This document shows positions 1 to 64,000 of a DNA stretch of 64,000 nucleotides, one piece after another. The notes under the pieces were generated by a model. It saw nothing but the letters and a program-made list of their open reading frames with translations, searched no databases and was not told the DNA's origin. The stretch's first letter is position 1; each line of letters begins with the position of its first letter. The DNA is from an uncultured Candidatus Saccharibacteria bacterium. GTDB lineage: Bacteria > Patescibacteriota > Minisyncoccia > Phycocordibacterales > PALSA-1337. Where the stretch lies: contig CAZLCD010000001.1 in assembly GCA_964558375.1 (NCBI GenBank), forward strand, positions 209,160 through 273,159, in the 5' to 3' direction. The position numbers were made by a program, and so were the translations under genes.

Positions 1-3000
1 CCGGTTTTCAGGTAATTGATATCTCAAATCCCGTTTCCCCAACTCTTGTTGGAACATATGCTTCTGCTACTAATGCTGAAGGGATCTATGTTTCTGGTAA
101 GTACGCCTATGTAACCAATTCTACAGATTTTGTTATATTAGATATCTCAAATCCTGCATCTCCATCGCTTGTAGGGACATATGTCAGTCCTTCGGACGCT
201 ATCGATGTCTACGTATCCGGCAAATATGCATATGTTGCAGATGATGCTGGTTTACTCATTATTAATATCTCAAATCCTGCATCTCCATCGCTTGTAGGTA
301 CACAAACGACAAATGCTTACTCTGTCTTTGTTTCAGGTAAATATGCATATACAGCTTCTGGTTCATCTGGTCTAAAAATCCTCGACATCAACGGTATCGA
401 AACCCCATCCCTATACGCAGGTAACATAGAGACAAACGTACTAAACGCTACAGAAAACATAATCGCAGGAGGAGATATATATGCTCAAGGAGGTCTAAAT
501 GTCGGTATCTCCGGTATCTTCTCTAGAGGTACTATCTCTGCATTTATAGCTTCTACTACTCAGACTAATCCAGTAGTTGCTACATTTATGGGAGGTAGTG
601 TAGGAATCGGCACCACCACTCCATACTCAAAACTTTCTGTCTGGGGATCTTCGAATGGCACAGCTCGACTTTTTGAACTTACCAATTCTGCTTCCACAAC
701 CCTAGCTTCTTTCTTAGAAAACGGAACAGGTTATTTCCTAGGAAATATCGGAGTTGGTACAACATCTCCTTATGCAAAGCTATCTGTTGTCGGCCAAGCT
801 GTAGCTGCATACTTCACTGCAACCACTTCTACCGCTTCCACTTTCCCTTATGCTTCGACCACAGCTATCACTTCTAGTGGTTCAGCATATTTCGGAACTT
901 CATCTGGTGGAGTATTGATCGGCACTACTACAGCAACTTCAACTTCCAAACTCACACTTGCCGGTGGAAACTTTTTACATACAGCAGTGGGGAATCCGAC
1001 ATTGAAGGGATCATATAATACAACAGGTGATGCTCATGATGTGTTCGTCTCTGGTAAATATACTTATATTGCTGATGGTGGCTCAGGACTTCATATCATA
1101 GACACTTCCAATCCTGGATCACCGGTTCTTATAGGAACTTACAATACTTCTAGTTTTGCTTACGGTGTTAAAGTGTCCGGCAAATATGCCTATGTTGCGG
1201 ATTATAGTTCTGGTCTTAATATCATCGATGTTTCAAACCCAACAGCACCTACTCTTGTAGGAATATATAATACAAGTGATCATGCATATGATGTGTATGT
1301 TTCCGGAAAATACGCTTACGTTGCGGATGATGGAACAGGTCTTAATATTATTGATATATCAGATCCAACAACACCAACTCTTGTCGGAACATATAATACA
1401 TCTTCTGGTTCCCAGGGTGTGCAAGTTTCCGGAAAATATGCTTACGTTGCGGATAGTTCATCAGGTCTCAATATTATAGACATATCAAATCCAACAGCAC
1501 CTTCTTTGGTTGGTATATACGATACTGGAGATGCTTTTGACGTTTATGTTTCTGGTAAGTACGCATATGTGGCAGATTTTCTTGGTTTGAAAATTGTAAA
1601 TATTTCCAACCCTGCTTCACCTTCACTTGTGAGTACATATAGTCCTATTACTATACCCGGTGTAGTTGATGGTATTTATGTTGCTGGTAACTACGCTTAT
1701 ATAACAGTTGATGATGAAAGTTCGGATTCAGGTCTAGTAATTGTAAATATCTCAAATCCTGCATCACCATCACTAGTTGGAACTTATAATGTTGCTGGTG
1801 CATCAGATTTTCTAACTCATGACGATGTTTTTGTTTCCGGAAAGTATGCATACATGGCAAATGGAGCTGCCGGCCTCCAAATAATAGACATCAACGGTAT
1901 CGAAACCCCATCCCTATACGCAGGTAATATCGAAACCAATGTACTCAACGCTACAGAAAACATAATCGCAGGAGGAGACATATATGCTCAAGGAGGTCTC
2001 AATGTAGGAATCTCAGGTATCTTCTCTAGAGGAACTATCTCTGCATTCATCGCTTCTACTACTCAGACAAATCCTGTAGTTGCTACATTCATGGGAGGTA
2101 ATGTGGGTATCGGAACAACATCTCCATGGCGTACTCTTTCTGTAACTGGTTCATCTGATCTTGGTAACAATGCTCTAGCTGGATACTTCACTGCAACCAC
2201 CACAGCTACCTCAACCTTCGGAGGCTCTCTAGCTGTAACAGAAACCAATGCCACTTCAACTTTTGCAGGAGGTATAGACCTCTCTGATGGATGCTTCGCT
2301 ATTGATGGAGTGTGTCTAAGTGTAGGAGGAGGAAGTTACGGAGACACAAACGTTAACTCCTACATCCACGCTTCTAGTACAATCCCAAAGACATATACTG
2401 CGAATACTTTTACAGCAGATCAAACATTTAGTGGATCAATCGTAGCAAATGGAGCTATATATGCAAATAATCTATATGGAGGAAATGCTGCTGTGACTTG
2501 GAACGGAGCAACAGCTCTACCGATAAACCAATTTAACTTTAATTTTGGTAATAATGCTCTTGCATATACATCAGGAAATGGAGGAGTGTTTAAAATTGCT
2601 GCTGCTTATAATCAGACTGGTACCGCTGCCAACACTGATCTTTTAATAAGTAGAACTGAAACAGCGATAGGATCTGGATTGCAATATTTAATCGATGCAC
2701 AAGTGGGTAGCGCAAGTAAATTCAATGTAACTAATACAGGTCAAGGATATTTCCTAGGTAACCTAGGAATCGGAACAAGCTCCCCATATGCGAAACTTTC
2801 TGTTGTCGGTCCGGTAGTTGCTCAATATTTCCATGCTACCTCTACAACAGCGACAAGTACTATCGGTGGCTCACTTGTTGTCGGTGGCCCAAGAGTCTTT
2901 TCTGGCTATTCTGTAACTGGCGGTCTTGGAAATATCGCGGCTGGTGATGCTCAAGCTGGTACAGCTATCAATGCGTCTGGTCAAGGTGCTTTTGCTTACG

Positions 3001-6000
3001 GTCAGACGACCTCATCACTTGGAGGAACCTCACTCATTCTTTCATCAGGTCAGGGTAGTTTGGCGGGTGGTCGGACAAGTGGTATTTTCGGATCAGCAAC
3101 CACCACATCATCTGGAAATGGTTCAATCGCTTGGGGGTATGCTGAGTCTGCAGGTCCAGGTACTTCCGCCAACCTAACCTCTTCCGGCACAGGTTCTATT
3201 GTTCTTGGTGCAGCCTCTAACAAGAATCTAACCTCTTCTGCTATAGGTTCATTTGCTGGTGGTTATGCAAGTGCTGGTAATATTCTTTCTTCTGCAGATG
3301 GTGCGTTTGCATTCGGAGATAACATCACAGCTTCTGCTGCACTTTCCACTGCCTTCGGTTCTGGGTTTACAAACAACACTGCAAATAGCTTTATGGTTGG
3401 TTATGGTTCAACTCCAACTCTTACAGTAGATGCTACAAATGTAGGTATCGGTACCACATCTCCATATGCAAAACTTTCTGTTGTTGGCCAAGCTGTCGCT
3501 GCATACTTCACCGCTACTACTTCCACCGCTTCTACTTTCCCTTACGCTTCTACTACAGCTATTACTTCTTCAGGTTCTGCGTATTTTGGAACTTCATCTG
3601 GTGGAGTATTGATCGGTACAACCACAGCCAACTCAACCTCAAAACTCACCCTAGCAGGAGGAAACTTCATACACACAGCTGTCGGTGACCCGACATTGAA
3701 GGGTACATACAACACACCCGGCACTTCTGGTGGGGTATATGTCTCTGGTAAATATGCTTATGTAGCAGACGGTACATCTCTTCAAATTATTGATATATCA
3801 AACCCAGCATCACCAACTTCTATAGGATCATACGCATCTTCTGGATCAATATTTTCTGTATCCGTCTCTGGTAAATATGCCTATGTTACAGTATCTGATT
3901 TACTAGGATCTTTTTTAATTATTGATGTTTCAAATCCAGCATTACCAACACTTGTTGGTTCAGCAATTACTAGTAGTGATGTATCTTATTCCTATGTTTC
4001 TGGAAAGTATGCATATGTTTCTGATAATCTTGCTGGACTAAAGATTTTTGACATTTCAGATCCTAGATCACCAAGTCTTCTTTCAACATATGCTCCAGGT
4101 ACTGAGAATACGGGTGTATATGTTTCTGGTAAATATGCATACATTGCAGATAGTTCATCTGGTATTCAAATCCTAGATATTTCAAATCCAGTCTCACCGT
4201 CTTTGATGGGAACATATAATACTAGTGGCGCAGCTCTCGGTATATATGTTTCTGGTAAATACGCATATGTTGCAGATGGTAGCTCAGGTCTACAGATTGT
4301 AAATATCTCTAACCCAGCCTCACCGGCTCTTGTTGGAACATATAATACTACTGGAACCGCCTATGATGTTTACGTCTCTGGAAGATACGCATATGTTGCT
4401 GATGATACCTCAGGCGTCCATGTTATCGATGTCCTAAACCCAGCTTCGCCATCTCTTGTAGGAACATACAATACATCAGGCAATGCTGCTGGAATATATG
4501 TCTCTGGTAAATACGCATATGTAGCAGATAGTGCCTCCGGCCTCCAAATCCTCGACATCAACGGTATCGAAACCCCATCCCTATACGCAGGTAATATCGA
4601 AACCAACGTCCTCAATGCCACAGAAAACATAATCGCAGGAGGAGACATCTATGCTCAAGGAGGATTAAATGTCGGTATCTCTGGTATCTTCTCTAGAGGA
4701 ACTATCTCAGCTTTTATAGCTTCTACAACTCAGACAAATCCTGTGGTTGCTACATTTATGGGGGGGAATGTGGGAATTGGAACTACCTCTCCATGGCGTA
4801 GACTATCTGTAAATGGTTCATCAGATCTTGGTATAAATGCTCTAGCTGGATACTTCACCGCTACTACTTCCACTGCTTCTACTTTCCCTTATGCTTCGAC
4901 CACAGCCATCACTTCTTCAGGTTCTGCTTATTTTGCTACTACTGGTGGGAATGTGGGAATTGGAACAACTTCACCTTATGCAAAACTTTCTGTTGTCGGT
5001 CCGGTAGTTGCAGAATATTTTAATGCTACAAGTACAAATGCGACTTCTACTTTCCTGGGAGGGGTCGCTATAGGTGGACCATTTAGAGGACAAGTAAGTC
5101 CATACACAAGAGTAGAATTTTCTGATCCTACTAGTGGTTATTATTCTGATTGGAGTTTTGATCTAGCTGGAGGCGGATCAGGTGCTATTAATTTTGGTTC
5201 ATCTGCTGGTACATATGCCTCTAGAAGTGTGAGAACACTTACCCCTTCTGTTATAGGTACATATCTATATAACACACTAGGATCAATGATCAGTCGTACT
5301 TGGGACGGAACAGCTTTTAAAGAATCATCAGCTATTTCATTTGAATACGATGCAGCTTTAGGTACCAATGATGTTCCTGGAGCTATATCTTTCTATACAT
5401 CCGCAGATGGTACTGCTACCCCTCGAAACCGTATGATGATTCGTAGTAGTGGAAACGTCGGTATCGGTACAACTTCTCCTTATGCAATACTCACTACCTG
5501 GGGAACTACTACAGGCAAAATCTTTGAAGCTGTAACTTCTGCTTCTACTACAGCTCTCTCTATCTCTGCTACAGGTTTTGCAACTACTACTGTATCTGGT
5601 CTAACAATTGCAGGATCTGCTACCTCTACATCCAATGTAGGCTTCAATCTTTCCGGAGGATGTTTTGCGGTCAATGGTACTTGTGTAGGAGGATCTTCTT
5701 CTGGTTCAAGTTTTGCATACCCATTTACCCCAACAACTAACTATAGTTCAACCAATCAAGCAACAACAGGTATAGCATGGTTCCAGAATGGTATAAATGC
5801 ATCTTCAACATCACATTTTGTAAATGCTTCTACTACCATGATATCTGTAAATGACTTACTCATCAGTAGTCCAGTGGCTAACAGTTTGTTTGTAGGTACA
5901 GATGCTGGTATGGGTGCAACTAGTGCTCTCAACTCACACTTCATTGGATATAATTCTGGTAATAGCGCTACCAATGCTTATGAAGCTAACTTTATCGGAA

Positions 6001-8432
6001 TAAGTGCTGGAAATGGTGCAACTAATGCTAACAATTCAAACTTCATTGGAATGATTGCTGGTCAACATGCAACTGATGCCTCCTACTCAAACTTCTTTGG
6101 GTGGGGTGCGGGTGAAGCGTCATTTAATTCATCTTATTCAAACTTCATGGGACAGAGCGCTGGAGCTTATGCGACATACGCAGAGTATTCAAACTTCATT
6201 GGAGCTTATGCAGGTTACTCTGCAACCAATGCCTCCACTTCAAACTTCATTGGGTATAATGCTGGTACCGGTGCAGCAGATGCAAACAACTCTATATTCT
6301 TGGGTTATCAATCTGGATACTATGACACAGTCAACAATATAGGTACTGGCAAATCTTCTATCCTAATCGGAGACTATACATCTACTGGTGGTTTTTCAAA
6401 CAGTATCGCTATCGGTCAAGGAACAGCAAATAATGCAGCGCGACAAATAAACCTTGGTAATGTTCTCTATGCTACTGGTATTTATAATGGCATTACTCCA
6501 TCATCAATTCCTACATCAGGTAATATAGGAATCGGTACTTCATCTCCATACGCAAAACTATCCGTTGTTGGTCCAGTAGTTGCAGAATATTTCCATGCGA
6601 CATCTACAACTGCGACTTCTACAATAGCTGGAGGTCTTGATGTAAACAGTGGAGGACTACTCTATGATTTCAATACCGGTATTACATCTATCGGAGCGAT
6701 AGAAACTGGCGCATTCAACTTTGATACAGACGCAGGTCAGGTGAACTGGGTCAATCTTCCAGTTACTTCATCTGCGGTATCTGGTCTTGTACAGAGTTAC
6801 ACTGCAAGCATTGCAGATATCTCTCTACTTACTTTATATGCTGAAGCTACAGGAGTAGATAATACTGTGAGAAAAACTGCAGTCGGTATTGGTTCTACTA
6901 CTCCGATGGCTCTTCTAACAATACAAAACAATGCCTTCACAGCCTCAAGTACTTATGACTTCTTTATAGCTTCTACAACTGCGGCGTACGCAACTACTAC
7001 ACACTTTGCTATCACCAATACTGGAAATGTGGGAGTAGCGACATCGACTCCATGGGGACTCTTGTCTGTTGAGCAGGGAACAGAAGGTGCTTCATTCGTT
7101 GTTTCAAATACTGGAAGTACCACTCCGTCATTTATAGTTAGTGGAGTCAATGGTAATGGACATGTCGGAGTAGGAACTTCTACTCCTTGGAAAACTCTTT
7201 CAGTTACCGGAACTGTGGCTATCGATGGACTTACAGCTGCAGGTGCTTCTGGAGATGCTTTATGTCTAGGCGCTGGAAAAGAAGTTCAAGTAAATACAGG
7301 AGCACAGACATGTACTGTATCTTCTGCAAGATTCAAGAATAATATTGCAAACCTTGATATAGGTCTTGAGGCATTGAATAAATTGAATCCAGTTTCATTT
7401 ATCTACAATGGCTCAACTGAAAACAGAATAGGATTCATCGCAGAAGAAGTAGGTGCTGTAGACAAGAGACTTATCTTCACTGAAGCAGATGGAGTAACAC
7501 CAAGAGGTGTACGTTATGAAGACATGGTGGCGGTACTTGCAAAGGCGATCAAAGAACAACAAGTTCAGATCAATGCTTTCCAATCTGCTACTTCTACTTC
7601 AAGCAACACACATTCAACTAGTACGATAATTGTTAATAACAATACAAATTCTTCAAATTCATCATCTAACCTTTCTGAAGAAGCGATAGCGTCTATCACT
7701 TCAAATGCTAGTGCAGCCGCTCTCTCTGGTCTTACTGCTGTTGTTGCTGACCTATTTGCTTCATCGACTGTCTTAAATAATCTTGCTTCAAGTACAGGAG
7801 CTTTGGTCGCTGGCAATGTCGCTGACACTTTGGCAAGCTCTACTCCTTCATTTATCTCTAGAGTTGCTTCTGCTGTGATCGAGGGTCTAAAGAGTTCTAC
7901 AGAATGGGTCTTTGCAAAGATCACTGCAACTCTTGCGATCTTCGATAGAGTAGAGACAAAGACTCTATGTATAGGTGAGACTTGTGTAAACGAAGATCAG
8001 CTTAAGGCATTACTTGCTCAAGCGGGCGTTCCAGCAGCAACAGCTACAACAACGGCAACTACTACACCTGTAGTTGTTGGCGATGAAGAAGGAAATGAGG
8101 TTAAAGATTTTAAAATAAAAGTAGATAATACAGAAGATACTACAGTAGATAAAATCTCTACAACAACAGTTGCAAATACAGATACTTCTACTACAACAAC
8201 TACTACTATTCTCGTAGAAGAACCTTTGGGTAACCCGATAATAATTGAAGAGCCTAAGGTGGAGGTATCTCCCGCAGTGGAAGTTAAAGAAGATATAAAA
8301 GAAGAAGTAACTCCAAAAGAGGAAGTTAAAGAAGAAGTTAAAGAGGATGTAAAGGAAGAGAAGGTAGAGGAGAAAAAGGAAGAAGTGTCAGAGCCAGAAG
8401 AATCAAAGCCAGCAGAGGAGAAGACAGAGTAA
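1..8432 (+). CDS. giant secreted/surface protein, 5'-partial; the frame opens at nt 3 with no stop before the track ORF at 588. Contains LVIVD-type beta-propeller repeats, tail-fibre-like Gly-rich repeats, a C-terminal peptidase S74-like intramolecular chaperone domain and a Thr/Glu/Lys-rich tail.
   Basis: Manual translation of nt 3-587 in the frame of the 588..8432 ORF gives 'GFQVIDISNPVSPTLVGTY...SGKYAYV...' with no stop, so the gene starts upstream of the window. Over 25 repeats of 'SGKYAYVAD..GL.IIDISNP..P.LVGTY' (LVIVD-like) are present. 'GIGTTSPYAKLSVVG' motifs match phage tail-fibre proteins. The C-terminal 'SSARFKNNIANLD...PVSFIYNG...IGFIAEEV...VRYEDMVAVLAKAIKE' matches the S74 chaperone-of-endosialidase signature. 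Confidence 0.8.
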   Translation, partial: GFQVIDISNPVSPTLVGTYASATNAEGIYVSGKYAYVTNSTDFVILDISNPASPSLVGTYVSPSDAIDVYVSGKYAYVADDAGLLIINISNPASPSLVGTQTTNAYSVFVSGKYAYTASGSSGLKILDINGIETPSLYAGNIETNVLNATENIIAGGDIYAQGGLNVGISGIFSRGTISAFIASTTQTNPVVATFMGGSVGIGTTTPYSKLSVWGSSNGTARLFELTNSASTTLASFLENGTGYFLGNIGVGTTSPYAKLSVVGQAVAAYFTATTSTASTFPYASTTAITSSGSAYFGTSSGGVLIGTTTATSTSKLTLAGGNFLHTAVGNPTLKGSYNTTGDAHDVFVSGKYTYIADGGSGLHIIDTSNPGSPVLIGTYNTSSFAYGVKVSGKYAYVADYSSGLNIIDVSNPTAPTLVGIYNTSDHAYDVYVSGKYAYVADDGTGLNIIDISDPTTPTLVGTYNTSSGSQGVQVSGKYAYVADSSSGLNIIDISNPTAPSLVGIYDTGDAFDVYVSGKYAYVADFLGLKIVNISNPASPSLVSTYSPITIPGVVDGIYVAGNYAYITVDDESSDSGLVIVNISNPASPSLVGTYNVAGASDFLTHDDVFVSGKYAYMANGAAGLQIIDINGIETPSLYAGNIETNVLNATENIIAGGDIYAQGGLNVGISGIFSRGTISAFIASTTQTNPVVATFMGGNVGIGTTSPWRTLSVTGSSDLGNNALAGYFTATTTATSTFGGSLAVTETNATSTFAGGIDLSDGCFAIDGVCLSVGGGSYGDTNVNSYIHASSTIPKTYTANTFTADQTFSGSIVANGAIYANNLYGGNAAVTWNGATALPINQFNFNFGNNALAYTSGNGGVFKIAAAYNQTGTAANTDLLISRTETAIGSGLQYLIDAQVGSASKFNVTNTGQGYFLGNLGIGTSSPYAKLSVVGPVVAQYFHATSTTATSTIGGSLVVGGPRVFSGYSVTGGLGNIAAGDAQAGTAINASGQGAFAYGQTTSSLGGTSLILSSGQGSLAGGRTSGIFGSATTTSSGNGSIAWGYAESAGPGTSANLTSSGTGSIVLGAASNKNLTSSAIGSFAGGYASAGNILSSADGAFAFGDNITASAALSTAFGSGFTNNTANSFMVGYGSTPTLTVDATNVGIGTTSPYAKLSVVGQAVAAYFTATTSTASTFPYASTTAITSSGSAYFGTSSGGVLIGTTTANSTSKLTLAGGNFIHTAVGDPTLKGTYNTPGTSGGVYVSGKYAYVADGTSLQIIDISNPASPTSIGSYASSGSIFSVSVSGKYAYVTVSDLLGSFLIIDVSNPALPTLVGSAITSSDVSYSYVSGKYAYVSDNLAGLKIFDISDPRSPSLLSTYAPGTENTGVYVSGKYAYIADSSSGIQILDISNPVSPSLMGTYNTSGAALGIYVSGKYAYVADGSSGLQIVNISNPASPALVGTYNTTGTAYDVYVSGRYAYVADDTSGVHVIDVLNPASPSLVGTYNTSGNAAGIYVSGKYAYVADSASGLQILDINGIETPSLYAGNIETNVLNATENIIAGGDIYAQGGLNVGISGIFSRGTISAFIASTTQTNPVVATFMGGNVGIGTTSPWRRLSVNGSSDLGINALAGYFTATTSTASTFPYASTTAITSSGSAYFATTGGNVGIGTTSPYAKLSVVGPVVAEYFNATSTNATSTFLGGVAIGGPFRGQVSPYTRVEFSDPTSGYYSDWSFDLAGGGSGAINFGSSAGTYASRSVRTLTPSVIGTYLYNTLGSMISRTWDGTAFKESSAISFEYDAALGTNDVPGAISFYTSADGTATPRNRMMIRSSGNVGIGTTSPYAILTTWGTTTGKIFEAVTSASTTALSISATGFATTTVSGLTIAGSATSTSNVGFNLSGGCFAVNGTCVGGSSSGSSFAYPFTPTTNYSSTNQATTGIAWFQNGINASSTSHFVNASTTMISVNDLLISSPVANSLFVGTDAGMGATSALNSHFIGYNSGNSATNAYEANFIGISAGNGATNANNSNFIGMIAGQHATDASYSNFFGWGAGEASFNSSYSNFMGQSAGAYATYAEYSNFIGAYAGYSATNASTSNFIGYNAGTGAADANNSIFLGYQSGYYDTVNNIGTGKSSILIGDYTSTGGFSNSIAIGQGTANNAARQINLGNVLYATGIYNGITPSSIPTSGNIGIGTSSPYAKLSVVGPVVAEYFHATSTTATSTIAGGLDVNSGGLLYDFNTGITSIGAIETGAFNFDTDAGQVNWVNLPVTSSAVSGLVQSYTASIADISLLTLYAEATGVDNTVRKTAVGIGSTTPMALLTIQNNAFTASSTYDFFIASTTAAYATTTHFAITNTGNVGVATSTPWGLLSVEQGTEGASFVVSNTGSTTPSFIVSGVNGNGHVGVGTSTPWKTLSVTGTVAIDGLTAAGASGDALCLGAGKEVQVNTGAQTCTVSSARFKNNIANLDIGLEALNKLNPVSFIYNGSTENRIGFIAEEVGAVDKRLIFTEADGVTPRGVRYEDMVAVLAKAIKEQQVQINAFQSATSTSSNTHSTSTIIVNNNTNSSNSSSNLSEEAIASITSNASAAALSGLTAVVADLFASSTVLNNLASSTGALVAGNVADTLASSTPSFISRVASAVIEGLKSSTEWVFAKITATLAIFDRVETKTLCIGETCVNEDQLKALLAQAGVPAATATTTATTTPVVVGDEEGNEVKDFKIKVDNTEDTTVDKISTTTVANTDTSTTTTTTILVEEPLGNPIIIEEPKVEVSPAVEVKEDIKEEVTPKEEVKEEVKEDVKEEKVEEKKEEVSEPEESKPAEEKTE
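381..630 (+). repeat. intragenic module A, copy 1 ('ILDINGIETPSLYAGNIETNVLNATENIIAGGDIYAQGGLNVGISGIFSRGTISAFIASTTQTNPVVATFMGG.VGIGTT')
   Basis: About 250 nt that recurs almost identically at 1885-2130 and 4551-4795, as read directly from the sequence. Confidence 0.85.
741..1000 (+). repeat. intragenic block B ('GIGTTSPYAKLSVVGQAVAAYFTATTSTASTFPYASTTAITSSGSAYFGTSSGGVLIGTTTA.STSKLTLAGGNF'), copy 1. Copy 2 lies at 3436-3690 and a partial copy at about 4840-4940.
   Basis: Near-identical protein segments and highly similar DNA at the two locations. Confidence 0.8.
1885..2130 (+). repeat. intragenic module A, copy 2
   Basis: Near-identical nucleotide and protein repeat of 381-630. Confidence 0.85.
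4551..4795 (+). repeat. intragenic module A, copy 3
   Basis: Near-identical nucleotide and protein repeat of 381-630. Confidence 0.85.
7300..7585 (+). other. peptidase S74-like intramolecular chaperone (auto-processing) domain inside the giant protein
   Basis: 'CTVSSARFKNNIANLDIGLEALNKLNPVSFIYNGSTENRIGFIAEEVGAVDKRLIFTEADGVTPRGVRYEDMVAVLAKAIKEQQ'. The Ser-x-x-R-x-K-x-N-I start and the GFIAEEV / VRYEDMV blocks are characteristic of the endosialidase and tail-fibre C-terminal chaperone domain. Confidence 0.75.
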
Positions 8433-8450
8433 ATAAATGATTAAAATAAA

Positions 8451-11400
8451 ATGATAAACCATCAAGTCAAAAGTTCATATGCCATAGCAATAATCTCCAT
8501 TTTATTTTTCTGTGCATTATTTGTAGTCAATTTTGCAAGGAAAGAGATAGCTAAAATAAACTTTGTAGCTTATATACCGGAAGCTCGAACACTTCTAGCA
8601 CAAGCAGGGGGAAGTCTGAGTGATGGACTAGTGGGGCATTGGACTTTTGATGAGGGAAGTGGAACTACAGCGGGGGATTCTAGTGGGGCGGGGAATAATG
8701 GAACTCTGGTGAATTTCCCTTCAGATGGTTCTGGATGGGTTGATGGGTATTTTGGAAAGGCGCTAAAATTTAATGGAACAAACACTTATGTAAATCTACC
8801 AAAAATTTTGGCCAATAAAACCCAATTTACAATATCAATGAGGGCAAGGTTTGATGGTGCGACAGATTTTCAGGGAGCACTTATGGGTCACTCAAATGGT
8901 GGATTCTACATTCGAAAAGCTGGTTCATGTAATAGTATCATCACTTGGGTAGTAAATAGCTTGAGTACAAATGTTGGAGCCTCTCTCAATGGATCTCCTT
9001 CAAGTGGTATTGCCTGTGATAGTTGGCAAATGCATACATTTACCATGCAAACAAATGGAACTTTTTCATATTATATAGATGGAGAATTTATAAAATCTGC
9101 AACCCATCCATCATGGGATTCTTTCAATGCTTCACATGACAATAGGATTGGTCAATATGCCGGGTCTGGTTATGTATGGAATGGTCTCATAGATGATACT
9201 AGAATATATGATCGTGCTCTATCTGCTGTAGAAATTTCCGAACTTTATAATCAAGGTACACCAAATGAAGTAGTAGAAGTGTCTACAGCGGATAGAGAAG
9301 CACCAAGTATACCAGCGAATCTAGTTGCTACTTCTGTGTCAGCAACACAAAACAATCTTTCATGGGATGCCTCTACAGATAATGTCGGTGTGACTGGATA
9401 CAAGGTATATAGAGGAACAACCGATATCGGTAATACCACAAACCCTACTTTTCAAGATACAAATGTTCCCTCAGACAACTCTAGCGTCTATACTACTTCT
9501 ATATACACCGTACTTGCATATGATGCTCAGAATAATAGATCGAACAAATCCGCATCAGCTTCCGCTACTTTTCAGTCAGCCAATACAGAGAATCCAGCTA
9601 ATGTTGCTCAAAATTTAAATGGACTAACTCTAGGAACTAATCTGAGGATAGATAATCTTGGAGCGCCCTTGAAAGGTAATACTCAAGAGCATCAAGTAAT
9701 GTATAAAACAAATGATGGTCATAGACATTTACAAATGTACTATGATACTTTTGGTGCATCACCTATCGATGTTGTAGATATTGATCTCGAAAACGCTAAA
9801 GTTGTAAAATCTTCTCTCGAAAGAAATGTAGGGAGAGTCGGTACTCGTTGTCATGTGTTCTATCCAGCAAATAACAAAATGTATATAGGTAGTAGTGATC
9901 CAGGAAGCTTTAGTGAATTTGATCCTACTACCGGAGCGACCAAGTATATAAGTGCAGTAAAGTACAAAGGTGCCTATCATTGTGAAATAGGTGATGATGG
10001 ATGGATATATATAGGGCAAATAACTGCAGGTGTAGTTAAGGGGGCAGGTCTCGAAAGATACAATCCTACGACTGGTGTATGGCAAGATCTAGGAGTCATC
10101 GACCCTGCTTTTAATGGTGCTTTGCAATATGCTTACACATTAGGTGCTGACAATCGATATGTATATATTAGTCTCGGTCAACTTCCATGGTATCTAGCTG
10201 TATATGATACTCAAGCTACTTCAAATAAGATCAAGATTTACTTTAAAGAGAATGGAGATACTAATAGTAATATTTCAAAGGGTGCAGATGGCAAATGGTA
10301 TTATACAAAATATCATTTAGGAGAGACTCCGTATAAAAGAATGTATAAATTTGAAAATGGCATTCCAGTAGAAGTAAGTAGTACGCCAGTTTTGGATCAA
10401 TGGTATCAGCAGAGCAATGTGATATCTGACAAGTCAGCATTTAAGCAAGTTTTTAATACTGAAGTAAATTTTGATAAGGCAAATTCAAATTCAGAGAACG
10501 GGGGCACGGTAGAGATAAGTTGGAAGACAGATTCTGGATCTTGGCAATCTGCTACAGTGAATGGTCTCAGTCAGGTAGCAAGAACTATCAAGCGCCTGTA
10601 TCCATGGCCAGGCAGAGAAGATAAATTTCTGGGATGGGCTTCTGAATATGGATTAGTGTTTTTGTATGATGCTTCATCAAAAGATATTCAGTCATTAGGG
10701 TATCCAACAAGAAGTCTTTATGACGCTGTTTTTGTTGGTCCGATTATCTATATATCCGGATACACAGCCATTACTATGAAGTATGATCCAAGCAAACCTT
10801 GGACACTTTCAGCTTCGACCCTAGATCCGAAGTCGACTTCTGTTAATCCATACATCTTTTATGGTCAATATGGTAAGTATCATTACTATTCAACTCTAGG
10901 TTCAGATGGAATGCTATATATTGCCACCCACCATGAGCGAGGTTCAGTGGGAGGAGAGATTGCTTGGTACAACCTGAGTTCTGGCGCATCGGCTAGTCTT
11001 CGAGAACCTTTTCTGGACTATGATGTAAGTGATCTAAAAAGCGCTCTCAATGGTACCAAGATTGTCTACTCCAGTAGTAAAGATAAATTATTTATTTTCG
11101 ATGTTGCCACAAAAAGAATTGAAAGGGAAATCACTCCTATACCTGGCAATATGGAAATTGATAAAATTTTTGAAACTGAACCCGGGATTATCTTCGGTAT
11201 ATATGACACAAAATACTTCAAAGCAAATATTCAAACAGGAGAAATTATATACATAAAAGATCTTGGTGGCAGAGCTTTCCCTGGGATTCCTGCTTATGAT
11301 CGCAGACTTGTAAAAGGTCCTGACGGGTATGCTTGGCTATTTATCGATGATAAATTATCAAGAATCAATCCAGTGGACGGTACAATTCAAAAAATAATGA

Positions 11401-12011
11401 CAGCCCCAGTATCTAGCTTTATTTTTAATGGTAATGATTTGTATTTCTATGGAGGTACCACTATAAGTAGGATCAGAAATATTTTAATTGGAGAGATTAC
11501 AAATACTCCATCCATCTCTCTACCTGTAACAAACCCAGATCTTTTAAATACAGAAGATAGCCTTCCTGTAAACGCCTCCTGCTCCACCCGTCTAAACAGA
11601 TGCTCAACTGGTTCAGTCTCCGGTAGAACCTCCAACACTACTCATAACTTATGGACTTGTAATGGACTCAATGGTGGAACTAATGCTTCTTGCTCTATAT
11701 TAAAAACAGCACAAGATCCAGTAAATCCTATAGTCCCTGTAGATCCTTTACCTCTCCAAGCTCCTTTAACCCCAACCTACACTCCAGCATACACACCAAC
11801 TCATACTCCAACTACATACGTATACAAGAAACCAGCAACCCCTGCACCCAAAGTTATATCTCCCACCCCAGACCTCCCACCCTCCCCATCCTTCGAACCT
11901 CTAGACTTTATACCCACCGACTATATTCAGATATTACTCGACTTGATCAAACAATTCTTCATTGATCTTGTGGAGAGGATTAAGAGGGGAGTAGATAGAA
12001 TAATTGGATAG
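8451..12011 (+). CDS. secreted multi-domain protein: signal/TM, LamG (Laminin_G_3-like) lectin domain, FN3 domain, beta-propeller-like core, 4-Cys module, conserved C-terminal tail domain
   Basis: N-terminal hydrophobic segment, then 'LVGHWTFDEGSGTTAGDSSG..NGTL' through 'IDDTRIYDRALSAVEISELYNQG' (LamG). 'APSIPANLVATSVSATQNNLSWDAS..GVTGYKVYRG' is FN3. 'CSTRLNRCSTGSVSGRTSNTTHNLWTCNGLNGGTNASCS' is the Cys module. The C-terminus reads '...PDLPPSPSFEPLDFIPTDYIQILLDLIKQFFIDLVERIKRGVDRIIG'. Confidence 0.85.
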   Translation: MINHQVKSSYAIAIISILFFCALFVVNFARKEIAKINFVAYIPEARTLLAQAGGSLSDGLVGHWTFDEGSGTTAGDSSGAGNNGTLVNFPSDGSGWVDGYFGKALKFNGTNTYVNLPKILANKTQFTISMRARFDGATDFQGALMGHSNGGFYIRKAGSCNSIITWVVNSLSTNVGASLNGSPSSGIACDSWQMHTFTMQTNGTFSYYIDGEFIKSATHPSWDSFNASHDNRIGQYAGSGYVWNGLIDDTRIYDRALSAVEISELYNQGTPNEVVEVSTADREAPSIPANLVATSVSATQNNLSWDASTDNVGVTGYKVYRGTTDIGNTTNPTFQDTNVPSDNSSVYTTSIYTVLAYDAQNNRSNKSASASATFQSANTENPANVAQNLNGLTLGTNLRIDNLGAPLKGNTQEHQVMYKTNDGHRHLQMYYDTFGASPIDVVDIDLENAKVVKSSLERNVGRVGTRCHVFYPANNKMYIGSSDPGSFSEFDPTTGATKYISAVKYKGAYHCEIGDDGWIYIGQITAGVVKGAGLERYNPTTGVWQDLGVIDPAFNGALQYAYTLGADNRYVYISLGQLPWYLAVYDTQATSNKIKIYFKENGDTNSNISKGADGKWYYTKYHLGETPYKRMYKFENGIPVEVSSTPVLDQWYQQSNVISDKSAFKQVFNTEVNFDKANSNSENGGTVEISWKTDSGSWQSATVNGLSQVARTIKRLYPWPGREDKFLGWASEYGLVFLYDASSKDIQSLGYPTRSLYDAVFVGPIIYISGYTAITMKYDPSKPWTLSASTLDPKSTSVNPYIFYGQYGKYHYYSTLGSDGMLYIATHHERGSVGGEIAWYNLSSGASASLREPFLDYDVSDLKSALNGTKIVYSSSKDKLFIFDVATKRIEREITPIPGNMEIDKIFETEPGIIFGIYDTKYFKANIQTGEIIYIKDLGGRAFPGIPAYDRRLVKGPDGYAWLFIDDKLSRINPVDGTIQKIMTAPVSSFIFNGNDLYFYGGTTISRIRNILIGEITNTPSISLPVTNPDLLNTEDSLPVNASCSTRLNRCSTGSVSGRTSNTTHNLWTCNGLNGGTNASCSILKTAQDPVNPIVPVDPLPLQAPLTPTYTPAYTPTHTPTTYVYKKPATPAPKVISPTPDLPPSPSFEPLDFIPTDYIQILLDLIKQFFIDLVERIKRGVDRIIG

Positions 12012-12025
12012 ATAATCTGATATAA
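11757..12025 (+). repeat. family 3' tail repeat, copy 1: Pro/Thr linker 'TPTYTPAYTPTHTPT.Y.YKKP', the 'PDLPPSPSFEPLDFIPTDYIQILLDLIKQFF..' domain, and the shared downstream 'tagataatctgatataataaa'
   Basis: DNA is about 85% identical over roughly 255 nt with 17307-17580 and 22507-22765. A diverged copy lies at 56650-56898. Copies 1 and 2 also share about 20 nt of intergenic sequence after the stop codon. Confidence 0.85.
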
Positions 12026-12039
12026 TAAAATGCAAATGT

Positions 12040-15000
12040 ATGAATAGATTTTTAAAAATAATTTTACTTGTTACAATCACTGTTTCTTCAGTATCATCTA
12101 TAAATATTTCTACCGCATCTGCTAGTCTCACTGATGGCCTCGTAGCTCACTATACTTTCGATGACAATACAAATGACTCTGCTGGAACAAACAACGGTAC
12201 TGCATCAGGTGGACCAAGTTATGTAGAGGGTAAAGTGGGGAAGGCACTGCAGTTTGACGGAACCAACGACTATATAACTCTCAGTAACACTTCAGCAGCA
12301 GACATGACAACAAATAACTTCACAGTTTCTCTGTGGCTTAAAACAAATACAACAGCAACAACTCAGTATAGGTTAATAAGCAAAAGAGGTAGTGATGGGT
12401 ATGAGATCTATCTTGGTTCCGGACAAAATGGTCTCGCTGCATACTGTGATACTACTGGAGGTGGATGTTTAAATGATAATAATCTTGGAACGGCGAGCGT
12501 GAGAGATATGAAGTGGCATCATGCTGTAGTTGTGTTTGACCGTAGTGGAAATATGACTGGATATGTTGACGGTAATGTTGGTTCAAGTCCATCAAATATC
12601 TCAGCTGCAGTAGGATCTATGACAGTTGCTCAAAATCTAATGATTGGTCAATATAGTAATGGGGGTGGTGACTATTTCAACGGCACCCTCGACGACGTCC
12701 GCGTCTATAACCGGGCTTTGTCTGCTGATGAAATAATTCAATTGTACAATCAAAGTTCTGATTCCACACCAGATATTCCTGTAGAAGAAGTGCCTGATGA
12801 TACTCCAACGGATCCAACCTCAACTCCAACCCAATATAACCTATCTGTTTTAATGAGTGGTTCTGGTAATGGATCTATATCCGGTACTGGTATTTCATGT
12901 GGTACTGATTGTAGTGAAGTTGTAAATTCAGGTACGCAAGTAACGCTTACGGCTTCTCCAGCAAATAGTTCAAGTATTTTTTCTGGGTGGAGTGGAGGTG
13001 GGTGTTCCGGTACAGGAAACTGTGTAGTCACAGTCTCTTCAGACAAAACAGTAACTGCAACATTTACAACTCAACCATTAGTAATAGATGGTAAAAATAC
13101 AGTTACCCAATCAATGTTTTATACAAAAAACGGTTTATATAATGGATATGTTCGTGACAATACAGGATTCCATCCTTTTGTAGCAGATTCATTTCCAGGA
13201 CACTATATTAAAGCTGCAGATTTAAAAGGTATTAGTCAAGCATCAATCATTCCATTGGACCAGACATATTATGGTGATAATCTTGGAAATCAAGTTAATG
13301 GTTATCCCGCTAGTGAAGCAGCAGTAAAGCTCTCAGTTGGTGGAGATTCAATTTCTCTTGATTTGGTTAATATTGAATATGGAGTCTATGTGATTAGATT
13401 GGTTGGTAGGGTAAATCAACCTACCATTCCACGTATCAGGAAACCCCTCTATGTTCATTTAAAAATAAACGATGGACCGAATGGTGAAGTGAATGATTAT
13501 CGAATGAGGGTACTGTATTCTAATAACCTAGAAGAAACTGGCAGAATATTCTTTAATGCTCTAAAACCAAATAATAATCTTCATGCGGAACTTTTTGTTG
13601 GTCCAGGCAGTCAAGAAGATTTATTAATACACAGAATAGATTTTTTTGATGCGCTAGCCGATATACAGAAAAAAGCTGTGAAGACCTCAGCGACTACATA
13701 TACAGCAGAAGAAAAATCTTCTGCTCAGACTCAGGGTAAAAAACTAATAGGTCTAGGTACACGCTCATCAGATTGCGGCTTCTTTGGGATAGATTATTGC
13801 GGAGATAATATTTTTTGGCAATGGTTCAATGGTGGCTACACAACGACTCCAGCTGTGTCTTCTGCAGAAACTCGTCGACAAAGAGATGATATTATCTGGA
13901 ATGCTTTACCACCACTAAATGCCATGACAGCTGGTATAGATGGTACATACAATGCTTATGATAAATGGCCAAATGGTATGACGACTGCAGAGGTTGTCGA
14001 ACAATATGGGAAGTGGGAACTCGATCCGATAGTTACAAATCAGCAATATATCTATCAATACTATGACAGACCTTGGAAAATAGTTAATAAAAAATTGAAC
14101 CTAGAATATACCTTAGAAGATTACAAGGCTCACAAACCCCTACCCGATCCGTACCCTTTTAAAGATGATGGAAGTGGTGTTTATTTTCCAGCATCAACCC
14201 ATGACAGTCCAGGTACATATCAATTCATTATTGCTCCACTCATACTACAGAGAATACAAGGTCAATACTCAACTTCTTTTTTTGATCCAGCTGGTGGGCC
14301 GGGACTCAATTTACCATACAGGTATTTTTTGACTAATGATGAAAAAGTTGCAAGAGATACAGCTCTTGCCTTGGTCAGATTTTCTTCACAATGGCCAGCA
14401 TTTCAGTTTGAAGCTCAAGACCTTGCTTACAATAGCGCTCTTCCAGAGCTAGTTTTTAATGGAGCTTGGCGATGGACCAATGCTCGTATTGGTAAGGTTG
14501 TAGGTATAAAAGAAGACGAAATCCAAGGTTATCTCTATGCCTATGACTATCTTTTTGATTATATTAAAAATAATCAGGAATTAGCAGACGCTGTGCACAG
14601 ATATATACCATGGGTTCAAACCCCCGATGATATTATTGAACTGATCGATACTCATTTTGTTAAATCTTTAAAAAATGATATTAGTAATAAAAGAGTAATT
14701 TTTACAAAGCCCCTATTGATCGACCTTGTTCTTCAAGATACAGCGATAGAGCAGACGGAAAGCCCAATGGATATTTCAAAAATAATTAACTTCATTCATC
14801 CTCTCACTACTTCACTTAAAAATCACTATAGCAACTCCTTTACTCAAAATGGCACTATGTTCATAGGGTCATCTTTCTATGTTATCGGAGAATCTTCGGC
14901 ATTTATTAATATGCTTGACCCAATGACGCGCTACAAGGATTCGACTGGGAAATCTATTCCGTATGATCTGACTAATCTTGATTTGTTTCCAAAGGTTAGG

Positions 15001-17562
15001 GAATATTGTAATACTTTTTCTGATTATACAGTGGCGGGAGGTTACGAACCATCTTTTGGTGATGCCGCAGATACTATCTATGAAAAACGCCAGCTAAATC
15101 CAGGATTGGTTTCCCAAATTAAAAATATGTGGAGATTCTGTAGGAATCCCAAAGCCGCTTGGTTGCTTGTTAATGTGGTCGGAAGAACTGATCAAAGTAA
15201 TACTGAATGGTCTTCTGCTCAGTCGGCAGCTAATAATGTTCGTGATCCTAGAATTTCTTCTAATTCAAGAACATTAAATGGTCTAGGTCTAGGTATATTA
15301 GAGAGTGGCGTTAGTTCAAATGACTATAGAGATAAACGAGCGGTAATGGTTAGAACCGGTAGTGGTTATGGGCATGAACACCACGATGCTCTAGACCTTA
15401 GCTGGTTCGCTCTTGGACTTCGAATGGGAACTGATTATGGACAGAGGAATGAAGGAAACTTATATACCGTACCCAATGATGAAGCTTCGAATACTCACAA
15501 TGTCCTAGAGGTTGATGGTTTAAAGCATCCATTGAGAGCGACTGATGGTTGGCCATCAGGAAGTTTCTCTGCTTCAGATGCGTGGATATCAGTTTTTGCC
15601 CCAGAAAATGGAGCTCAATATATCTCTGCTCAATCAAAATCAGCTGACCATACCAATGTTAATATTTTCAGGCGAGATACTTCACTTATAGATATAGACG
15701 ATAAGAACTCCTATGTATTCGATGTCTTTAGAGTTGGTGGTGGACAAATGCACACATGGTCTTTCCATGGAGCTGATACATCAGGAGAATCTGGCGGTCT
15801 ACAAGTTAATGTGCCTATGAACTCGACTCTAGATAGTGATGCTAGTCAGTATCTTAGAAAACATGCAGAGGGTACTAGAACACAGGGTGTGGCAACTAAT
15901 AAAATTGAAGCAACATGGAGATTAGGTAGGACTTCAAATACTGCAAATCTTAACAATGCTGATGGTGCATCACTCTCAGTTACAACTGTCGCTGCAGAGC
16001 AAAGTATGCTGGGTTCTGATTACAATGCTTCCTCCCCAAGAAAATATACCAAGACTACTTTATTCGACAGATCGGGTGATAAAGTCATGATGGGTAATCT
16101 GTATTCTGCATACTACAAAATTAATGAACCAAATCTTTTTGTACAATCAGGAACTGGTGGTAGTTATAACTCTGGAAGTAATAAGCAAGATGTATATCCT
16201 GCTATAATTGAAGCTTACGCTGGTTCATCTCTTATCTCCGCTAGTCAATCACTTTCTGTTACTCCGAATGAATCTGATGCTCTAAAAGCTGTTGCGCTTT
16301 CAGTCACTACTACAAATGGTAATAATGATATATTGTTTTCAGATGGAAGAAATACAACTCGTACGATCGGAGGGGGTACTATGACCGCCAATGCGCAATT
16401 TGGTTACTATTCATCAAATGCTGGAAATATGAGAATGATGACTATTGTTGGTGGTACAAATCTAACAAAAGGAAATTATTCTCTAAAACCATCCGTTGCA
16501 GTAAATTCCTCTACTATCCAAAGTGTTAATTATCGTGATCGTAAGATATATACATCTTCAAAATTTCCAAAAACTCTTATCAATCGCGACTTTCATATAA
16601 AAAATACTGATCACGAAACTTCATACAAAATAATCAATATTGTTGACTCTGGCTCTGGTAGTATACTTACCTTCGAAAAACCTGCAGATATCGGGGTTCT
16701 TAAGATTGATGGCCTGTCAGGTAACACCATTACATCCTCAGATAGTTGGATTTTAGACTATACACCTAACAGAAATAGGGGATTAACCGGTACAAATGAA
16801 TCTGGTTCTAAAGTTTTTAAGATTAAAAAGACGGCAAGTAATGGCGGAAGTTCAAATACAATTTCTGGAGCATCTGTTTCTCAAGCTGATTTTACTGATA
16901 TTGATGGAGATGGAATCTCTCAGGTACTTGTATATGATTTTGGCATAGGCGATACAATAGAGGTTGCATCCGCCTCAACTTTAAAAAGAGTAAATAACAA
17001 TGATATATATCAACTAACAAGTAACACACCTCTGTCTGTAACTTTACCTGGTACTGGAAGCTTGGAAATTAGTTCAAATTCTTCTAGTTGGACAAAGATT
17101 AACAGTACCTTATCTACAAATTCAGTAACAGCGAACATTACTGAATCACAACTACTATCAGGTATCAAATATGTTAGAGCTTCATCAAACCCTGGTATTA
17201 ATCTTACATTAGAAGAGTTGAAAAAATTAGAGGACCAAGCTCTTCTTAATGTACCTCTTAATCCACTTACCCCATTACCTAACCCAGATCCTTTTCCTCT
17301 CTCCCCGCTAAATCCTACTACTCCAACCTACACTCCCGCATATACACCAACCCATACTCCAACACCCTATACCTACAAGAAACCAGTAACTCAAGCACCC
17401 AAGGTTATCTCTCCAACCCCAGACCTCCCACCCTCCCCATCCTTCGAACCTCTAGACTTCATACCCACCGACTATATACAGATATTACTCGACCTTATTA
17501 AACAATTCTTCATCGATCTTATAGAAAGGATTAAGAGGGGAGTAGATAGGATAATTGGATAG
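12040..17562 (+). CDS. secreted multi-domain protein: signal peptide, LamG domain, InlB-B-repeat-like Cys domain, large alpha/beta core (possibly heparinase II/III-like polysaccharide lyase; weak call), conserved C-terminal tail domain
   Basis: 'MNRFLKIILLVTITVSSVSS' is the signal peptide and LamG ends '...LDDVRVYNRALSADEIIQLYNQS'. 'SGSGNGSISGTGISCGTDCSEVVNSGTQVTLTASPANSSSIFSGWSGGGCSGTGNCVVTVSSDKTVTATF' fits the divergent InlB B-repeat pattern. 'YGHEHHDALDLSWFALGL' recalls heparinase II/III motifs with low confidence. The C-terminal tail is identical in type to that of 8451..12011. Confidence 0.85.
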   Translation: MNRFLKIILLVTITVSSVSSINISTASASLTDGLVAHYTFDDNTNDSAGTNNGTASGGPSYVEGKVGKALQFDGTNDYITLSNTSAADMTTNNFTVSLWLKTNTTATTQYRLISKRGSDGYEIYLGSGQNGLAAYCDTTGGGCLNDNNLGTASVRDMKWHHAVVVFDRSGNMTGYVDGNVGSSPSNISAAVGSMTVAQNLMIGQYSNGGGDYFNGTLDDVRVYNRALSADEIIQLYNQSSDSTPDIPVEEVPDDTPTDPTSTPTQYNLSVLMSGSGNGSISGTGISCGTDCSEVVNSGTQVTLTASPANSSSIFSGWSGGGCSGTGNCVVTVSSDKTVTATFTTQPLVIDGKNTVTQSMFYTKNGLYNGYVRDNTGFHPFVADSFPGHYIKAADLKGISQASIIPLDQTYYGDNLGNQVNGYPASEAAVKLSVGGDSISLDLVNIEYGVYVIRLVGRVNQPTIPRIRKPLYVHLKINDGPNGEVNDYRMRVLYSNNLEETGRIFFNALKPNNNLHAELFVGPGSQEDLLIHRIDFFDALADIQKKAVKTSATTYTAEEKSSAQTQGKKLIGLGTRSSDCGFFGIDYCGDNIFWQWFNGGYTTTPAVSSAETRRQRDDIIWNALPPLNAMTAGIDGTYNAYDKWPNGMTTAEVVEQYGKWELDPIVTNQQYIYQYYDRPWKIVNKKLNLEYTLEDYKAHKPLPDPYPFKDDGSGVYFPASTHDSPGTYQFIIAPLILQRIQGQYSTSFFDPAGGPGLNLPYRYFLTNDEKVARDTALALVRFSSQWPAFQFEAQDLAYNSALPELVFNGAWRWTNARIGKVVGIKEDEIQGYLYAYDYLFDYIKNNQELADAVHRYIPWVQTPDDIIELIDTHFVKSLKNDISNKRVIFTKPLLIDLVLQDTAIEQTESPMDISKIINFIHPLTTSLKNHYSNSFTQNGTMFIGSSFYVIGESSAFINMLDPMTRYKDSTGKSIPYDLTNLDLFPKVREYCNTFSDYTVAGGYEPSFGDAADTIYEKRQLNPGLVSQIKNMWRFCRNPKAAWLLVNVVGRTDQSNTEWSSAQSAANNVRDPRISSNSRTLNGLGLGILESGVSSNDYRDKRAVMVRTGSGYGHEHHDALDLSWFALGLRMGTDYGQRNEGNLYTVPNDEASNTHNVLEVDGLKHPLRATDGWPSGSFSASDAWISVFAPENGAQYISAQSKSADHTNVNIFRRDTSLIDIDDKNSYVFDVFRVGGGQMHTWSFHGADTSGESGGLQVNVPMNSTLDSDASQYLRKHAEGTRTQGVATNKIEATWRLGRTSNTANLNNADGASLSVTTVAAEQSMLGSDYNASSPRKYTKTTLFDRSGDKVMMGNLYSAYYKINEPNLFVQSGTGGSYNSGSNKQDVYPAIIEAYAGSSLISASQSLSVTPNESDALKAVALSVTTTNGNNDILFSDGRNTTRTIGGGTMTANAQFGYYSSNAGNMRMMTIVGGTNLTKGNYSLKPSVAVNSSTIQSVNYRDRKIYTSSKFPKTLINRDFHIKNTDHETSYKIINIVDSGSGSILTFEKPADIGVLKIDGLSGNTITSSDSWILDYTPNRNRGLTGTNESGSKVFKIKKTASNGGSSNTISGASVSQADFTDIDGDGISQVLVYDFGIGDTIEVASASTLKRVNNNDIYQLTSNTPLSVTLPGTGSLEISSNSSSWTKINSTLSTNSVTANITESQLLSGIKYVRASSNPGINLTLEELKKLEDQALLNVPLNPLTPLPNPDPFPLSPLNPTTPTYTPAYTPTHTPTPYTYKKPVTQAPKVISPTPDLPPSPSFEPLDFIPTDYIQILLDLIKQFFIDLIERIKRGVDRIIG

Positions 17563-17580
17563 ATAATCTGATATAATAAA
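17307..17580 (+). repeat. family 3' tail repeat, copy 2
   Basis: See copy 1. The identity is visible directly, for example in 'cccagacctcccaccctccccatccttcgaacctctagacttcatacccaccgactatat'. Confidence 0.85.
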
Positions 17581-17584
17581 GTGA

Positions 17585-19756
17585 ATGATAAAATTATTTA
17601 AAATTACTTCTGTTTGCATTTCGATTGCTATAGTCTTCTTATTATCCCTACCCACCACGACCCATGCCCTCACCCTCACTAGTAGCTCAAATAACCTAGG
17701 TCTCAATGCTGGACTTGTAGGATGGTGGACCTTCGACGGTAAAGACGTGGTCAATGGTAGAGCTTTAGACAAGTCAGGAAATGCAAATCATGGAACTCTC
17801 ACCAACATCTCTACTTCCACCTTCTATACCACAGGCAAGATCGGGCAGGGGTTTAGGTTTGATGGCACCAACGACTATATAACTCTCAGTAACACTTCAG
17901 CAGCAGACATGACAACAAATAACTTCACAGTTTCTCTGTGGCTTAAAACAAATACAACAGCAACAACTCAGTATAGGTTAATAAGCAAAAGAGGTAGTGA
18001 TGGGTATGAGATCTATCTTGGTTCCGGACAAAATGGTCTCGCTGCATACTGTGATACTACTGGAGGTGGATGTTTAAATGATAATAATCTTGGAACGGCG
18101 AGCGTGAGAGATATGAAGTGGCATCATGCTGTAGTTGTGTTTGACCGTAGTGGAAATATGACTGGATATGTTGACGGTAATGTTGGTTCAAGTCCCTCAA
18201 GTATATCAGCTGCAGTAGGCTCTATGACGGTCGCACAAAGTCTAATGATTGGTCAGTATAGTAATGGTGGCGGTGACTATTTCAACGGCTCCCTCGACGA
18301 CGTCCGTGTCTATAATCGAGCACTCTCAGCCACTGAAATCCGCCAACTCTACAACCAAGGAGCAGCCACCAAGCAAGGTGTAGCCCAGAAGGTAACAGCA
18401 ACTTCTACCTGTAGTACAGGACTATCCTGTGGGCTCGTCGGCTACTGGTCCTTTGATGGTAAAGATGTAGTAAACGGTAGAGCTCTAGATAAGTCAGGTA
18501 ATGCAAATCATGGAACTCTTACAAACATCTCCACCTCTACTTTCTATACAACAGGCAAGATCGGGCAGGGGTTTAAGTTCGATGGGGTGAATGATACCGT
18601 AAACATAGCTACAAACATGTTTGCCAACAGGACTGAGTTTTCATTGATGGTGTGGACCAAAAAAACTAAAGGAACTACAGGTTCTGTATTTTCTTCTTCT
18701 AACGGTGGTCCATATTGGAGATTCACTTCTGCAACCACAATATTGCATTATATAGAAAAATCAGACTGTACAGGATCTTCGAGAGGTGTAGCATATCCAG
18801 ATGATGGCAAGTTTCATTATATTGGTTTTACGGTCAGTACAGCTGGACTCGTTAGATTTTATGTAGATGGAGTGGTAGTTGACTCTTATACATATCCTAG
18901 TTGGAATTATGCATGTGCAGATGCTACAGATTGGCGTAGTATCGGTTCTTACGCAGTATCCAATTATTTCAACGGCCTCCTCGACGACGTCCGCATCTAC
19001 AACCGCGCGCTCTCAGCAACCGAAGTCACCCAGCTCTACAACCAAGGTGCAGCAACCAAACAAGGTGTAGCACAGAAGGTAACAGCCACCTCCACCTGTA
19101 GTACAGGACTATCCTGTGGGCTCGTAGGCTACTGGTCTTTTGATGGTAAAGATGTAGTAAATGGAGTAGCGAGAGACAAGTCAGGAGGTAACAATCATGG
19201 TAACCTAGTGAATATCGCCACTTCTACATTCTATGTACCAGGCAAGATCGGGCAGGGGTTTAAGTTTGATGGGGTGGATGATTATGTGAGTGTAGGAAAT
19301 AATACGGTTTTGGCTCCGACAACTGCGGTAACTATTTCTGCATGGGTAAAGCCGTTAAGAAAGGTTGATTCCAGTCACTACTCGGCAATTACATCAAGAG
19401 GTTCTGTTAATTATTTATTTATGATAAGACACGGTGGTGTTGTAGTTTTTTATCTTCCAGGGGTGCAGAACTGGGTTACTAATGACGGCGCAAAAGATCT
19501 CTTTGACGGCCAATGGCACCATGCTCTTGTGACTTATGATGGTAGCTTCCAGCGATTATATATCGATACTACACTTATAAGTTCTAGTGCTATAACAGGA
19601 AATATCACATCAAACTCGAATACAACTCTTATTGGTAGAGATACTACTGGTGCATCAAATTTTAATTTCAACGGCCTCCTCGACGACGTCCGTATCTACA
19701 ACCGTGCTCTCTCCGCTACCGAAGTCCGTCAACTCTACAACCAAGGTAAAAAATAA
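17585..19756 (+). CDS. secreted protein made of three tandem LamG domains; it lacks the family C-terminal tail
   Basis: 'MIKLFKITSVCISIAIVFLLSLPTTTHA' is the signal peptide. Three LamG units each end 'LDDVR[IV]YNRALSATE[IV].QLYNQG'. Linker 'AATKQGVAQKVTATSTCSTGLSCGLVGYWSFDGKDVVNG' occurs twice. The first LamG shares about 350 nt of near-identity with 12040..17562. Confidence 0.85.
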   Translation: MIKLFKITSVCISIAIVFLLSLPTTTHALTLTSSSNNLGLNAGLVGWWTFDGKDVVNGRALDKSGNANHGTLTNISTSTFYTTGKIGQGFRFDGTNDYITLSNTSAADMTTNNFTVSLWLKTNTTATTQYRLISKRGSDGYEIYLGSGQNGLAAYCDTTGGGCLNDNNLGTASVRDMKWHHAVVVFDRSGNMTGYVDGNVGSSPSSISAAVGSMTVAQSLMIGQYSNGGGDYFNGSLDDVRVYNRALSATEIRQLYNQGAATKQGVAQKVTATSTCSTGLSCGLVGYWSFDGKDVVNGRALDKSGNANHGTLTNISTSTFYTTGKIGQGFKFDGVNDTVNIATNMFANRTEFSLMVWTKKTKGTTGSVFSSSNGGPYWRFTSATTILHYIEKSDCTGSSRGVAYPDDGKFHYIGFTVSTAGLVRFYVDGVVVDSYTYPSWNYACADATDWRSIGSYAVSNYFNGLLDDVRIYNRALSATEVTQLYNQGAATKQGVAQKVTATSTCSTGLSCGLVGYWSFDGKDVVNGVARDKSGGNNHGNLVNIATSTFYVPGKIGQGFKFDGVDDYVSVGNNTVLAPTTAVTISAWVKPLRKVDSSHYSAITSRGSVNYLFMIRHGGVVVFYLPGVQNWVTNDGAKDLFDGQWHHALVTYDGSFQRLYIDTTLISSSAITGNITSNSNTTLIGRDTTGASNFNFNGLLDDVRIYNRALSATEVRQLYNQGKK

Positions 19757-19768
19757 TCTAAATGAATT

Positions 19769-22762
19769 ATGAATAGATTTTTTAAATTAATTTTATTTCT
19801 CACTATAATTATCTCAGTATCTCTTTCTACCAACATACCTAACGTATCCGCTAGTCTCACAGATGGACTAGTATCACACTATACTTTCGATGAAGGAAGC
19901 GGAACCACTGCAGGGGATTCTGCTGGGTCGAATGCAGGGACACTTACAAATGGACCGACTTGGGCTACGGGGAAAGTGGGAAGTGGGGCACTACAGTTTG
20001 ATGGAACGGATGATTTTGTAAAGTTAACTTCTCGCATTACATCCCCAGGTACTTTTTCTATGAGTCTATGGTTCTATCCAAAAACGGTATCTTATGCTGG
20101 AGGAGTTTTGATCGGTGGTTTAAATGCAAATTCTCAGATCACTGCAGGTCCTATTGTTACAGTAAGAGACAATGGTGCAGCGGCAACTGATGTAGCTATA
20201 TTAAAACCACTTTTTGCCAATAAATGGCAACATCTAGCTGTGACCCGTGGTGCGAGTAATGCTATTTTAATTTATCTAAATGGAGAAAATGTAACCACAG
20301 GCACTCCGACTTTTTCTATCACAAAATATTGGGATTATATCGGTAGTCGCTCTGATGGTCTATATCCTTTCTCTGGTTCCCTCGACGACATCCGCATCTA
20401 CAGTCGTGTTCTAGATTCTAATGAAATAGAAGAATTAAATGATATGGGTGCAGTTGTAGCTTCTGGGGACACGGAAGCACCTTCCATACCCTCTGGTCTC
20501 ACAGCTTCTCCCACATCACAATCAAAAATCAATCTATCTTGGACTGCATCTACAGATAACACTGCCGTAACAGGATACAAGATATACAGAGGTGGTTCAG
20601 AAATAGCTACCACACCAAATACTTCCTATGAAGATACAGGACTATCTCCTAGTATTCCATACACCTACACAGTACTAGCCTATGATGCTATAGGTAATCA
20701 AAGTGAAAAATCCTCTCCTACCTCTGCAACTATACAATCAGATACTCCTGTCGCAGATACACCTCCACCGGCTGACAATACAGTATGGTACGTCTCACCT
20801 ACAGGAACATCAGCTGGAACTGGTTCCATTACTAGTCCTTGGGATCTACAGACAGCTTTTACTAATACAGGTAAGAAGATAAAACCGGGACATACTGTAT
20901 GGATGCGGGGAGGGGTTTATGGGCTCGGAGGAAATACAGTTTTTGGTCATCGATGGGATGGGTTGAGTGGAACAAGTGGTAATCAAATTACTTTTAGAAA
21001 TTATGCAAATGAGCGAGCTATTATAAATGGATCTATCGCTGGAAGTGGAAATTACCTTACTTTCTTTGGATTTGAAATAATGAATTCAAATCCTGTGCGT
21101 AAGATCAGTACTTTTGATAAGCCAGGAGGGATAAATATAGGTGGTAAGGGTAACAGAGTGATCAATCTGGTTATACATGATGTAGGACATTCACCAATTG
21201 GAGGAATATCCGAAGGAGAAATTTACGGAGTAATAATGTGGGGTAGCGGTATATACGATACAAGCAATCCATTATATCCAAATGGTCTAGCCCGAGGATC
21301 TGGTATGTACCTCCAGAATCGTAATGGAAACTCTTATGTTTCCGATTCAATTTCTTTTAAGCAATTTACGACTGGAATGAAAGCCTATGCACAAGAAGGA
21401 CATGTTAATGGATTTAAATTTGAAGGCAATGTAGTGTTCGATAACAATGATATAAACCTTGAAACTATCGCAATTACAAATCCAGCTAAGGATATTTCCT
21501 GGATAGAAAATTACACTTACACAGATCCTCTTGATATTAAAAAGCCAGCACAGCTAGGATGGGTTTCAAACGATATGATAGATGCAATAGTCAAAGATAA
21601 TTATTTTGTAAATGGAAGTAATCCTAAAGGAGCACTCTTTGTTCATAAATGGAAAGATTTAAATGTGACCGGTAATACTTTTATCTCTCAACGACAAGCT
21701 GCTAACGTTCCAGTATTGTCTTTCGATATGCCTGACACCACGACTTCACATACCTGGAACTCCAACAAATATTACGGAGGCAATTCATCTTCTCTATTTT
21801 TCCTCGACAATGTTGCTAAGACCTTCGATCAATGGAAATCCACCACCGGCTTCGACTCCAACAGCACCTACTCATCATCTCTACCTAGTACCAATGCCAT
21901 TTTCGTAAGACCAAACAAATACGAACAAGGAAGAGCACATGTCATTGTCTATAACTGGGAAAACAAAAACCAAGTAAATGTAAACATTTCAAATATAGGA
22001 CTTCAAACAGGAGACAACTTTGCTATATTCGATGTACAGAACTTCCTAGGAGAACCAGTAATGAGAGGAGTGTATAATGGTCAGTCAGTAGATCTTCCTA
22101 TGAACCTCACCACCATCACTCCTCTCATCGGTAGACAAAACATTACACATTTCAATCCAAACACTCATACAGACAAGAAATTCAATGTCTTTGTTGTCTT
22201 AAAGACCAATGGAGTCTATTCTCAACAGAACTATGTGATCCCTCCACCTCCAGCAAACCTTCCTCCACCCACAGTAGAGATACCCAATCTACCAATTGAC
22301 TTACTAGTGAATGGATCTTGTTCTACACGGTTGAATAGATGCTCAAACGGCACAGTATCTGGTAGAACCTCCAACACTACCCACAATCTCTGGACTTGTA
22401 ATGGTTTAAATGGAGGTACCAACGCTTCTTGCTCTACCTTAAAGACAGTAGAAGATCCTGTAAATCCTATAGCACCTGCAGATCCTTTACCGACTCCTCC
22501 TTCTGCACTAAACCCCCTAACCCCAACCTACACTCCAGCATACACCCCAGCACACACTCCAACACCCTATACCTACAAGAAACCAACCACTTCCACACCC
22601 AAACCAATAGCAGGAACCCCTGATCTCCCACCCTCCCCGTCCTTCGAACCTCTAGACTTCATACCCACCGACTATATACAGATATTACTCGACCTAATTA
22701 AACAATTCTTCATTAATCTTATGGAGAGGATTAAGAGAGGGGTGGAGAGGATAATTGGATAA
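19769..22762 (+). CDS. secreted multi-domain protein: signal peptide, LamG, FN3, parallel beta-helix-like core (pectate-lyase-fold candidate), 4-Cys module, conserved C-terminal tail domain
   Basis: 'MNRFFKLILFLTIIISVSLS' is the signal peptide and LamG ends 'LDDIRIYSRVLDSNEIEELNDMG'. 'APSIPSGLTASPTSQSKINLSWTAS..AVTGYKIYRG' is FN3. Repetitive 'G..N..I..' turns are consistent with a beta-helix. The Cys module is 'CSTRLNRCSNGTVSGRTSNTTHNLWTCNGLNGGTNASCS'. The tail reads '...PDLPPSPSFEPLDFIPTDYIQILLDLIKQFFINLMERIKRGVERIIG'. Confidence 0.85.
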   Translation: MNRFFKLILFLTIIISVSLSTNIPNVSASLTDGLVSHYTFDEGSGTTAGDSAGSNAGTLTNGPTWATGKVGSGALQFDGTDDFVKLTSRITSPGTFSMSLWFYPKTVSYAGGVLIGGLNANSQITAGPIVTVRDNGAAATDVAILKPLFANKWQHLAVTRGASNAILIYLNGENVTTGTPTFSITKYWDYIGSRSDGLYPFSGSLDDIRIYSRVLDSNEIEELNDMGAVVASGDTEAPSIPSGLTASPTSQSKINLSWTASTDNTAVTGYKIYRGGSEIATTPNTSYEDTGLSPSIPYTYTVLAYDAIGNQSEKSSPTSATIQSDTPVADTPPPADNTVWYVSPTGTSAGTGSITSPWDLQTAFTNTGKKIKPGHTVWMRGGVYGLGGNTVFGHRWDGLSGTSGNQITFRNYANERAIINGSIAGSGNYLTFFGFEIMNSNPVRKISTFDKPGGINIGGKGNRVINLVIHDVGHSPIGGISEGEIYGVIMWGSGIYDTSNPLYPNGLARGSGMYLQNRNGNSYVSDSISFKQFTTGMKAYAQEGHVNGFKFEGNVVFDNNDINLETIAITNPAKDISWIENYTYTDPLDIKKPAQLGWVSNDMIDAIVKDNYFVNGSNPKGALFVHKWKDLNVTGNTFISQRQAANVPVLSFDMPDTTTSHTWNSNKYYGGNSSSLFFLDNVAKTFDQWKSTTGFDSNSTYSSSLPSTNAIFVRPNKYEQGRAHVIVYNWENKNQVNVNISNIGLQTGDNFAIFDVQNFLGEPVMRGVYNGQSVDLPMNLTTITPLIGRQNITHFNPNTHTDKKFNVFVVLKTNGVYSQQNYVIPPPPANLPPPTVEIPNLPIDLLVNGSCSTRLNRCSNGTVSGRTSNTTHNLWTCNGLNGGTNASCSTLKTVEDPVNPIAPADPLPTPPSALNPLTPTYTPAYTPAHTPTPYTYKKPTTSTPKPIAGTPDLPPSPSFEPLDFIPTDYIQILLDLIKQFFINLMERIKRGVERIIG

Positions 22763-22765
22763 TCC
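22507..22765 (+). repeat. family 3' tail repeat, copy 3
   Basis: See copy 1. Confidence 0.8.
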
Positions 22766-22873
22766 GCAATTCACAACATTGACTTTCCCTCAATCTTCCT
22801 GTATCTTATTCAATGTAAGTTTTCCTAGTCGCTTACAGTTTATTTATTTAAGACGGGTTAAAAGTAAAAGAAA

Positions 22874-23179
22874 ATGGCAAAGAAGTTATATGTAGGAGGT
22901 ATTTCATACGGCACAAGCGAAGACGCTCTTAAGGCGCATTTCGCAGCAGCTGGAACAGTTGAATCAGCTAGTATTATCATGGACAAGATGACAGGCCGAT
23001 CAAAAGGTTTTGGATTCGTCCAGATGACAGACGATGCTGGTGCAGACAATGCAATCAACATGTTCAATGGTAAGCCACTTGACGGAAGAAACCTTACCGT
23101 CAACGAAGCACGACCTATGGAACCTCGCGCTCCTAGAAAGGATTTCAATCGAGGTGGCGAAAGTCGCGGAAATTGGTAA
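22874..23179 (+). CDS. RRM-type RNA-binding protein (RNP-1 'KGFGFVQM', Gly/Arg-rich C-terminus)
   Basis: 'KLYVGGISYGTSEDALKAHFAAAGTVESASIIMDKMTGRSKGFGFVQM' shows the RNP-2 and RNP-1 motifs of small bacterial Rbp proteins. Confidence 0.8.
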   Translation: MAKKLYVGGISYGTSEDALKAHFAAAGTVESASIIMDKMTGRSKGFGFVQMTDDAGADNAINMFNGKPLDGRNLTVNEARPMEPRAPRKDFNRGGESRGNW

Positions 23180-23214
23180 TACCTTACCGTCTTATTTAGT
23201 CAAAAGCTAAATAC

Positions 23215-23248
23215 AAAAAACACTCAAACGAAAGTCTGAGTGTTTTTT
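23215..23248. terminator. bidirectional intrinsic terminator between the convergent RRM gene (+) and LOG gene (-)
   Basis: 'aaaaaaCACTCAaacGAAAgtcTGAGTGtttttt' has an A-tract, a stem-loop with a GAAA loop and a T-tract. Confidence 0.7.
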
Positions 23249-23267
23249 GTTGGTTATATATTGGAAA

Positions 23268-23981
23268 CTATCCAAGCATGTTTGACCATTCAGACACAGG
23301 AGATCCCTTTATAATTTTTATTGCTTCGTCTATAGAATTGGTAATTACAAAAAGATCAATATCTTTCTCTTCTATAGTATGATGTTCCTTCAACATTGTA
23401 TTCTCTATCATCGCTTTTACTGGATTCCAGAAATCTTTACCGAAGAGGATGATAGGTACAGGAGTGATCTTCTTGGTTTGCATTAAGGTCAAAATACTGA
23501 AGAGCTCATCGAATGTTCCAAACCCTCCAGGGAAGAAAACATAAGCTTCCGCTTCAAAGGTGAGCATAGCTTTTCTTGTGAAGAAATATTTGAAGACCAT
23601 AGAGTCTGTGGCATAAGGGTTCAAATGTTGCTCGTAGGGAAGTGTGATGTTCAAACCAAGAGACATTCCTCCAGCTTCCTTTGCTCCCAGATTGGTCGCT
23701 TCCATAATACCAGGACCACCACCGGTGATGATGCTATAACCTGTTTCTTTTACGATTCTTTCTGCAAGCCGCTTTGCATCGTGATAATGAGAACTAGCGG
23801 TAGTAAGTCTGGATGATCCAAAGATCGTTACGGACTTTGGATATTTTTTCATAAATTCAAAACCTTGTTTGAATTCTTGGGTAATATTATTTACATGCTC
23901 TTCAATACTTTTTGTAATTTCTTCTTCTGTCATTTTTATTTCATTTTGCATGGAAATCATTGTAACATATGTTAATATCAT
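23268..23981 (-). CDS. LOG family protein (cytokinin riboside 5'-monophosphate phosphoribohydrolase / TIGR00730 Rossmann-fold). The true start is probably the internal Met at about 23951.
   Basis: 'ITGGGPGIMEATNLGAKEAGG' and 'FPGGFGTFDELFSIL' are LOG signature motifs. Confidence 0.8.
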   Translation of the reverse strand: MILTYVTMISMQNEIKMTEEEITKSIEEHVNNITQEFKQGFEFMKKYPKSVTIFGSSRLTTASSHYHDAKRLAERIVKETGYSIITGGGPGIMEATNLGAKEAGGMSLGLNITLPYEQHLNPYATDSMVFKYFFTRKAMLTFEAEAYVFFPGGFGTFDELFSILTLMQTKKITPVPIILFGKDFWNPVKAMIENTMLKEHHTIEEKDIDLFVITNSIDEAIKIIKGSPVSEWSNMLG

Positions 23982-25171
23982 TTTATATGAAATTCAACAT
24001 AGAAAAAAAGCTTAAAGGCAGTCGCGGCCGAGTGGGCACTATAGACACTATACATGGGAGCATACAAACCCCAGCTTTTATCGTTGTCGGAACCAAGGCT
24101 ACAGTTAAGGCATTGACCATAGAACAAGTGCAGAGCCTCGGCACCCAAGCTGTCCTTGCAAATACCTATCATCTATATCTTCAACCCGGCGAAGAACTTT
24201 TGAAAAAGGCTGGAGGACTTCACAAATTCATGAATTGGTCCGGACCGACCTTCACAGACTCCGGTGGATTCCAAGCTTTTTCACTAGGTGCGGATTTTGA
24301 TAATAAGGTGGGGAAGATAGCAGACATAAAAATTGAAACTAAAGAAAATAAAAAAGTTTCAGAAGATAGATATGCAAAAGTTACTGAAGAAGGAGTAGAA
24401 TTCAAATCCGTCCTTGATGGAAGCAAACATTTCTTCACACCAGAAAAATCCATAGAGATACAGCACAATATCGGCGCTGATATTATTTTCGCTTTCGATG
24501 AATGCACATCTCCACATGCAAGTTATGAATATCAGAAGGAGGCTATGGCAAGGACTCATAGATGGGCACAGCGTTCTTTGGATTTTCATAAGCAGAACAA
24601 AAAAGCAGATCAAGCACTCTTTGGAATAGTTCAAGGAGGGCGATATCAAGATTTGAGAAAAGAGAGTGCAAAGATTATAGGAGGGATGGACTTCGATGGA
24701 TTTGGAATCGGTGGGTCTTTTGATAAAGAAGATATCTATACAGCTGTAGGTTGGGTCAATGATGTTTTGCCAGAAGGTAAGCCACGACATCTCTTGGGTA
24801 TCGGTGAACCAGCTGATCTTTTTGGTGGAATAGAAAACGGCATAGACACCTTCGACTGTGTGACACCGACACGCATTGCTCGCAATGGAGGTTTGTATAC
24901 ACGAGACGGTAGGATCAATATTTTAAATGCAGAGCATATTACTAATTTTGAAAAAATAGACAATGAATGTACTTGCTACACTTGCACACATTACACTCGC
25001 GCTTACTTGTCACATCTTTTCAGGGCAAAAGAAATGCTCGGCGCAACTCTAGCATCGATACACAACCTATTCTTCATAGTAAATTTAGTAAAAGAAATCC
25101 GAGAGTCAATTTTAAATGAAAACTTTTTTGAATTTAAGGAGAGGTTTCTAGAGAGATATTATAAGAAATAG
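23969..25171 (+). CDS. tgt: queuine tRNA-ribosyltransferase. The probable true start is the Met at 23987 ('MKFNIEKKLKGSRGRVGTIDTIHG').
   Basis: 'RVGTIDTIHGSIQTPAFIVVGT', 'LGIGEPADLFGGIENGIDTFDCVTPTRIARNG' and the zinc site 'CTCYTCTHYTRAYLSHL' are present. Confidence 0.9.
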   Translation: MLISFYMKFNIEKKLKGSRGRVGTIDTIHGSIQTPAFIVVGTKATVKALTIEQVQSLGTQAVLANTYHLYLQPGEELLKKAGGLHKFMNWSGPTFTDSGGFQAFSLGADFDNKVGKIADIKIETKENKKVSEDRYAKVTEEGVEFKSVLDGSKHFFTPEKSIEIQHNIGADIIFAFDECTSPHASYEYQKEAMARTHRWAQRSLDFHKQNKKADQALFGIVQGGRYQDLRKESAKIIGGMDFDGFGIGGSFDKEDIYTAVGWVNDVLPEGKPRHLLGIGEPADLFGGIENGIDTFDCVTPTRIARNGGLYTRDGRINILNAEHITNFEKIDNECTCYTCTHYTRAYLSHLFRAKEMLGATLASIHNLFFIVNLVKEIRESILNENFFEFKERFLERYYKK

Positions 25172-25228
25172 CAGATATATTTTTTCTCTAGGGGCTTTCG
25201 AGGCTGTCGAGCCGAGAACATGAGAAAA

Positions 25229-26227
25229 TTAGATCTCCCTCGGCTTATAGTCCTCCGGCGCCTTCGCAAGCCACCATTCTATGTTCTCATGATTAAGTAA
25301 ACCTTCTTGTGCACCGACATATTGGACAACGGACATAGGGTTCACGGGAGCCCAGACAAGAGCTTCAAGAGGAGACTTGCCTTGCATAAGCGCGGCGACA
25401 AAAGTAGCTGAAAAGGAATCTCCACAACCAGTTCTTTCTACGGGAGGCTTAGGGTCTGGATATACAGGCATAAAATAAAAGTGTTCACCATCAAGCATAT
25501 AAGAACCCTTTGGGCCGTCGGTTATTAAAACAATCTTGGGACCATTGGCATGCATTTCTGATAGAAGAGTCTTGATATCTCTTGAATCAGTGTGAAGAAC
25601 AGTCTGAGCTTCTTCGACATTGCAGATAAAAACCTCAGTACGTTTGTAGATATCTTTTAATTCTTTTATACCAAGCTTAATCTGGAATGTGCCAGGTTGG
25701 AAAGCGAGCTTAACACTTGGACTGTCCAATAAATATTGCGAAATTTCTTTATGATAGTCTTTGGAATTTGAAGCAAGAGAGCTTAGATATATCCATTTTG
25801 GAACTTTCTTGATGGTTGGAAATTTGTAAGGGTATTCTACGTGATTAATAAGGATAGTGCGGTCAACATCGTACCAAAGAACGAAATGATAGTTAGTCGG
25901 CATGCCTTTGTGACTCTTCACATATCTAGTATCAACCTTTTCTTTTATAAGTCCATCAAGGCAATCTTTGCCGTTTAGATCATCACCGATCTGTGAAATG
26001 AGTGCTGAACGGAAACCAAGACGAGATATGGCCACAGCGGCATTTGCAGAGTTGCCGACAGCTTTAATGATCTTTACATATTCAAAAGGAACCTTGTCGC
26101 CAAATTTCATACATAGCTCACACTTTTCTGTATCCACCTTACAATGAACATTGGCCTCTTTTATTCTTATAAAAGCATCAGTTGTAATATCTCCTATTGC
26201 TAAAAAATCAATTGTTTTATCAAACAT
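25229..26227 (-). CDS. PfkB-family carbohydrate (ribokinase-like) kinase
   Basis: 'DFLAIGDITTDAFI' at the N-terminus and 'TGCGDSFSATFVAALMQG' as the anion-hole / GAGD-type motif. Confidence 0.8.
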   Translation of the reverse strand: MFDKTIDFLAIGDITTDAFIRIKEANVHCKVDTEKCELCMKFGDKVPFEYVKIIKAVGNSANAAVAISRLGFRSALISQIGDDLNGKDCLDGLIKEKVDTRYVKSHKGMPTNYHFVLWYDVDRTILINHVEYPYKFPTIKKVPKWIYLSSLASNSKDYHKEISQYLLDSPSVKLAFQPGTFQIKLGIKELKDIYKRTEVFICNVEEAQTVLHTDSRDIKTLLSEMHANGPKIVLITDGPKGSYMLDGEHFYFMPVYPDPKPPVERTGCGDSFSATFVAALMQGKSPLEALVWAPVNPMSVVQYVGAQEGLLNHENIEWWLAKAPEDYKPREI

Positions 26228-26243
26228 ATGTTAATATTATAAC

Positions 26244-27110
26244 ATGAACAATAAAGATTTTAATTTAAAAAGTTATGTACAAGAGGCTCGCAGCAAAAAA
26301 GTCGCCATCGGACACTTCAATGTTTCCAATCTTGAAATGTTCCATGGGGTCTGGAATGCCGCTTCAAAGCTTAAAGTGCCGGTTATTATAGGAGTGTCTG
26401 AAGGCGAGAGAGATTTTATGGGGATCACTGAAGTTATTTCACTGGTCCGTACCTTAAGAGAAAAATACAATTATCCAATTTTTATAAATGCTGATCATAC
26501 TTATTCTTTTGAGAGAGTAAAGGAGGCAATAGATGCTGGTTTTGATTCTGCTATCTTTGATGGCACAGAACTTCCACTTGAAGAAAATATTGCAACCACA
26601 AAGAAATGTGTAGAATATGCCAAGTCTATAAACTCAAATATTTTATTAGAAGCAGAAGTCGGCTTCATCGGTAAGTCTTCCAAGCTTCTCGACAAAGTTC
26701 CAGATGGAGTAGGAAGAGTAACTACAGTGGAGGAGGCAAATGATTTTATAAATCAAACCAAGATCGACATGCTTGCTCCAGCTGTGGGTAATGTTCATGG
26801 AATGGTCAAGGGAGGAGAGCCGAAGCTCGATACACAGAGAATTAAGGAAATAGTAGATGCGACTGGTGTGCCACTTGTTCTACACGGCGCTTCTGGCAAT
26901 TCTGTAGAAGACGTAAAAGCATCCATTGAAGCCGGCATATCTATAGTGCATATTTCTACAGAGATTCGCGTGGCATATATCGAAGCTTTGAAGAAGTCTC
27001 TATCAGACAATCCAAAAGAGATCGCTCCTTATAGATATTTAAATCCTACAATCGAGGCTGTAGAAAAAGTTGTTACAGAAAAGCTAAAATTATTTAATAA
27101 TATAGTATAA
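26244..27110 (+). CDS. fba: class II fructose/tagatose-bisphosphate aldolase
   Basis: 'GHFNVSNLE', 'NADHTYSFERVKEAIDAGFDSAIFDGT', 'LEAEVGFIG', 'VGNVHGM' and 'LHGASG' are present. Confidence 0.85.
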   Translation: MNNKDFNLKSYVQEARSKKVAIGHFNVSNLEMFHGVWNAASKLKVPVIIGVSEGERDFMGITEVISLVRTLREKYNYPIFINADHTYSFERVKEAIDAGFDSAIFDGTELPLEENIATTKKCVEYAKSINSNILLEAEVGFIGKSSKLLDKVPDGVGRVTTVEEANDFINQTKIDMLAPAVGNVHGMVKGGEPKLDTQRIKEIVDATGVPLVLHGASGNSVEDVKASIEAGISIVHISTEIRVAYIEALKKSLSDNPKEIAPYRYLNPTIEAVEKVVTEKLKLFNNIV

Positions 27111-27117
27111 TTAAAAA

Positions 27118-27822
27118 ATGAAAAAACACACAGATAGTATTATTATCGCCACAGCAATTATCTTTTCTGGAGTACTCATCTCTTTCTCTCTGGTTTCAAT
27201 GAATGGTTTTTCTGTATCGTCAGCCCCTTCTACAAACAAACAAATAGACAAACAAGAAGAAGCGCCAAGAGCTGTTACTAGGACAGACCACATACAAGGA
27301 GACATAAATGCCAAACTTGTGATCGTAGAATACTCCGATACCGAATGCCCTTTCTGCAAAAACTTTCACTCGACCATGAATAGAATCATAAATGAATACG
27401 GTCCAAGCAAAAAAGTCGCATGGGTATATAGACATATGCCTATCAAGCAACTCCATGCCAAGGCTCCAAAAGAGGCTGAAGCTACAGAATGTGCAGCTGA
27501 GCTTGGTGGAAATGGTAAATTTTGGGAATATACCAACAAACTCTATGAGATCACACCTTCAAACGATGGACTAGACCCAGCTGAACTTACAAAGATCGCC
27601 GAACAAGTAGGTCTCAACACAATGCGTTTCAATTCTTGTCTTTCAAGTGGCAAGCATGCAAAGACAGTGGATGCGGATTATAAAGATGGGGTACTGGCTA
27701 TAGGAGGTAATCCAGGAACACCTTTCAGTGTCATTATCACAAAAGACGGGAAGAAAGTTCCCATCAACGGCGCTCAGCCATACGAAGTTGTGAAAGAAAT
27801 GATCGATGGATTATTAAAATAA
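27118..27822 (+). CDS. membrane-anchored DsbA-like thiol:disulfide oxidoreductase (thioredoxin fold, CPFC active site)
   Basis: An N-terminal TM segment is followed by 'EYSDTECPFCKNFH'. Confidence 0.8.
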   Translation: MKKHTDSIIIATAIIFSGVLISFSLVSMNGFSVSSAPSTNKQIDKQEEAPRAVTRTDHIQGDINAKLVIVEYSDTECPFCKNFHSTMNRIINEYGPSKKVAWVYRHMPIKQLHAKAPKEAEATECAAELGGNGKFWEYTNKLYEITPSNDGLDPAELTKIAEQVGLNTMRFNSCLSSGKHAKTVDADYKDGVLAIGGNPGTPFSVIITKDGKKVPINGAQPYEVVKEMIDGLLK

Positions 27823-27838
27823 TTTTTTAAATTAAAAA

Positions 27839-28810
27839 ATGAAAAAAGTTTATATAACAAGACAAATACCAGAGATAGGAATAAAAATGCTTACAGACAA
27901 AGGTTATGAAGTAGATATAAACAAAGAAAACAGACCACTTACAAAAGCAGAACTTATAGGAGCTTTGAAGCAAAAAGAATATGATGCAGTTCTTACCTTA
28001 CTTACCGACAATATAGACGCAGAGGTTATGGATTCTGCACCGACCGTGAAGATCTATGCAAACTTCGCTATCGGTTTCAATAACTTCAATGTAGAAGAAG
28101 CAAAAAAGAGAAATATATATCTGACCAATACTCCAGGCGGTGGAGCAGACAGAGTGGCGGAGCATACCTGGGCTCTCATCCTTGCTCTATCATGTCGTAT
28201 AGTAGAGGGTGACAATTATATGCGAGCCGGCAAATACAATGGCTGGGATCCTATGCTTCTACACGGAACAAAACTCGCAGGGAAGACTCTGGGAATACTA
28301 GGTTCTGGACGCATCGGTGCCGATGTTGCTCATAGAGCAAAGAATGGCTTCGATATGAATGTTGTTTATTATGATGTTAAAAGAAATGAGCAATTGGAAA
28401 AAGATTTCGGAGCAGTCTTTTATAATACTGTTGAAGAAGTGCTAAAGGTTTCAGATGTTGTGTCCATACACGTACCACTTTTAGACTCTACACATCACCT
28501 TATCAATAAAGAAAGATTGGCAATAATGAAACCTTCCGCTTACCTTATAAACACTTCAAGAGGTCCAGTGATCGATGAAGCAGCCTTGGTGGAAGCTTTG
28601 CAAAAGGGAATTATAAGAGGAGCGGGCTTAGATGTATTTGAATTTGAGCCAAAGCTCGTAGATGGTCTAGCCCTACTTCCAAATGTTGTTCTGACTCCAC
28701 ATATCGCATCTGGCACCGAGGAAGCTCGTCATGATATGGCCACTCTTTCTGCACAGAATATTATAAACAGTATAGAGGGTGTTAAGCCTGCCAACTTAGT
28801 ATATAATTAG
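27839..28810 (+). CDS. D-isomer-specific 2-hydroxyacid dehydrogenase (glyoxylate/hydroxypyruvate reductase-like)
   Basis: NAD-binding 'GKTLGILGSGRIGADVAHRA' and catalytic-region 'LTPHIASGTEEAR' are present. Confidence 0.85.
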   Translation: MKKVYITRQIPEIGIKMLTDKGYEVDINKENRPLTKAELIGALKQKEYDAVLTLLTDNIDAEVMDSAPTVKIYANFAIGFNNFNVEEAKKRNIYLTNTPGGGADRVAEHTWALILALSCRIVEGDNYMRAGKYNGWDPMLLHGTKLAGKTLGILGSGRIGADVAHRAKNGFDMNVVYYDVKRNEQLEKDFGAVFYNTVEEVLKVSDVVSIHVPLLDSTHHLINKERLAIMKPSAYLINTSRGPVIDEAALVEALQKGIIRGAGLDVFEFEPKLVDGLALLPNVVLTPHIASGTEEARHDMATLSAQNIINSIEGVKPANLVYN

Positions 28811-28847
28811 TCATATGTCTTCAGGAGTTGAATTTGAGGAGGATAAG

Positions 28848-29057
28848 ATGGGATATGCTGTCAAACGACAGCAGTTTTCCAATTCCCAACCAACCTTTGT
28901 AGGTGGGGTGGGGATAAGTGATTCCGATCCAAAGATGATACAATGGTTGATGAAAAAGGGTATAGTCAAGTCCTCCGGTGGTGGCCAAGTGGTGTTGATC
29001 GTCGTACTCATTTTAAATGTTATTATTACGTATTTTATAATTAAATTTTTATTATGA
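28848..29057 (+). CDS. small hypothetical protein with a C-terminal TM helix (69 aa from the SD-preceded Met; the track ORF starts at 28815)
   Basis: 'gaggaggataagATG' is a strong SD. The C-terminus is 'VVLIVVLILNVIITYFIIKFLL'. Confidence 0.5.
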   Translation: MGYAVKRQQFSNSQPTFVGGVGISDSDPKMIQWLMKKGIVKSSGGGQVVLIVVLILNVIITYFIIKFLL

Positions 29058-29173
29058 AAAAACATTTTGATAAAGCTTCCTCTCACATTCCAGTCTCGAT
29101 GTACTATGTGCTTGCTGCGGCAATGATTGCCAATGTAGTCGTTACTTTTATTATGATAAGATACTTCCTATAA
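29054..29173 (+). CDS. micro-ORF (39 aa) with a single TM helix, coupled to the preceding ORF through an ATGA overlap
   Basis: 'MKKHFDKASSHIPVSMYYVLAAAMIANVVVTFIMIRYFL'. It is too short to appear in the ORF track and ends 8 nt before the pilin gene. Confidence 0.35.
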   Translation: MKKHFDKASSHIPVSMYYVLAAAMIANVVVTFIMIRYFL

Positions 29174-29181
29174 TAAAAACC

Positions 29182-30048
29182 ATGACAAATAATTTTAAAA
29201 AAAGATTTTCTAACCGCGGTTTCACTCTCATCGAGCTTCTCGTAGTTATTTCCATTATCGGTCTTCTTTCAAGTGTTGTGTTGGCGAGTCTAAAAACCGC
29301 AAGAGATAAAGGTACTATCGCAGCAGGTATCCAGTTCAGTGGCTACAACTACCGAGCCTTCGGCGCTGATGCAGCGGGGTATTGGGATTTTAATAATAGT
29401 ACAACGGTAGATACTTCTGGAAATGGTAATACCTTAACTATCGTCGGTGCCCCTACATATGATTCAAACAATACTTATAATAATTCAGGTAGATCTATGT
29501 ACTTCTTACAATCAGCAGGCACAAGGTATCTTTCTATTGCAAGTAATGCAAGTCTATTAAAACCAACAACTCAAGGAACTGTGGGTGCTTGGATAAAGGC
29601 AGGATCAAATGTGGGCGGTAGTTATCGTGGTATTGTCGTGAAGAACTATTCATATGGAATTTTTCTAAACAATGGAATATTATCTACATATAATTATGGT
29701 ACAGCTAATGGTCCTGCAGGCAACAGAAGTTCTGGAGTTACTGTAAATGATGATAAATGGCATCATGTAACAGTTACCTTTAAAGGTAACGTAACTAACG
29801 GATCTCAATTTTATGTTGATGGAAAAGCTGTAGGTGCTCCATTTACTTATAACACAACTGGGGTCGGTACAGATCAAGCTCAAGGAGTAACTATTGCTTC
29901 TGGAGGAACAGATATAAATGGACAAACTCAAAACTTCACTGGCTACATCGACGACGCGTTCATCTACACCTCCTCCCTCCTCGCTTCTGAAATCCATGAC
30001 CTTTATGTACAGGGATTGCCGGAGCACACACTGGTAGATGCTCGATAA
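29182..30048 (+). CDS. type IV pilin / pseudopilin-like protein (prepilin N-terminal cleavage-methylation motif) fused to a LamG lectin domain
   Basis: 'FSNRGFTLIELLVVISIIGLL' is the class III signal. The C-terminal 'IDDAFIYTSSLLASEIHDLYVQG' is the same LamG terminal signature seen in the large surface proteins. Confidence 0.85.
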   Translation: MTNNFKKRFSNRGFTLIELLVVISIIGLLSSVVLASLKTARDKGTIAAGIQFSGYNYRAFGADAAGYWDFNNSTTVDTSGNGNTLTIVGAPTYDSNNTYNNSGRSMYFLQSAGTRYLSIASNASLLKPTTQGTVGAWIKAGSNVGGSYRGIVVKNYSYGIFLNNGILSTYNYGTANGPAGNRSSGVTVNDDKWHHVTVTFKGNVTNGSQFYVDGKAVGAPFTYNTTGVGTDQAQGVTIASGGTDINGQTQNFTGYIDDAFIYTSSLLASEIHDLYVQGLPEHTLVDAR

Positions 30049-30087
30049 TTTGCTTTTTTATATATTCTGTATATAATAGCTTCCTAT

Positions 30088-30753
30088 ATGATTACATTAA
30101 CTGTAGAGCGACGTGACAGCAAAACAAGAGTAGATAATCTTCGAGAAGAAGGCAGAATGCCTGCAGTTTTCTACGGTCCAAAAGAAAAGTCAACACCGAT
30201 CAGTGTTTCAATGACTGAATTTATAAAAGTTTACAAAAAAGCTGGAGAATCTTCAGTTATTATTCTAAAGGACGGTACACATGAGCATGAAGCTCTTATA
30301 CATGAGATGGATGTGCATCCAGTTACAGGAACTCCAAGACATGCAGATTTTTATGTTATAGAAAAGGGTAAAAAAGTTAAAGTTAATATCCCTCTTATCT
30401 TTGAAGGAGTTTCTCCTGCAGTAAAAGACAAAGGCGCTATTCTTATCAAGGTGGCTCGAGAGCTAGAAGTAGAAGCTGCACCAAAGGATCTACCTCATGA
30501 ATTAAAAATAGACATAAGTTCACTTGTAGAATTTTCAAGTACAATCACCGCAAAGGATATAAAGCTTCCAGCCGGAGTAACTCTAGTTTCAGGAGCAGAT
30601 GAAATATTGGCGTCAGTAGCAGAAGCAAAAGAAGAAGCAGAAGAAGTAAAACCTATAGACATGTCAACGATCGAAGTTGCAAAGAAAGGTAAAGAAGCTA
30701 AAGAAGGAGAAGAAGTTGTAGCTGAAGACAAAAAAGAAGAAAAGAAGGCGTAA
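30088..30753 (+). CDS. rplY: 50S ribosomal protein L25 / general stress protein Ctc, with an acidic C-terminal extension
   Basis: 'TLTVERRDSKTRVDNLREEGRMPAVFYGPK' matches L25. Confidence 0.85.
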   Translation: MITLTVERRDSKTRVDNLREEGRMPAVFYGPKEKSTPISVSMTEFIKVYKKAGESSVIILKDGTHEHEALIHEMDVHPVTGTPRHADFYVIEKGKKVKVNIPLIFEGVSPAVKDKGAILIKVARELEVEAAPKDLPHELKIDISSLVEFSSTITAKDIKLPAGVTLVSGADEILASVAEAKEEAEEVKPIDMSTIEVAKKGKEAKEGEEVVAEDKKEEKKA

Positions 30754-30771
30754 GGGTGGTATAATATTGGG

Positions 30772-32157
30772 ATGTATAAAGTTTTTAGGGTTATTATTCC
30801 TGTTTTTATTTTTGTATTTTTTCTTGCATCGCCTTTTTTTGCATCTGCTCAAAGCGGCGAAAACACAGATCAAAGAGAGGCTCGCCTTAGAGCAGAGCTT
30901 GCTCAAGTAGAGAAAGAGCAGGCAGAAACAGAAAAGATTCTAGCGACTACCAAAAATCAAACCGCCTCCATTCAGAGAGATATACTTATTTTATCTACAA
31001 AGATTAAAGCTGCTCAGCTCAATATCAAAGCCAAGACTTTGATCATAGAAACCTTAGGAAAAGATATAAATAAAAAACAAGCCAAGATCGAAGATCTAGA
31101 AAGTCATATAGATCGCGGAGTGGAGACCTTGGCTCAGATCATGAGAAAGACAAACGAGATCGACTCATATTCTTTTGCAGAATTTATTTTGGCTAGAGAA
31201 AATTTATCAGAAGCCTTTGTCGATATAGATAATTTTCAATCTCTGCAATCTTCTTTGAAAGATACCTTCGAAGAGATTCGCGACGACAAAACTCAGACAG
31301 AGACAGAGAAAAGTAGCTTGAGTAAGAGGAAAAATCAAGAGACGGATGCGCGCGCTACTATAGAATCAGAAAAAAGAAATATAGAAGCCAATGAAAAAGA
31401 AAAGCAAAGACTACTTAACCTAAGTAAGGGAAGTGAATATGCCTACGGACAGCTTCTGAAAGAAAAACAACAAAAAGCCGCACAGATCCGTGCCGCACTA
31501 TTTGCTTTGAGGGGTAGTGCATCTATTCCGTTCGGAGATGCTTTAGCCTATGCCAATGCCTCTTCAAAACAGACGGGAGTCAGAGCTGCTTTTCTTCTGG
31601 CGGTTTTGACTCAAGAGTCCAACCTTGGAGCAAATATCGGTCAATGCTTCCTTTCAGATATTTCAAATGGAAATGGTGTGGGTAAAAATACAGGAACTCC
31701 TTTCGAGCAGGTAATGAAAGCTCCTCGAGATACAGAACCTTTTGCAAATATTACAAATAGGCTTGGAAGAGATTGGAAAAGTACACCAGTTTCTTGTCCG
31801 CCAGATCATATATACTATGTAGGAAGAGGCTTCGGTGGCGGTATGGGACCTTCCCAATTTATACCTTCTACATGGGAGCTTTTCAAAGGTACTTTAGGCA
31901 AATTGCTTGGCATATCTGCAGACAGTGTGGATCCATGGAACCCTCAACATGCTTTCATGGCTACAGCTGTTTATATGAGGGATTTGGGTGCTGGAGCGGG
32001 TACATATACAGCAGAGAGGAATTCTGCTTGTAGATACTATTCAGGTGCGCCTTGTACACCAGGCAGAAAGCCCGCAAATGTCTTCTATGGAGACGATGTG
32101 ATGGTTATAGCCGATAGAATACAAAGAACTATGATTGACCCTTTGCAGGGACTATGA
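30772..32157 (+). CDS. secreted coiled-coil protein with a C-terminal lytic-transglycosylase-like (MltB/SLT-type) domain
   Basis: A signal peptide is followed by a long heptad-rich region. 'AVLTQESNLG' is an E-S catalytic-type motif and 'GPSQFIPSTWELF' resembles the 'PMQFMPxTW' motif of the MltB family. Confidence 0.5.
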   Translation: MYKVFRVIIPVFIFVFFLASPFFASAQSGENTDQREARLRAELAQVEKEQAETEKILATTKNQTASIQRDILILSTKIKAAQLNIKAKTLIIETLGKDINKKQAKIEDLESHIDRGVETLAQIMRKTNEIDSYSFAEFILARENLSEAFVDIDNFQSLQSSLKDTFEEIRDDKTQTETEKSSLSKRKNQETDARATIESEKRNIEANEKEKQRLLNLSKGSEYAYGQLLKEKQQKAAQIRAALFALRGSASIPFGDALAYANASSKQTGVRAAFLLAVLTQESNLGANIGQCFLSDISNGNGVGKNTGTPFEQVMKAPRDTEPFANITNRLGRDWKSTPVSCPPDHIYYVGRGFGGGMGPSQFIPSTWELFKGTLGKLLGISADSVDPWNPQHAFMATAVYMRDLGAGAGTYTAERNSACRYYSGAPCTPGRKPANVFYGDDVMVIADRIQRTMIDPLQGL

Positions 32158-32182
32158 TAAAGTCTTTCGTATAATAAATTTT

Positions 32183-32458
32183 ATGAAAAAAGACATTCAC
32201 CCAAAGGAATACAGACCAGTAGTCTTCGTTGATAATTCCAACGGAACTAAGTTTCTTATTTCTTCAACTATCAAAACTTCAGAAAAAGAAACATGGACAG
32301 ATGGTAAAGAATATCCTGCATACCACGTGGAAATTTCTAGTTCATCTCATCCTTTCTATACAAATCAAGAGAAATCTCTAGACAGTGCAGGTCGTGTAGA
32401 AAAGTTCAAAACTCGCCAGTCAAAGGCTACAAGCAAGACTTCTGTAAAGAAGGCTTAA
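32183..32458 (+). CDS. rpmE: 50S ribosomal protein L31 (start at 'MKKDIHPKEY'; the track ORF begins earlier at 32135)
   Basis: 'MKKDIHPKEYRPVVF.D...G..F...ST......TW.DGKEYP...VEISS.SHPFYT' matches L31. Confidence 0.85.
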   Translation: MKKDIHPKEYRPVVFVDNSNGTKFLISSTIKTSEKETWTDGKEYPAYHVEISSSSHPFYTNQEKSLDSAGRVEKFKTRQSKATSKTSVKKA

Positions 32459-32580
32459 CTTAAAAAGGTAAGATACTGTCCTTCCGCAGACCAGAAGTTT
32501 TTTGCTAAAAACTTCTTAATCCTCGGCGACTACTCGCCTGCGGAGTCTGCTTCAGAACAATATCTTACCTTTTTAAGTTA
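32459..32580 (+). ncRNA. candidate structured RNA or cis element: a 14-bp outer inverted repeat enclosing nested hairpins between rpmE and prfA
   Basis: 'AAAAAGGTAAGATA...TATCTTACCTTTTT' is a perfect 14-bp inverted repeat. Inside it 'TCCGCAG...CTGCGGA' and 'AGAAGTTTTT-tgct-AAAAACTTCT' are also inverted repeats. Confidence 0.3.
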
Positions 32581-32591
32581 TAATTCATCCT

Positions 32592-33518
32592 ATGAACTTA
32601 GAAGAATATAAGAAAAATCACAAAACAGCGTATTTGGCTGAAATTTATGAAAAGCTTTTGAAGGAAGAAGCGGAGCTTTTTTCTATGATTACCAGTGATC
32701 CGAGCATGAAAGAAATAGCTGAAAATGACCTTGCTATCCTAGCAGAACAAAAGAAAAATACCGAAGATCAGATCAAGGTAATTATCGAATCTGAAAAAGA
32801 GGAGATAGAATATCCGACTGAGCTTGTTCTAGAAATACGCGCAGCGACAGGTGGAGATGAAGCTAATATCTTTGCTCATGAACTTTTTCAAATGTACAAA
32901 AAGTACGCAGAAAGCCAAGGTTGGTCGTCAAAGGAAATCGATGATCTGACTATGGAGATAAAGGGTAAGACCGCCTACAATATCTTGAGACATGAAACCG
33001 GTGTGCATAGAGTGCAGAGAATTCCTGAAACAGAAAAGATGGGCAGAGTACATACTTCCACCGCTTCGGTGGCGATCCTGCCTATACGAAAAAAAGTCAA
33101 ATTTGAAATCAATCCAGCCGAACTTCATATGGAATTCTCTAGAGCTGGTGGAAAGGGTGGACAGAATGTTAATAAGGTTGAAACAGCTGTGCGCATACTT
33201 CATGTTCCTACAGGTATAGATGTGAGAGCTACTGCAGAAAGAAGTCAAAGTGCGAACCGTGAAATGGCTATGGCAATACTTAGTGCAAAATTGGAAGCTC
33301 TAAAAGAAGAACAAGAAGCTAAGAAATTTAGCTCACATCGAAAAGGTCAGATAGGTACAGGTGATCGTTCAGAGAAGATCAGAACTTACAATTTCCCGCA
33401 GGACCGTATAACCGATCATCGTATCAAAGAGTCTTGGAGTAATATCCATACTATTATGGCTGGTAAGCTCGATTCGATTATCGAGAAGCTACAGGAGTTT
33501 GAAAAGTTGCAAAACTAA
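32592..33518 (+). CDS. prfA: peptide chain release factor 1 (short, 308 aa)
   Basis: 'HRVQRIPETEKMGRVHTSTASVAILP' gives a PxT tripeptide as PET. The GGQ motif is 'RAGGKGGQNVNKVETAVRILHVPTGI'. Confidence 0.85.
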   Translation: MNLEEYKKNHKTAYLAEIYEKLLKEEAELFSMITSDPSMKEIAENDLAILAEQKKNTEDQIKVIIESEKEEIEYPTELVLEIRAATGGDEANIFAHELFQMYKKYAESQGWSSKEIDDLTMEIKGKTAYNILRHETGVHRVQRIPETEKMGRVHTSTASVAILPIRKKVKFEINPAELHMEFSRAGGKGGQNVNKVETAVRILHVPTGIDVRATAERSQSANREMAMAILSAKLEALKEEQEAKKFSSHRKGQIGTGDRSEKIRTYNFPQDRITDHRIKESWSNIHTIMAGKLDSIIEKLQEFEKLQN

Positions 33519-33559
33519 GCTCTATTTGCTACACTCTCTCTACTTATTTAATATAAATT

Positions 33560-34237
33560 ATGTCAACACCAAACAATCCAACTATAGACAGTATGTTCAA
33601 AGCAGGAGCGCATTTTGCCTTCTCCAGAACTCGTCGTCATCCAAGTGTTACCCCATATATTTTTGGTGCAAAAAACAAAGTAGATATTTTTGATCTAGAA
33701 AAGACAGAAGCTCTGCTAGAGAAGGCAAAGGCTTTCATGGCATCTCTTGCGAAAGAAGGCAAAAGTGTACTTATTGTAGGTGGCAAAAGTGAAGCACGTG
33801 CTGCTGTAAAGACTGGTGCTCTTTCAATAAACATGCCATATGTAGATGGAAGATGGATCGGTGGAACTCTTACAAACTTCGTTCAGATCCGCAAGCGTGT
33901 AGAAAAGATGGAAAAGCTAATGTCAGAAAAAGAAAAAGGTGAACTTGCAAAGTACACCAAGAAAGAAAGACTTTTGATCGATCGCGAAATAGCCAACCTC
34001 GAGAGATTTTTCTCAGGTATAGTTTCTATGAAGGATTTACCAAAGGCTCTTTTTGTAATAGACCCAAAGAAAGAAAAGAATGCGGTGAAGGAAGCAGAAG
34101 ATATGGGTATTCCAGTTATTGCTTTAGCAGGTTCAGACTGTGATATCAAAAAGATCGATCATCCTGTTATCGGTAACGATTCCTCAAGAACTAGTGTGCA
34201 GTTTTTCGTTCAAGAAATAGTTAAATCATACAAATAA
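33560..34237 (+). CDS. rpsB: 30S ribosomal protein S2
   Basis: 'MFKAGAHFAFSRTRRHPSVTPYIFGAKNKVDIFDLEKT' and the rpsB-tsf gene pair support the call. Confidence 0.9.
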   Translation: MSTPNNPTIDSMFKAGAHFAFSRTRRHPSVTPYIFGAKNKVDIFDLEKTEALLEKAKAFMASLAKEGKSVLIVGGKSEARAAVKTGALSINMPYVDGRWIGGTLTNFVQIRKRVEKMEKLMSEKEKGELAKYTKKERLLIDREIANLERFFSGIVSMKDLPKALFVIDPKKEKNAVKEAEDMGIPVIALAGSDCDIKKIDHPVIGNDSSRTSVQFFVQEIVKSYK

Positions 34238-34242
34238 AGTCT

Positions 34243-34830
34243 ATGGTCACAACAGAACAAATAAAAGAATTGAGAGACTCTACTGGTATCTCAGTTATGC
34301 AATGCAAAAAGGCTCTCGAAGAGGCTGGAGGAGACATGGAGAAGGCTCTGGTTATTTTGCGTAAGAAAAGTGGGGAATTGGCTGCAAAGAAAAGTGATCG
34401 CACATTCGGCGCAGGCACAGTACAAGCTTATGTTCATTCTACAGGCAGAGTATCGGCTATGGTTGAGCTTGTCTGCGAAACCGACTTTGTTTCCGGTAAC
34501 AATGAATTCAAAGCCTTGGCTCGAGATATTGCTATGCATATTACTGCTTCCAATCCAAAATTTTTGAATAAAGAAGAAATAACAGAAGAGTCAAGAAATG
34601 TTGCAAAGGAAGTCTTTATGAAAGAAGTCGAAGGTAAGCCAAAGGAAATGCAAGATAAGATTCTAGAAGGTAAACTTTCGACATATTTTTCTGAAATGGT
34701 TCTTTTGAATCAATCTTTCATTAAGAATCCAGATCTGACTATCGAGGCTCTTGTTTTGGCTGCTGGACAGAAGTTCGGTGAGAAGATAGCCATCGCTCGC
34801 TTCGCTCGCTTTGCTGTGCTCGAAAAATAA
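34243..34830 (+). CDS. tsf: elongation factor Ts
   Basis: 'IKELRDSTGISVMQCKKALEEAGGDMEKA' is the UBA-like N-terminus and 'AMVELVCETDFV' is present. Confidence 0.9.
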   Translation: MVTTEQIKELRDSTGISVMQCKKALEEAGGDMEKALVILRKKSGELAAKKSDRTFGAGTVQAYVHSTGRVSAMVELVCETDFVSGNNEFKALARDIAMHITASNPKFLNKEEITEESRNVAKEVFMKEVEGKPKEMQDKILEGKLSTYFSEMVLLNQSFIKNPDLTIEALVLAAGQKFGEKIAIARFARFAVLEK

Positions 34831-34842
34831 ACTTTTTAATCA

Positions 34843-35253
34843 ATGTCAATTTTCCTAAACACATTCATAATTTCTTTCTACGTGTCACTTCTCGGCATTA
34901 TAAGTATGATCGGTATAAAGTCTATGGAGATAAATTCTGGCAAAAAAAGTTGGGTCTCTAGACTTTCTGACAATACAAATCACCTGGTGCATGATGCCTA
35001 CGATAGGACTAGGACATTTATCTCATATATAAACAGAAAGAGCGCACTTGCACTTGTTCAATGGATTGCGTATCATATTCTCTCATGGGCACGTGAGTTC
35101 TATATTTGGGCTTATCACAAGGCCCATGCTCACGCCCCATCAAAGAAAGTGATAGATATGGTGCGAGGTAAAGGAAAAGAATACAAAGGCGGTGGCGCGT
35201 CCTTTTATTTGAAAAGGATTTCAGAGGAGGAAGAGGAAGAAGTTTTAAAATAA
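34843..35253 (+). CDS. hypothetical membrane protein with an acidic C-terminus
   Basis: An N-terminal TM helix and an 'EEEEEE' tail. No recognisable family. Confidence 0.4.
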   Translation: MSIFLNTFIISFYVSLLGIISMIGIKSMEINSGKKSWVSRLSDNTNHLVHDAYDRTRTFISYINRKSALALVQWIAYHILSWAREFYIWAYHKAHAHAPSKKVIDMVRGKGKEYKGGGASFYLKRISEEEEEEVLK

Positions 35254-35278
35254 ATATAATATGTTAGTATGTAAATAG

Positions 35279-35352
35279 GCCATCTTAGCTCAGCTGGTAG
35301 AGCAACATTTTTGTAAAATGAAGGTCCCCGGTTCGATCCCGGGAGATGGCTC
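35279..35352 (+). tRNA. tRNA-Thr (anticodon UGU)
   Basis: The cloverleaf was folded by hand. Acceptor GCCATCT/AGATGGC, D-arm GCTC-AGCTGGTA-GAGC, anticodon loop TT-TGT-AA, T-arm CCCGG-TTCGATC-CCGGG. CCA is not cleanly encoded (CCCA). Confidence 0.8.
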
Positions 35353-35356
35353 CCAA

Positions 35357-35754
35357 ACTTTAAACAATGTACAAATTGTAGAGAAGTTCTTACAACCAGA
35401 CATCAAGTCAGGTTTTGTTCAAATAGTTGCCAAATTGAAAATAGACACAAAGATAATGTTGCTTTATGGAAAAGTAACAATCAAGATGATAAATTTAAAA
35501 CCAAAAATATATCAGCCTATATAAAAAAATATCTCCTCGAAAAATACAAAAACAAATGTTCACTATGTGGTTGGAATAAGGTAAACGAAGTATCTGGCAA
35601 AATTCCACTTGAAATAGATCATGTAGATGGAAACTCAGAAAATAATACAGAAGAAAATTTAAGGGTATTATGTCCAAATTGTCACTCTCTAACCCCACAT
35701 TTTAGAAATCTAAATAAAGGGAATGGAAGGGCATGGAGGTTGAAAAGTAAATAG
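35357..35754 (+). pseudogene. HNH endonuclease remnant beside tRNA-Thr, with a frameshift in an A7 homopolymer at 35523-35529 and no credible start codon
   Basis: The downstream frame encodes 'KCSLCGWNKVNEVSGKIPLEIDHVDGNSENNTEENLRVLCPNCHSL', a C-x2-C...H-x-D...N...C-x2-C-H HNH motif. The upstream part continues in another frame (track ORF 35318..35524, which runs into the tRNA). Confidence 0.55.
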
Positions 35755-35769
35755 CTATAAAATTACCCC

Positions 35770-36900
35770 CTACCTCACCCTCGCATCATAAGTCATCTTT
35801 GTAACCTCTTCTAGTTTCTTATGAAGAATATCAATCTCTGCATTGGTAAGAGTTCTTTCTAGTGTTCTATAAGTAATACGATAAGCATAACTTACATTAC
35901 CTTTGCCAAACTTCTCTTCATTTTCATATTTATCAAGAAGATGCACTTCTTCTACAAGGTCAGGCGCGACATCTCGCACGAGGTCAAAGTAATTGTTCGG
36001 TATAAAGTCATCTTTCACGACAAAAGAAATATCGCGAACAATAGCAGGGAACTTGCTGACATCATTGTACTTATTGCCTAACTTGAGTTGTCTTACAACT
36101 CTAGGATCCTTTGACCATAATAGGCGAATATCTGGCAATTCCATACCGATGATCGCTAGACGTTCCAAACCAAAGCCGAAAGCCCAGCCATTGTAGCCAG
36201 TTACTCCAAAATTCTTAAGAACACTTTTCTTAGGCATACCACCGCCTAGGATTTCTATCCATTGACCGTTGATATCTACTTCTACTTCAAGACTAGGATC
36301 TGTGTAAGGGAAGGTATCTACATTGAAACGATACTTGATGTCTTTACCAAAAATTCCTTGAACGATATGGGTGAGGATATTTTTTAAATCGTCTATGGTC
36401 AATACTTCTTTTGAATCTGGAGTTAGATAAAGCCCGCCCATCTGATGAAAGATGTTCATATGCTTTCGATCAATTTCATCTTTTCTATAGACTTTTCCAT
36501 AACACATTACTCCGAAAGATTCGTTTTTATTAATCCTCTCTTTAATTTCAGGAAGGTTCAAATAGTAATACCACATCACGGTATCATGTGTACGTAATAT
36601 GTTTTTGTCATCAGCATAATACGTGTCGGACTTACTACGAGCCGGATGATTGGCGGCAAAATCGAACATATCAAAACTCACATCAGCCGGAACGATCTCA
36701 GGGATCACTACATCATCAAAGTTTGCAAGGCCAGATAGATTCTTAACCTTCTGTATTATCTCAAATAAAGGACTTTCAGGGGTTCGAGAAAGGTCGGGCA
36801 TTTCAAGGTATTTTATAATACGCTGTGCCTCGGCATCCTTTCTTTCAATCAAGGCTTTTCTGAGAGATTTTTCTGTTTCATTAGGTATAATATATTCCAT
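35770..36900 (-). CDS. pheS: phenylalanine--tRNA ligase alpha subunit
   Basis: 'GWAFGFGLERLAIIGMELPDIRLLW' is the class II motif 3. Motif 2 is in 'FRVDTFPYTDPS..EVEV'. Confidence 0.9.
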   Translation of the reverse strand: MEYIIPNETEKSLRKALIERKDAEAQRIIKYLEMPDLSRTPESPLFEIIQKVKNLSGLANFDDVVIPEIVPADVSFDMFDFAANHPARSKSDTYYADDKNILRTHDTVMWYYYLNLPEIKERINKNESFGVMCYGKVYRKDEIDRKHMNIFHQMGGLYLTPDSKEVLTIDDLKNILTHIVQGIFGKDIKYRFNVDTFPYTDPSLEVEVDINGQWIEILGGGMPKKSVLKNFGVTGYNGWAFGFGLERLAIIGMELPDIRLLWSKDPRVVRQLKLGNKYNDVSKFPAIVRDISFVVKDDFIPNNYFDLVRDVAPDLVEEVHLLDKYENEEKFGKGNVSYAYRITYRTLERTLTNAEIDILHKKLEEVTKMTYDARVR

Positions 36901-36940
36901 CCATCTAGTCTATTTAAAAATGGCATAAAAGTAAAGAAGC

Positions 36941-36949
36941 TGGTATAAT
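36941..36949 (+). promoter_or_regulatory. extended -10 element (TGgTATAAT) upstream of gyrB
   Basis: 'gaagcTGGTATAATttacc' lies 26 nt upstream of the gyrB ATG. Confidence 0.35.
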
Positions 36950-36974
36950 TTACCGATAAAACACGATAAACCAT

Positions 36975-39044
36975 ATGGCAAAAGACAAAGAAGATAAGAA
37001 GAAAGATAGCTATGGCGCGGATTCCATACAGGTCCTAGAGGGCCTAGAACCGGTCAGAAAGCGTCCTGGTATGTATATCGGTACTACTGGACCAGATGGA
37101 CTACATCACTTGATTACGGAGATCTTCGATAACTCTCGCGATGAAGCGATGGGCGGTTTTGCCAATCATATAGAAGTGGCCCTTCTTCCTAACAATCGCG
37201 TACGAGTTGTTGATAATGGTCGAGGTATCCCTGTCGATATTCACAAAGCTACAAAGGTTTCAGCTCTAGAGACTATTATGACCGTGCTACATGCCGGAGG
37301 AAAGTTCGGTGGAGATGAAAGTGGCTACAAGGTCTCCGGAGGTCTTCATGGTGTGGGTGCATCTGTAGTCAACGCTTTGTCTGTGTACACTCAAGTTTGG
37401 GTTCATAAAGATGGCGATATCTACACACAAGAATATTCTCAAGGAAAGAAAAAAGCAGCAGTAAAGAAAATAGGCAAAACCAAAGAGCATGGAACCATTG
37501 TCGCCTTTGAGCCAGATATAATTATTTTTAAAGAAGTTAAATTTGATTTTAATAGAATTGTAAATTCTCTCAGACAACAAGCGTATCTTGTGAAGGCTTT
37601 ACGTATCACAGTTATCGATGCGCGAGAAGCAAAGAATCTTGAACTAGATGAAAATGTTTTTTATTTAAATAACCTAGATCTACAAGTACCATCTCAGACA
37701 TTCTTTTTTGAAAATGGTTTGACTTCTCTTGTTAAATTTAACAATCAGATTCTAAAGCCAATACACAAAAATATTTTCTATGTAGAGAAAAAGGTTGAAG
37801 GGGTAGAATCTGTAGAGATCGCTTTGCAATATGCAGACGATATTTCTGCGCGCATTTTGCCTTTTGCAAACAATATCTATAACCCAGAAGGTGGTACTCA
37901 TGTTACAGGTTTCAAAACCGCTTTAACCAGAAGTCTCAATACATATTCAAAGAAAAATAACCTAGCAAAAGATGGTGAAGATAACTTTACTGGAGACGAT
38001 GTGCTTGAAGGTCTTACGGCTGTGATATCTGTAAAGCTTCGCGAGATACAGTTTGAAGGTCAGACCAAAGCCAAACTCGGTTCTGTCGAGGCACAGAGTG
38101 CTGTGGCTACAGTCTTCGGTGAAGCTTTTGCTGCTTTCCTTGAAGAAAATCCTGATGATGCGAAGGCTATAATCATGAAAGTGATATTAGCGATGAAAGC
38201 TCGCAAGGCTGCGAAGGCGGCAAAGGACAGTGTGCTAAGAAAGGGAGCTCTCGAAGGCATGACCTTGCCTGGTAAGCTTGCGGATTGCCAGACCAATGAT
38301 GCTTCGGAATCAGAGCTCTTCATTGTAGAGGGAGACTCTGCGGGTGGTACTGCAAAGACTGGTCGCGATCGACGTACGCAAGCTATCCTGCCACTAAGAG
38401 GAAAGATTTTAAATATTGAAAGAGCTCGTCTTGATCGTATGCTTGGTTCTGAGCAGATCAAGAATCTAGTTCTGGCTTTCGGCACAGCGATAGGGGATAC
38501 CTTCGATATTTCCAAGCTTCGTTATCACAAAATAATCCTTGCAACAGATGCAGACGTGGACGGCGCACATATCCGTACTCTTATACTCACTTTGCTCTAT
38601 AGGTATTTCAAGCCACTCATCGAAGGGGGATTCGTCTATATTGCTCAACCACCTTTGTATAAAGTTAAAAGAGGTAAAGAGATCATGTACTTCTATTCAG
38701 AAGAAGAAAAAAATAAAGTCATAGGCAAAGAAATCGATGAAATGAATGACGTTATAGAAAACTCCGACAATCAAATCGCTAGTGAAACTCCTGTGGAAGA
38801 AGAAGTGGAGGTTGTTGGCAAAAAAGCCAAAATATCTATACAAAGATACAAAGGTCTCGGAGAAATGAACGCAGATGAGCTATGGGAAACCACCATGGAT
38901 CCAGAAAAGCGCATACTAAAACAGGTCAATATTGAGGATGCTCAAGATGCAGACAAGGTCTTCGACATGCTTATGGGTACAGACGTGCCATCTCGCAAAA
39001 TGTTCATACAATCCAATGCAAAGAAAGCCACTATTGACATTTAA
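36975..39044 (+). CDS. gyrB: DNA gyrase subunit B
   Basis: 'YGADSIQVLEGLEPVRKRPGMYIGTTGPDGLHHL', 'LHGVGASVVNALS' and the C-terminal 'YKGLGEMNADELWETTMDP' are present. Confidence 0.95.
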   Translation: MAKDKEDKKKDSYGADSIQVLEGLEPVRKRPGMYIGTTGPDGLHHLITEIFDNSRDEAMGGFANHIEVALLPNNRVRVVDNGRGIPVDIHKATKVSALETIMTVLHAGGKFGGDESGYKVSGGLHGVGASVVNALSVYTQVWVHKDGDIYTQEYSQGKKKAAVKKIGKTKEHGTIVAFEPDIIIFKEVKFDFNRIVNSLRQQAYLVKALRITVIDAREAKNLELDENVFYLNNLDLQVPSQTFFFENGLTSLVKFNNQILKPIHKNIFYVEKKVEGVESVEIALQYADDISARILPFANNIYNPEGGTHVTGFKTALTRSLNTYSKKNNLAKDGEDNFTGDDVLEGLTAVISVKLREIQFEGQTKAKLGSVEAQSAVATVFGEAFAAFLEENPDDAKAIIMKVILAMKARKAAKAAKDSVLRKGALEGMTLPGKLADCQTNDASESELFIVEGDSAGGTAKTGRDRRTQAILPLRGKILNIERARLDRMLGSEQIKNLVLAFGTAIGDTFDISKLRYHKIILATDADVDGAHIRTLILTLLYRYFKPLIEGGFVYIAQPPLYKVKRGKEIMYFYSEEEKNKVIGKEIDEMNDVIENSDNQIASETPVEEEVEVVGKKAKISIQRYKGLGEMNADELWETTMDPEKRILKQVNIEDAQDADKVFDMLMGTDVPSRKMFIQSNAKKATIDI

Positions 39045-39090
39045 TACGTTATAATATATAGTACTGCCACATATATAAATATTAAAAACC

Positions 39091-40353
39091 ATGAAAAAAA
39101 CCTTATTTCTTATTGCTTTTGCGATAGTATTCGTTGCTGTAGTCCCTTCAAAAGTTGAGGCTGGATGTCTTGTTTTCTGCAAGAAAAAGAAAGTTACCGA
39201 AGTAACAAAGATTGTTATAGGTAGTAATGTAAACTCTCCAAATTCTACAGTAGTTAATAACACTGGTACTCCAGTTGTTGTGGCTAATCATACTCCTTCT
39301 TATGACTATGATAATGACTATCGTACTCTAGGTGCTTCTTGTTATTCCAACCCTACAACAGGTGATGTGGGTGATACTATACATTGGAGAGCTTCCGTAT
39401 ATGGTGGAAATGGTGATTATAATGTAACTTGGTCTGGTACAAATGGTCTTGATGGTGATGGTACTAGTATTACAAAAAGATACAATTCTCCAGGTACAAA
39501 GAACGCTTCAATCAGAGTACGTTCTGGCAGTCAGACTCTTACTAGAAACTGTAATAGTGTAATAATCTATGATTATGACAATAGATACAATGATCGTGAT
39601 GACGATTACTACGATTACGACGATGATTATTATAGAAACACACCTCTTCTAGTTTCTTGTTCTGTAAACTCAAATTTTGCTCAAATCGGATCTAGTGTAA
39701 CTTGGCAATCATATGTTTCTGGTGGTAATGGAAGTTATCGCTACACTTGGGATGGTAGTGATTATCTAAGAGGAAGTTCTAGAAATGTGAGTGTCTCTTA
39801 CAATTCTAATGGTGTAAAAACCGCATCTGTCACTGTACGTTCCGATGGTCAGAGTGTAACTCAATCATGTTCAAATTCTATAACTGTAGGTACTGCAAAT
39901 AATCAAAGTAACAACAATTCAGGTCTGCAGACTGCTTGTTATCCAGACAAAACTACTGCTCGTATAGGTACTCCTGTGACATGGTATGCAGAAGCTGTAG
40001 GTGGATCAGGAAACTATACTTATGCATGGTCAGGTTCAGATGCTCTATATGGCAATCAGGTCTCAACTATTAAGACTTATGGAAGTGCTGGTACTAAAGT
40101 TGGTAGTGTAACCATCACCGCTTCAAATGGTCAGTCTACTGTTCAGTCTTGCAGTGGTTCAGTATATATTCAGGGTGACACAGTAGTAAGAGCTGCTCCG
40201 GCTAATACAGACAATAATTCAAACAATGGTGCACTTACCGCATCTTCACTATTCTCACTTTCAAATGTTCCATGGGGATGGGTAGTGGTGCTTGTAATAA
40301 TGTTGCTTGTAGCTACAATTATCTATCTAGTGATTAATAAGAATAAGATATAA
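39091..40353 (+). CDS. cell-surface protein: signal peptide, three ~90-aa Cys-bounded Ig-like repeats ('V.W...V.GG.G.Y.Y.WSGSD'), Asp/Tyr-rich linker, C-terminal TM anchor
   Basis: 'MKKTLFLIAFAIVFVAVVPSKVEA' is the signal peptide. Three repeats are of the form 'C(Y)...G..V.W...V.GGNG.Y..TW.GS......S......G.K.ASVTV.S.GQS.TQSCS'. The C-terminus is 'WGWVVVLVIMLLVATIIYLVINKNKI'. Confidence 0.7.
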   Translation: MKKTLFLIAFAIVFVAVVPSKVEAGCLVFCKKKKVTEVTKIVIGSNVNSPNSTVVNNTGTPVVVANHTPSYDYDNDYRTLGASCYSNPTTGDVGDTIHWRASVYGGNGDYNVTWSGTNGLDGDGTSITKRYNSPGTKNASIRVRSGSQTLTRNCNSVIIYDYDNRYNDRDDDYYDYDDDYYRNTPLLVSCSVNSNFAQIGSSVTWQSYVSGGNGSYRYTWDGSDYLRGSSRNVSVSYNSNGVKTASVTVRSDGQSVTQSCSNSITVGTANNQSNNNSGLQTACYPDKTTARIGTPVTWYAEAVGGSGNYTYAWSGSDALYGNQVSTIKTYGSAGTKVGSVTITASNGQSTVQSCSGSVYIQGDTVVRAAPANTDNNSNNGALTASSLFSLSNVPWGWVVVLVIMLLVATIIYLVINKNKI

Positions 40354-40389
40354 AGAGGGAGGGAAGGTGTTTGCTTAAGATAAGCTCAG

Positions 40390-40417
40390 AAAAGACCCTA
40401 GGAATAGGGTCTTTTCT
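40390..40417 (+). terminator. intrinsic terminator of the 39091 gene
   Basis: 'aaAGACCCTAggaaTAGGGTCTtttc' has an 8-bp stem, a GGAA loop and a T-run. Confidence 0.7.
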
Positions 40418-40433
40418 ATTACCCTATACTACT

Positions 40434-40462
40434 TGACAAGATGTATAGTAATATGGTAGTAT
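40434..40462 (+). promoter_or_regulatory. sigma70-like promoter (TTGACA-N17-TAGTAT with a TGG extended -10) heading a ~350-nt unannotated transcription unit
   Basis: 'TTGACAagatgtatagtaatatgGTAGTAT'. The same 'TTGAC(A/T)...TGGTAGT(A/C)T' architecture recurs at 42635-42662 upstream of the DUF218 gene. Confidence 0.45.
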
Positions 40463-40489
40463 GTAGGAGTATAAGGAAAGGACATTGAT

Positions 40490-40615
40490 ATGAACAAACT
40501 AGAGATTAGCCTCGCGCAGAGTAGGTGGGGACGAGTCGTCCTACATCTAATCTGTATGGCAAGATGCCATAGGGTGCAACTGCACCTCGCTGGAATTCGT
40601 AGAGAATTCCGATAA
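40490..40615 (+). CDS. candidate small basic protein (41 aa) preceded by AAGGAAAGGA
   Basis: 'MNKLEISLAQSRWGRVVLHLICMARCHRVQLHLAGIRREFR', hand translated. It is not in the ORF track because it is under 60 aa. A second micro-ORF lies at 40708..40773 ('MIELPDGTLATYEEWKTLVGR'). Confidence 0.25.
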   Translation: MNKLEISLAQSRWGRVVLHLICMARCHRVQLHLAGIRREFR

Positions 40616-40779
40616 TTTTCAAGAGGTATCCGTGATGATTTCCTGAATAATTCATGGGGGTGTATCTTGACCCATTGTAAACAAGATTTTTCTGAAAGGG
40701 AAAAAATATGATCGAATTACCTGATGGTACTTTGGCCACCTACGAAGAGTGGAAGACACTCGTCGGAAGGTGACTAGTT

Positions 40780-40819
40780 GGGCGCGCTCCGTTGTATCGA
40801 GCCGCCCTTTCTTTTTGCC
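40780..40819 (+). terminator. GC-rich intrinsic terminator oriented for plus-strand transcripts, abutting the thrS stop
   Basis: 'GGGCGCGCTCcgttgtatcGAGCCGCCCtttcttttt'. There is no T-run in the minus orientation. Confidence 0.55.
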
Positions 40820-40824
40820 AAAAT

Positions 40825-42576
40825 TTACTTTCTCTCCGCTATTTCTTTTGATATCTTTTCAATAACTTCAGTTGAATCCAATTGACCTATTTGTCCAGCG
40901 TCACGACTTTCGAGAGTGACTTTACTTACAGCAAGGTCTTTGTCGCCAATTATTATAAAGTATGGAGCACGAGAGACTTTGGCTTGGCGAATCTTTTTAC
41001 CGAAACCTTCGTCAGAAAGATCTATTTCTACTCTGACCATTTTTTCTTTCAAAGTATCGTATATTTCTACAGCTTTTGCATGATGAGCTTCGCCTACCGG
41101 AATTATTTTGACTTGAGTTGGAGAAAGCCAGAGAGGGAAATTGCCTGCTGTGTGTTCTATATAGACTGAGATGAATCTTTCAAGTGAGCCAAGTAGGGCC
41201 TTATGGATCATAACTGGTCTTTTTTCTTTTCCATCACTATCTACATATGAAAGGCCGAATCTCTCTGGTTGGACAAAGTCTAATTGTATCGTAGCGCATT
41301 GCCATTCACGTCCTAGAGCATCAGTTACTAGATAGTCGAGCTTAGGTCCATAGAATGCTGCTTCGCCGATTCCCGGAATTGTTACCAAATTTTCCTCCTT
41401 AGATACTTTTGAGATGGTATCTTCTGCCCGCTTCCATGTTTCTTTGTCTCCTAAGAATTTATCAGAATCATCTCTAAATGAAAGTCTTACTTTATAATCC
41501 AATTTTAGAGCAGAATAAAGTTCTTTGATCATACTGATGAGATTTCTGATCTCATCTTCCATGTGAGTTTCTTGGCAGAATATATGTCCATCATCTTGAG
41601 AAAGAGATCTTACACGAGATAGTCCATGAAGTTCTCCATGCTTTTCATCGCGATAGTTTGTGGTATTTTCCATATAACGCACAGGAAGCTCACGATAGCT
41701 CCATGGTTTTCTTGCGAAGAGTTGAGCATGATGAGGGCAGTTCATGGGTTTCAACATAAAAACATCTGTACTTTCAGCACTCGTAACTTCAAAGCGTTCA
41801 GGATACTTGTCATAGTGTCCGGAATGTTTATAAAGTTCTGTTCTTGCCATATGTGGTGTCCATACTCTTTCGAAGCCATGCTTTGCTTGAAGTTCTTGAG
41901 AATATGATCCCAAGACATCTCTTAGTACACAACCTTTTGGAGTAAACAGAGGAAGTCCACCACCTACAAGTTCTGAGATGGTAAAGAGATCCAATTCTTT
42001 TCCTAATTTTCTATGATCTCTTTTTCCCGCCTCTATCTTCATAGTTTCATAATCATCTAGCTCGAGTTTTGTAGGGAAAGCTAGTCCATAAACGCGAGTG
42101 AGCATGGTGTTATTTTCATTACCCCTCCAATACGCTCCAGCAACTCTTGAGAGTTTGAAGGAGTCATGAGCTATTTCTTTTGCGGGGTTCTCAACATGTC
42201 CACCTCGACAAAGATCAGAAAAATTACCACAAGTGTATATTGTAATCTTTTCACCTTTAGCGACTATCTCTTCTATAAGTTCTAGTTTATAAGGATTATT
42301 TTTAAAGGACTCTCGAGCTTCTTCCGCACTTATTTCTTTGTGGGTAAACTTAGTCCAACTTTTTAAAAGGCCCTTCATCTTTTTTTCTATAGCCGGCAAT
42401 TCTTTCTCAGAGAGCTTCACATCTGCAGGGAACTCGAAGTCATAGTAAAAGCCATTATCAATAGCTGGGCCTATTGTGTTTTTTGTGCCTGGATAAAGTT
42501 CATTGACTGCAGCGGCTAGTAAATGGGCAAGGGTGTGGCGTATATTATTTAAGTTTTCAGGTTGATTATTTGACAT
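40825..42576 (-). CDS. thrS: threonine--tRNA ligase (begins at the N2 editing domain; the N-terminal TGS/N1 domain is absent)
   Basis: 'NIRHTLAHLLAAAV', 'IGPAIDNGFYYDFE', 'CRGGHVENPAKEI' and class II motifs such as 'FRDEKHGELHGLSRVRSLSQDDGHIFC' are present. Confidence 0.9.
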   Translation of the reverse strand: MSNNQPENLNNIRHTLAHLLAAAVNELYPGTKNTIGPAIDNGFYYDFEFPADVKLSEKELPAIEKKMKGLLKSWTKFTHKEISAEEARESFKNNPYKLELIEEIVAKGEKITIYTCGNFSDLCRGGHVENPAKEIAHDSFKLSRVAGAYWRGNENNTMLTRVYGLAFPTKLELDDYETMKIEAGKRDHRKLGKELDLFTISELVGGGLPLFTPKGCVLRDVLGSYSQELQAKHGFERVWTPHMARTELYKHSGHYDKYPERFEVTSAESTDVFMLKPMNCPHHAQLFARKPWSYRELPVRYMENTTNYRDEKHGELHGLSRVRSLSQDDGHIFCQETHMEDEIRNLISMIKELYSALKLDYKVRLSFRDDSDKFLGDKETWKRAEDTISKVSKEENLVTIPGIGEAAFYGPKLDYLVTDALGREWQCATIQLDFVQPERFGLSYVDSDGKEKRPVMIHKALLGSLERFISVYIEHTAGNFPLWLSPTQVKIIPVGEAHHAKAVEIYDTLKEKMVRVEIDLSDEGFGKKIRQAKVSRAPYFIIIGDKDLAVSKVTLESRDAGQIGQLDSTEVIEKISKEIAERK

Positions 42577-42727
42577 GGTTTTTATCGATAGTCATAACTT
42601 TAGCATTTTAAATAGAATGTGTGGAGGGGTTGACTTATAGTTTTTACGTGGTAGTCTCAAGGAGAATTTCTGTAAGTGAAGTAATTCATAAACCGTTCTT
42701 AAACAACTAAAAACATGGGGGTGAATT

Positions 42728-43285
42728 GTGCGTACCGTAATTGCAATTATTGCAGCAGAGTTGAGTCGTTCAAATACTGGTAAAGTAATTCTTGGTCCAG
42801 AGACCATTGCTGTCTGTAATAATGCTCTTGATTATCCAGCAGATCTTTTGGTGAAAGCTTTTATGGGTAATGTCGAAGATCATGTAATACTTGGCGATTA
42901 TTATTATGCCGTGATGGCATGCAAACCGCCAAACCAAACTGATGGTCAGCCGATGTGTGAGCTAATGAAGAAATACCTTATGTCTAAGGGGGTTGAAGAA
43001 GGGTGGATCTTAACCAATGTCGCTACACATTTCCACACCAATGGAGAGCTTGGTGCACTAGCTTCGCTAGTCGAAGAGAGAAAATTCGACAGAGTAATTA
43101 TTGTTGCACGTTGGTGGCATATGCCAAGAGTTAAGTTTTTGTGGTTATTTCATCAAATTCATTTCACTCGTAAAGTGGAGGAGGTCTTTGTAAACGCTCC
43201 ATCTAAATATTGGGTGAAGATTTTCACAGACCCAACTCTCGGCATTATTCATAATATCTTCAGGTGGTTAGTTAAAGGACACTGA
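42728..43285 (+). CDS. DUF218 (YdcF/SanA/ElyC-like) domain protein, GTG start
   Basis: 'RVIIVARWWHMPRV' resembles the conserved 'HMPRA' motif of DUF218. Moderate confidence. Confidence 0.5.
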   Translation: MRTVIAIIAAELSRSNTGKVILGPETIAVCNNALDYPADLLVKAFMGNVEDHVILGDYYYAVMACKPPNQTDGQPMCELMKKYLMSKGVEEGWILTNVATHFHTNGELGALASLVEERKFDRVIIVARWWHMPRVKFLWLFHQIHFTRKVEEVFVNAPSKYWVKIFTDPTLGIIHNIFRWLVKGH

Positions 43286-43470
43286 AGACAATTCGTCAAG
43301 CTCTGCGTGCATCAGCAATGGTGTCGCGGGGCTTTTTATTTACTTTTTTAAATTTTATTTTGTAATAAATTTATATTGAACTTTTCTTACCATTAGACCG
43401 TTGCAATATATAGCTATTTAAAGTTATTAAGATTTGATAAAGATTTTGTGGGTTTATTATGGTTTTTCTA

Positions 43471-43500
43471 TTGCTTAAGTTTATGTAAATAATTTATAAT
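43471..43500 (+). promoter_or_regulatory. sigma70-like promoter TTGCTT-N18-TATAAT upstream of 43531..44076
   Basis: 'TTGCTTaagtttatgtaaataattTATAAT' lies 30 nt before the ATG. Confidence 0.45.
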
Positions 43501-43530
43501 GACTTCACTTAAGTAAATTATCAGACACTA

Positions 43531-44076
43531 ATGAAAAATAACATTATGAATGAAACAGAACCATTGTATATAAAGAAATTACGAGAACATATAGACTATA
43601 AGATAGAGACTCAGGAACCTAAGTATTTTAAGGAGTTTAGAGAGAGCTTAGAAACACATGAGCCAAAGTACTTCAAAGAGTTTAGAGAAAGCTTAGAAAC
43701 ACATGAGCCAAAGTACTTCAAAGAGTTTAGAGAGCACATAGACCATAAGATAGAAACTCATGAACCTAAGTATTTTAAGGAGTTCAAGAAAGAGATAAAG
43801 GATCATATAGATAACAAGATCGATGAAGTTTTAGTATCTACTGCGGGAGAATTTAGAAGAATTGATGAAAAATTTGATAAAATTGATACCGAGTTTGAGG
43901 GAGTTAATAACAGACTAGATAGACTAGAATCTGACGTGGTGGAAGTTAAAGAAAGTATAGGTAAAATAGAAGGTCATATAGGTAGATATGAAGTCAGGGC
44001 TCAAAATATAGAAGCAATTTTATTGGAAGATCATAAACCAAGAATAATCCAGTTGGAAAAAGAAGTTTTTGCCTAA
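43531..44076 (+). CDS. hypothetical coiled-coil protein with four tandem 15-aa repeats ('HEPKYFKEFRESLET')
   Basis: A 45-nt perfect tandem DNA repeat at about 43634-43723, with a heptad-like C-terminus. Confidence 0.6.
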   Translation: MKNNIMNETEPLYIKKLREHIDYKIETQEPKYFKEFRESLETHEPKYFKEFRESLETHEPKYFKEFREHIDHKIETHEPKYFKEFKKEIKDHIDNKIDEVLVSTAGEFRRIDEKFDKIDTEFEGVNNRLDRLESDVVEVKESIGKIEGHIGRYEVRAQNIEAILLEDHKPRIIQLEKEVFA

Positions 44077-44101
44077 ATATCTTTTTGCTTTTTTCAAACT
44101 C

Positions 44102-47100
44102 TTAACCCAACACCCTAACCCTCTCCACTATCATGCTTTTCTGACCGTTTCTTTCGGAGATTTTGCCTTTTAGGGCAAGGCATTTATCAGGGGTGAATGC
44201 ACTTCGGAATTCTACCAAAACCTTTGGGAAAACTACGGTTTCCAATTCGCCAGAAAAATCGGCGACTTTCACGAAAGCCATAGCGTCACCTTTCTTCGTG
44301 GTGATGGGTTTGATCTCTTCGATTATGCATGCCAAAGTCACTTCATCCCCATCTTTCAAAGTTTCCTTGGCTTTCTTTATGTCCATATCTCTCTTTGCAA
44401 TTATTTCTTTATAGCGATCAAGTGGATGTCCAGAAATATAAAGACCCAACAATTCTTTTTCCCAGGCCAACTTTTCTTTGGGATCTATGTTTGGAGCTTC
44501 AAGAAGTTTCAGTTTAGGAATACTTGAGGTATCAGACATCAAACCAAAAAGTGAATCCTGATTATCACTCTGCTTTTCTTTTTCTTTATTATATGCAAGC
44601 AATATTTCGATATTACCCATAAGTATTCCGCGATCAATACCAAAACTATCTAGTGCACCAGATTTGACTAAGGCTTCCAGAGACTTTTTGTTTAAATTTT
44701 TGTCTTTTACTCGGTCTAGAAAGTCCGTGAGGGATTTGAAATGCCCATTTTTCTTCCTTTCGTCTATTATGGCTGTTGCTATACCTTGGCCAAAATTCTT
44801 TATTGTCACTAGTCCAAAGCGTATTGTGTCCTTCTTTCTATCTTCATTATTTTTTACTACAGTGAATTGACTGTAACTTTCATTAATATCTGGTGGAAGT
44901 ATCGGTATACCCATTCTTTTACACTCTGCTATTGTTTCTGCAATTTTTTCTACATCCCCAGAGTCTGCGCTGAGAACGGCCGACATATATGTAGCAGGAA
45001 AATTGGCTTTCATGTATGAAGTCTGATAGGCAACTTTTCCATAGCTAGCTGCATGAGCTTTGTTGAAACCGTATGCAGCAAAAGGCTCGATGAGCTTCCA
45101 GAGAGTATTGGCATTCTTTTTGCCCATACCGTTTTTGACGAAGCCGGCAAGTAATTTCTCCTTCTGTTCTTCCATTTCTTTTGGAATCTTTTTACCCATT
45201 GCCTTTCGAAGCTTGTCTGCTTCAAGCCAAGAATATCCGGCGAGCTTGATAGCGATCATCATCACATCGTCTTGATAGGTGATCACTCCATAAGACATAT
45301 CCAGAATATCTTTCATGCGAGGGTCTAGATATGCCACTTTTGATTCATCATGTTTTCTTTCGATGTATTGAGGGATAGATTCAAGCGGTCCTGGACGATA
45401 AAGGGCGACCATAGCATTGATATCGTGAATTCTGGATGGCTTAAGATCTATAAGAAACTTGGTCATACCTGTACCATTGAGTTGGAAAAGTCCGGTCGTT
45501 TCTCCGCGTGCAAGCATTTCAAAAGTTTTTGTATCATCAAGCGGAATATTTTCTATATCAACATCGATATCATCTATTTTTTTTACCCTTTCCACTGCAT
45601 CTGCAAGTATTGAAAGGTTTTTTATTCCCAAGAAGTCAAATTTTAAAAGTCCTACACCATCTTCTCCGACGGCGTGCATATCGTATTGGGTAATGATTTT
45701 TCTCTCACCCTTTGTATCGTATTGAAGTGGGGTATGTTCTATAAGTGGATCTGGTGAGATGACCACTCCTGCTGCATGTACAGAAATGTGTCGTGCACAA
45801 CCCTCGATCTTTTTGGCCATATCAATTATCCGTTTTGCAGACTCTTCTTTTTCATAAATTTCTTTGAGCTCGGCTGTTTCATTTAAGGCTCGGTCGATCG
45901 TCATCGGGAATCCTTGCGCACCAAGTGGTATGAGCTTGGAGATGCGGTCTGCAACTTCGTAAGGGAAACCCATAGCGCGGGCGATATCGCGCACAGCACC
46001 CTTGGCCATCATAGTTCCGAAGGTTCCTATCTGTGCTACTTTGTCATGACCGTACTTTTTTCTGGTGTACTCGATCACTTCGTCTCGACGATTATCGGCA
46101 AAGTCCATATCGATATCGGGCGCCGATGGTCTTTCTGGATTTAGAAATCTTTCGAAGGGAAGCTTATAGGCCAAAGGGTCTACATTTGTAATCTTGGTGA
46201 GATAGGTGGTCAGAGAACCAGCGACGGATCCTCGAATATTTGTAAGTATTCCATGCTCATGTGCATAGCGGAGCAGATCCCAAACCACGAGGAAATATTG
46301 CGCATAACCTTTATCTTTAATAACTTTCAATTCATATTCAAGGCGATCTTTAACTTCTTTTGTTTCTGTTAAGCCACGAATCGCTATCCCTTCATAAGCC
46401 AATCTTTTTAATTCATCATCATGTGAAAGCCCACTTTCTACTATGAAGTTCGGGAAATACCATTTGCCGAGGCCAAGGTCTATGTCGCACATCCCGGCAA
46501 TTTTTATTGTATTGTCCAAAGCTTCCGGAATATCTGCAAAAAGTTCTTCGGCCTTTTCGGATGTGATAAAAGAAAAATCCTCGTCTTCATTGAAACTTTT
46601 GTCGGACATGTCTCCTCCAGTATTTACGAGCATCAAGGTGTCGCGAGCAGTCCTGTCCTCTGAATGGATATAGTAGACATCATGGCCAGCTACTATATCT
46701 GTGTCGGTTTCTTTGGCTAGCTTTATAAGTTGTTGCATCAAGTCTTCATGTCCTTGGATTTCTGCATGACGAGTGATTTCTATAAAAAAGTTTTCGGGGC
46801 CGTAGACTTTTTTGTAAAAAGAAATCAATTCTTTGGCCTTGTCGATATTCTTTGCTTTAATGGCTTGCGAAATATCACTAGAAAAAGAAGGGGCAATGCA
46901 AATAAGATTTTCTTTGTATTTTTCTATAAGCTCACGGTCGAGGCGGGGTTTATAATAGAAACCTTCAAGATAAGAATAGCTGACGAGCTTCATCAAGTTT
47001 TTGTAACCCTCATAGTTGCGTGCGAGTAAAACGAGGCGTGTACGGCGATTGTCTATACCAGCCTGCATGTCTGTGCGATTCCTGACGGCGACATAGAAGT

Positions 47101-47299
47101 CCACCCCGAGTATCGGTTTTATTCCTTTTTTCTTACATGTTTTATAAAACTCTATAGCCCCATACATATTGCCAGCATCGGTTAGCGCTAGGGCAGGCAT
47201 GTTGCTTTTCTTGGCTTCATCTATAAGGTCTTCGATCTTCGGTAAAGCATTCAAAAGAGAATAATGACTATGGGTGTGGAGATGTATAAATCGAGACAT
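44102..47299 (-). CDS. dnaE: DNA polymerase III alpha subunit
   Basis: PHP N-terminus 'FIHLHTHSHYSLLNAL', 'GLLKFDFLGIKNLS' and 'AHAASYGKVAYQTSYMKANFPATYMSAVLS' are present. Confidence 0.95.
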   Translation of the reverse strand: MSRFIHLHTHSHYSLLNALPKIEDLIDEAKKSNMPALALTDAGNMYGAIEFYKTCKKKGIKPILGVDFYVAVRNRTDMQAGIDNRRTRLVLLARNYEGYKNLMKLVSYSYLEGFYYKPRLDRELIEKYKENLICIAPSFSSDISQAIKAKNIDKAKELISFYKKVYGPENFFIEITRHAEIQGHEDLMQQLIKLAKETDTDIVAGHDVYYIHSEDRTARDTLMLVNTGGDMSDKSFNEDEDFSFITSEKAEELFADIPEALDNTIKIAGMCDIDLGLGKWYFPNFIVESGLSHDDELKRLAYEGIAIRGLTETKEVKDRLEYELKVIKDKGYAQYFLVVWDLLRYAHEHGILTNIRGSVAGSLTTYLTKITNVDPLAYKLPFERFLNPERPSAPDIDMDFADNRRDEVIEYTRKKYGHDKVAQIGTFGTMMAKGAVRDIARAMGFPYEVADRISKLIPLGAQGFPMTIDRALNETAELKEIYEKEESAKRIIDMAKKIEGCARHISVHAAGVVISPDPLIEHTPLQYDTKGERKIITQYDMHAVGEDGVGLLKFDFLGIKNLSILADAVERVKKIDDIDVDIENIPLDDTKTFEMLARGETTGLFQLNGTGMTKFLIDLKPSRIHDINAMVALYRPGPLESIPQYIERKHDESKVAYLDPRMKDILDMSYGVITYQDDVMMIAIKLAGYSWLEADKLRKAMGKKIPKEMEEQKEKLLAGFVKNGMGKKNANTLWKLIEPFAAYGFNKAHAASYGKVAYQTSYMKANFPATYMSAVLSADSGDVEKIAETIAECKRMGIPILPPDINESYSQFTVVKNNEDRKKDTIRFGLVTIKNFGQGIATAIIDERKKNGHFKSLTDFLDRVKDKNLNKKSLEALVKSGALDSFGIDRGILMGNIEILLAYNKEKEKQSDNQDSLFGLMSDTSSIPKLKLLEAPNIDPKEKLAWEKELLGLYISGHPLDRYKEIIAKRDMDIKKAKETLKDGDEVTLACIIEEIKPITTKKGDAMAFVKVADFSGELETVVFPKVLVEFRSAFTPDKCLALKGKISERNGQKSMIVERVRVLG

Positions 47300-47407
47300 G
47301 GGGGTATTATAGCAAATTTAAAAAGTTATCCCCAAGTTCTTAAGATTTGATAAAGATTTTATGAATTTAGTTGTTGCATTTATATGGTGGATTGAGATAA
47401 TTCACCT

Positions 47408-48232
47408 ATGGAACACAATAAGATTATTATATTTAAAGGTAAAAACGTTCGCAGGACACTCCATAATGATGAATGGTGGTTATCGGTGGTGGATGTTATA
47501 GAAGTTTTAACCGATAGTGTTAAGCCAAGAGACTATTGGTATAGGTTAAAAGATCGTGTAATCGATGAAGATAAAATCGAGTTGTCGACACTTTGTCGAC
47601 AACTGAAATTAGAGTCCACTGATGGTAAATTTTATGAAACTGACTGTGCCAACACTGAAGGCATTTTTCGTATCATTCAATCTATCCCTTCTCCCAAAGC
47701 AGAACCATTTAAAAGATGGCTAGCCAAGGTGGGCTATGAAAGAATGCAGGAAATAGAAAATCCCGAACTAGCCACAAAACGCACTAGAATGTTATATAAG
47801 TTGAAAGGTTATAGCGATGATTGGATAGAAAAAAGAATGAGAGGTATAGCTATTCGCGAAGAACTTACAGATGAATGGAAAGATAGAGGAGCGCAAGAAC
47901 ATAAAGATTATGAAATATTAACTGCAGAAATTTCAAAAGCTACATTTGGAATTACTCCAAAACAATACAAAGAATTAAAGGGATTAAAAAGAGAAAATCT
48001 TCGAGATCATATGAATGATTTTGAACTTATTCTCACTATGCTTGGTGAACGTTCAACCACAGAGATTCATAGAACTGAAGATTCTAAAGGTGTTAAAAAA
48101 TTAAAAGAAGATACAATGATTGGCGGAGAAATAGCTGGTGGCGCACGTAGACAACTTGAAAAGAAATTAAAAAAATCAATAGTTTCAGAAAAGAATTTTA
48201 AAGACCTAAATGCCAAAAGACTCAAAACTTAA
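47408..48232 (+). CDS. DNA-damage-inducible protein D (DinD)-like / Bro-N domain protein
   Basis: 'IIIFKGKNVRRTLHNDEWWLSVVDVIEVL' is a Bro-N-like N-terminus. The C-terminal half ('LYKLKGYSDDWIEKRMRGIAIREELTDEWKDRGAQ...') resembles E. coli DinD. Confidence 0.65.
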   Translation: MEHNKIIIFKGKNVRRTLHNDEWWLSVVDVIEVLTDSVKPRDYWYRLKDRVIDEDKIELSTLCRQLKLESTDGKFYETDCANTEGIFRIIQSIPSPKAEPFKRWLAKVGYERMQEIENPELATKRTRMLYKLKGYSDDWIEKRMRGIAIREELTDEWKDRGAQEHKDYEILTAEISKATFGITPKQYKELKGLKRENLRDHMNDFELILTMLGERSTTEIHRTEDSKGVKKLKEDTMIGGEIAGGARRQLEKKLKKSIVSEKNFKDLNAKRLKT

Positions 48233-48836
48233 ATACCTCATAGGTATAGATGAAGTCGGTCGTGGACCGATAGCTGGGCCAGTAGCTGTCGGTGCTTTTG
48301 TTTTTTTAGAGAAAAAAGCCTCAATCTTTTTTAAAGGAGTAAAAGAGTCAAAGCAATTAAGCGAAGAGAAAAGAGAAAAGTGGTTTTCTAAAATAGAAGA
48401 AGCTCGAGAGATGGGTATGGTGGACTTTTCTGTAATTTTTCAAAGTGAGAAAGTGATTGATAGTAAAGGCATTTCTTTTGCGATTAAGAAAGCACTCGAA
48501 CTTTCGCTTGGTGAACTTAAAATAAATCCTAAAGAGGCTCTCGTATTGCTTGATGGTGGACTAAAAGCCCCTCCTGAATATGTAGATCAAAAGACTATTA
48601 TAAAAGGGGATACGAAAGAACAAGTCATAGCCTTGGCTTCTATATGTGCCAAGGTTCTCCGAGATAGGAAAATGAGAAAATGGGCTTTGAAGTTCAAAGG
48701 CTATGGGTTCGATATTCATAAGGGCTATGGGACTAGGAAGCATTATGAGGCTATAAGGAAGTATGGTTTGACGGCTATACACAGGAGGAGTTTCTGTAGA
48801 AAATACGTGATTGCATTGCAAAAAACTCCTATATAA
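48210..48836 (+). CDS. rnhB: ribonuclease HII
   Basis: 'IGIDEVGRGPIAGPVAVGAFVF' is the DEVGRG active-site motif. Confidence 0.9.
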   Translation: MPKDSKLKYLIGIDEVGRGPIAGPVAVGAFVFLEKKASIFFKGVKESKQLSEEKREKWFSKIEEAREMGMVDFSVIFQSEKVIDSKGISFAIKKALELSLGELKINPKEALVLLDGGLKAPPEYVDQKTIIKGDTKEQVIALASICAKVLRDRKMRKWALKFKGYGFDIHKGYGTRKHYEAIRKYGLTAIHRRSFCRKYVIALQKTPI

Positions 48837-48853
48837 GCTAGTATAATAAAACT

Positions 48854-49087
48854 ATGGTAAATCGAATGAGAGCAAACCGTTCCCACAGGGGAAACAGACG
48901 TTCACATCATGCATTGGATGATGTGCGACTTTCTAAGTGTAGTAACTGTGCAGCTATGCATATAAGACATACAATGTGTGAAAAATGTGGGGTATATAGA
49001 GGGAAAAAGATAGTAGACATGACAGCTAAGATAGTCAAGAAAACAGAGAGAAACAAGAAAAAGGCGGATGCGATAGGAAAAAAATAG
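48854..49087 (+). CDS. rpmF: 50S ribosomal protein L32
   Basis: 'RRSHHALDDVRLSKCSNCAAMHIRHTMCEKCGVYRGKKIV' has the L32 Cys pair pattern. Confidence 0.8.
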   Translation: MVNRMRANRSHRGNRRSHHALDDVRLSKCSNCAAMHIRHTMCEKCGVYRGKKIVDMTAKIVKKTERNKKKADAIGKK

Positions 49088-49116
49088 AGTTTTAGGAAAA
49101 GGGGTTCTTCAAAAAT

Positions 49117-50016
49117 ATGGCAAATCGACATTTATCAAGATCAGTAGTACTCCAAACACTCTTTGAGTGGGATTTCCGAGGTTGTCATAATGAAAAGGTA
49201 AAAGAATCCATTTCTCGTATATCAGAAGAATTTGCTCCTGGAATGGGAGATTTGTCTTTTATTGAGGAATTAACTTTAAGTGTTTTAGCGAAGAAAGAAG
49301 ATTTAGATAAAATTATTGAAAAAGCTGCACCAGACTGGCCTCTAGACAAGATCTCGGTGATAGATAGAAATATCTTAAGAATGGGATTATACGAACTGTT
49401 GTTTGCTGACCGTGATGAAGTGCCTGCCAAGGTTGCTATCAACGAGGCTATAGAACTAGCCAAAGGTTTTGGCGGAGAGAATAGTGGAAAGTTTATAAAC
49501 GGTGTTCTTGGTTCTGTGTACAAGGAGCTTGGAGAGCCTGGTAAAGAAGGTGCTCCTCCAAAAAAGAAAAAAGTGGATGATATTCCTTATGAGGATATGA
49601 TTGTTCAGAACCTCGGTGGAGCTGTAGTCTATGCTCGGCACGAAGATGAAATCTACATGGCCTTTGTTCACGACATCTTTGGTCACTGGACTCTGTCGAA
49701 AGGTAAGATTCCCGAAGGTGATGTACGAGAAGGTACAGTCGCTAAAGTTAAAGAAGAAATGGGTCTCGATGTCAAAATCAAAGAAGATCTTGGGAATAAT
49801 GAATATATAGCTTCTGATCCAGAAAAAGGAAAGATTCGAAAGCAAGTTCATTATTTTCTAGCTGAATCAAAATTTGATGAGATCAAGCTCGCCGAAAAGC
49901 CAGGCCTCGATGATGCTAAATGGTTTAAGCTTTCTGCTATACTTGAACTTAATTTTTATAATGATATAGTGCCGATTGTAACCAAAGCCATTACCATACT
50001 TAGCCAAGAGAAGTAA
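49117..50016 (+). CDS. NusB-NUDIX fusion: transcription antitermination factor NusB domain followed by a NUDIX hydrolase domain
   Basis: 'VPAKVAINEAIELAKGFGGENSGKFINGVLGSV' is a near-canonical NusB C-terminal block. A Nudix box 'SKGKIPEGDVREGTVAKVKEEMGL' (G-x5-E-x7-REuxEExGu) follows. Confidence 0.85.
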   Translation: MANRHLSRSVVLQTLFEWDFRGCHNEKVKESISRISEEFAPGMGDLSFIEELTLSVLAKKEDLDKIIEKAAPDWPLDKISVIDRNILRMGLYELLFADRDEVPAKVAINEAIELAKGFGGENSGKFINGVLGSVYKELGEPGKEGAPPKKKKVDDIPYEDMIVQNLGGAVVYARHEDEIYMAFVHDIFGHWTLSKGKIPEGDVREGTVAKVKEEMGLDVKIKEDLGNNEYIASDPEKGKIRKQVHYFLAESKFDEIKLAEKPGLDDAKWFKLSAILELNFYNDIVPIVTKAITILSQEK

Positions 50017-50040
50017 CAAAAAAATAAGTAAATAAATACC

Positions 50041-50736
50041 ATGCCCGACTTTCTTAAATTCGAAGAAAAAATGAATATTAAATTTAACGATATCAATCTC
50101 TTAAAAAGAGCTTGTACTCATCGTTCCTATCTAAATGAAAATAAAGCCGCAGGCCTTGAGCATAATGAGAGACTAGAATTCCTAGGAGATGCTGTACTTG
50201 AGCTTGTAGTCACTAGTTTTCTTTTTAGAAAATATCCCAACAAAAACGAAGGGGATTTGACCTCATACCGTTCAGCGCTTGTAAATACTCAAAGCTTGGC
50301 AAAAGTGGCTCTGCATATCGGTGTTGATGAATACCTACTTCTATCTAAAGGAGAATCCAAAGATACTGGTAGAGCTAGATCTATTATCCATGCAGACACA
50401 CTAGAAGCGATCATCGGAGCAGTCTATCTTGATAAAGGTTATGATGCTGCTGCAAATTTTATCTCAGAACAACTTCTAGAGGTTATCGATATTGATGAGA
50501 TCGTGAAGAATAAAACATGGATGGATGCAAAAAGTCTTTTTCAAGAAAAATCTCAAGAGATGACAGGACATACTCCTTCTTATAAAACTCTAAAAGAAGT
50601 AGGTCCAGATCACAATAAAATGTTTACTCTCGGAGTGTTTATCGGCGACGAGCAAATAGCTACAGGTGCTGGTCTTTCCAAACAAGAAGCAGAACAAAAA
50701 GCAGCAGAGAAGGCGCTTGAGGTTAAGGGGTGGTAA
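50041..50736 (+). CDS. rnc: ribonuclease III
   Basis: 'NERLEFLGDAVLELVVTSFLF' is the RNase III signature. The C-terminal dsRBD reads 'GPDHNKMFTLGVFI'. Confidence 0.95.
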   Translation: MPDFLKFEEKMNIKFNDINLLKRACTHRSYLNENKAAGLEHNERLEFLGDAVLELVVTSFLFRKYPNKNEGDLTSYRSALVNTQSLAKVALHIGVDEYLLLSKGESKDTGRARSIIHADTLEAIIGAVYLDKGYDAAANFISEQLLEVIDIDEIVKNKTWMDAKSLFQEKSQEMTGHTPSYKTLKEVGPDHNKMFTLGVFIGDEQIATGAGLSKQEAEQKAAEKALEVKGW

Positions 50737-50757
50737 AAAATATGCTAAAATATCTCC

Positions 50758-52974
50758 ATGTATCTCAAATCTTTAGAGATTTATGGTTTTAAATCTTTTG
50801 CAAAAAAGGCAACGCTTAACTTTACTTCCCCTATCTCCGCTATTGTCGGACCAAATGGTTCTGGTAAGTCCAATGTGGCTGAAAGCTTCCGCTTCGTGCT
50901 TGGTGAACAATCGATAAAGTCGATGCGAGGTAAAAGGGGTGAGGATCTGATCTTTAATGGTGGAGGCGAGGGTGCAAGGGTGAATCGTGCTGGAGTCAAA
51001 GTTATTTTTGACAATAGCAAACGTGTTTTGAATGTGGACTTCGATGAGGTGGCCCTTGAGCGTGTCGTGCATAGAGATAATTCCAATGAATATTTTATCA
51101 ATGGTTCTTCTGTGCGCTTGAAGGATATTGTAGAGCTTTTGGCACATGCGCATATCGGTGCTTCTGGTCATCATATCATCTCTCAAGGTGAAGCGGATCG
51201 GATTCTCAATGCCAATATTCGAGAACGTCGGGAAATGATCGAAGATGCTTTGGGTCTCAAGATTTATCAATATAAAAAAGCTGAAAGCCAAAGAAAGCTT
51301 GAGAAAACAGAGGAGAATATGAAAAGTGTCGAATCCCTAAGAAGAGAGATCGCACCTCATTTAAAATTCCTAAAGAAACAAGTAGAGAAGGTTGAGAAGA
51401 CACAACAATTGCGAGAAGAATTGAGAAAGTTGTGCAAAGAATATTTTAAAAGAGAAGAAATTTATTTAAAAAGTGAAAAGCATAAAATTCTAGAAGAAAA
51501 AAATCCTTTAGAAAAAGAATTGATTCAGCTCGACGGAGAAATTCTACAAGCTAAAGAGATCCTAGAACAAAGCAAAAACCGCGATGCCAGAAGTGATGAA
51601 CTCATAGCCCTTGAAAGTAGTCTTCGACAAATTCGAATTCAGAAAGATAATGTAATGCGTGAGCTTGGTAAAATAGAGGGAGAGATCTATGCTGGAGAGA
51701 GAATGATAGTTAAAGAAAAAGAGAAACAAAAGCAGGATGAATTTAAGACTGTATATCTTAAGGACATCGAGGATATTTTTAAAAAGGTTAATATACTAGA
51801 AAGTATAAATGAAATAAGAAATCTTCTTTCTAATTTTATTTCAATTCACAAAAACAAAGAAAACTCTGCTCTGGTAGCTGAAACAGAGAGAGATATCCAT
51901 GATCTTAAAAAAAGTAAAGAGGAATTGGAGCACTCACTTAGAGGATTTGATGAAAAAGAGAAAATAGGCAATCTGGAATACAATCAGTTTCGTGAGAGAA
52001 TTGAAAAGGAAAAAGATTCAAACAGAGATGCTGAAAAAAATCTTTTTAGGATTATTGCTAGACAAAATGAAATCAGAGGAATGTTTGGTAATGTTAAAAG
52101 TCGTGAAGATAGAATAATTCTCGAAGAACAATCTTTCAAAAGATTACTAAATGAAGCCTATATTATTGTCGGAAGAGAAATCACTGAATATGAGAGTCTC
52201 GTTATAACTGATTTTTCTGAAGATCGGGCACTTCAATATGAAAGACAGAAAAATATTGAGAAAATCAAGATTAGAATAGAAGATTCTGGGGCGGGCAATA
52301 GTATTGATATTCTTAAAGAGCATAAAGAAGTAGAAGATCGAGATGCTTTCTTGGTTAAAGAGCTTGCGGATCTAGAGATTTCCAACAAGAGTCTGCGGGA
52401 CCTTATCGCCGAGCTCGATGCAAGGATCGATATAGAATTTAAAGAGGGAATTCTAAAGATCAATGCGCAGTTTCAGAATTATTTTGCTCTAATGTTTGGT
52501 GGAGGCAATGCTAGCCTCAATGTCATTCGCGAAAAAAGAAGAAAAAAGAAAAGTGATACGGACTTAAACTTCAATGAAGAGGCGACTTTGGAAATATTAG
52601 CTGAAGAAGAAGACGGTGAAGAGGGTATAGAAATAAATGTCAGCCTTCCTCGAAAAAAAGTGAAAGGTCTTATGATGCTTTCTGGTGGAGAAAGGGCGCT
52701 GACCTCCATTGCCCTTCTTTTTGCTATTTCTCAGGTCAATCCACCTCCATTTATTATTCTTGATGAAACCGATGCGGCCTTGGACGAAGCCAATTCTCGC
52801 AAATACGGCGACATGATAGCCAATCTTGCACAATATTCTCAACTTATTTTGATAACTCACAATCGTGAGACTATGTCGCGTGCGGGTGTTCTATATGGCG
52901 TGACTATGGGTAATGATGGGGCGTCTAGACTCCTCTCTATTCAACTCGAAGAAGCTGTGCAAATTGCCAAATAA
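50758..52974 (+). CDS. smc: SMC-like chromosome segregation ATPase, unusually short (738 aa) with no recognisable hinge
   Basis: 'MYLKSLEIYGFKSFAKKATLNFTSPISAIVGPNGSGKSN' is the Walker A. The C-terminal region has 'LSGGERALTSIALLFAI' and 'FIILDETDAALD'. The rnc-smc synteny is conserved. Confidence 0.8.
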   Translation: MYLKSLEIYGFKSFAKKATLNFTSPISAIVGPNGSGKSNVAESFRFVLGEQSIKSMRGKRGEDLIFNGGGEGARVNRAGVKVIFDNSKRVLNVDFDEVALERVVHRDNSNEYFINGSSVRLKDIVELLAHAHIGASGHHIISQGEADRILNANIRERREMIEDALGLKIYQYKKAESQRKLEKTEENMKSVESLRREIAPHLKFLKKQVEKVEKTQQLREELRKLCKEYFKREEIYLKSEKHKILEEKNPLEKELIQLDGEILQAKEILEQSKNRDARSDELIALESSLRQIRIQKDNVMRELGKIEGEIYAGERMIVKEKEKQKQDEFKTVYLKDIEDIFKKVNILESINEIRNLLSNFISIHKNKENSALVAETERDIHDLKKSKEELEHSLRGFDEKEKIGNLEYNQFRERIEKEKDSNRDAEKNLFRIIARQNEIRGMFGNVKSREDRIILEEQSFKRLLNEAYIIVGREITEYESLVITDFSEDRALQYERQKNIEKIKIRIEDSGAGNSIDILKEHKEVEDRDAFLVKELADLEISNKSLRDLIAELDARIDIEFKEGILKINAQFQNYFALMFGGGNASLNVIREKRRKKKSDTDLNFNEEATLEILAEEEDGEEGIEINVSLPRKKVKGLMMLSGGERALTSIALLFAISQVNPPPFIILDETDAALDEANSRKYGDMIANLAQYSQLILITHNRETMSRAGVLYGVTMGNDGASRLLSIQLEEAVQIAK

Positions 52975-53013
52975 AAATAAGAAAACCTATGCTATAATTT
53001 AGCGAAACATTTC

Positions 53014-56000
53014 ATGAATAATTTGATAAAAACGTCTCATGCATTTATCATCATAATTTCTCTTTTTCTTGCAAGCTTAAATATTATATTTTGGTCTTCG
53101 GAACAATTGAGTATTGTTGCTAAAAATATTCCCATAGAATCCATAAAACAAACCGCGGCGGTGGGGGATTTTGATTCTAGTAAAATTCATCATGAGACTT
53201 TCGATAGTGGAGGATCGACTGGTATAGTAGGGCAAGCTAAGGTATTTGCTTCACTTACAGATAAAGTAAACACTCCAATAAATACCTCTACTCTTACCGG
53301 TGGCTTCACTATTTCTTTTTGGGCGAATCCTACAGCTCTAGCTTTTAATAAGTTTGCATATTCTGCAAGTGATCAGGGCGCAGACCGATTTTATTTTAGA
53401 CAAGATACAGGAACTAGTGCTGTAGCTGGACTCGGTAGTTGGAATCCCGCTATCAGTTCTGCTTTTTCTACAGATAAGTGGACTCACTATGTCATTACTT
53501 TAGATGGCACTACAGGTAAGATTTACAAAAATAATTCAGTCGTAGCTTCCAATTCAAATATTACCGTCGCTCTACCAAACTCTGTTATTGCTATAGGTGC
53601 AAGTAAAGATTCCACAGCAAATACTTTTTTCACAGGTTCTTTAGATGATTTCCGTATCTACAATCGAGCTCTTACTGTAACTGAAATAGATGATCTATAT
53701 ATACTTGGTGGAGGTGCAGTTGCAGAAGTAGATACCACCCCTCCCTCTGTACCTGCAAATGTTACAGCTACAGCAATTTCTTCATCTCGGATAGATCTTT
53801 CATGGTCTGCATCTACCGGTGGAGCCACAGGGTATCGTGTCTATAAAGATGGAAGTCAGATAACTACAACTGCTAATACCTCATATTCCAATACAGGACT
53901 TACTCCAGCTACTTCGTATTCATATACAGTCGCTTCATATGATGACGATTCAAATGTATCAGCTCAAAGCTCTTCTGTTTCTGCAAGCACACCTGCTGGG
54001 TCTGGTTCACCGATAGATGGACAATGTTCAACAACTTTAAATACATGCACAACCCCAACCCCCGCAACAAACATAAGAGCAGACGCTAATAATAATCTTT
54101 GGACTTGTCCTGGAACAAATAATGGCAATCCAGCATCTTGTTCATCACCTATTACAACTGGTGGCAGACAGCCTACAGTTTCTGGTAACGAGGTAACTGC
54201 ATATTCTTGCGAACAGGTAGATGTGCAGGCGGCTTTGAATATCGCTCAGACAGGGAATATTGTAAATATTCCAGCTGGAACATGTACTTGGACAAGTACT
54301 TTTAATTTCAATAAAGCAGTTACTCTAAAGGGGGCAGGGGTAGATCAAACAACGCTTATAAATGGTGTATCACACACTGGAATTTCTAGTTGTGGTGGAT
54401 GTACAAGACCACAGATTATTATCATGAGTTCAAGTAATTCTGGGTTAACTAGAATTACAAATATGACTATCGATGGTGGTTCGGGAACTATAGATGGACA
54501 AAATAATGGTTTTTTTCTAGTCTACGGAAGTTCTAAAAATTGGAGAATAGATCATATGCGTTTTCGCGTGACTCGTACTTCTGCTATAACCGCGTATGCT
54601 CCGGGCGGTCTCATAGACAATAATCGTTTTGATATTATTGGCTGGTATGTGAGTATCTATGGTAAAAATGGAGGAGGAGAAAATGGTGATCCTGTATGGG
54701 CTCAGGATACTGAACTCGGTACAGATAATGCCTTATATATAGAAGATAATACATTCTATTCTTCCACGCCAAGTCTCGGTCTTGATGGATGGATGGGACA
54801 ACGTGTAGTTGTAAGGTTTAATAATTTTAATAATTCCCGAGCAGGTAATCATGGAACAGAGAGCGGTAATCGTCTACGAGGTTCTAGGAGTTACGAAATA
54901 TATAATAATACTTTCAACAAAACTAATGGTGATAATTATAGCGATGCTGTAGGTATTCGTGGTGGTGTAGGGGTCGTATTTAATAATACCTTGTCAGGAT
55001 CTTTTACAATGGTTGGTTCTATGCACAACTATCGTGATCTACACCCATATTCACCTTGGGGTCAATGTGATGGAACGAGTCCTTTCGATTTAAATGATCT
55101 AGAAGATGATAATTCTACCCTAAGAGTTTATGATACAGGGACTTCTGATACAAATTCAGTATATTCTAATAATAATATTACACTTACAGATTCAGATAAA
55201 TCATGGACTGCTGGTCAATGGATTGGTTATAGTATTTGGAATACAACAAAAAATCTAAAAAGTCCCATAACATCCAATACAGCCACAACGATAACTAGTC
55301 CCACAGATAACAACAATAATAGCGCGCCATTATCTTGGAGTAATGGTGATAGTTTCAAAATAATACGCGCATCTATGTGTATTGATCAAGTCGGTAGAGG
55401 TAAGGGAGTTTTGATTTCTGGTGGACAAAGTAATCCAACCCCAAGAGCTTGGACACAACAAGAATTAGATCCAACATATATCTGGAATAATACTTTAAAT
55501 GGATCTTATCGTGCTATAGGTGATACATCGGTTCATATTGTAGAAGGTAGAGATTATTATAATAACACTTGTAAGCCCGGGTATAGTCCATACACGTATC
55601 CCCACCCCCTTACAGGACTCTCACCTCAAACTGTACCCTTGAATTGTAATGGTGGTACACCAGCGCAAACCTATAATCTCTCTGTTTCAAAACAGGGAAC
55701 TGGTTCAGGTACTGTGTCTGGAGGTTCTATTTCTTGCGGAAGTATTTGTTCAATGACAGGTTCCGGAAATATCTTACTCCTAGCTACTCCAAGCAACGGC
55801 TCAGCATTTACTGGTTGGTCAGGCGCTTGTACTGGTTCTAGTAGTATTTGTTCAGTATCTCTTTCTTCTAACCAAACTGTTACTGCAACCTTTGGTCCAG
55901 GAACTCTAGTCGGCACCCCCGCTCAATGTTCCACCACTCTAAACTCCTGTTCAACTGGTACCTTAAGATCTGGTAGTCAAAGTAGCAATTCTACCCACAA

Positions 56001-56898
56001 CCTCTGGACCTGTGATGGTCTAAATGGAGGAGCTCAAGCTTCTTGTTCTGTTCTTAAAACACTTCCTCCTACACCTGGTCAATGTTCTACTACCCTAAAC
56101 CTTTGTACTTCTGGAAATCCAGAAGGTATAACTGCCAACACTACTCATAATATATGGACTTGTGGTGGTACAAACGGTGGTGAAGCTATCTCTTGCTCAA
56201 AACTCATATCCAACATAGACCTAACTCCAACCACCAACTTGGTTACGGTAAACAAAACAGGATCAGGATCAGGTACGGTTACGGGTACAGGTATCTCTTG
56301 TGGATCTGACTGTACTCATGTATTACCTATAAACACCGCTATTACCCTCACAGCTACTCCAAACAGTGGTTATGTGTTCAGTAGTTGGTCTGGAGGATAT
56401 TGTTCTGGTAGTAATAATACTTGTACTATTACTCCTACTACAGACGCTACTGTTATAGCAAGGTTTAGTATTATTCCTACCGCAATAAATGGTCTATGTT
56501 CCACTACTCTAAACTCTTGTACTACTGGTAGATTTTCTGAAAGATCAGATAACACGACTCACTCTCTCTGGTCATGCCAAGGTACAAATGGAGGAACTAA
56601 TGTAGATTGTTCTAGTGTAAAACCTGCGGTACCACCTCCTGTTTATAATCCTCCAGTTCAACCTGTAAACTATACTCCTACTCCTTATGTCTATAAGAAA
56701 CCAGTAACTACTCCAAAGTTAATTCAACCAACCCCAGATCTCCCACCCTCCCCATCCTTCGAACCTCTAGACTTCATACCCACCGACTATATAAAGATAT
56801 TGCTCAATCTTACCAAAGATTTGGTTCTTAATTTTGTACAGAGAATTACAAGAGGTGCTCAGAAAGTGATAGAGGAGATAAAAATGCTAAGTAGCTAA
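53014..56898 (+). CDS. giant secreted multi-domain protein of the LamG family: signal, LamG, FN3, Cys module, beta-helix-like core, InlB-B-repeat, Cys module x2, InlB-B-repeat, Cys module, diverged family C-terminal tail
   Basis: LamG ends 'LDDFRIYNRALTVTEIDDLYILG'. FN3 is 'PPSVPANVTATAISSSRIDLSWSAS..ATGYRVYKDG'. There are four 'CSTTLN.C...(8-12)..TH.[LI]W[TS]C.G.NGG....C[S]' modules and two 'GSG.V.G..ISCGS.C...........L.ATP..G..F..WSG.C.........VTA.F' modules. The tail is '...YVYKKP...PDLPPSPSFEPLDFIPTDYIKILLNL...'. Confidence 0.85.
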   Translation: MNNLIKTSHAFIIIISLFLASLNIIFWSSEQLSIVAKNIPIESIKQTAAVGDFDSSKIHHETFDSGGSTGIVGQAKVFASLTDKVNTPINTSTLTGGFTISFWANPTALAFNKFAYSASDQGADRFYFRQDTGTSAVAGLGSWNPAISSAFSTDKWTHYVITLDGTTGKIYKNNSVVASNSNITVALPNSVIAIGASKDSTANTFFTGSLDDFRIYNRALTVTEIDDLYILGGGAVAEVDTTPPSVPANVTATAISSSRIDLSWSASTGGATGYRVYKDGSQITTTANTSYSNTGLTPATSYSYTVASYDDDSNVSAQSSSVSASTPAGSGSPIDGQCSTTLNTCTTPTPATNIRADANNNLWTCPGTNNGNPASCSSPITTGGRQPTVSGNEVTAYSCEQVDVQAALNIAQTGNIVNIPAGTCTWTSTFNFNKAVTLKGAGVDQTTLINGVSHTGISSCGGCTRPQIIIMSSSNSGLTRITNMTIDGGSGTIDGQNNGFFLVYGSSKNWRIDHMRFRVTRTSAITAYAPGGLIDNNRFDIIGWYVSIYGKNGGGENGDPVWAQDTELGTDNALYIEDNTFYSSTPSLGLDGWMGQRVVVRFNNFNNSRAGNHGTESGNRLRGSRSYEIYNNTFNKTNGDNYSDAVGIRGGVGVVFNNTLSGSFTMVGSMHNYRDLHPYSPWGQCDGTSPFDLNDLEDDNSTLRVYDTGTSDTNSVYSNNNITLTDSDKSWTAGQWIGYSIWNTTKNLKSPITSNTATTITSPTDNNNNSAPLSWSNGDSFKIIRASMCIDQVGRGKGVLISGGQSNPTPRAWTQQELDPTYIWNNTLNGSYRAIGDTSVHIVEGRDYYNNTCKPGYSPYTYPHPLTGLSPQTVPLNCNGGTPAQTYNLSVSKQGTGSGTVSGGSISCGSICSMTGSGNILLLATPSNGSAFTGWSGACTGSSSICSVSLSSNQTVTATFGPGTLVGTPAQCSTTLNSCSTGTLRSGSQSSNSTHNLWTCDGLNGGAQASCSVLKTLPPTPGQCSTTLNLCTSGNPEGITANTTHNIWTCGGTNGGEAISCSKLISNIDLTPTTNLVTVNKTGSGSGTVTGTGISCGSDCTHVLPINTAITLTATPNSGYVFSSWSGGYCSGSNNTCTITPTTDATVIARFSIIPTAINGLCSTTLNSCTTGRFSERSDNTTHSLWSCQGTNGGTNVDCSSVKPAVPPPVYNPPVQPVNYTPTPYVYKKPVTTPKLIQPTPDLPPSPSFEPLDFIPTDYIKILLNLTKDLVLNFVQRITRGAQKVIEEIKMLSS

Positions 56899-56908
56899 GT
56901 CAGGAAAT

Positions 56909-58858
56909 TTAGGCTGGTAAGAAATCCAAAGTTTTCTTATCTAGATCCGCCGCAGCAACCTTGAAGCGTATGCTATCGCCCAGAGTAAACCTCTTTCCAC
57001 TTTTCTGACCAAAGATAGAATATGTTTTCTTATCGAATTCATAAAAGTCATTGCCTATATCTCGTATTTTGATCATACCTTCGGACTTGGTTTCTTTTTC
57101 TTCAATATACAGACCCCATTCAGTGACACCAGAGATAGTTCCATCGAAAGCTTGGCCGATTTTGTCGGACATGTATTCTACTTGTTTTAATTTCTTTGAT
57201 TCTCTTTCTGCACCAGCAGCATCTATCTCTCGAGCCGTGCTTTTCTCTGCAATGTTTTGAAATTCTACAATTTCTTTATCACCAAAAGGTTCATGATTGA
57301 GATGTCTCTGCAAAATCCTTTGTATTAGAAGATCAGGATAACGACGTATCGGGGAAGTAAAATGCGTATAATATTCGAAGGCCAAACCAAAGTGCCCAAT
57401 GTTCTTGGTCGAATACACGGCCTTTTGCATTGAACGTATCACCGCTGTGCTAACAAGCGCTTCATGAGGAGTTCCTTCAATTTGTTTCAATAGATTCTTG
57501 ATATCAAAAGCAGTTACTTTACCATCCTTAGTATGAAGATTGTAACCCAAAGCTTTGACGAAAATCGAAAGATCCATCATACGTTCTTGGTCCGGCATAT
57601 CATGGATGCGGTATATAGAGCCCGTATCCCTTTTGCCTTTTTCTTTTATAGCATCGAAAATATGCTTGGCTACTTCGCGATTGGCAAGAAGCATGTATTC
57701 TTCTACAAGCTTATGTGTATCGAGCCTAGCTTTTTTGTAAACTCCTATTGGCTTACCATTTTCATCAAGTTTAAATTTAATTTCTTCTTGTTCAAACTCT
57801 ATAGCCCCTTGCTTAAATTTCTCTTGCTGCAAAACCTTAGCTATCTGATTTAATTTATTTAATTCGCCGAAGTACTGACCCTGTTTAGCATTGAGAACCT
57901 CTTGCGCATCTTCATAGGTGAAGCGATGAGTAGAATTGATAATGGTCTTGCCGAAGCCACGCTCAGTAATCTCTGCTCTATCGTTCATTGTAAACCAAGC
58001 AGAGAAGGTGAGCTTGTCTTCATGGGGGTTTAGACTACATACATCGTTCGAAAGCACTTCAGGAAGCATGGGTATGGTTCGGTCAACCAAGTATACAGAG
58101 CAACCTCTTTTGAAAGCTTCGACATCAAGAGCTGAATCTTCTTTTACATAATGAGAAACATCAGCTATATGCACACCAATCTCGTATTTTCCATTTCCCA
58201 AATCTTTAAATGAAATCGCATCATCAAAGTCTTTTGCATCGAAAGGGTCTATGGTGAAAGTAAGTGTATCTCGGAAATCTCTACGTTTAGGAATTTCTGC
58301 TTCAATATCTCTTATCTTATTAATTTCTATTTCTGTAGCTTCTTTTTCTACTTCGGTAGGGAAGCCGATCTCAAATCCTTTTTCGAGAACGATAGATTCC
58401 ATCTCTACGTTATTGTTACCTTTTTTACCTAAGATTTTTAATATTGTGCCCTCTGGATTTTGTTTTGGATCTGTCCATTCTTTCATTTTGACATAAACCT
58501 TGTCTCCTATAGAAACTGTGGCTATATCGGCTTGAGAGAGGCGAATAGAAGCATAAGCTTTCTTATCATCTGGATAGGCTGTGAGCACTCCCTCTCTGCT
58601 ATCTATAGTACAGACAAAAGAATCTCGCTTTCGCTCTATCACACGCACCACTTCGGCTGTCTGTTGCTTGTATGAATTGATTTTACCAAGCTTTATCTCC
58701 ACAGTATCACCATTCAGTGCCGTGTTCAGTGAACCTACATCGATCATGATATCGCTTTCCAGGTTTTCTGGATTCTTCATAAAACCCATACCCTTTCGAT
58801 TGGTGATAATAATACCTTGCAAGTTTTCAGTTTTTTTCATTAAATTACTATAACTCAT
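56909..58858 (-). CDS. rnr: ribonuclease R. The start is trimmed to Met 'MSYSNLMKK'; the track ORF extends to 59035, antisense through rpsP.
   Basis: RNB-domain motifs include 'DPFDAKDFDDAISF' and 'IYRIHDMPDQERMMDL'. There is a C-terminal S1-like region. The upstream 59 codons of the track ORF overlap the rpsP coding strand and look spurious. Confidence 0.85.
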   Translation of the reverse strand: MSYSNLMKKTENLQGIIITNRKGMGFMKNPENLESDIMIDVGSLNTALNGDTVEIKLGKINSYKQQTAEVVRVIERKRDSFVCTIDSREGVLTAYPDDKKAYASIRLSQADIATVSIGDKVYVKMKEWTDPKQNPEGTILKILGKKGNNNVEMESIVLEKGFEIGFPTEVEKEATEIEINKIRDIEAEIPKRRDFRDTLTFTIDPFDAKDFDDAISFKDLGNGKYEIGVHIADVSHYVKEDSALDVEAFKRGCSVYLVDRTIPMLPEVLSNDVCSLNPHEDKLTFSAWFTMNDRAEITERGFGKTIINSTHRFTYEDAQEVLNAKQGQYFGELNKLNQIAKVLQQEKFKQGAIEFEQEEIKFKLDENGKPIGVYKKARLDTHKLVEEYMLLANREVAKHIFDAIKEKGKRDTGSIYRIHDMPDQERMMDLSIFVKALGYNLHTKDGKVTAFDIKNLLKQIEGTPHEALVSTAVIRSMQKAVYSTKNIGHFGLAFEYYTHFTSPIRRYPDLLIQRILQRHLNHEPFGDKEIVEFQNIAEKSTAREIDAAGAERESKKLKQVEYMSDKIGQAFDGTISGVTEWGLYIEEKETKSEGMIKIRDIGNDFYEFDKKTYSIFGQKSGKRFTLGDSIRFKVAAADLDKKTLDFLPA

Positions 58859-58908
58859 ATTGCCTTTTTTTAACAGTTCTGATAGAGTATGAATCTCAAT
58901 ATATACAT

Positions 58909-59286
58909 ATGTTAATGATACGACTACAAAGAGTAGGAAGAAAACACGAACCGGTATTTCGTCTGGTTTTGACTGATTCCAAGAATGGCCCAAAAAGTGG
59001 CAAGTATCTAGAGGTTCTCGGTTCTTATGATCCAAGACTGGACAATAAGGCTGAACAGTTCAATCTTCCTGAAATCAAAAAACATATGGCTAATGGCGCA
59101 AAGCTCTCTGACACTGTGCATAACTTCCTTGTTTCAAGAAAGGTTATAGAAGGTAAGAAGAGAAATGCTTTACCAAAGAAGACTGCGACAAAGAAAGAAG
59201 TGGTAGCCGAAGCTCCAGCAGCAACTCCTGTTGCCGCTCCTGCAGTAGCTCCAGAAGCAGCCGCTTCAACTCCCTCAGCTGTGTAA
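58909..59286 (+). CDS. rpsP: 30S ribosomal protein S16 with an Ala/Pro-rich C-terminal extension
   Basis: 'MIRLQRVGRKHEPVFRLVLTDSKNGPKSGKYLEVLGSYDPR' matches S16. Confidence 0.9.
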   Translation: MLMIRLQRVGRKHEPVFRLVLTDSKNGPKSGKYLEVLGSYDPRLDNKAEQFNLPEIKKHMANGAKLSDTVHNFLVSRKVIEGKKRNALPKKTATKKEVVAEAPAATPVAAPAVAPEAAASTPSAV

Positions 59287-59373
59287 AAGTTTAGTTGACG
59301 ACTCCTGTGATAAGGTTACAATTAGGCGATAGTAATAGATAGGCAGATTATAATTTTTTAAGAACAAACAGAA

Positions 59374-59691
59374 ATGAACAGCAATAATGATCAGCAATTT
59401 TTAGATTTTGTAGTAAAGTCCTTGGTTGATAATCAGAATGATGTAAAGATTACAAGAACAGTAGATGAAATGGGTGTACTTATGACACTTGAAGTAAATG
59501 CCGCTGATATGGGCAAGGTTATTGGTCGTTCTGGTAATACCGCAAAGGCTATCAGAACTCTTCTTAGGGTGGTGGGTATGAAGAATAACTCTAGAGTAAA
59601 CTTAAAGATCAATGAACCAGAAGGGGCAGTACGACCAATGGAAAAGGTCAATAAAACTGTTGACGAAGCGATGGCGGATTTGAAGATTTAG
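59374..59691 (+). CDS. KH-domain RNA-binding protein (YlqC/UPF0109-like)
   Basis: 'MGKVIGRSGNTAKAIRTLLRVV' has the GxxG KH core, and the gene lies in the conserved rpsP-KH-trmD position. Confidence 0.8.
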   Translation: MNSNNDQQFLDFVVKSLVDNQNDVKITRTVDEMGVLMTLEVNAADMGKVIGRSGNTAKAIRTLLRVVGMKNNSRVNLKINEPEGAVRPMEKVNKTVDEAMADLKI

Positions 59692-60359
59692 TGAACTACC
59701 ATATCATCACATTATTCCCTCAAAGTCTTGATTCATACCTAAATGAATCGATTTTGAAGCGCGCGTCTGAAAAAGGTTTGATAAAATTCAAATTCTATAA
59801 TCCAAGAGATTTTGCTGATGGTGATAGCTATGCCGAACGAAGGGTAGACGACAAACCTTATGGCGGTGGACCAGGTATGGTCATAGAAGCTCTACCGGTT
59901 ATTAAAGCTATCGAAAAAGCCGTAGGTAAAAAGATAAAAGATCCTAAGACAAAAAAGAAAGTTAAAATAATTTGGCTTACTCCATCAGGCAAACAATTTG
60001 ATACAGTAGAAGCTAAAAACTTTGCAAAAAAATATACAGATATTGTTTTTATCTGTGGACGTTATGAAGGCATAGACGCTCGTGTAAAAAAAGCTTTTAA
60101 GGTCGAAGAAATATCCGTCGGTCCATTTGTGCTGACTGGAGGCGAGCTTCCTACGCTTGTTCTTATAGACACTATCTCTAGACAGATAAAAGGGGTGCTC
60201 GGCGATTACGCCTCGCTAGAAGAATCTCGCATCGCTTCTCCGGATGTCTATACACGACCAGAAATAGTAGAATATAAGGGTAAGAAGTATAGGGTGCCAA
60301 AGGTTCTTCTTTCGGGCAATCACAAACTCATAGATGAATGGAAACAAAATAAAAAGTAG
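59691..60359 (+). CDS. trmD: tRNA (guanine37-N1)-methyltransferase
   Basis: 'IITLFPQSLDSYLNESILKRA' and 'YGGGPGMV' are present and the gene context is typical. Confidence 0.9.
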   Translation: MNYHIITLFPQSLDSYLNESILKRASEKGLIKFKFYNPRDFADGDSYAERRVDDKPYGGGPGMVIEALPVIKAIEKAVGKKIKDPKTKKKVKIIWLTPSGKQFDTVEAKNFAKKYTDIVFICGRYEGIDARVKKAFKVEEISVGPFVLTGGELPTLVLIDTISRQIKGVLGDYASLEESRIASPDVYTRPEIVEYKGKKYRVPKVLLSGNHKLIDEWKQNKK

Positions 60360-61281
60360 CTTATTTGGTATCTTTGCATTAACAATAATCGCTGTTTTTA
60401 TTTATGGGTTTTCAAAACCCTATAGAATTGATTTAAAATCTCTTTATCTCGACTTGCCTCAGCCATCCCAAGTTAAAATTGTTATTTTTGGCGACATGAT
60501 GCTTGACCGAAGTGTTCGTATTTTAATCGATAGAAACGGCTTCGATAAATTCTTCTCTGGTATAAAGGATGTTGTGAAAGATACAGACATTGCCGTGGCC
60601 AATCTGGAAGGACCGTTTACTACCTTTCCTTCTATCACTACGGATTTTAAAAATAAAGAATTAAAGTTTACTTTTGATCCGAAGTTAGCCCAGCCACTCG
60701 CCGATCTAGGTTTCGATGTATTTGGCTTGGCGAACAATCATACTATGAATTTTGGCAGAGAAGGGTTTGATATGACCAAGCGTTATCTTCAAAATTCTGG
60801 CATCGCTTATTATGGAGATCCCAATAATAAAGAGGAAATAAGTACAGTTATTGTAAAAGAGGGAATTAAAATAGGCTTCATAGGCTTTCATGAATTTACC
60901 TATGTGAATTTTGATAAAGTCTTTGCAGAGATCACACTTCTGCGTCCACTTGTCGATGTACTTATCGTCTCTCCACATTGGGGAAATGAATATGAGACCA
61001 AGCCTACAGAAAAAATGGTGAAATGGGCCCATGACTTTATAGACTCTGGGGCAGACGCTGTGATCGGCGCTCATCCGCATGTGATTGCAGAAATAGAGGA
61101 GTATAAAGGCAAGAAAATATTTTATTCCCTCGGCAATTTTGTCTTCGATCAATACTTTTCAGAAGAGACCATGAAGGGTCTTGGGGTGGTTATGGAAATA
61201 GAAAAAAGTAATGGTCAGATCGAGATAAATTATAAGCAAATACCTATAAGGGTTGATAGAGAAGGTGTGAGGGCTAATTAA
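60334..61281 (+). CDS. CapA-family (PGA_cap) metallophosphatase-like membrane protein
   Basis: An N-terminal TM helix is followed by 'VKIVIFGDMMLDRS' and 'GLANNHTMNFG', a CapA-type calcineurin-like fold. Confidence 0.65.
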   Translation: MNGNKIKSSLFGIFALTIIAVFIYGFSKPYRIDLKSLYLDLPQPSQVKIVIFGDMMLDRSVRILIDRNGFDKFFSGIKDVVKDTDIAVANLEGPFTTFPSITTDFKNKELKFTFDPKLAQPLADLGFDVFGLANNHTMNFGREGFDMTKRYLQNSGIAYYGDPNNKEEISTVIVKEGIKIGFIGFHEFTYVNFDKVFAEITLLRPLVDVLIVSPHWGNEYETKPTEKMVKWAHDFIDSGADAVIGAHPHVIAEIEEYKGKKIFYSLGNFVFDQYFSEETMKGLGVVMEIEKSNGQIEINYKQIPIRVDREGVRAN

Positions 61282-61489
61282 GAATGGATGAACTGTACGC
61301 TCTTTCCTTGACTATTTTTGATCCATCTGTTAAGCTCTCTCTTAACTTCATCTGATTGAGTTACTCTCGTAAATTGAAGGATGCTTTAGTATTCCTTTGT
61401 GCTTTTATTACTAAGTCCCGCTAATCCCCATTTTTTGTATGCATATAACAAAAAAGTATTTTAGTCGTTTCAAGGAGCCGTTGACCGTG

Positions 61490-64000
61490 ATGCCAAACCT
61501 TGTGGAATCACAGATCACATCGTTTAATCTTTTAATAGAACAGGGTATAGCAGAGGTTTTGAAGGAGTTTTCACCAATTAAAGACTATGCAGAGAAGAAA
61601 TTTGAACTTTCTTTTGCTGGTTTTGAATTGTCTAGACCAAAGTATGATGAACATTATGCCAAGAGCAATAAGCTTTCATATGAAGGTCAGATCAAGGTCA
61701 AGGTAAAGCTAAAGAATAAGCTACTAGACTCAACCAAGGAGCAAGAGATGTTTCTTGCTGATTTTCCTTTGATGACAGATCACGGTACCTTTATTATTAA
61801 TGGTATCGAGAGAGTAATCGTGCCACAGCTTGCTCGATCTTTCGGTATTTTCTTTACACTTAATGAACTTAAGGGTAAGAACTTTTTTGGGGCAAAGGTA
61901 ATACCTGCTCGCGGTGTATGGATGGAAATAGAAAGTGATTCTGACGGTACTATATATGTAAGAATCGATAGAAAAAGAAAGTTTCCTATCACATCTCTTC
62001 TTCGTATCCTTGGTGCCAAGACAGATGCAGATATTCTAGCTCTTTTTAAGGGTGATGAATTGGCAGTGAAGTCTATCGAATTAACTTTGGCTAAGGATCA
62101 TGCAAAAACTGTTGATGAAGCTTATATAGAAATACATAAGAGATTGCGAGATGGGGATCTTGCAACCGCTGAAAACGCAAAGGAATTCATAGGCAATATC
62201 TTCAATCCAGAGAGATACGACATCAATCGTGTTGGACGTTTCCGTTTCAACAAGCGCTTCGGTAAGTCGATGGATGAAAAAGAACTCGAAAGAAGAACTA
62301 TTTCTATCGATGATATTTCAACAATCATTTCTCACATCGTTTTACTAAACAATACTCCAGAGTCAGTAGAAGACGATATTGACCACCTTGGTTCACGTCG
62401 TGTGCGATATGTCGGAGAACTTCTACAACAGAAGCTTCGCGTAGGTATGACACAAATGAAAAGAAATATTCAGGACAGAATGTCGACTGTTGAGCCAGAT
62501 GTCACTTTGCCTGTAAACTTCGTTTTCCCTAGACCACTTCAAGCTCGTATCAAGGAATTTTTCACTACAAACCAGCTTTCACAGTTCATGCAACAGGAGA
62601 ATGTGCTTTCAGAAATCGAAAACTTAAGAACCCTTACAGCCCTAGGTCCCGGCGGACTTACTCGTGAAAGAGCAGGTTTTGAAGTGCGAGACGTCCATCC
62701 ATCTCACTACGGAAGACTTTGTCCTATCCACACACCAGAAGGTCCGAACATCGGTCTTGTTCTTCGTCTATCTACTTTTGCGAGAATCAATGATTTTGGA
62801 ATGATCGAAACTCCTTATGCAAAGGTTAAAAATGGTAAAGTCACAGATGAGATCTCTTATCTAAATGCTCTCGAAGAAGAAAATTTCCATATCGCTCACG
62901 CTGCTATCCCTTATGATAAAAGTGGAAAGATCACAGCAGAAGAAGTAGAAGTTCGTATCAATGGTAAGCCAGGTCTAGCTAAGGCCAACAATGTAGACTA
63001 TATAGACGTTTCTACAAACCAAGCTTTCTCTATCGCTACTTCTCTTATTCCATTCCTAAACCACGACGATGCCAACCGTGCACTCATGGGTTCAAACATG
63101 CAAAGACAGGCAACTCCTTGTCTTATCCCAGAAGCGCCACTAGTAGCAACTGGTATAGAAAAGAAAGCTGTAGTCGATACAGGACGTATTATTCTTGCTC
63201 CTGAAGATGGAGAGATAATTTACGTTGATTCTAAGAAAGTTATTTTTGAAGGAAAGAAACATGGTAAAAAAGAATACAACCTTATCCATTTCTCAAGAAC
63301 AAACGGTTTCACTGCATTTCATCAGAGACCTATTGTAAGTCTTGGTGATAAGGTTAAAAAAGGTGATGTACTTGTCGATACTTCTACTTCAGACAATGGA
63401 GAGATCGCTCTTGGGCAGAACATGCTTGTAGCGTTTATGTCATGGTCAGGAAACAACTATGAAGACGCAATCATTCTTTCTGAGAGAGTTGTAAAAAATA
63501 GCAAATTTAGCTCTATTCATATCGAAGAATTCGTAGTCAATGTTCGCGACACAAAGCTTGGTCCAGAAGTTACTACATGTGACATACCAAACGTCGGTGA
63601 AGCAAAGTTGAAAAATCTCGCTGAAGACGGAGTGGTTCGTGTCGGTGCAGAAGTAAGACCTGGAGACATCCTAGTTGGTAAGATTTCACCAAAGGGTGAG
63701 ACTCAACTTACACCAGAAGAAAGACTTCTACGATCTATCTTTGGAGAAAAGGCTCGTGATGTAAAAGATACTTCAAAGAGAATGGAAGGAGGTAAAAGAG
63801 GTCGTGTGATCTCTGTCAAAATCTTCTCAAGAGAGAAGGGGGATAAGCTAGAATCTGGAATTATCAAGAAAATTTATATAGAAGTTGCCGAGCTTAGAAA
63901 TGTATCTGTAGGAGACAAGCTAGCTGGACGACACGGAAACAAGGGAGTTATCTCTAGAATCCTTCCTGAAGAAGATATGCCATACATGGAAGATGGTAAG
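61490..64000 (+). CDS. rpoB: DNA-directed RNA polymerase beta subunit, 3'-partial (runs off the window). It is absent from the ORF track because there is no stop.
   Basis: Hand translation from the ATG at 61490 (SD AAGGAG at 61472) gives 'MPNLVESQITSFNLLIEQGIAEVLKEFSPI...FPLMTDHGTFIINGIERVIV', the canonical rpoB N-terminus. 'GLTRERAGFEVRDVHPSHYGR' follows later. Confidence 0.9.
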   Translation, partial: MPNLVESQITSFNLLIEQGIAEVLKEFSPIKDYAEKKFELSFAGFELSRPKYDEHYAKSNKLSYEGQIKVKVKLKNKLLDSTKEQEMFLADFPLMTDHGTFIINGIERVIVPQLARSFGIFFTLNELKGKNFFGAKVIPARGVWMEIESDSDGTIYVRIDRKRKFPITSLLRILGAKTDADILALFKGDELAVKSIELTLAKDHAKTVDEAYIEIHKRLRDGDLATAENAKEFIGNIFNPERYDINRVGRFRFNKRFGKSMDEKELERRTISIDDISTIISHIVLLNNTPESVEDDIDHLGSRRVRYVGELLQQKLRVGMTQMKRNIQDRMSTVEPDVTLPVNFVFPRPLQARIKEFFTTNQLSQFMQQENVLSEIENLRTLTALGPGGLTRERAGFEVRDVHPSHYGRLCPIHTPEGPNIGLVLRLSTFARINDFGMIETPYAKVKNGKVTDEISYLNALEEENFHIAHAAIPYDKSGKITAEEVEVRINGKPGLAKANNVDYIDVSTNQAFSIATSLIPFLNHDDANRALMGSNMQRQATPCLIPEAPLVATGIEKKAVVDTGRIILAPEDGEIIYVDSKKVIFEGKKHGKKEYNLIHFSRTNGFTAFHQRPIVSLGDKVKKGDVLVDTSTSDNGEIALGQNMLVAFMSWSGNNYEDAIILSERVVKNSKFSSIHIEEFVVNVRDTKLGPEVTTCDIPNVGEAKLKNLAEDGVVRVGAEVRPGDILVGKISPKGETQLTPEERLLRSIFGEKARDVKDTSKRMEGGKRGRVISVKIFSREKGDKLESGIIKKIYIEVAELRNVSVGDKLAGRHGNKGVISRILPEEDMPYMEDGK

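Follow-up and report, generated by a model that had tools for sequence, protein, structure and literature searches.

C-terminal amphipathic helices are established as in-plane anchors of exported proteins, as in Escherichia coli PBP5/DacA (PMC2909392) and pestivirus Erns (PMC4536213). In Apilactobacillus kunkeei, the tandem giant surface-protein genes Giant1-5 encode a positively charged C-terminal attachment domain and undergo frequent short intragenic recombination (PMC12863079).

Patescibacteria live attached to other microbes, and how their cells retain many large lectin- or enzyme-like proteins, seemingly without classical anchoring systems, is poorly understood. Here we describe gene F, located in a 64-kb window (the whole stretch of DNA that was analysed) together with an array of five further surface-protein genes, A to E. 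F, B, C and E code for otherwise unrelated surface proteins that end in the same unannotated C-terminal tail, which is a candidate anchor or docking signal.

Results

Gene F is inserted between smc and rnr

The open reading frame assigned to F is real, and its product is identical to an entry in the public protein collection (P0001, on a 330-kb NCBI contig). F and its surroundings are as follows:

50758..52974, + strand: smc, upstream neighbour of F (738 aa; TIGR02168, E 1.9e-152)
53014..56898, + strand: gene F, modular exported surface protein (ATG start, 1294 aa; ORF list and translation)
53014..53097, + strand: predicted N-terminal hydrophobic export signal or signal-anchor of F (aa 1-28)
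56909..59035, - strand: rnr (RNase R), convergent downstream neighbour of F (TIGR02063, E 3.2e-205)

The TIGR02168 and TIGR02063 matches on the flanking genes confirm the placement of F between smc and rnr, and since array gene E ends at 22762, leaving a gap of 30.25 kb, the displacement of about 30 kb from the array is confirmed as well. The intergenic gap between smc and F measures 39 bp and contains a TGnTATAAT-like element, and rnr lies 10 bp from the F stop codon. The true start of rnr is probably downstream of the listed TTG, judging from its relatives, which align only from about residue 51-60. At the N-terminus of F, the Kyte-Doolittle 19-residue mean (KD19) reaches a maximum of 2.29 at AFIIIISLFLASLNIIFWS. 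Hydrophobic N-termini are found in F, B, C, D and E, all five of which contain PF13385, and the sequences of C, D and E show classical AxA-type signal peptides.

In 31 related genomes, rnr is located on the minus strand within 3.5 kb after smc, with a gap of <50 bp in seven of them. None of the 31 carries an F-like gene between smc and rnr, and the wider gaps hold unrelated small accessory genes. These comparisons indicate that F is a lineage-specific insertion at an otherwise tight or variable smc|rnr junction. Separately, related giant genes were observed at other housekeeping junctions, namely TGT|PfkB and PfkB|FBA in L082 and ArgRS|IleRS in L165.

F is a mosaic of array-like modules around a core related to those of other genomes

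Pfam searches and a regular expression for the Cys module (C-x6-C-x(n)-W-x-C-x(n)-C) agree on the module content proposed for F, with four Cys modules and two InlB-B repeats in addition to LamG and FN3:

53257..53688, + strand: LamG / concanavalin-A-like lectin domain (aa 82-225; Laminin_G_3, PF13385, E 1.3e-21)
53749..53958, + strand: fibronectin type III domain (aa 246-315; fn3, PF00041, E 1e-8)
54025..54141, + strand: Cys module 1 (aa 338-376; regular expression; 44% identity to the B and E modules by blastp)
54154..55668, + strand: central core (aa ~381-885), ending ...PGYSPYTYPHPL (...PYTYPHPL); 70% identity to P0003/P0004
55663..55893, + strand: InlB B-repeat-like domain 1 (aa ~884-960; PF18998 stretch; 48% identity to the C repeat by blastp)
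55927..56196, + strand: Cys modules 2 and 3 (aa 972-1011 and 1024-1061; regular expression; 60-66% identity to the B/E modules by blastp)
56245..56475, + strand: InlB B-repeat-like domain 2 (aa 1078-1154; best PF18998 stretch)
56497..56610, + strand: Cys module 4 (aa 1162-1199; regular expression)

The two InlB B-repeat-like stretches match Flg_new_2, the 'divergent InlB B-repeat' (PF18998, E 2e-15), and the four Cys modules of F compare with one each in B and E by the regular expression. In blastp, matches between F and A-E were limited to LamG/FN3 (28-34%), the Cys modules, the InlB-B repeats and the tail; for the F core (aa 381-885), no similarity to the central parts of A-E could be detected. 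As the core gave no match, the family membership of F rests on the accessory modules held in common (LamG, FN3, Cys module, InlB-B repeat and tail).

The closest relatives of the core lie in other genomes, with 70% identity to P0003/P0004 and 53% to P0002, and 254 relatives were found in metagenomes. The core matched neither Pfam nor, by sequence, the PDB, and the ...PYTYPHPL core family has no Pfam model. The N-terminal modules of P0003/P0004 differ from those of F, being CBM_4_9, and in one Bacteroidota-like homologue of the core, the C-terminus is formed by a T9SS Por_Secre_tail (E 2.2e-16). The predicted secondary structure in an AF2 model of the core is a regular run of short strands, and the model points to what is probably a right-handed parallel beta-helix. 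Support for the beta-helix previously read into F is weak: the top 50 Foldseek matches in the PDB are all right-handed beta-helix enzymes or tailspikes, but the model is of low confidence (pLDDT 57.6), the best match has an E-value of 0.016 with TM scores of at most 0.33, and a sequence match is lacking.

Taken together, the comparisons indicate that F is a mosaic, its core being orthologous to cores of other genomes and its LamG, FN3, Cys and InlB-B modules resembling those of the local array. The proposed dispersal of F from the array holds only for a 74-nt patch of the tail, described below, and not for the gene as a whole, which is no array copy.

The tail consists of a linker, a motif and an amphipathic helix

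The F tail begins with a disordered, Pro-rich linker, which is followed by a motif of 19 aa and a single long (37-residue) amphipathic helix ending in basic residues. Its parts, and the tails of B, C and E, are located as follows:

56611..56727, + strand: Pro/Thr/Tyr-rich linker of F including YVYKKP (aa 1200-1238; AF2: non-regular, low pLDDT)
56728..56801, + strand: block attributed to gene conversion, encoding PTPDLPPSPSFEPLDFIPTDYIKIL (signature proper 56734-56790; near-identical to array gene C)
56782..56892, + strand: C-terminal amphipathic alpha-helix of F (aa 1257-1293; AF2 helix, model residues 103-139, pLDDT 80-88)
11862..12008, + strand: tail of array gene B (block equivalent 11862-11935, then helix)
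17413..17559, + strand: tail of array gene C (block 17413-17486, then helix; the copy closest to the F block)
22613..22759, + strand: tail of array gene E (block 22613-22686, then helix)

Array genes A and D have no tail. The features of the tail-bearing subgroup, a YxYKKP linker, the PDLPPSPSFEPLDFIPTDY motif and an amphipathic helix with RIxRG, are all present in F when the sequences are aligned, and a tail profile scores F at 124 bits compared with 137-138 for B and C. Alignment of the four tails bore out the observation that PDLPPSPSFEPLDFIPTDY does not vary among B, C, E and F and that the helix following it is about half substituted, in F alone.

The F helix has a hydrophobic moment of 0.78, a mean hydrophobicity of about -0.2 and a maximum KD19 of 0.89; for all four window tails, the corresponding values are 0.77-0.81, about 0 and 0.89-1.15. 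With a KD19 of only 0.89, the F helix is not a transmembrane segment. Acidic residues are about as many as basic ones in the B, C and E helices, a balance that is less usual in membrane-binding helices and equally compatible with a coiled coil. The tails matched no known sorting family, whether full proteins were compared with NCBIfam at E ≤0.01 or isolated tails with NCBIfam/Pfam sorting domains even at E ≤10. A signal of the sortase/exosortase type was also considered, and the lack of an HMM match and of a membrane-spanning segment (KD19 0.89-1.15 versus 2.29 for the F N-terminus) argues against it. Unlike the four tails, the C-terminal stretch of the neighbouring PKD protein (39091-40353), VVVLVIMLLVATIIYLVI, is visibly hydrophobic.

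The motif-coding DNA of F bears the marks of gene conversion

Within the 74-nt block, F and C differ at 2 of 74 bases, compared with 33 of 73 in the helix DNA directly downstream (Fisher p = 2e-10). Of the 23 codons compared, 22 are identical, against a background codon identity of 0.33-0.37 at conserved residues elsewhere in the paralogues (P of about 1e-9 by binomial arithmetic), and in the F helix just 4/9 codons are identical at conserved residues. Within the block, a stretch of 54 nt is the same in F and C (56740-56793 = 17425-17478), whereas the longest exact match that F and the array share outside the tail measures 16 nt. Four copies of a 54-nt DNA pattern derived from the signature are present in the window, compared with a chance expectation of 0. 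F falls inside the array's own diversity in the block (B-E 8/74) and far outside it in the helix. Codon composition follows the same division: 11 of 24 block codons end in C (4.4 expected), in the style of the array tails and unlike the flanks of F itself, whose linker is T-ending (C3 = 0.05). Neither RNA structure (z = 0.23) nor an Rfam match was found, which counts for conversion.

A recombination breakpoint suspected at 56690-56760 was located inside that interval, at ~56727/56728, and a second one lies at ~56801/56802. Synonymous divergence is close to zero within the block and saturated to either side of it, as is characteristic of a conversion tract. These data show a short gene-conversion tract between F and an array-type tail, the identity of the motif being a product of concerted evolution. 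In this process, an array-type tail recently overwrote the motif-coding DNA of F (56728-56801), and the F linker and helix (from 56802 on) stayed anciently diverged from the array.

Since the invariance of the motif holds at the nucleotide level, it is no proof of constraint on the protein, and since conversion gives such identity with or without constraint on the peptide, it does not show the motif to be the key functional element. Despite the 74-nt tract, the motif may be functionally constrained as well, as suggested by two within-lineage comparisons considered below.

The helix is the conserved part in the one comparison across lineages

In the original prediction, the combination of an invariant signature and a variable helix was taken to identify the signature as the recognition element. 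Outside the window, a recognisable homologous tail was found in one independent lineage (P0003/P0004), so that cross-lineage statements have n = 1. A profile built from the helices of the window tails retrieved P0004 (E 3.4e-5) and P0003 (E 0.016) as the best non-self matches among 3143 C-termini, whereas a signature-only profile found nothing in the same set (best E 6.2). When window and P0003/P0004 tails were compared by hhalign, the helix columns alone were aligned (91.8% probability). The conserved part of the P0003/P0004 tail is the helix end RIxRGxxRxxG, the flanking sequence having diverged. In the sole cross-lineage comparison available, it is therefore the helix and not the signature that is conserved, the outcome named beforehand as refuting the prediction, and, with conversion explaining the invariance in the window, the step from invariance to recognition element lacks support.

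The expectation that a conserved signature would accompany a variable helix in other genomes fared better within lineages than across them. Between P0003 and P0004, 1 of 15 motif positions is substituted versus 9 of 24 in the helix, as counted from the sequences, and two paralogous tails of L082 have VPLAxLDLNxSSWxWLF in common, in spite of synonymous differences, but diverge at their distal ends. Both comparisons agree with a model in which a dedicated machinery for sorting or processing, similar to sortases or exosortases, recognises PDLPPSPSFEPLDFIPTDY, and in which the helix is a generic retention segment whose sequence can vary freely. The same holds for the three-part layout, in which a Pro-rich linker leads to the motif and then to a helix with a basic end, and for a loose core, hydrophobic-x-P-L followed by an acidic residue, that recurs in all three lineages (window, P0003/P0004 and L082). 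However, beyond the conversion tract and the outcome of the profile and hhalign comparisons, the absence of NCBIfam or Pfam sorting-domain matches speaks against such a role, and the helix is amphipathic, not membrane-spanning as in known sorting signals. Moreover, no sortase-like gene or other cognate sorting enzyme was present among the genes scanned within the 64-kb window, and when 1.84 billion representative proteins were searched exhaustively with HMMER, the signature was found in this genome alone. We consider recognition of the signature by such a machinery possible but rather unlikely.

Discussion

The explanation that we favour, if by a modest degree, combines mosaic origin, gene conversion and a role for the tail, with F being a Sec-exported, modular carbohydrate-binding or carbohydrate-degrading surface protein of an ultra-small Patescibacteria (CPR) bacterium close to Candidatus Taylorbacteria / Paceibacteria. 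Most likely, the tail would serve the proteins that bear it as a common C-terminal module for envelope retention or docking. The linker would span the wall, and the amphipathic helix would either sit in-plane in the outer membrane leaflet or form a bundle, be it with copies of itself or with a partner; the divergent helix of F may confer another partner or affinity than those of B, C and E. As the signal peptides of C and E are of the classical AxA type, the tail is the sole candidate for cell retention in these two proteins. Position provides a further argument for a sorting or docking role, since homologues carry the T9SS Por_Secre_tail or Dockerin_1 at their C-terminus, the latter in related Saccharibacteria FN3 proteins from the same search.

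We think it doubtful that the tail is, more specifically, an undescribed Patescibacteria envelope-targeting or docking module composed of a Pro-rich stalk, a hydrophobic-x-P-L hinge and a ~35-aa amphipathic helix with a basic end, in which the helix specifies the partner and conversion keeps the hinge DNA uniform within a genome. If this were true, B, C and E would carry one helix code and F another, much like the dockerin code, and the genome-specific tails (window, P0003/P0004, L082) would identify which surface proteins a given CPR cell presents to its host.

Alternatively, the tail could lack a specific targeting role and be a remnant of common ancestry, a linker with a capping or stabilising terminal helix that was homogenised in the array by concerted evolution. 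The exact tail was found in one genome alone, terminal helices of unrelated sequence end other Paceibacteria giants (for example P0110 and the 955-aa protein of L164), and A and D of the array have no tail, all of which would fit. Yet four proteins with unrelated cores keep the same tail, its RIxRGxxRxxG helix end is conserved in another lineage despite diverged flanks, and it sits where homologues have sorting or docking modules, so that we regard the absence of a targeting role as improbable.

In pilin antigenic variation, conserved segments flank minicassettes, and by analogy a function of the DNA itself could keep the block identical, with the block acting as a short anchor of homology that promotes the exchange of tails or upstream modules among surface-protein genes; it is the sole long exact match between F and the array, with sharp borders on both sides and an unusual C-ending codon composition, and module shuffling has visibly built the family, but such a function is very improbable given that there is no sign of cassette exchange across the block (the F flanks being old on both sides), that no recombinase, repeat or inverted-repeat signature was found near it, that among B, C and E its conservation does not significantly exceed that of the helix DNA (p = 0.13-0.62), and that ordinary RecA-mediated conversion is sufficient for the data.

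If the tail is a retention or docking module, as we favour, it could serve to list the proteins displayed by a cell. As regards method, identity of a motif among paralogues within one genome can come from gene conversion, and synonymous sites should be checked before functional constraint is inferred.

Comparison with known systems

Beta-helix polysaccharide lyases, glycosidases, tailspikes and adhesins (PL6 lyases, polygalacturonase, RbmB, PfbA) represent the fold class of all top 50 matches to the F core, which differs from them in having no sequence-level match to a Pfam or PDB entry (E at least 0.016, TM at most 0.33 for the structural matches).

With LPXTG/sortase substrates and the NCBIfam x-CTERM signals (PEP-CTERM, IPTL-CTERM, GlyGly-CTERM and more), the tail shares an order of parts in which a wall-spanning region rich in Pro comes first, then a short motif, then a helix and finally basic residues, as well as the use of one signal by many unrelated surface proteins of one genome. 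It differs from these in that its helix is not hydrophobic (KD19 ≤1.15), and it contains no LPXTG or PEP motif and has no NCBIfam match at E ≤10. Dockerin modules, in cellulosomes and in CPR surface enzymes, are likewise small C-terminal modules on several carbohydrate-active or carbohydrate-binding proteins of one genome, but the tail is a single helix that lacks the Ca-binding dockerin repeat and fold, and no cohesin-like partner was identified.

PBP5 and Erns resemble F in combining an N-terminal export signal with a helix at the very C-terminus whose hydrophobic moment is high but whose hydrophobicity is too low for a transmembrane segment. F displays this PBP5-like combination of a high-moment, low-hydrophobicity terminal helix on a Sec-exported protein, and the helix may bind membranes. 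In contrast to PBP5 and Erns, to which it has no sequence similarity, the window helix is longer (~37 aa), contains about as many acidic as basic residues and is preceded by a motif and, before it, a long Pro-rich linker.

In A. kunkeei Giant1-5, the C-terminal module is an SH3b-like beta domain and not a helix, and the proteins are much larger and belong to another phylum. They are nevertheless like the window array in being encoded by consecutive genes for large extracellular proteins, in their beta-solenoid cores, in a common C-terminus proposed to attach to the envelope, and in their short recombination tracts.

Domain composition and setting of gene F

Gene F lies about 30 kb from an array of giant surface-protein genes, A to E, and is separated from it by the housekeeping genes tgt, pfkB, fba, rplY, prfB-like, rpsB, tsf, pheS, gyrB, thrS, dnaE, rnhB, nusB and rnc.

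53014-56898, + strand: F, open reading frame of 1294 aa
588-22762: array of genes A-E

Pfam searches detected Laminin_G_3 (aa 82-225), fn3 (aa 246-315) and two divergent InlB B-repeats (Flg_new_2) in F. A regular expression for the Cys module (C-x6-C...W-x-C...C) located four copies, at aa 338-376, 972-1011, 1024-1061 and 1162-1199, and one apiece in B and E. An SMC gene (738 aa) lies upstream and a convergent RNase R gene downstream; the reading frame, LamG, FN3, Cys and InlB-B modules and smc and rnr flanks described in the original prediction are thus borne out by the ORF, Pfam and regular-expression results. F belongs to an ordinary class of CPR surface proteins, has a tail that lacks annotation, and is itself present in a public protein collection (P0001, on a 330-kb NCBI contig). 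The SMC shares 74-79% identity with proteins from MAGs labelled Candidatus Taylorbacteria, Paceibacteria or Patescibacteria, indicating that the window derives from a CPR bacterium in or near these groups.

The ∼38-aa four-Cys module (NGxC...C..G...W.C.G.NGGTNA.C; 54025-54141, 55927-56196, 56497-56610, 11580-11693 and 22319-22432) has no Pfam match and recurs in small proteins from unrelated metagenomes (P0123-P0128); it seems to represent a disulfide-rich mini-domain that has not been catalogued. Other genes of the window are as follows.

1-8432, + strand: A, open at the left end of the window and hence >2614 aa, with 14 LVIVD repeats, a Peptidase_S74 intramolecular-chaperone domain as in phage tailspikes (aa 2245-2291, ∼nt 7320-7460), a Lys/Glu-rich acidic end and no shared tail
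29182-30048, + strand: type IV pilin-like N-terminal methylation motif fused to a LamG domain; by sequence, it looks like a modular pilin bearing an array-type lectin module
43531-44076, + strand: 181-aa ORF with four tandem 45-nt repeats coding (E/K)THEPKYFKEFRESL, then a coiled-coil-like C-terminus; no Pfam family
49117-50016, + strand: 299-aa ORF, NusB domain fused to a NUDIX hydrolase domain

F is an insertion at the smc-rnr junction

In 31 of 80 related loci, smc is followed by rnr (− strand) and rpsP within 3.5 kb, and in seven of these the smc-rnr gap is below 50 bp (L003, L004, L013, L014, L020, L023 and L041). None of the loci had an F-like match there; where a gap exists, it holds small unrelated accessory genes. 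Since smc and rnr are close together and F-less in relatives, F represents a lineage-specific insertion at a junction that varies in the clade. Across L002-L081, this variable spot measures 0 to 3.5 kb, and ORF translations inspected by eye showed a HEPN/nucleotidyltransferase-like pair (L006), ORF6N-like ORFs (L012, L015 and L052) and a DUF559-like ORF (L049). A mobile-element footprint around F was ruled out, the gaps on either side being only 39 bp and 10 bp and flanking repeats being absent.

Giant surface genes are commonly placed between housekeeping genes. Locus L082 (2616-12100) carries two that bear tails, P0002 at tgt|pfkB and a second at pfkB|fba, junctions that are tight in the window (25171|25229 and 26227|26244), and P0067 sits between argS and ileS.

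Both flanking genes have features of their own. The SMC (50758-52974, + strand) has 738 aa compared with ∼1170-1180 positions in NCBIfam SMC models, and all 80 relatives (L002-L081) align across the same short length; judged from these alignments, the shortening seems to be a clade feature. With its TTG start as listed, rnr (56909-59035, − strand) overlaps rpsP (58909-59286, + strand) by 127 bp and alignments in many relatives begin only at about residue 51-80, so the real start is probably an internal ATG at about residue 59 (MSYSNL...).

The core of F shows no similarity to the array cores

The core of F (residues ∼381-885, ending ...PGYSPYTYPHPL) has no Pfam match and no PDB sequence match, and blastp detected no similarity between it and the central regions of A-E. 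Its identity is 70% to P0003/P0004 and 53% to P0002, all on other CPR-like contigs. The parts that F does share with the array are LamG/FN3 (28-34% identity), Cys modules (44-66%), InlB-B repeats (with C) and the tail, and nothing else. Since the core is unlike those of A-E and closest to proteins of other genomes, F is not a duplicated array gene. The proposal that F was dispersed from the array therefore holds as regards insertion between smc and rnr, but not as regards the origin of the gene. P0003 and P0004 combine an F-type core with a CBM_4_9 N-terminus; on such domain arrangements, module shuffling is what builds this surface-protein family.

An AlphaFold2 model of the core, from a four-sequence alignment, was of low confidence (pLDDT 57.6, pTM 0.61) and showed short strands in regular series. 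The best 50 Foldseek matches in the PDB were all right-handed parallel beta-helices, including PL6 lyases, polygalacturonases, pectin methylesterases, RbmB, PfbA and tailspikes, none scoring better than E 0.016 or TM 0.33. On this model a beta-helix is plausible but not established.

Tblastn confirmed 254 metagenome relatives of the core, most on high-GC non-CPR contigs. Eighty were fetched in search of orthologous tails; these are mostly distant, high-GC and non-CPR, and end soon after PYTYPHPL or bear a T9SS CTD. As an extracellular module, the core (54154-55668; L084-L163), ending ...PGY(T/S)PYTYPHPL, is widespread, and has neither a Pfam model nor a relative by sequence in the PDB; in L089 a T9SS sorting domain is fused to it.

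Anatomy of the shared tail

B, C, E and F share a C-terminal tail, YxYKKP...PDLPPSPSFEPLDFIPTDY followed by a helix. The F helix is substituted at about half its positions relative to that of B/C/E and is seven residues longer. AlphaFold2 predicts a single helix in the F tail (T1257-S1293, pLDDT 80-88), with the motif, or signature, and the preceding Pro-rich linker non-regular. The tail helices are strongly amphipathic (hydrophobic moment 0.77-0.81, mean hydrophobicity ∼0), and their maximum KD19 of 0.89-1.15, compared with 2.29 for the N-terminal anchor of F, is too low for a membrane span. A known sorting domain was ruled out, as no Pfam or NCBIfam match, C-terminal sorting domains included, was obtained even at E ≤10. 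Elsewhere in the window, an exported protein with three PKD-like repeats (39091-40353, + strand) ends in a classical hydrophobic segment followed by NKNKI, showing that conventional C-terminal membrane anchors are in use in this genome too, in contrast to the amphipathic tails that B, C, E and F carry.

A 74-nt block would account for the invariant signature

In the LamG-FN3 region, codon identity at residues shared between F and B, C or E is only 33-37%, indicating that synonymous sites are saturated. Signature codons are the same in F and C at 22 of 23 positions, for which the binomial probability at p = 0.35 is ∼1e-9. As can be seen from base differences between F and C, the similarity is confined to a block at 56728-56801, with 2/74 differences compared with 33/73 in the next 73 bases (Fisher p = 2e-10). 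Within the block, F falls inside the array's diversity (B-E, 8/74), whereas in the helix it lies far beyond it (30-33/73 versus 8-10/73). The block includes a 54-nt exact match to C (56740-56793 = 17425-17478), the sole long exact match of F to the array; the next longest outside the tail is 16 nt.

The simplest reading of these sequence patterns is that the block is a short gene-conversion tract with borders at ∼56727/56728 and ∼56801/56802, the first of which falls within the interval 56690-56760 where a recombination breakpoint had been anticipated. C-ending codons make up 11 of 24 in the block (4.4 expected), and C3 is 0.05 in the F linker, 0.10 in the F helix and 0.21-0.28 in array tails; the codon style of the block thus resembles array tails, suggesting an array-type donor. 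Positive selection rewriting the F helix after a recent duplication was ruled out, as F and the array use the same codon at only 4 of 9 conserved helix residues: synonymous sites have diverged there as elsewhere, and the helix is anciently diverged rather than rapidly rewritten. DGR-type mutagenesis of the helix was rejected because F-array differences are of all base types and not adenine-specific, as was an RNA element in the block (fold z = 0.23, no Rfam match).

C and D share 96% identity across 300 nt of LamG-coding sequence (12229-12528 and 17834-18133), a further sign, at the nucleotide level, of recent conversion or duplication within the array.

The helix, not the signature, is recognizable in another lineage

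When the tail profile was run against a word index of 5.8 billion proteins, there was no match, and even the window's own proteins were missed, this index being unreliable for short queries. Exhaustive HMMER searching of 1.84 billion representative proteins recovered only B, C and F. Scans of JGI metagenomes and IMG/VR with the back-translated signature, and of IMG/VR with the back-translated P0003/P0004 motif, yielded no relatives, and a query combining Cys module and tail matched only Cys-module proteins without tails. Across 3143 C-termini from all 165 fetched loci, regular-expression and HMM scans detected no further tails besides those of P0003/P0004. On these searches the exact signature is restricted to this genome.

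P0003/P0004 represent the sole outside lineage with a recognizably homologous tail (...SGPFVPLPExTPEDI...ATIxDIxSYxxxRIxRGxxRVxGR). When the two tail profiles were compared with hhalign, 25 helix columns aligned and nothing else (probability 91.8%, E 7e-7). Among the 3143 C-termini, the best non-self matches of a helix-only HMM of the window tails were P0004 (E 3.4e-5) and P0003 (E 0.016), while a signature-only HMM had no match (best E 6.2). The expectation that homologues would conserve the signature rather than the helix is contradicted by these helix-only matches, from one independent lineage.

Within lineages the picture differs. P0003 and P0004 differ at 1/15 motif positions versus 9/24 helix positions (counted from the sequences), and the L082 pair of tail-bearing proteins share VPLAxLDLNxSSWxWLF with synonymous differences while their last ∼20 residues diverge; the L082 motif is a different, genome-specific one. 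A loose core, hydrophobic-x-P-L then an acidic residue, is seen in all three lineages. That within-lineage comparisons differ from the cross-lineage one points to some constraint on both motif and helix, and the signature is not singled out by the data. Its invariance had been taken to mark it as the recognition element; gene conversion and the only cross-lineage comparison available undermine this argument.

Possible roles of the tail

Signal peptides of the classical AxA type are present in C, D and E, so that without retention by the tail the mature forms of C and E would be released. The last domain of a Bacteroidota-like core homologue is a T9SS Por_Secre_tail (E 2.2e-16), and that of Saccharibacteria FN3 proteins recovered by the same search is Dockerin_1; by analogy, we infer that the tail occupies the place of these sorting or docking modules. 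Other Paceibacteria giants also have terminal helices, unrelated in sequence. The tail is of modest interest as a candidate new module for anchoring or docking.

Its helix might serve as an in-plane anchor on the outer leaflet, acting like those of E. coli PBP5 (PMC2909392) and pestivirus Erns (PMC4536213). Alternatively, it might be a coiled-coil or docking helix; by eye, hydrophobic residues fill the a/d heptad positions along the whole helix of B, C and E, and under the docking reading the divergent helix of F would have a different partner. The order of Pro-rich linker, motif, helix and basic end resembles that of Gram-positive wall-anchored proteins, but the tail helix differs in being amphipathic. 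An analogous giant surface-protein array, whose members share a C-terminal attachment domain and show short recombination tracts, has been described in Apilactobacillus kunkeei (PMC12863079).
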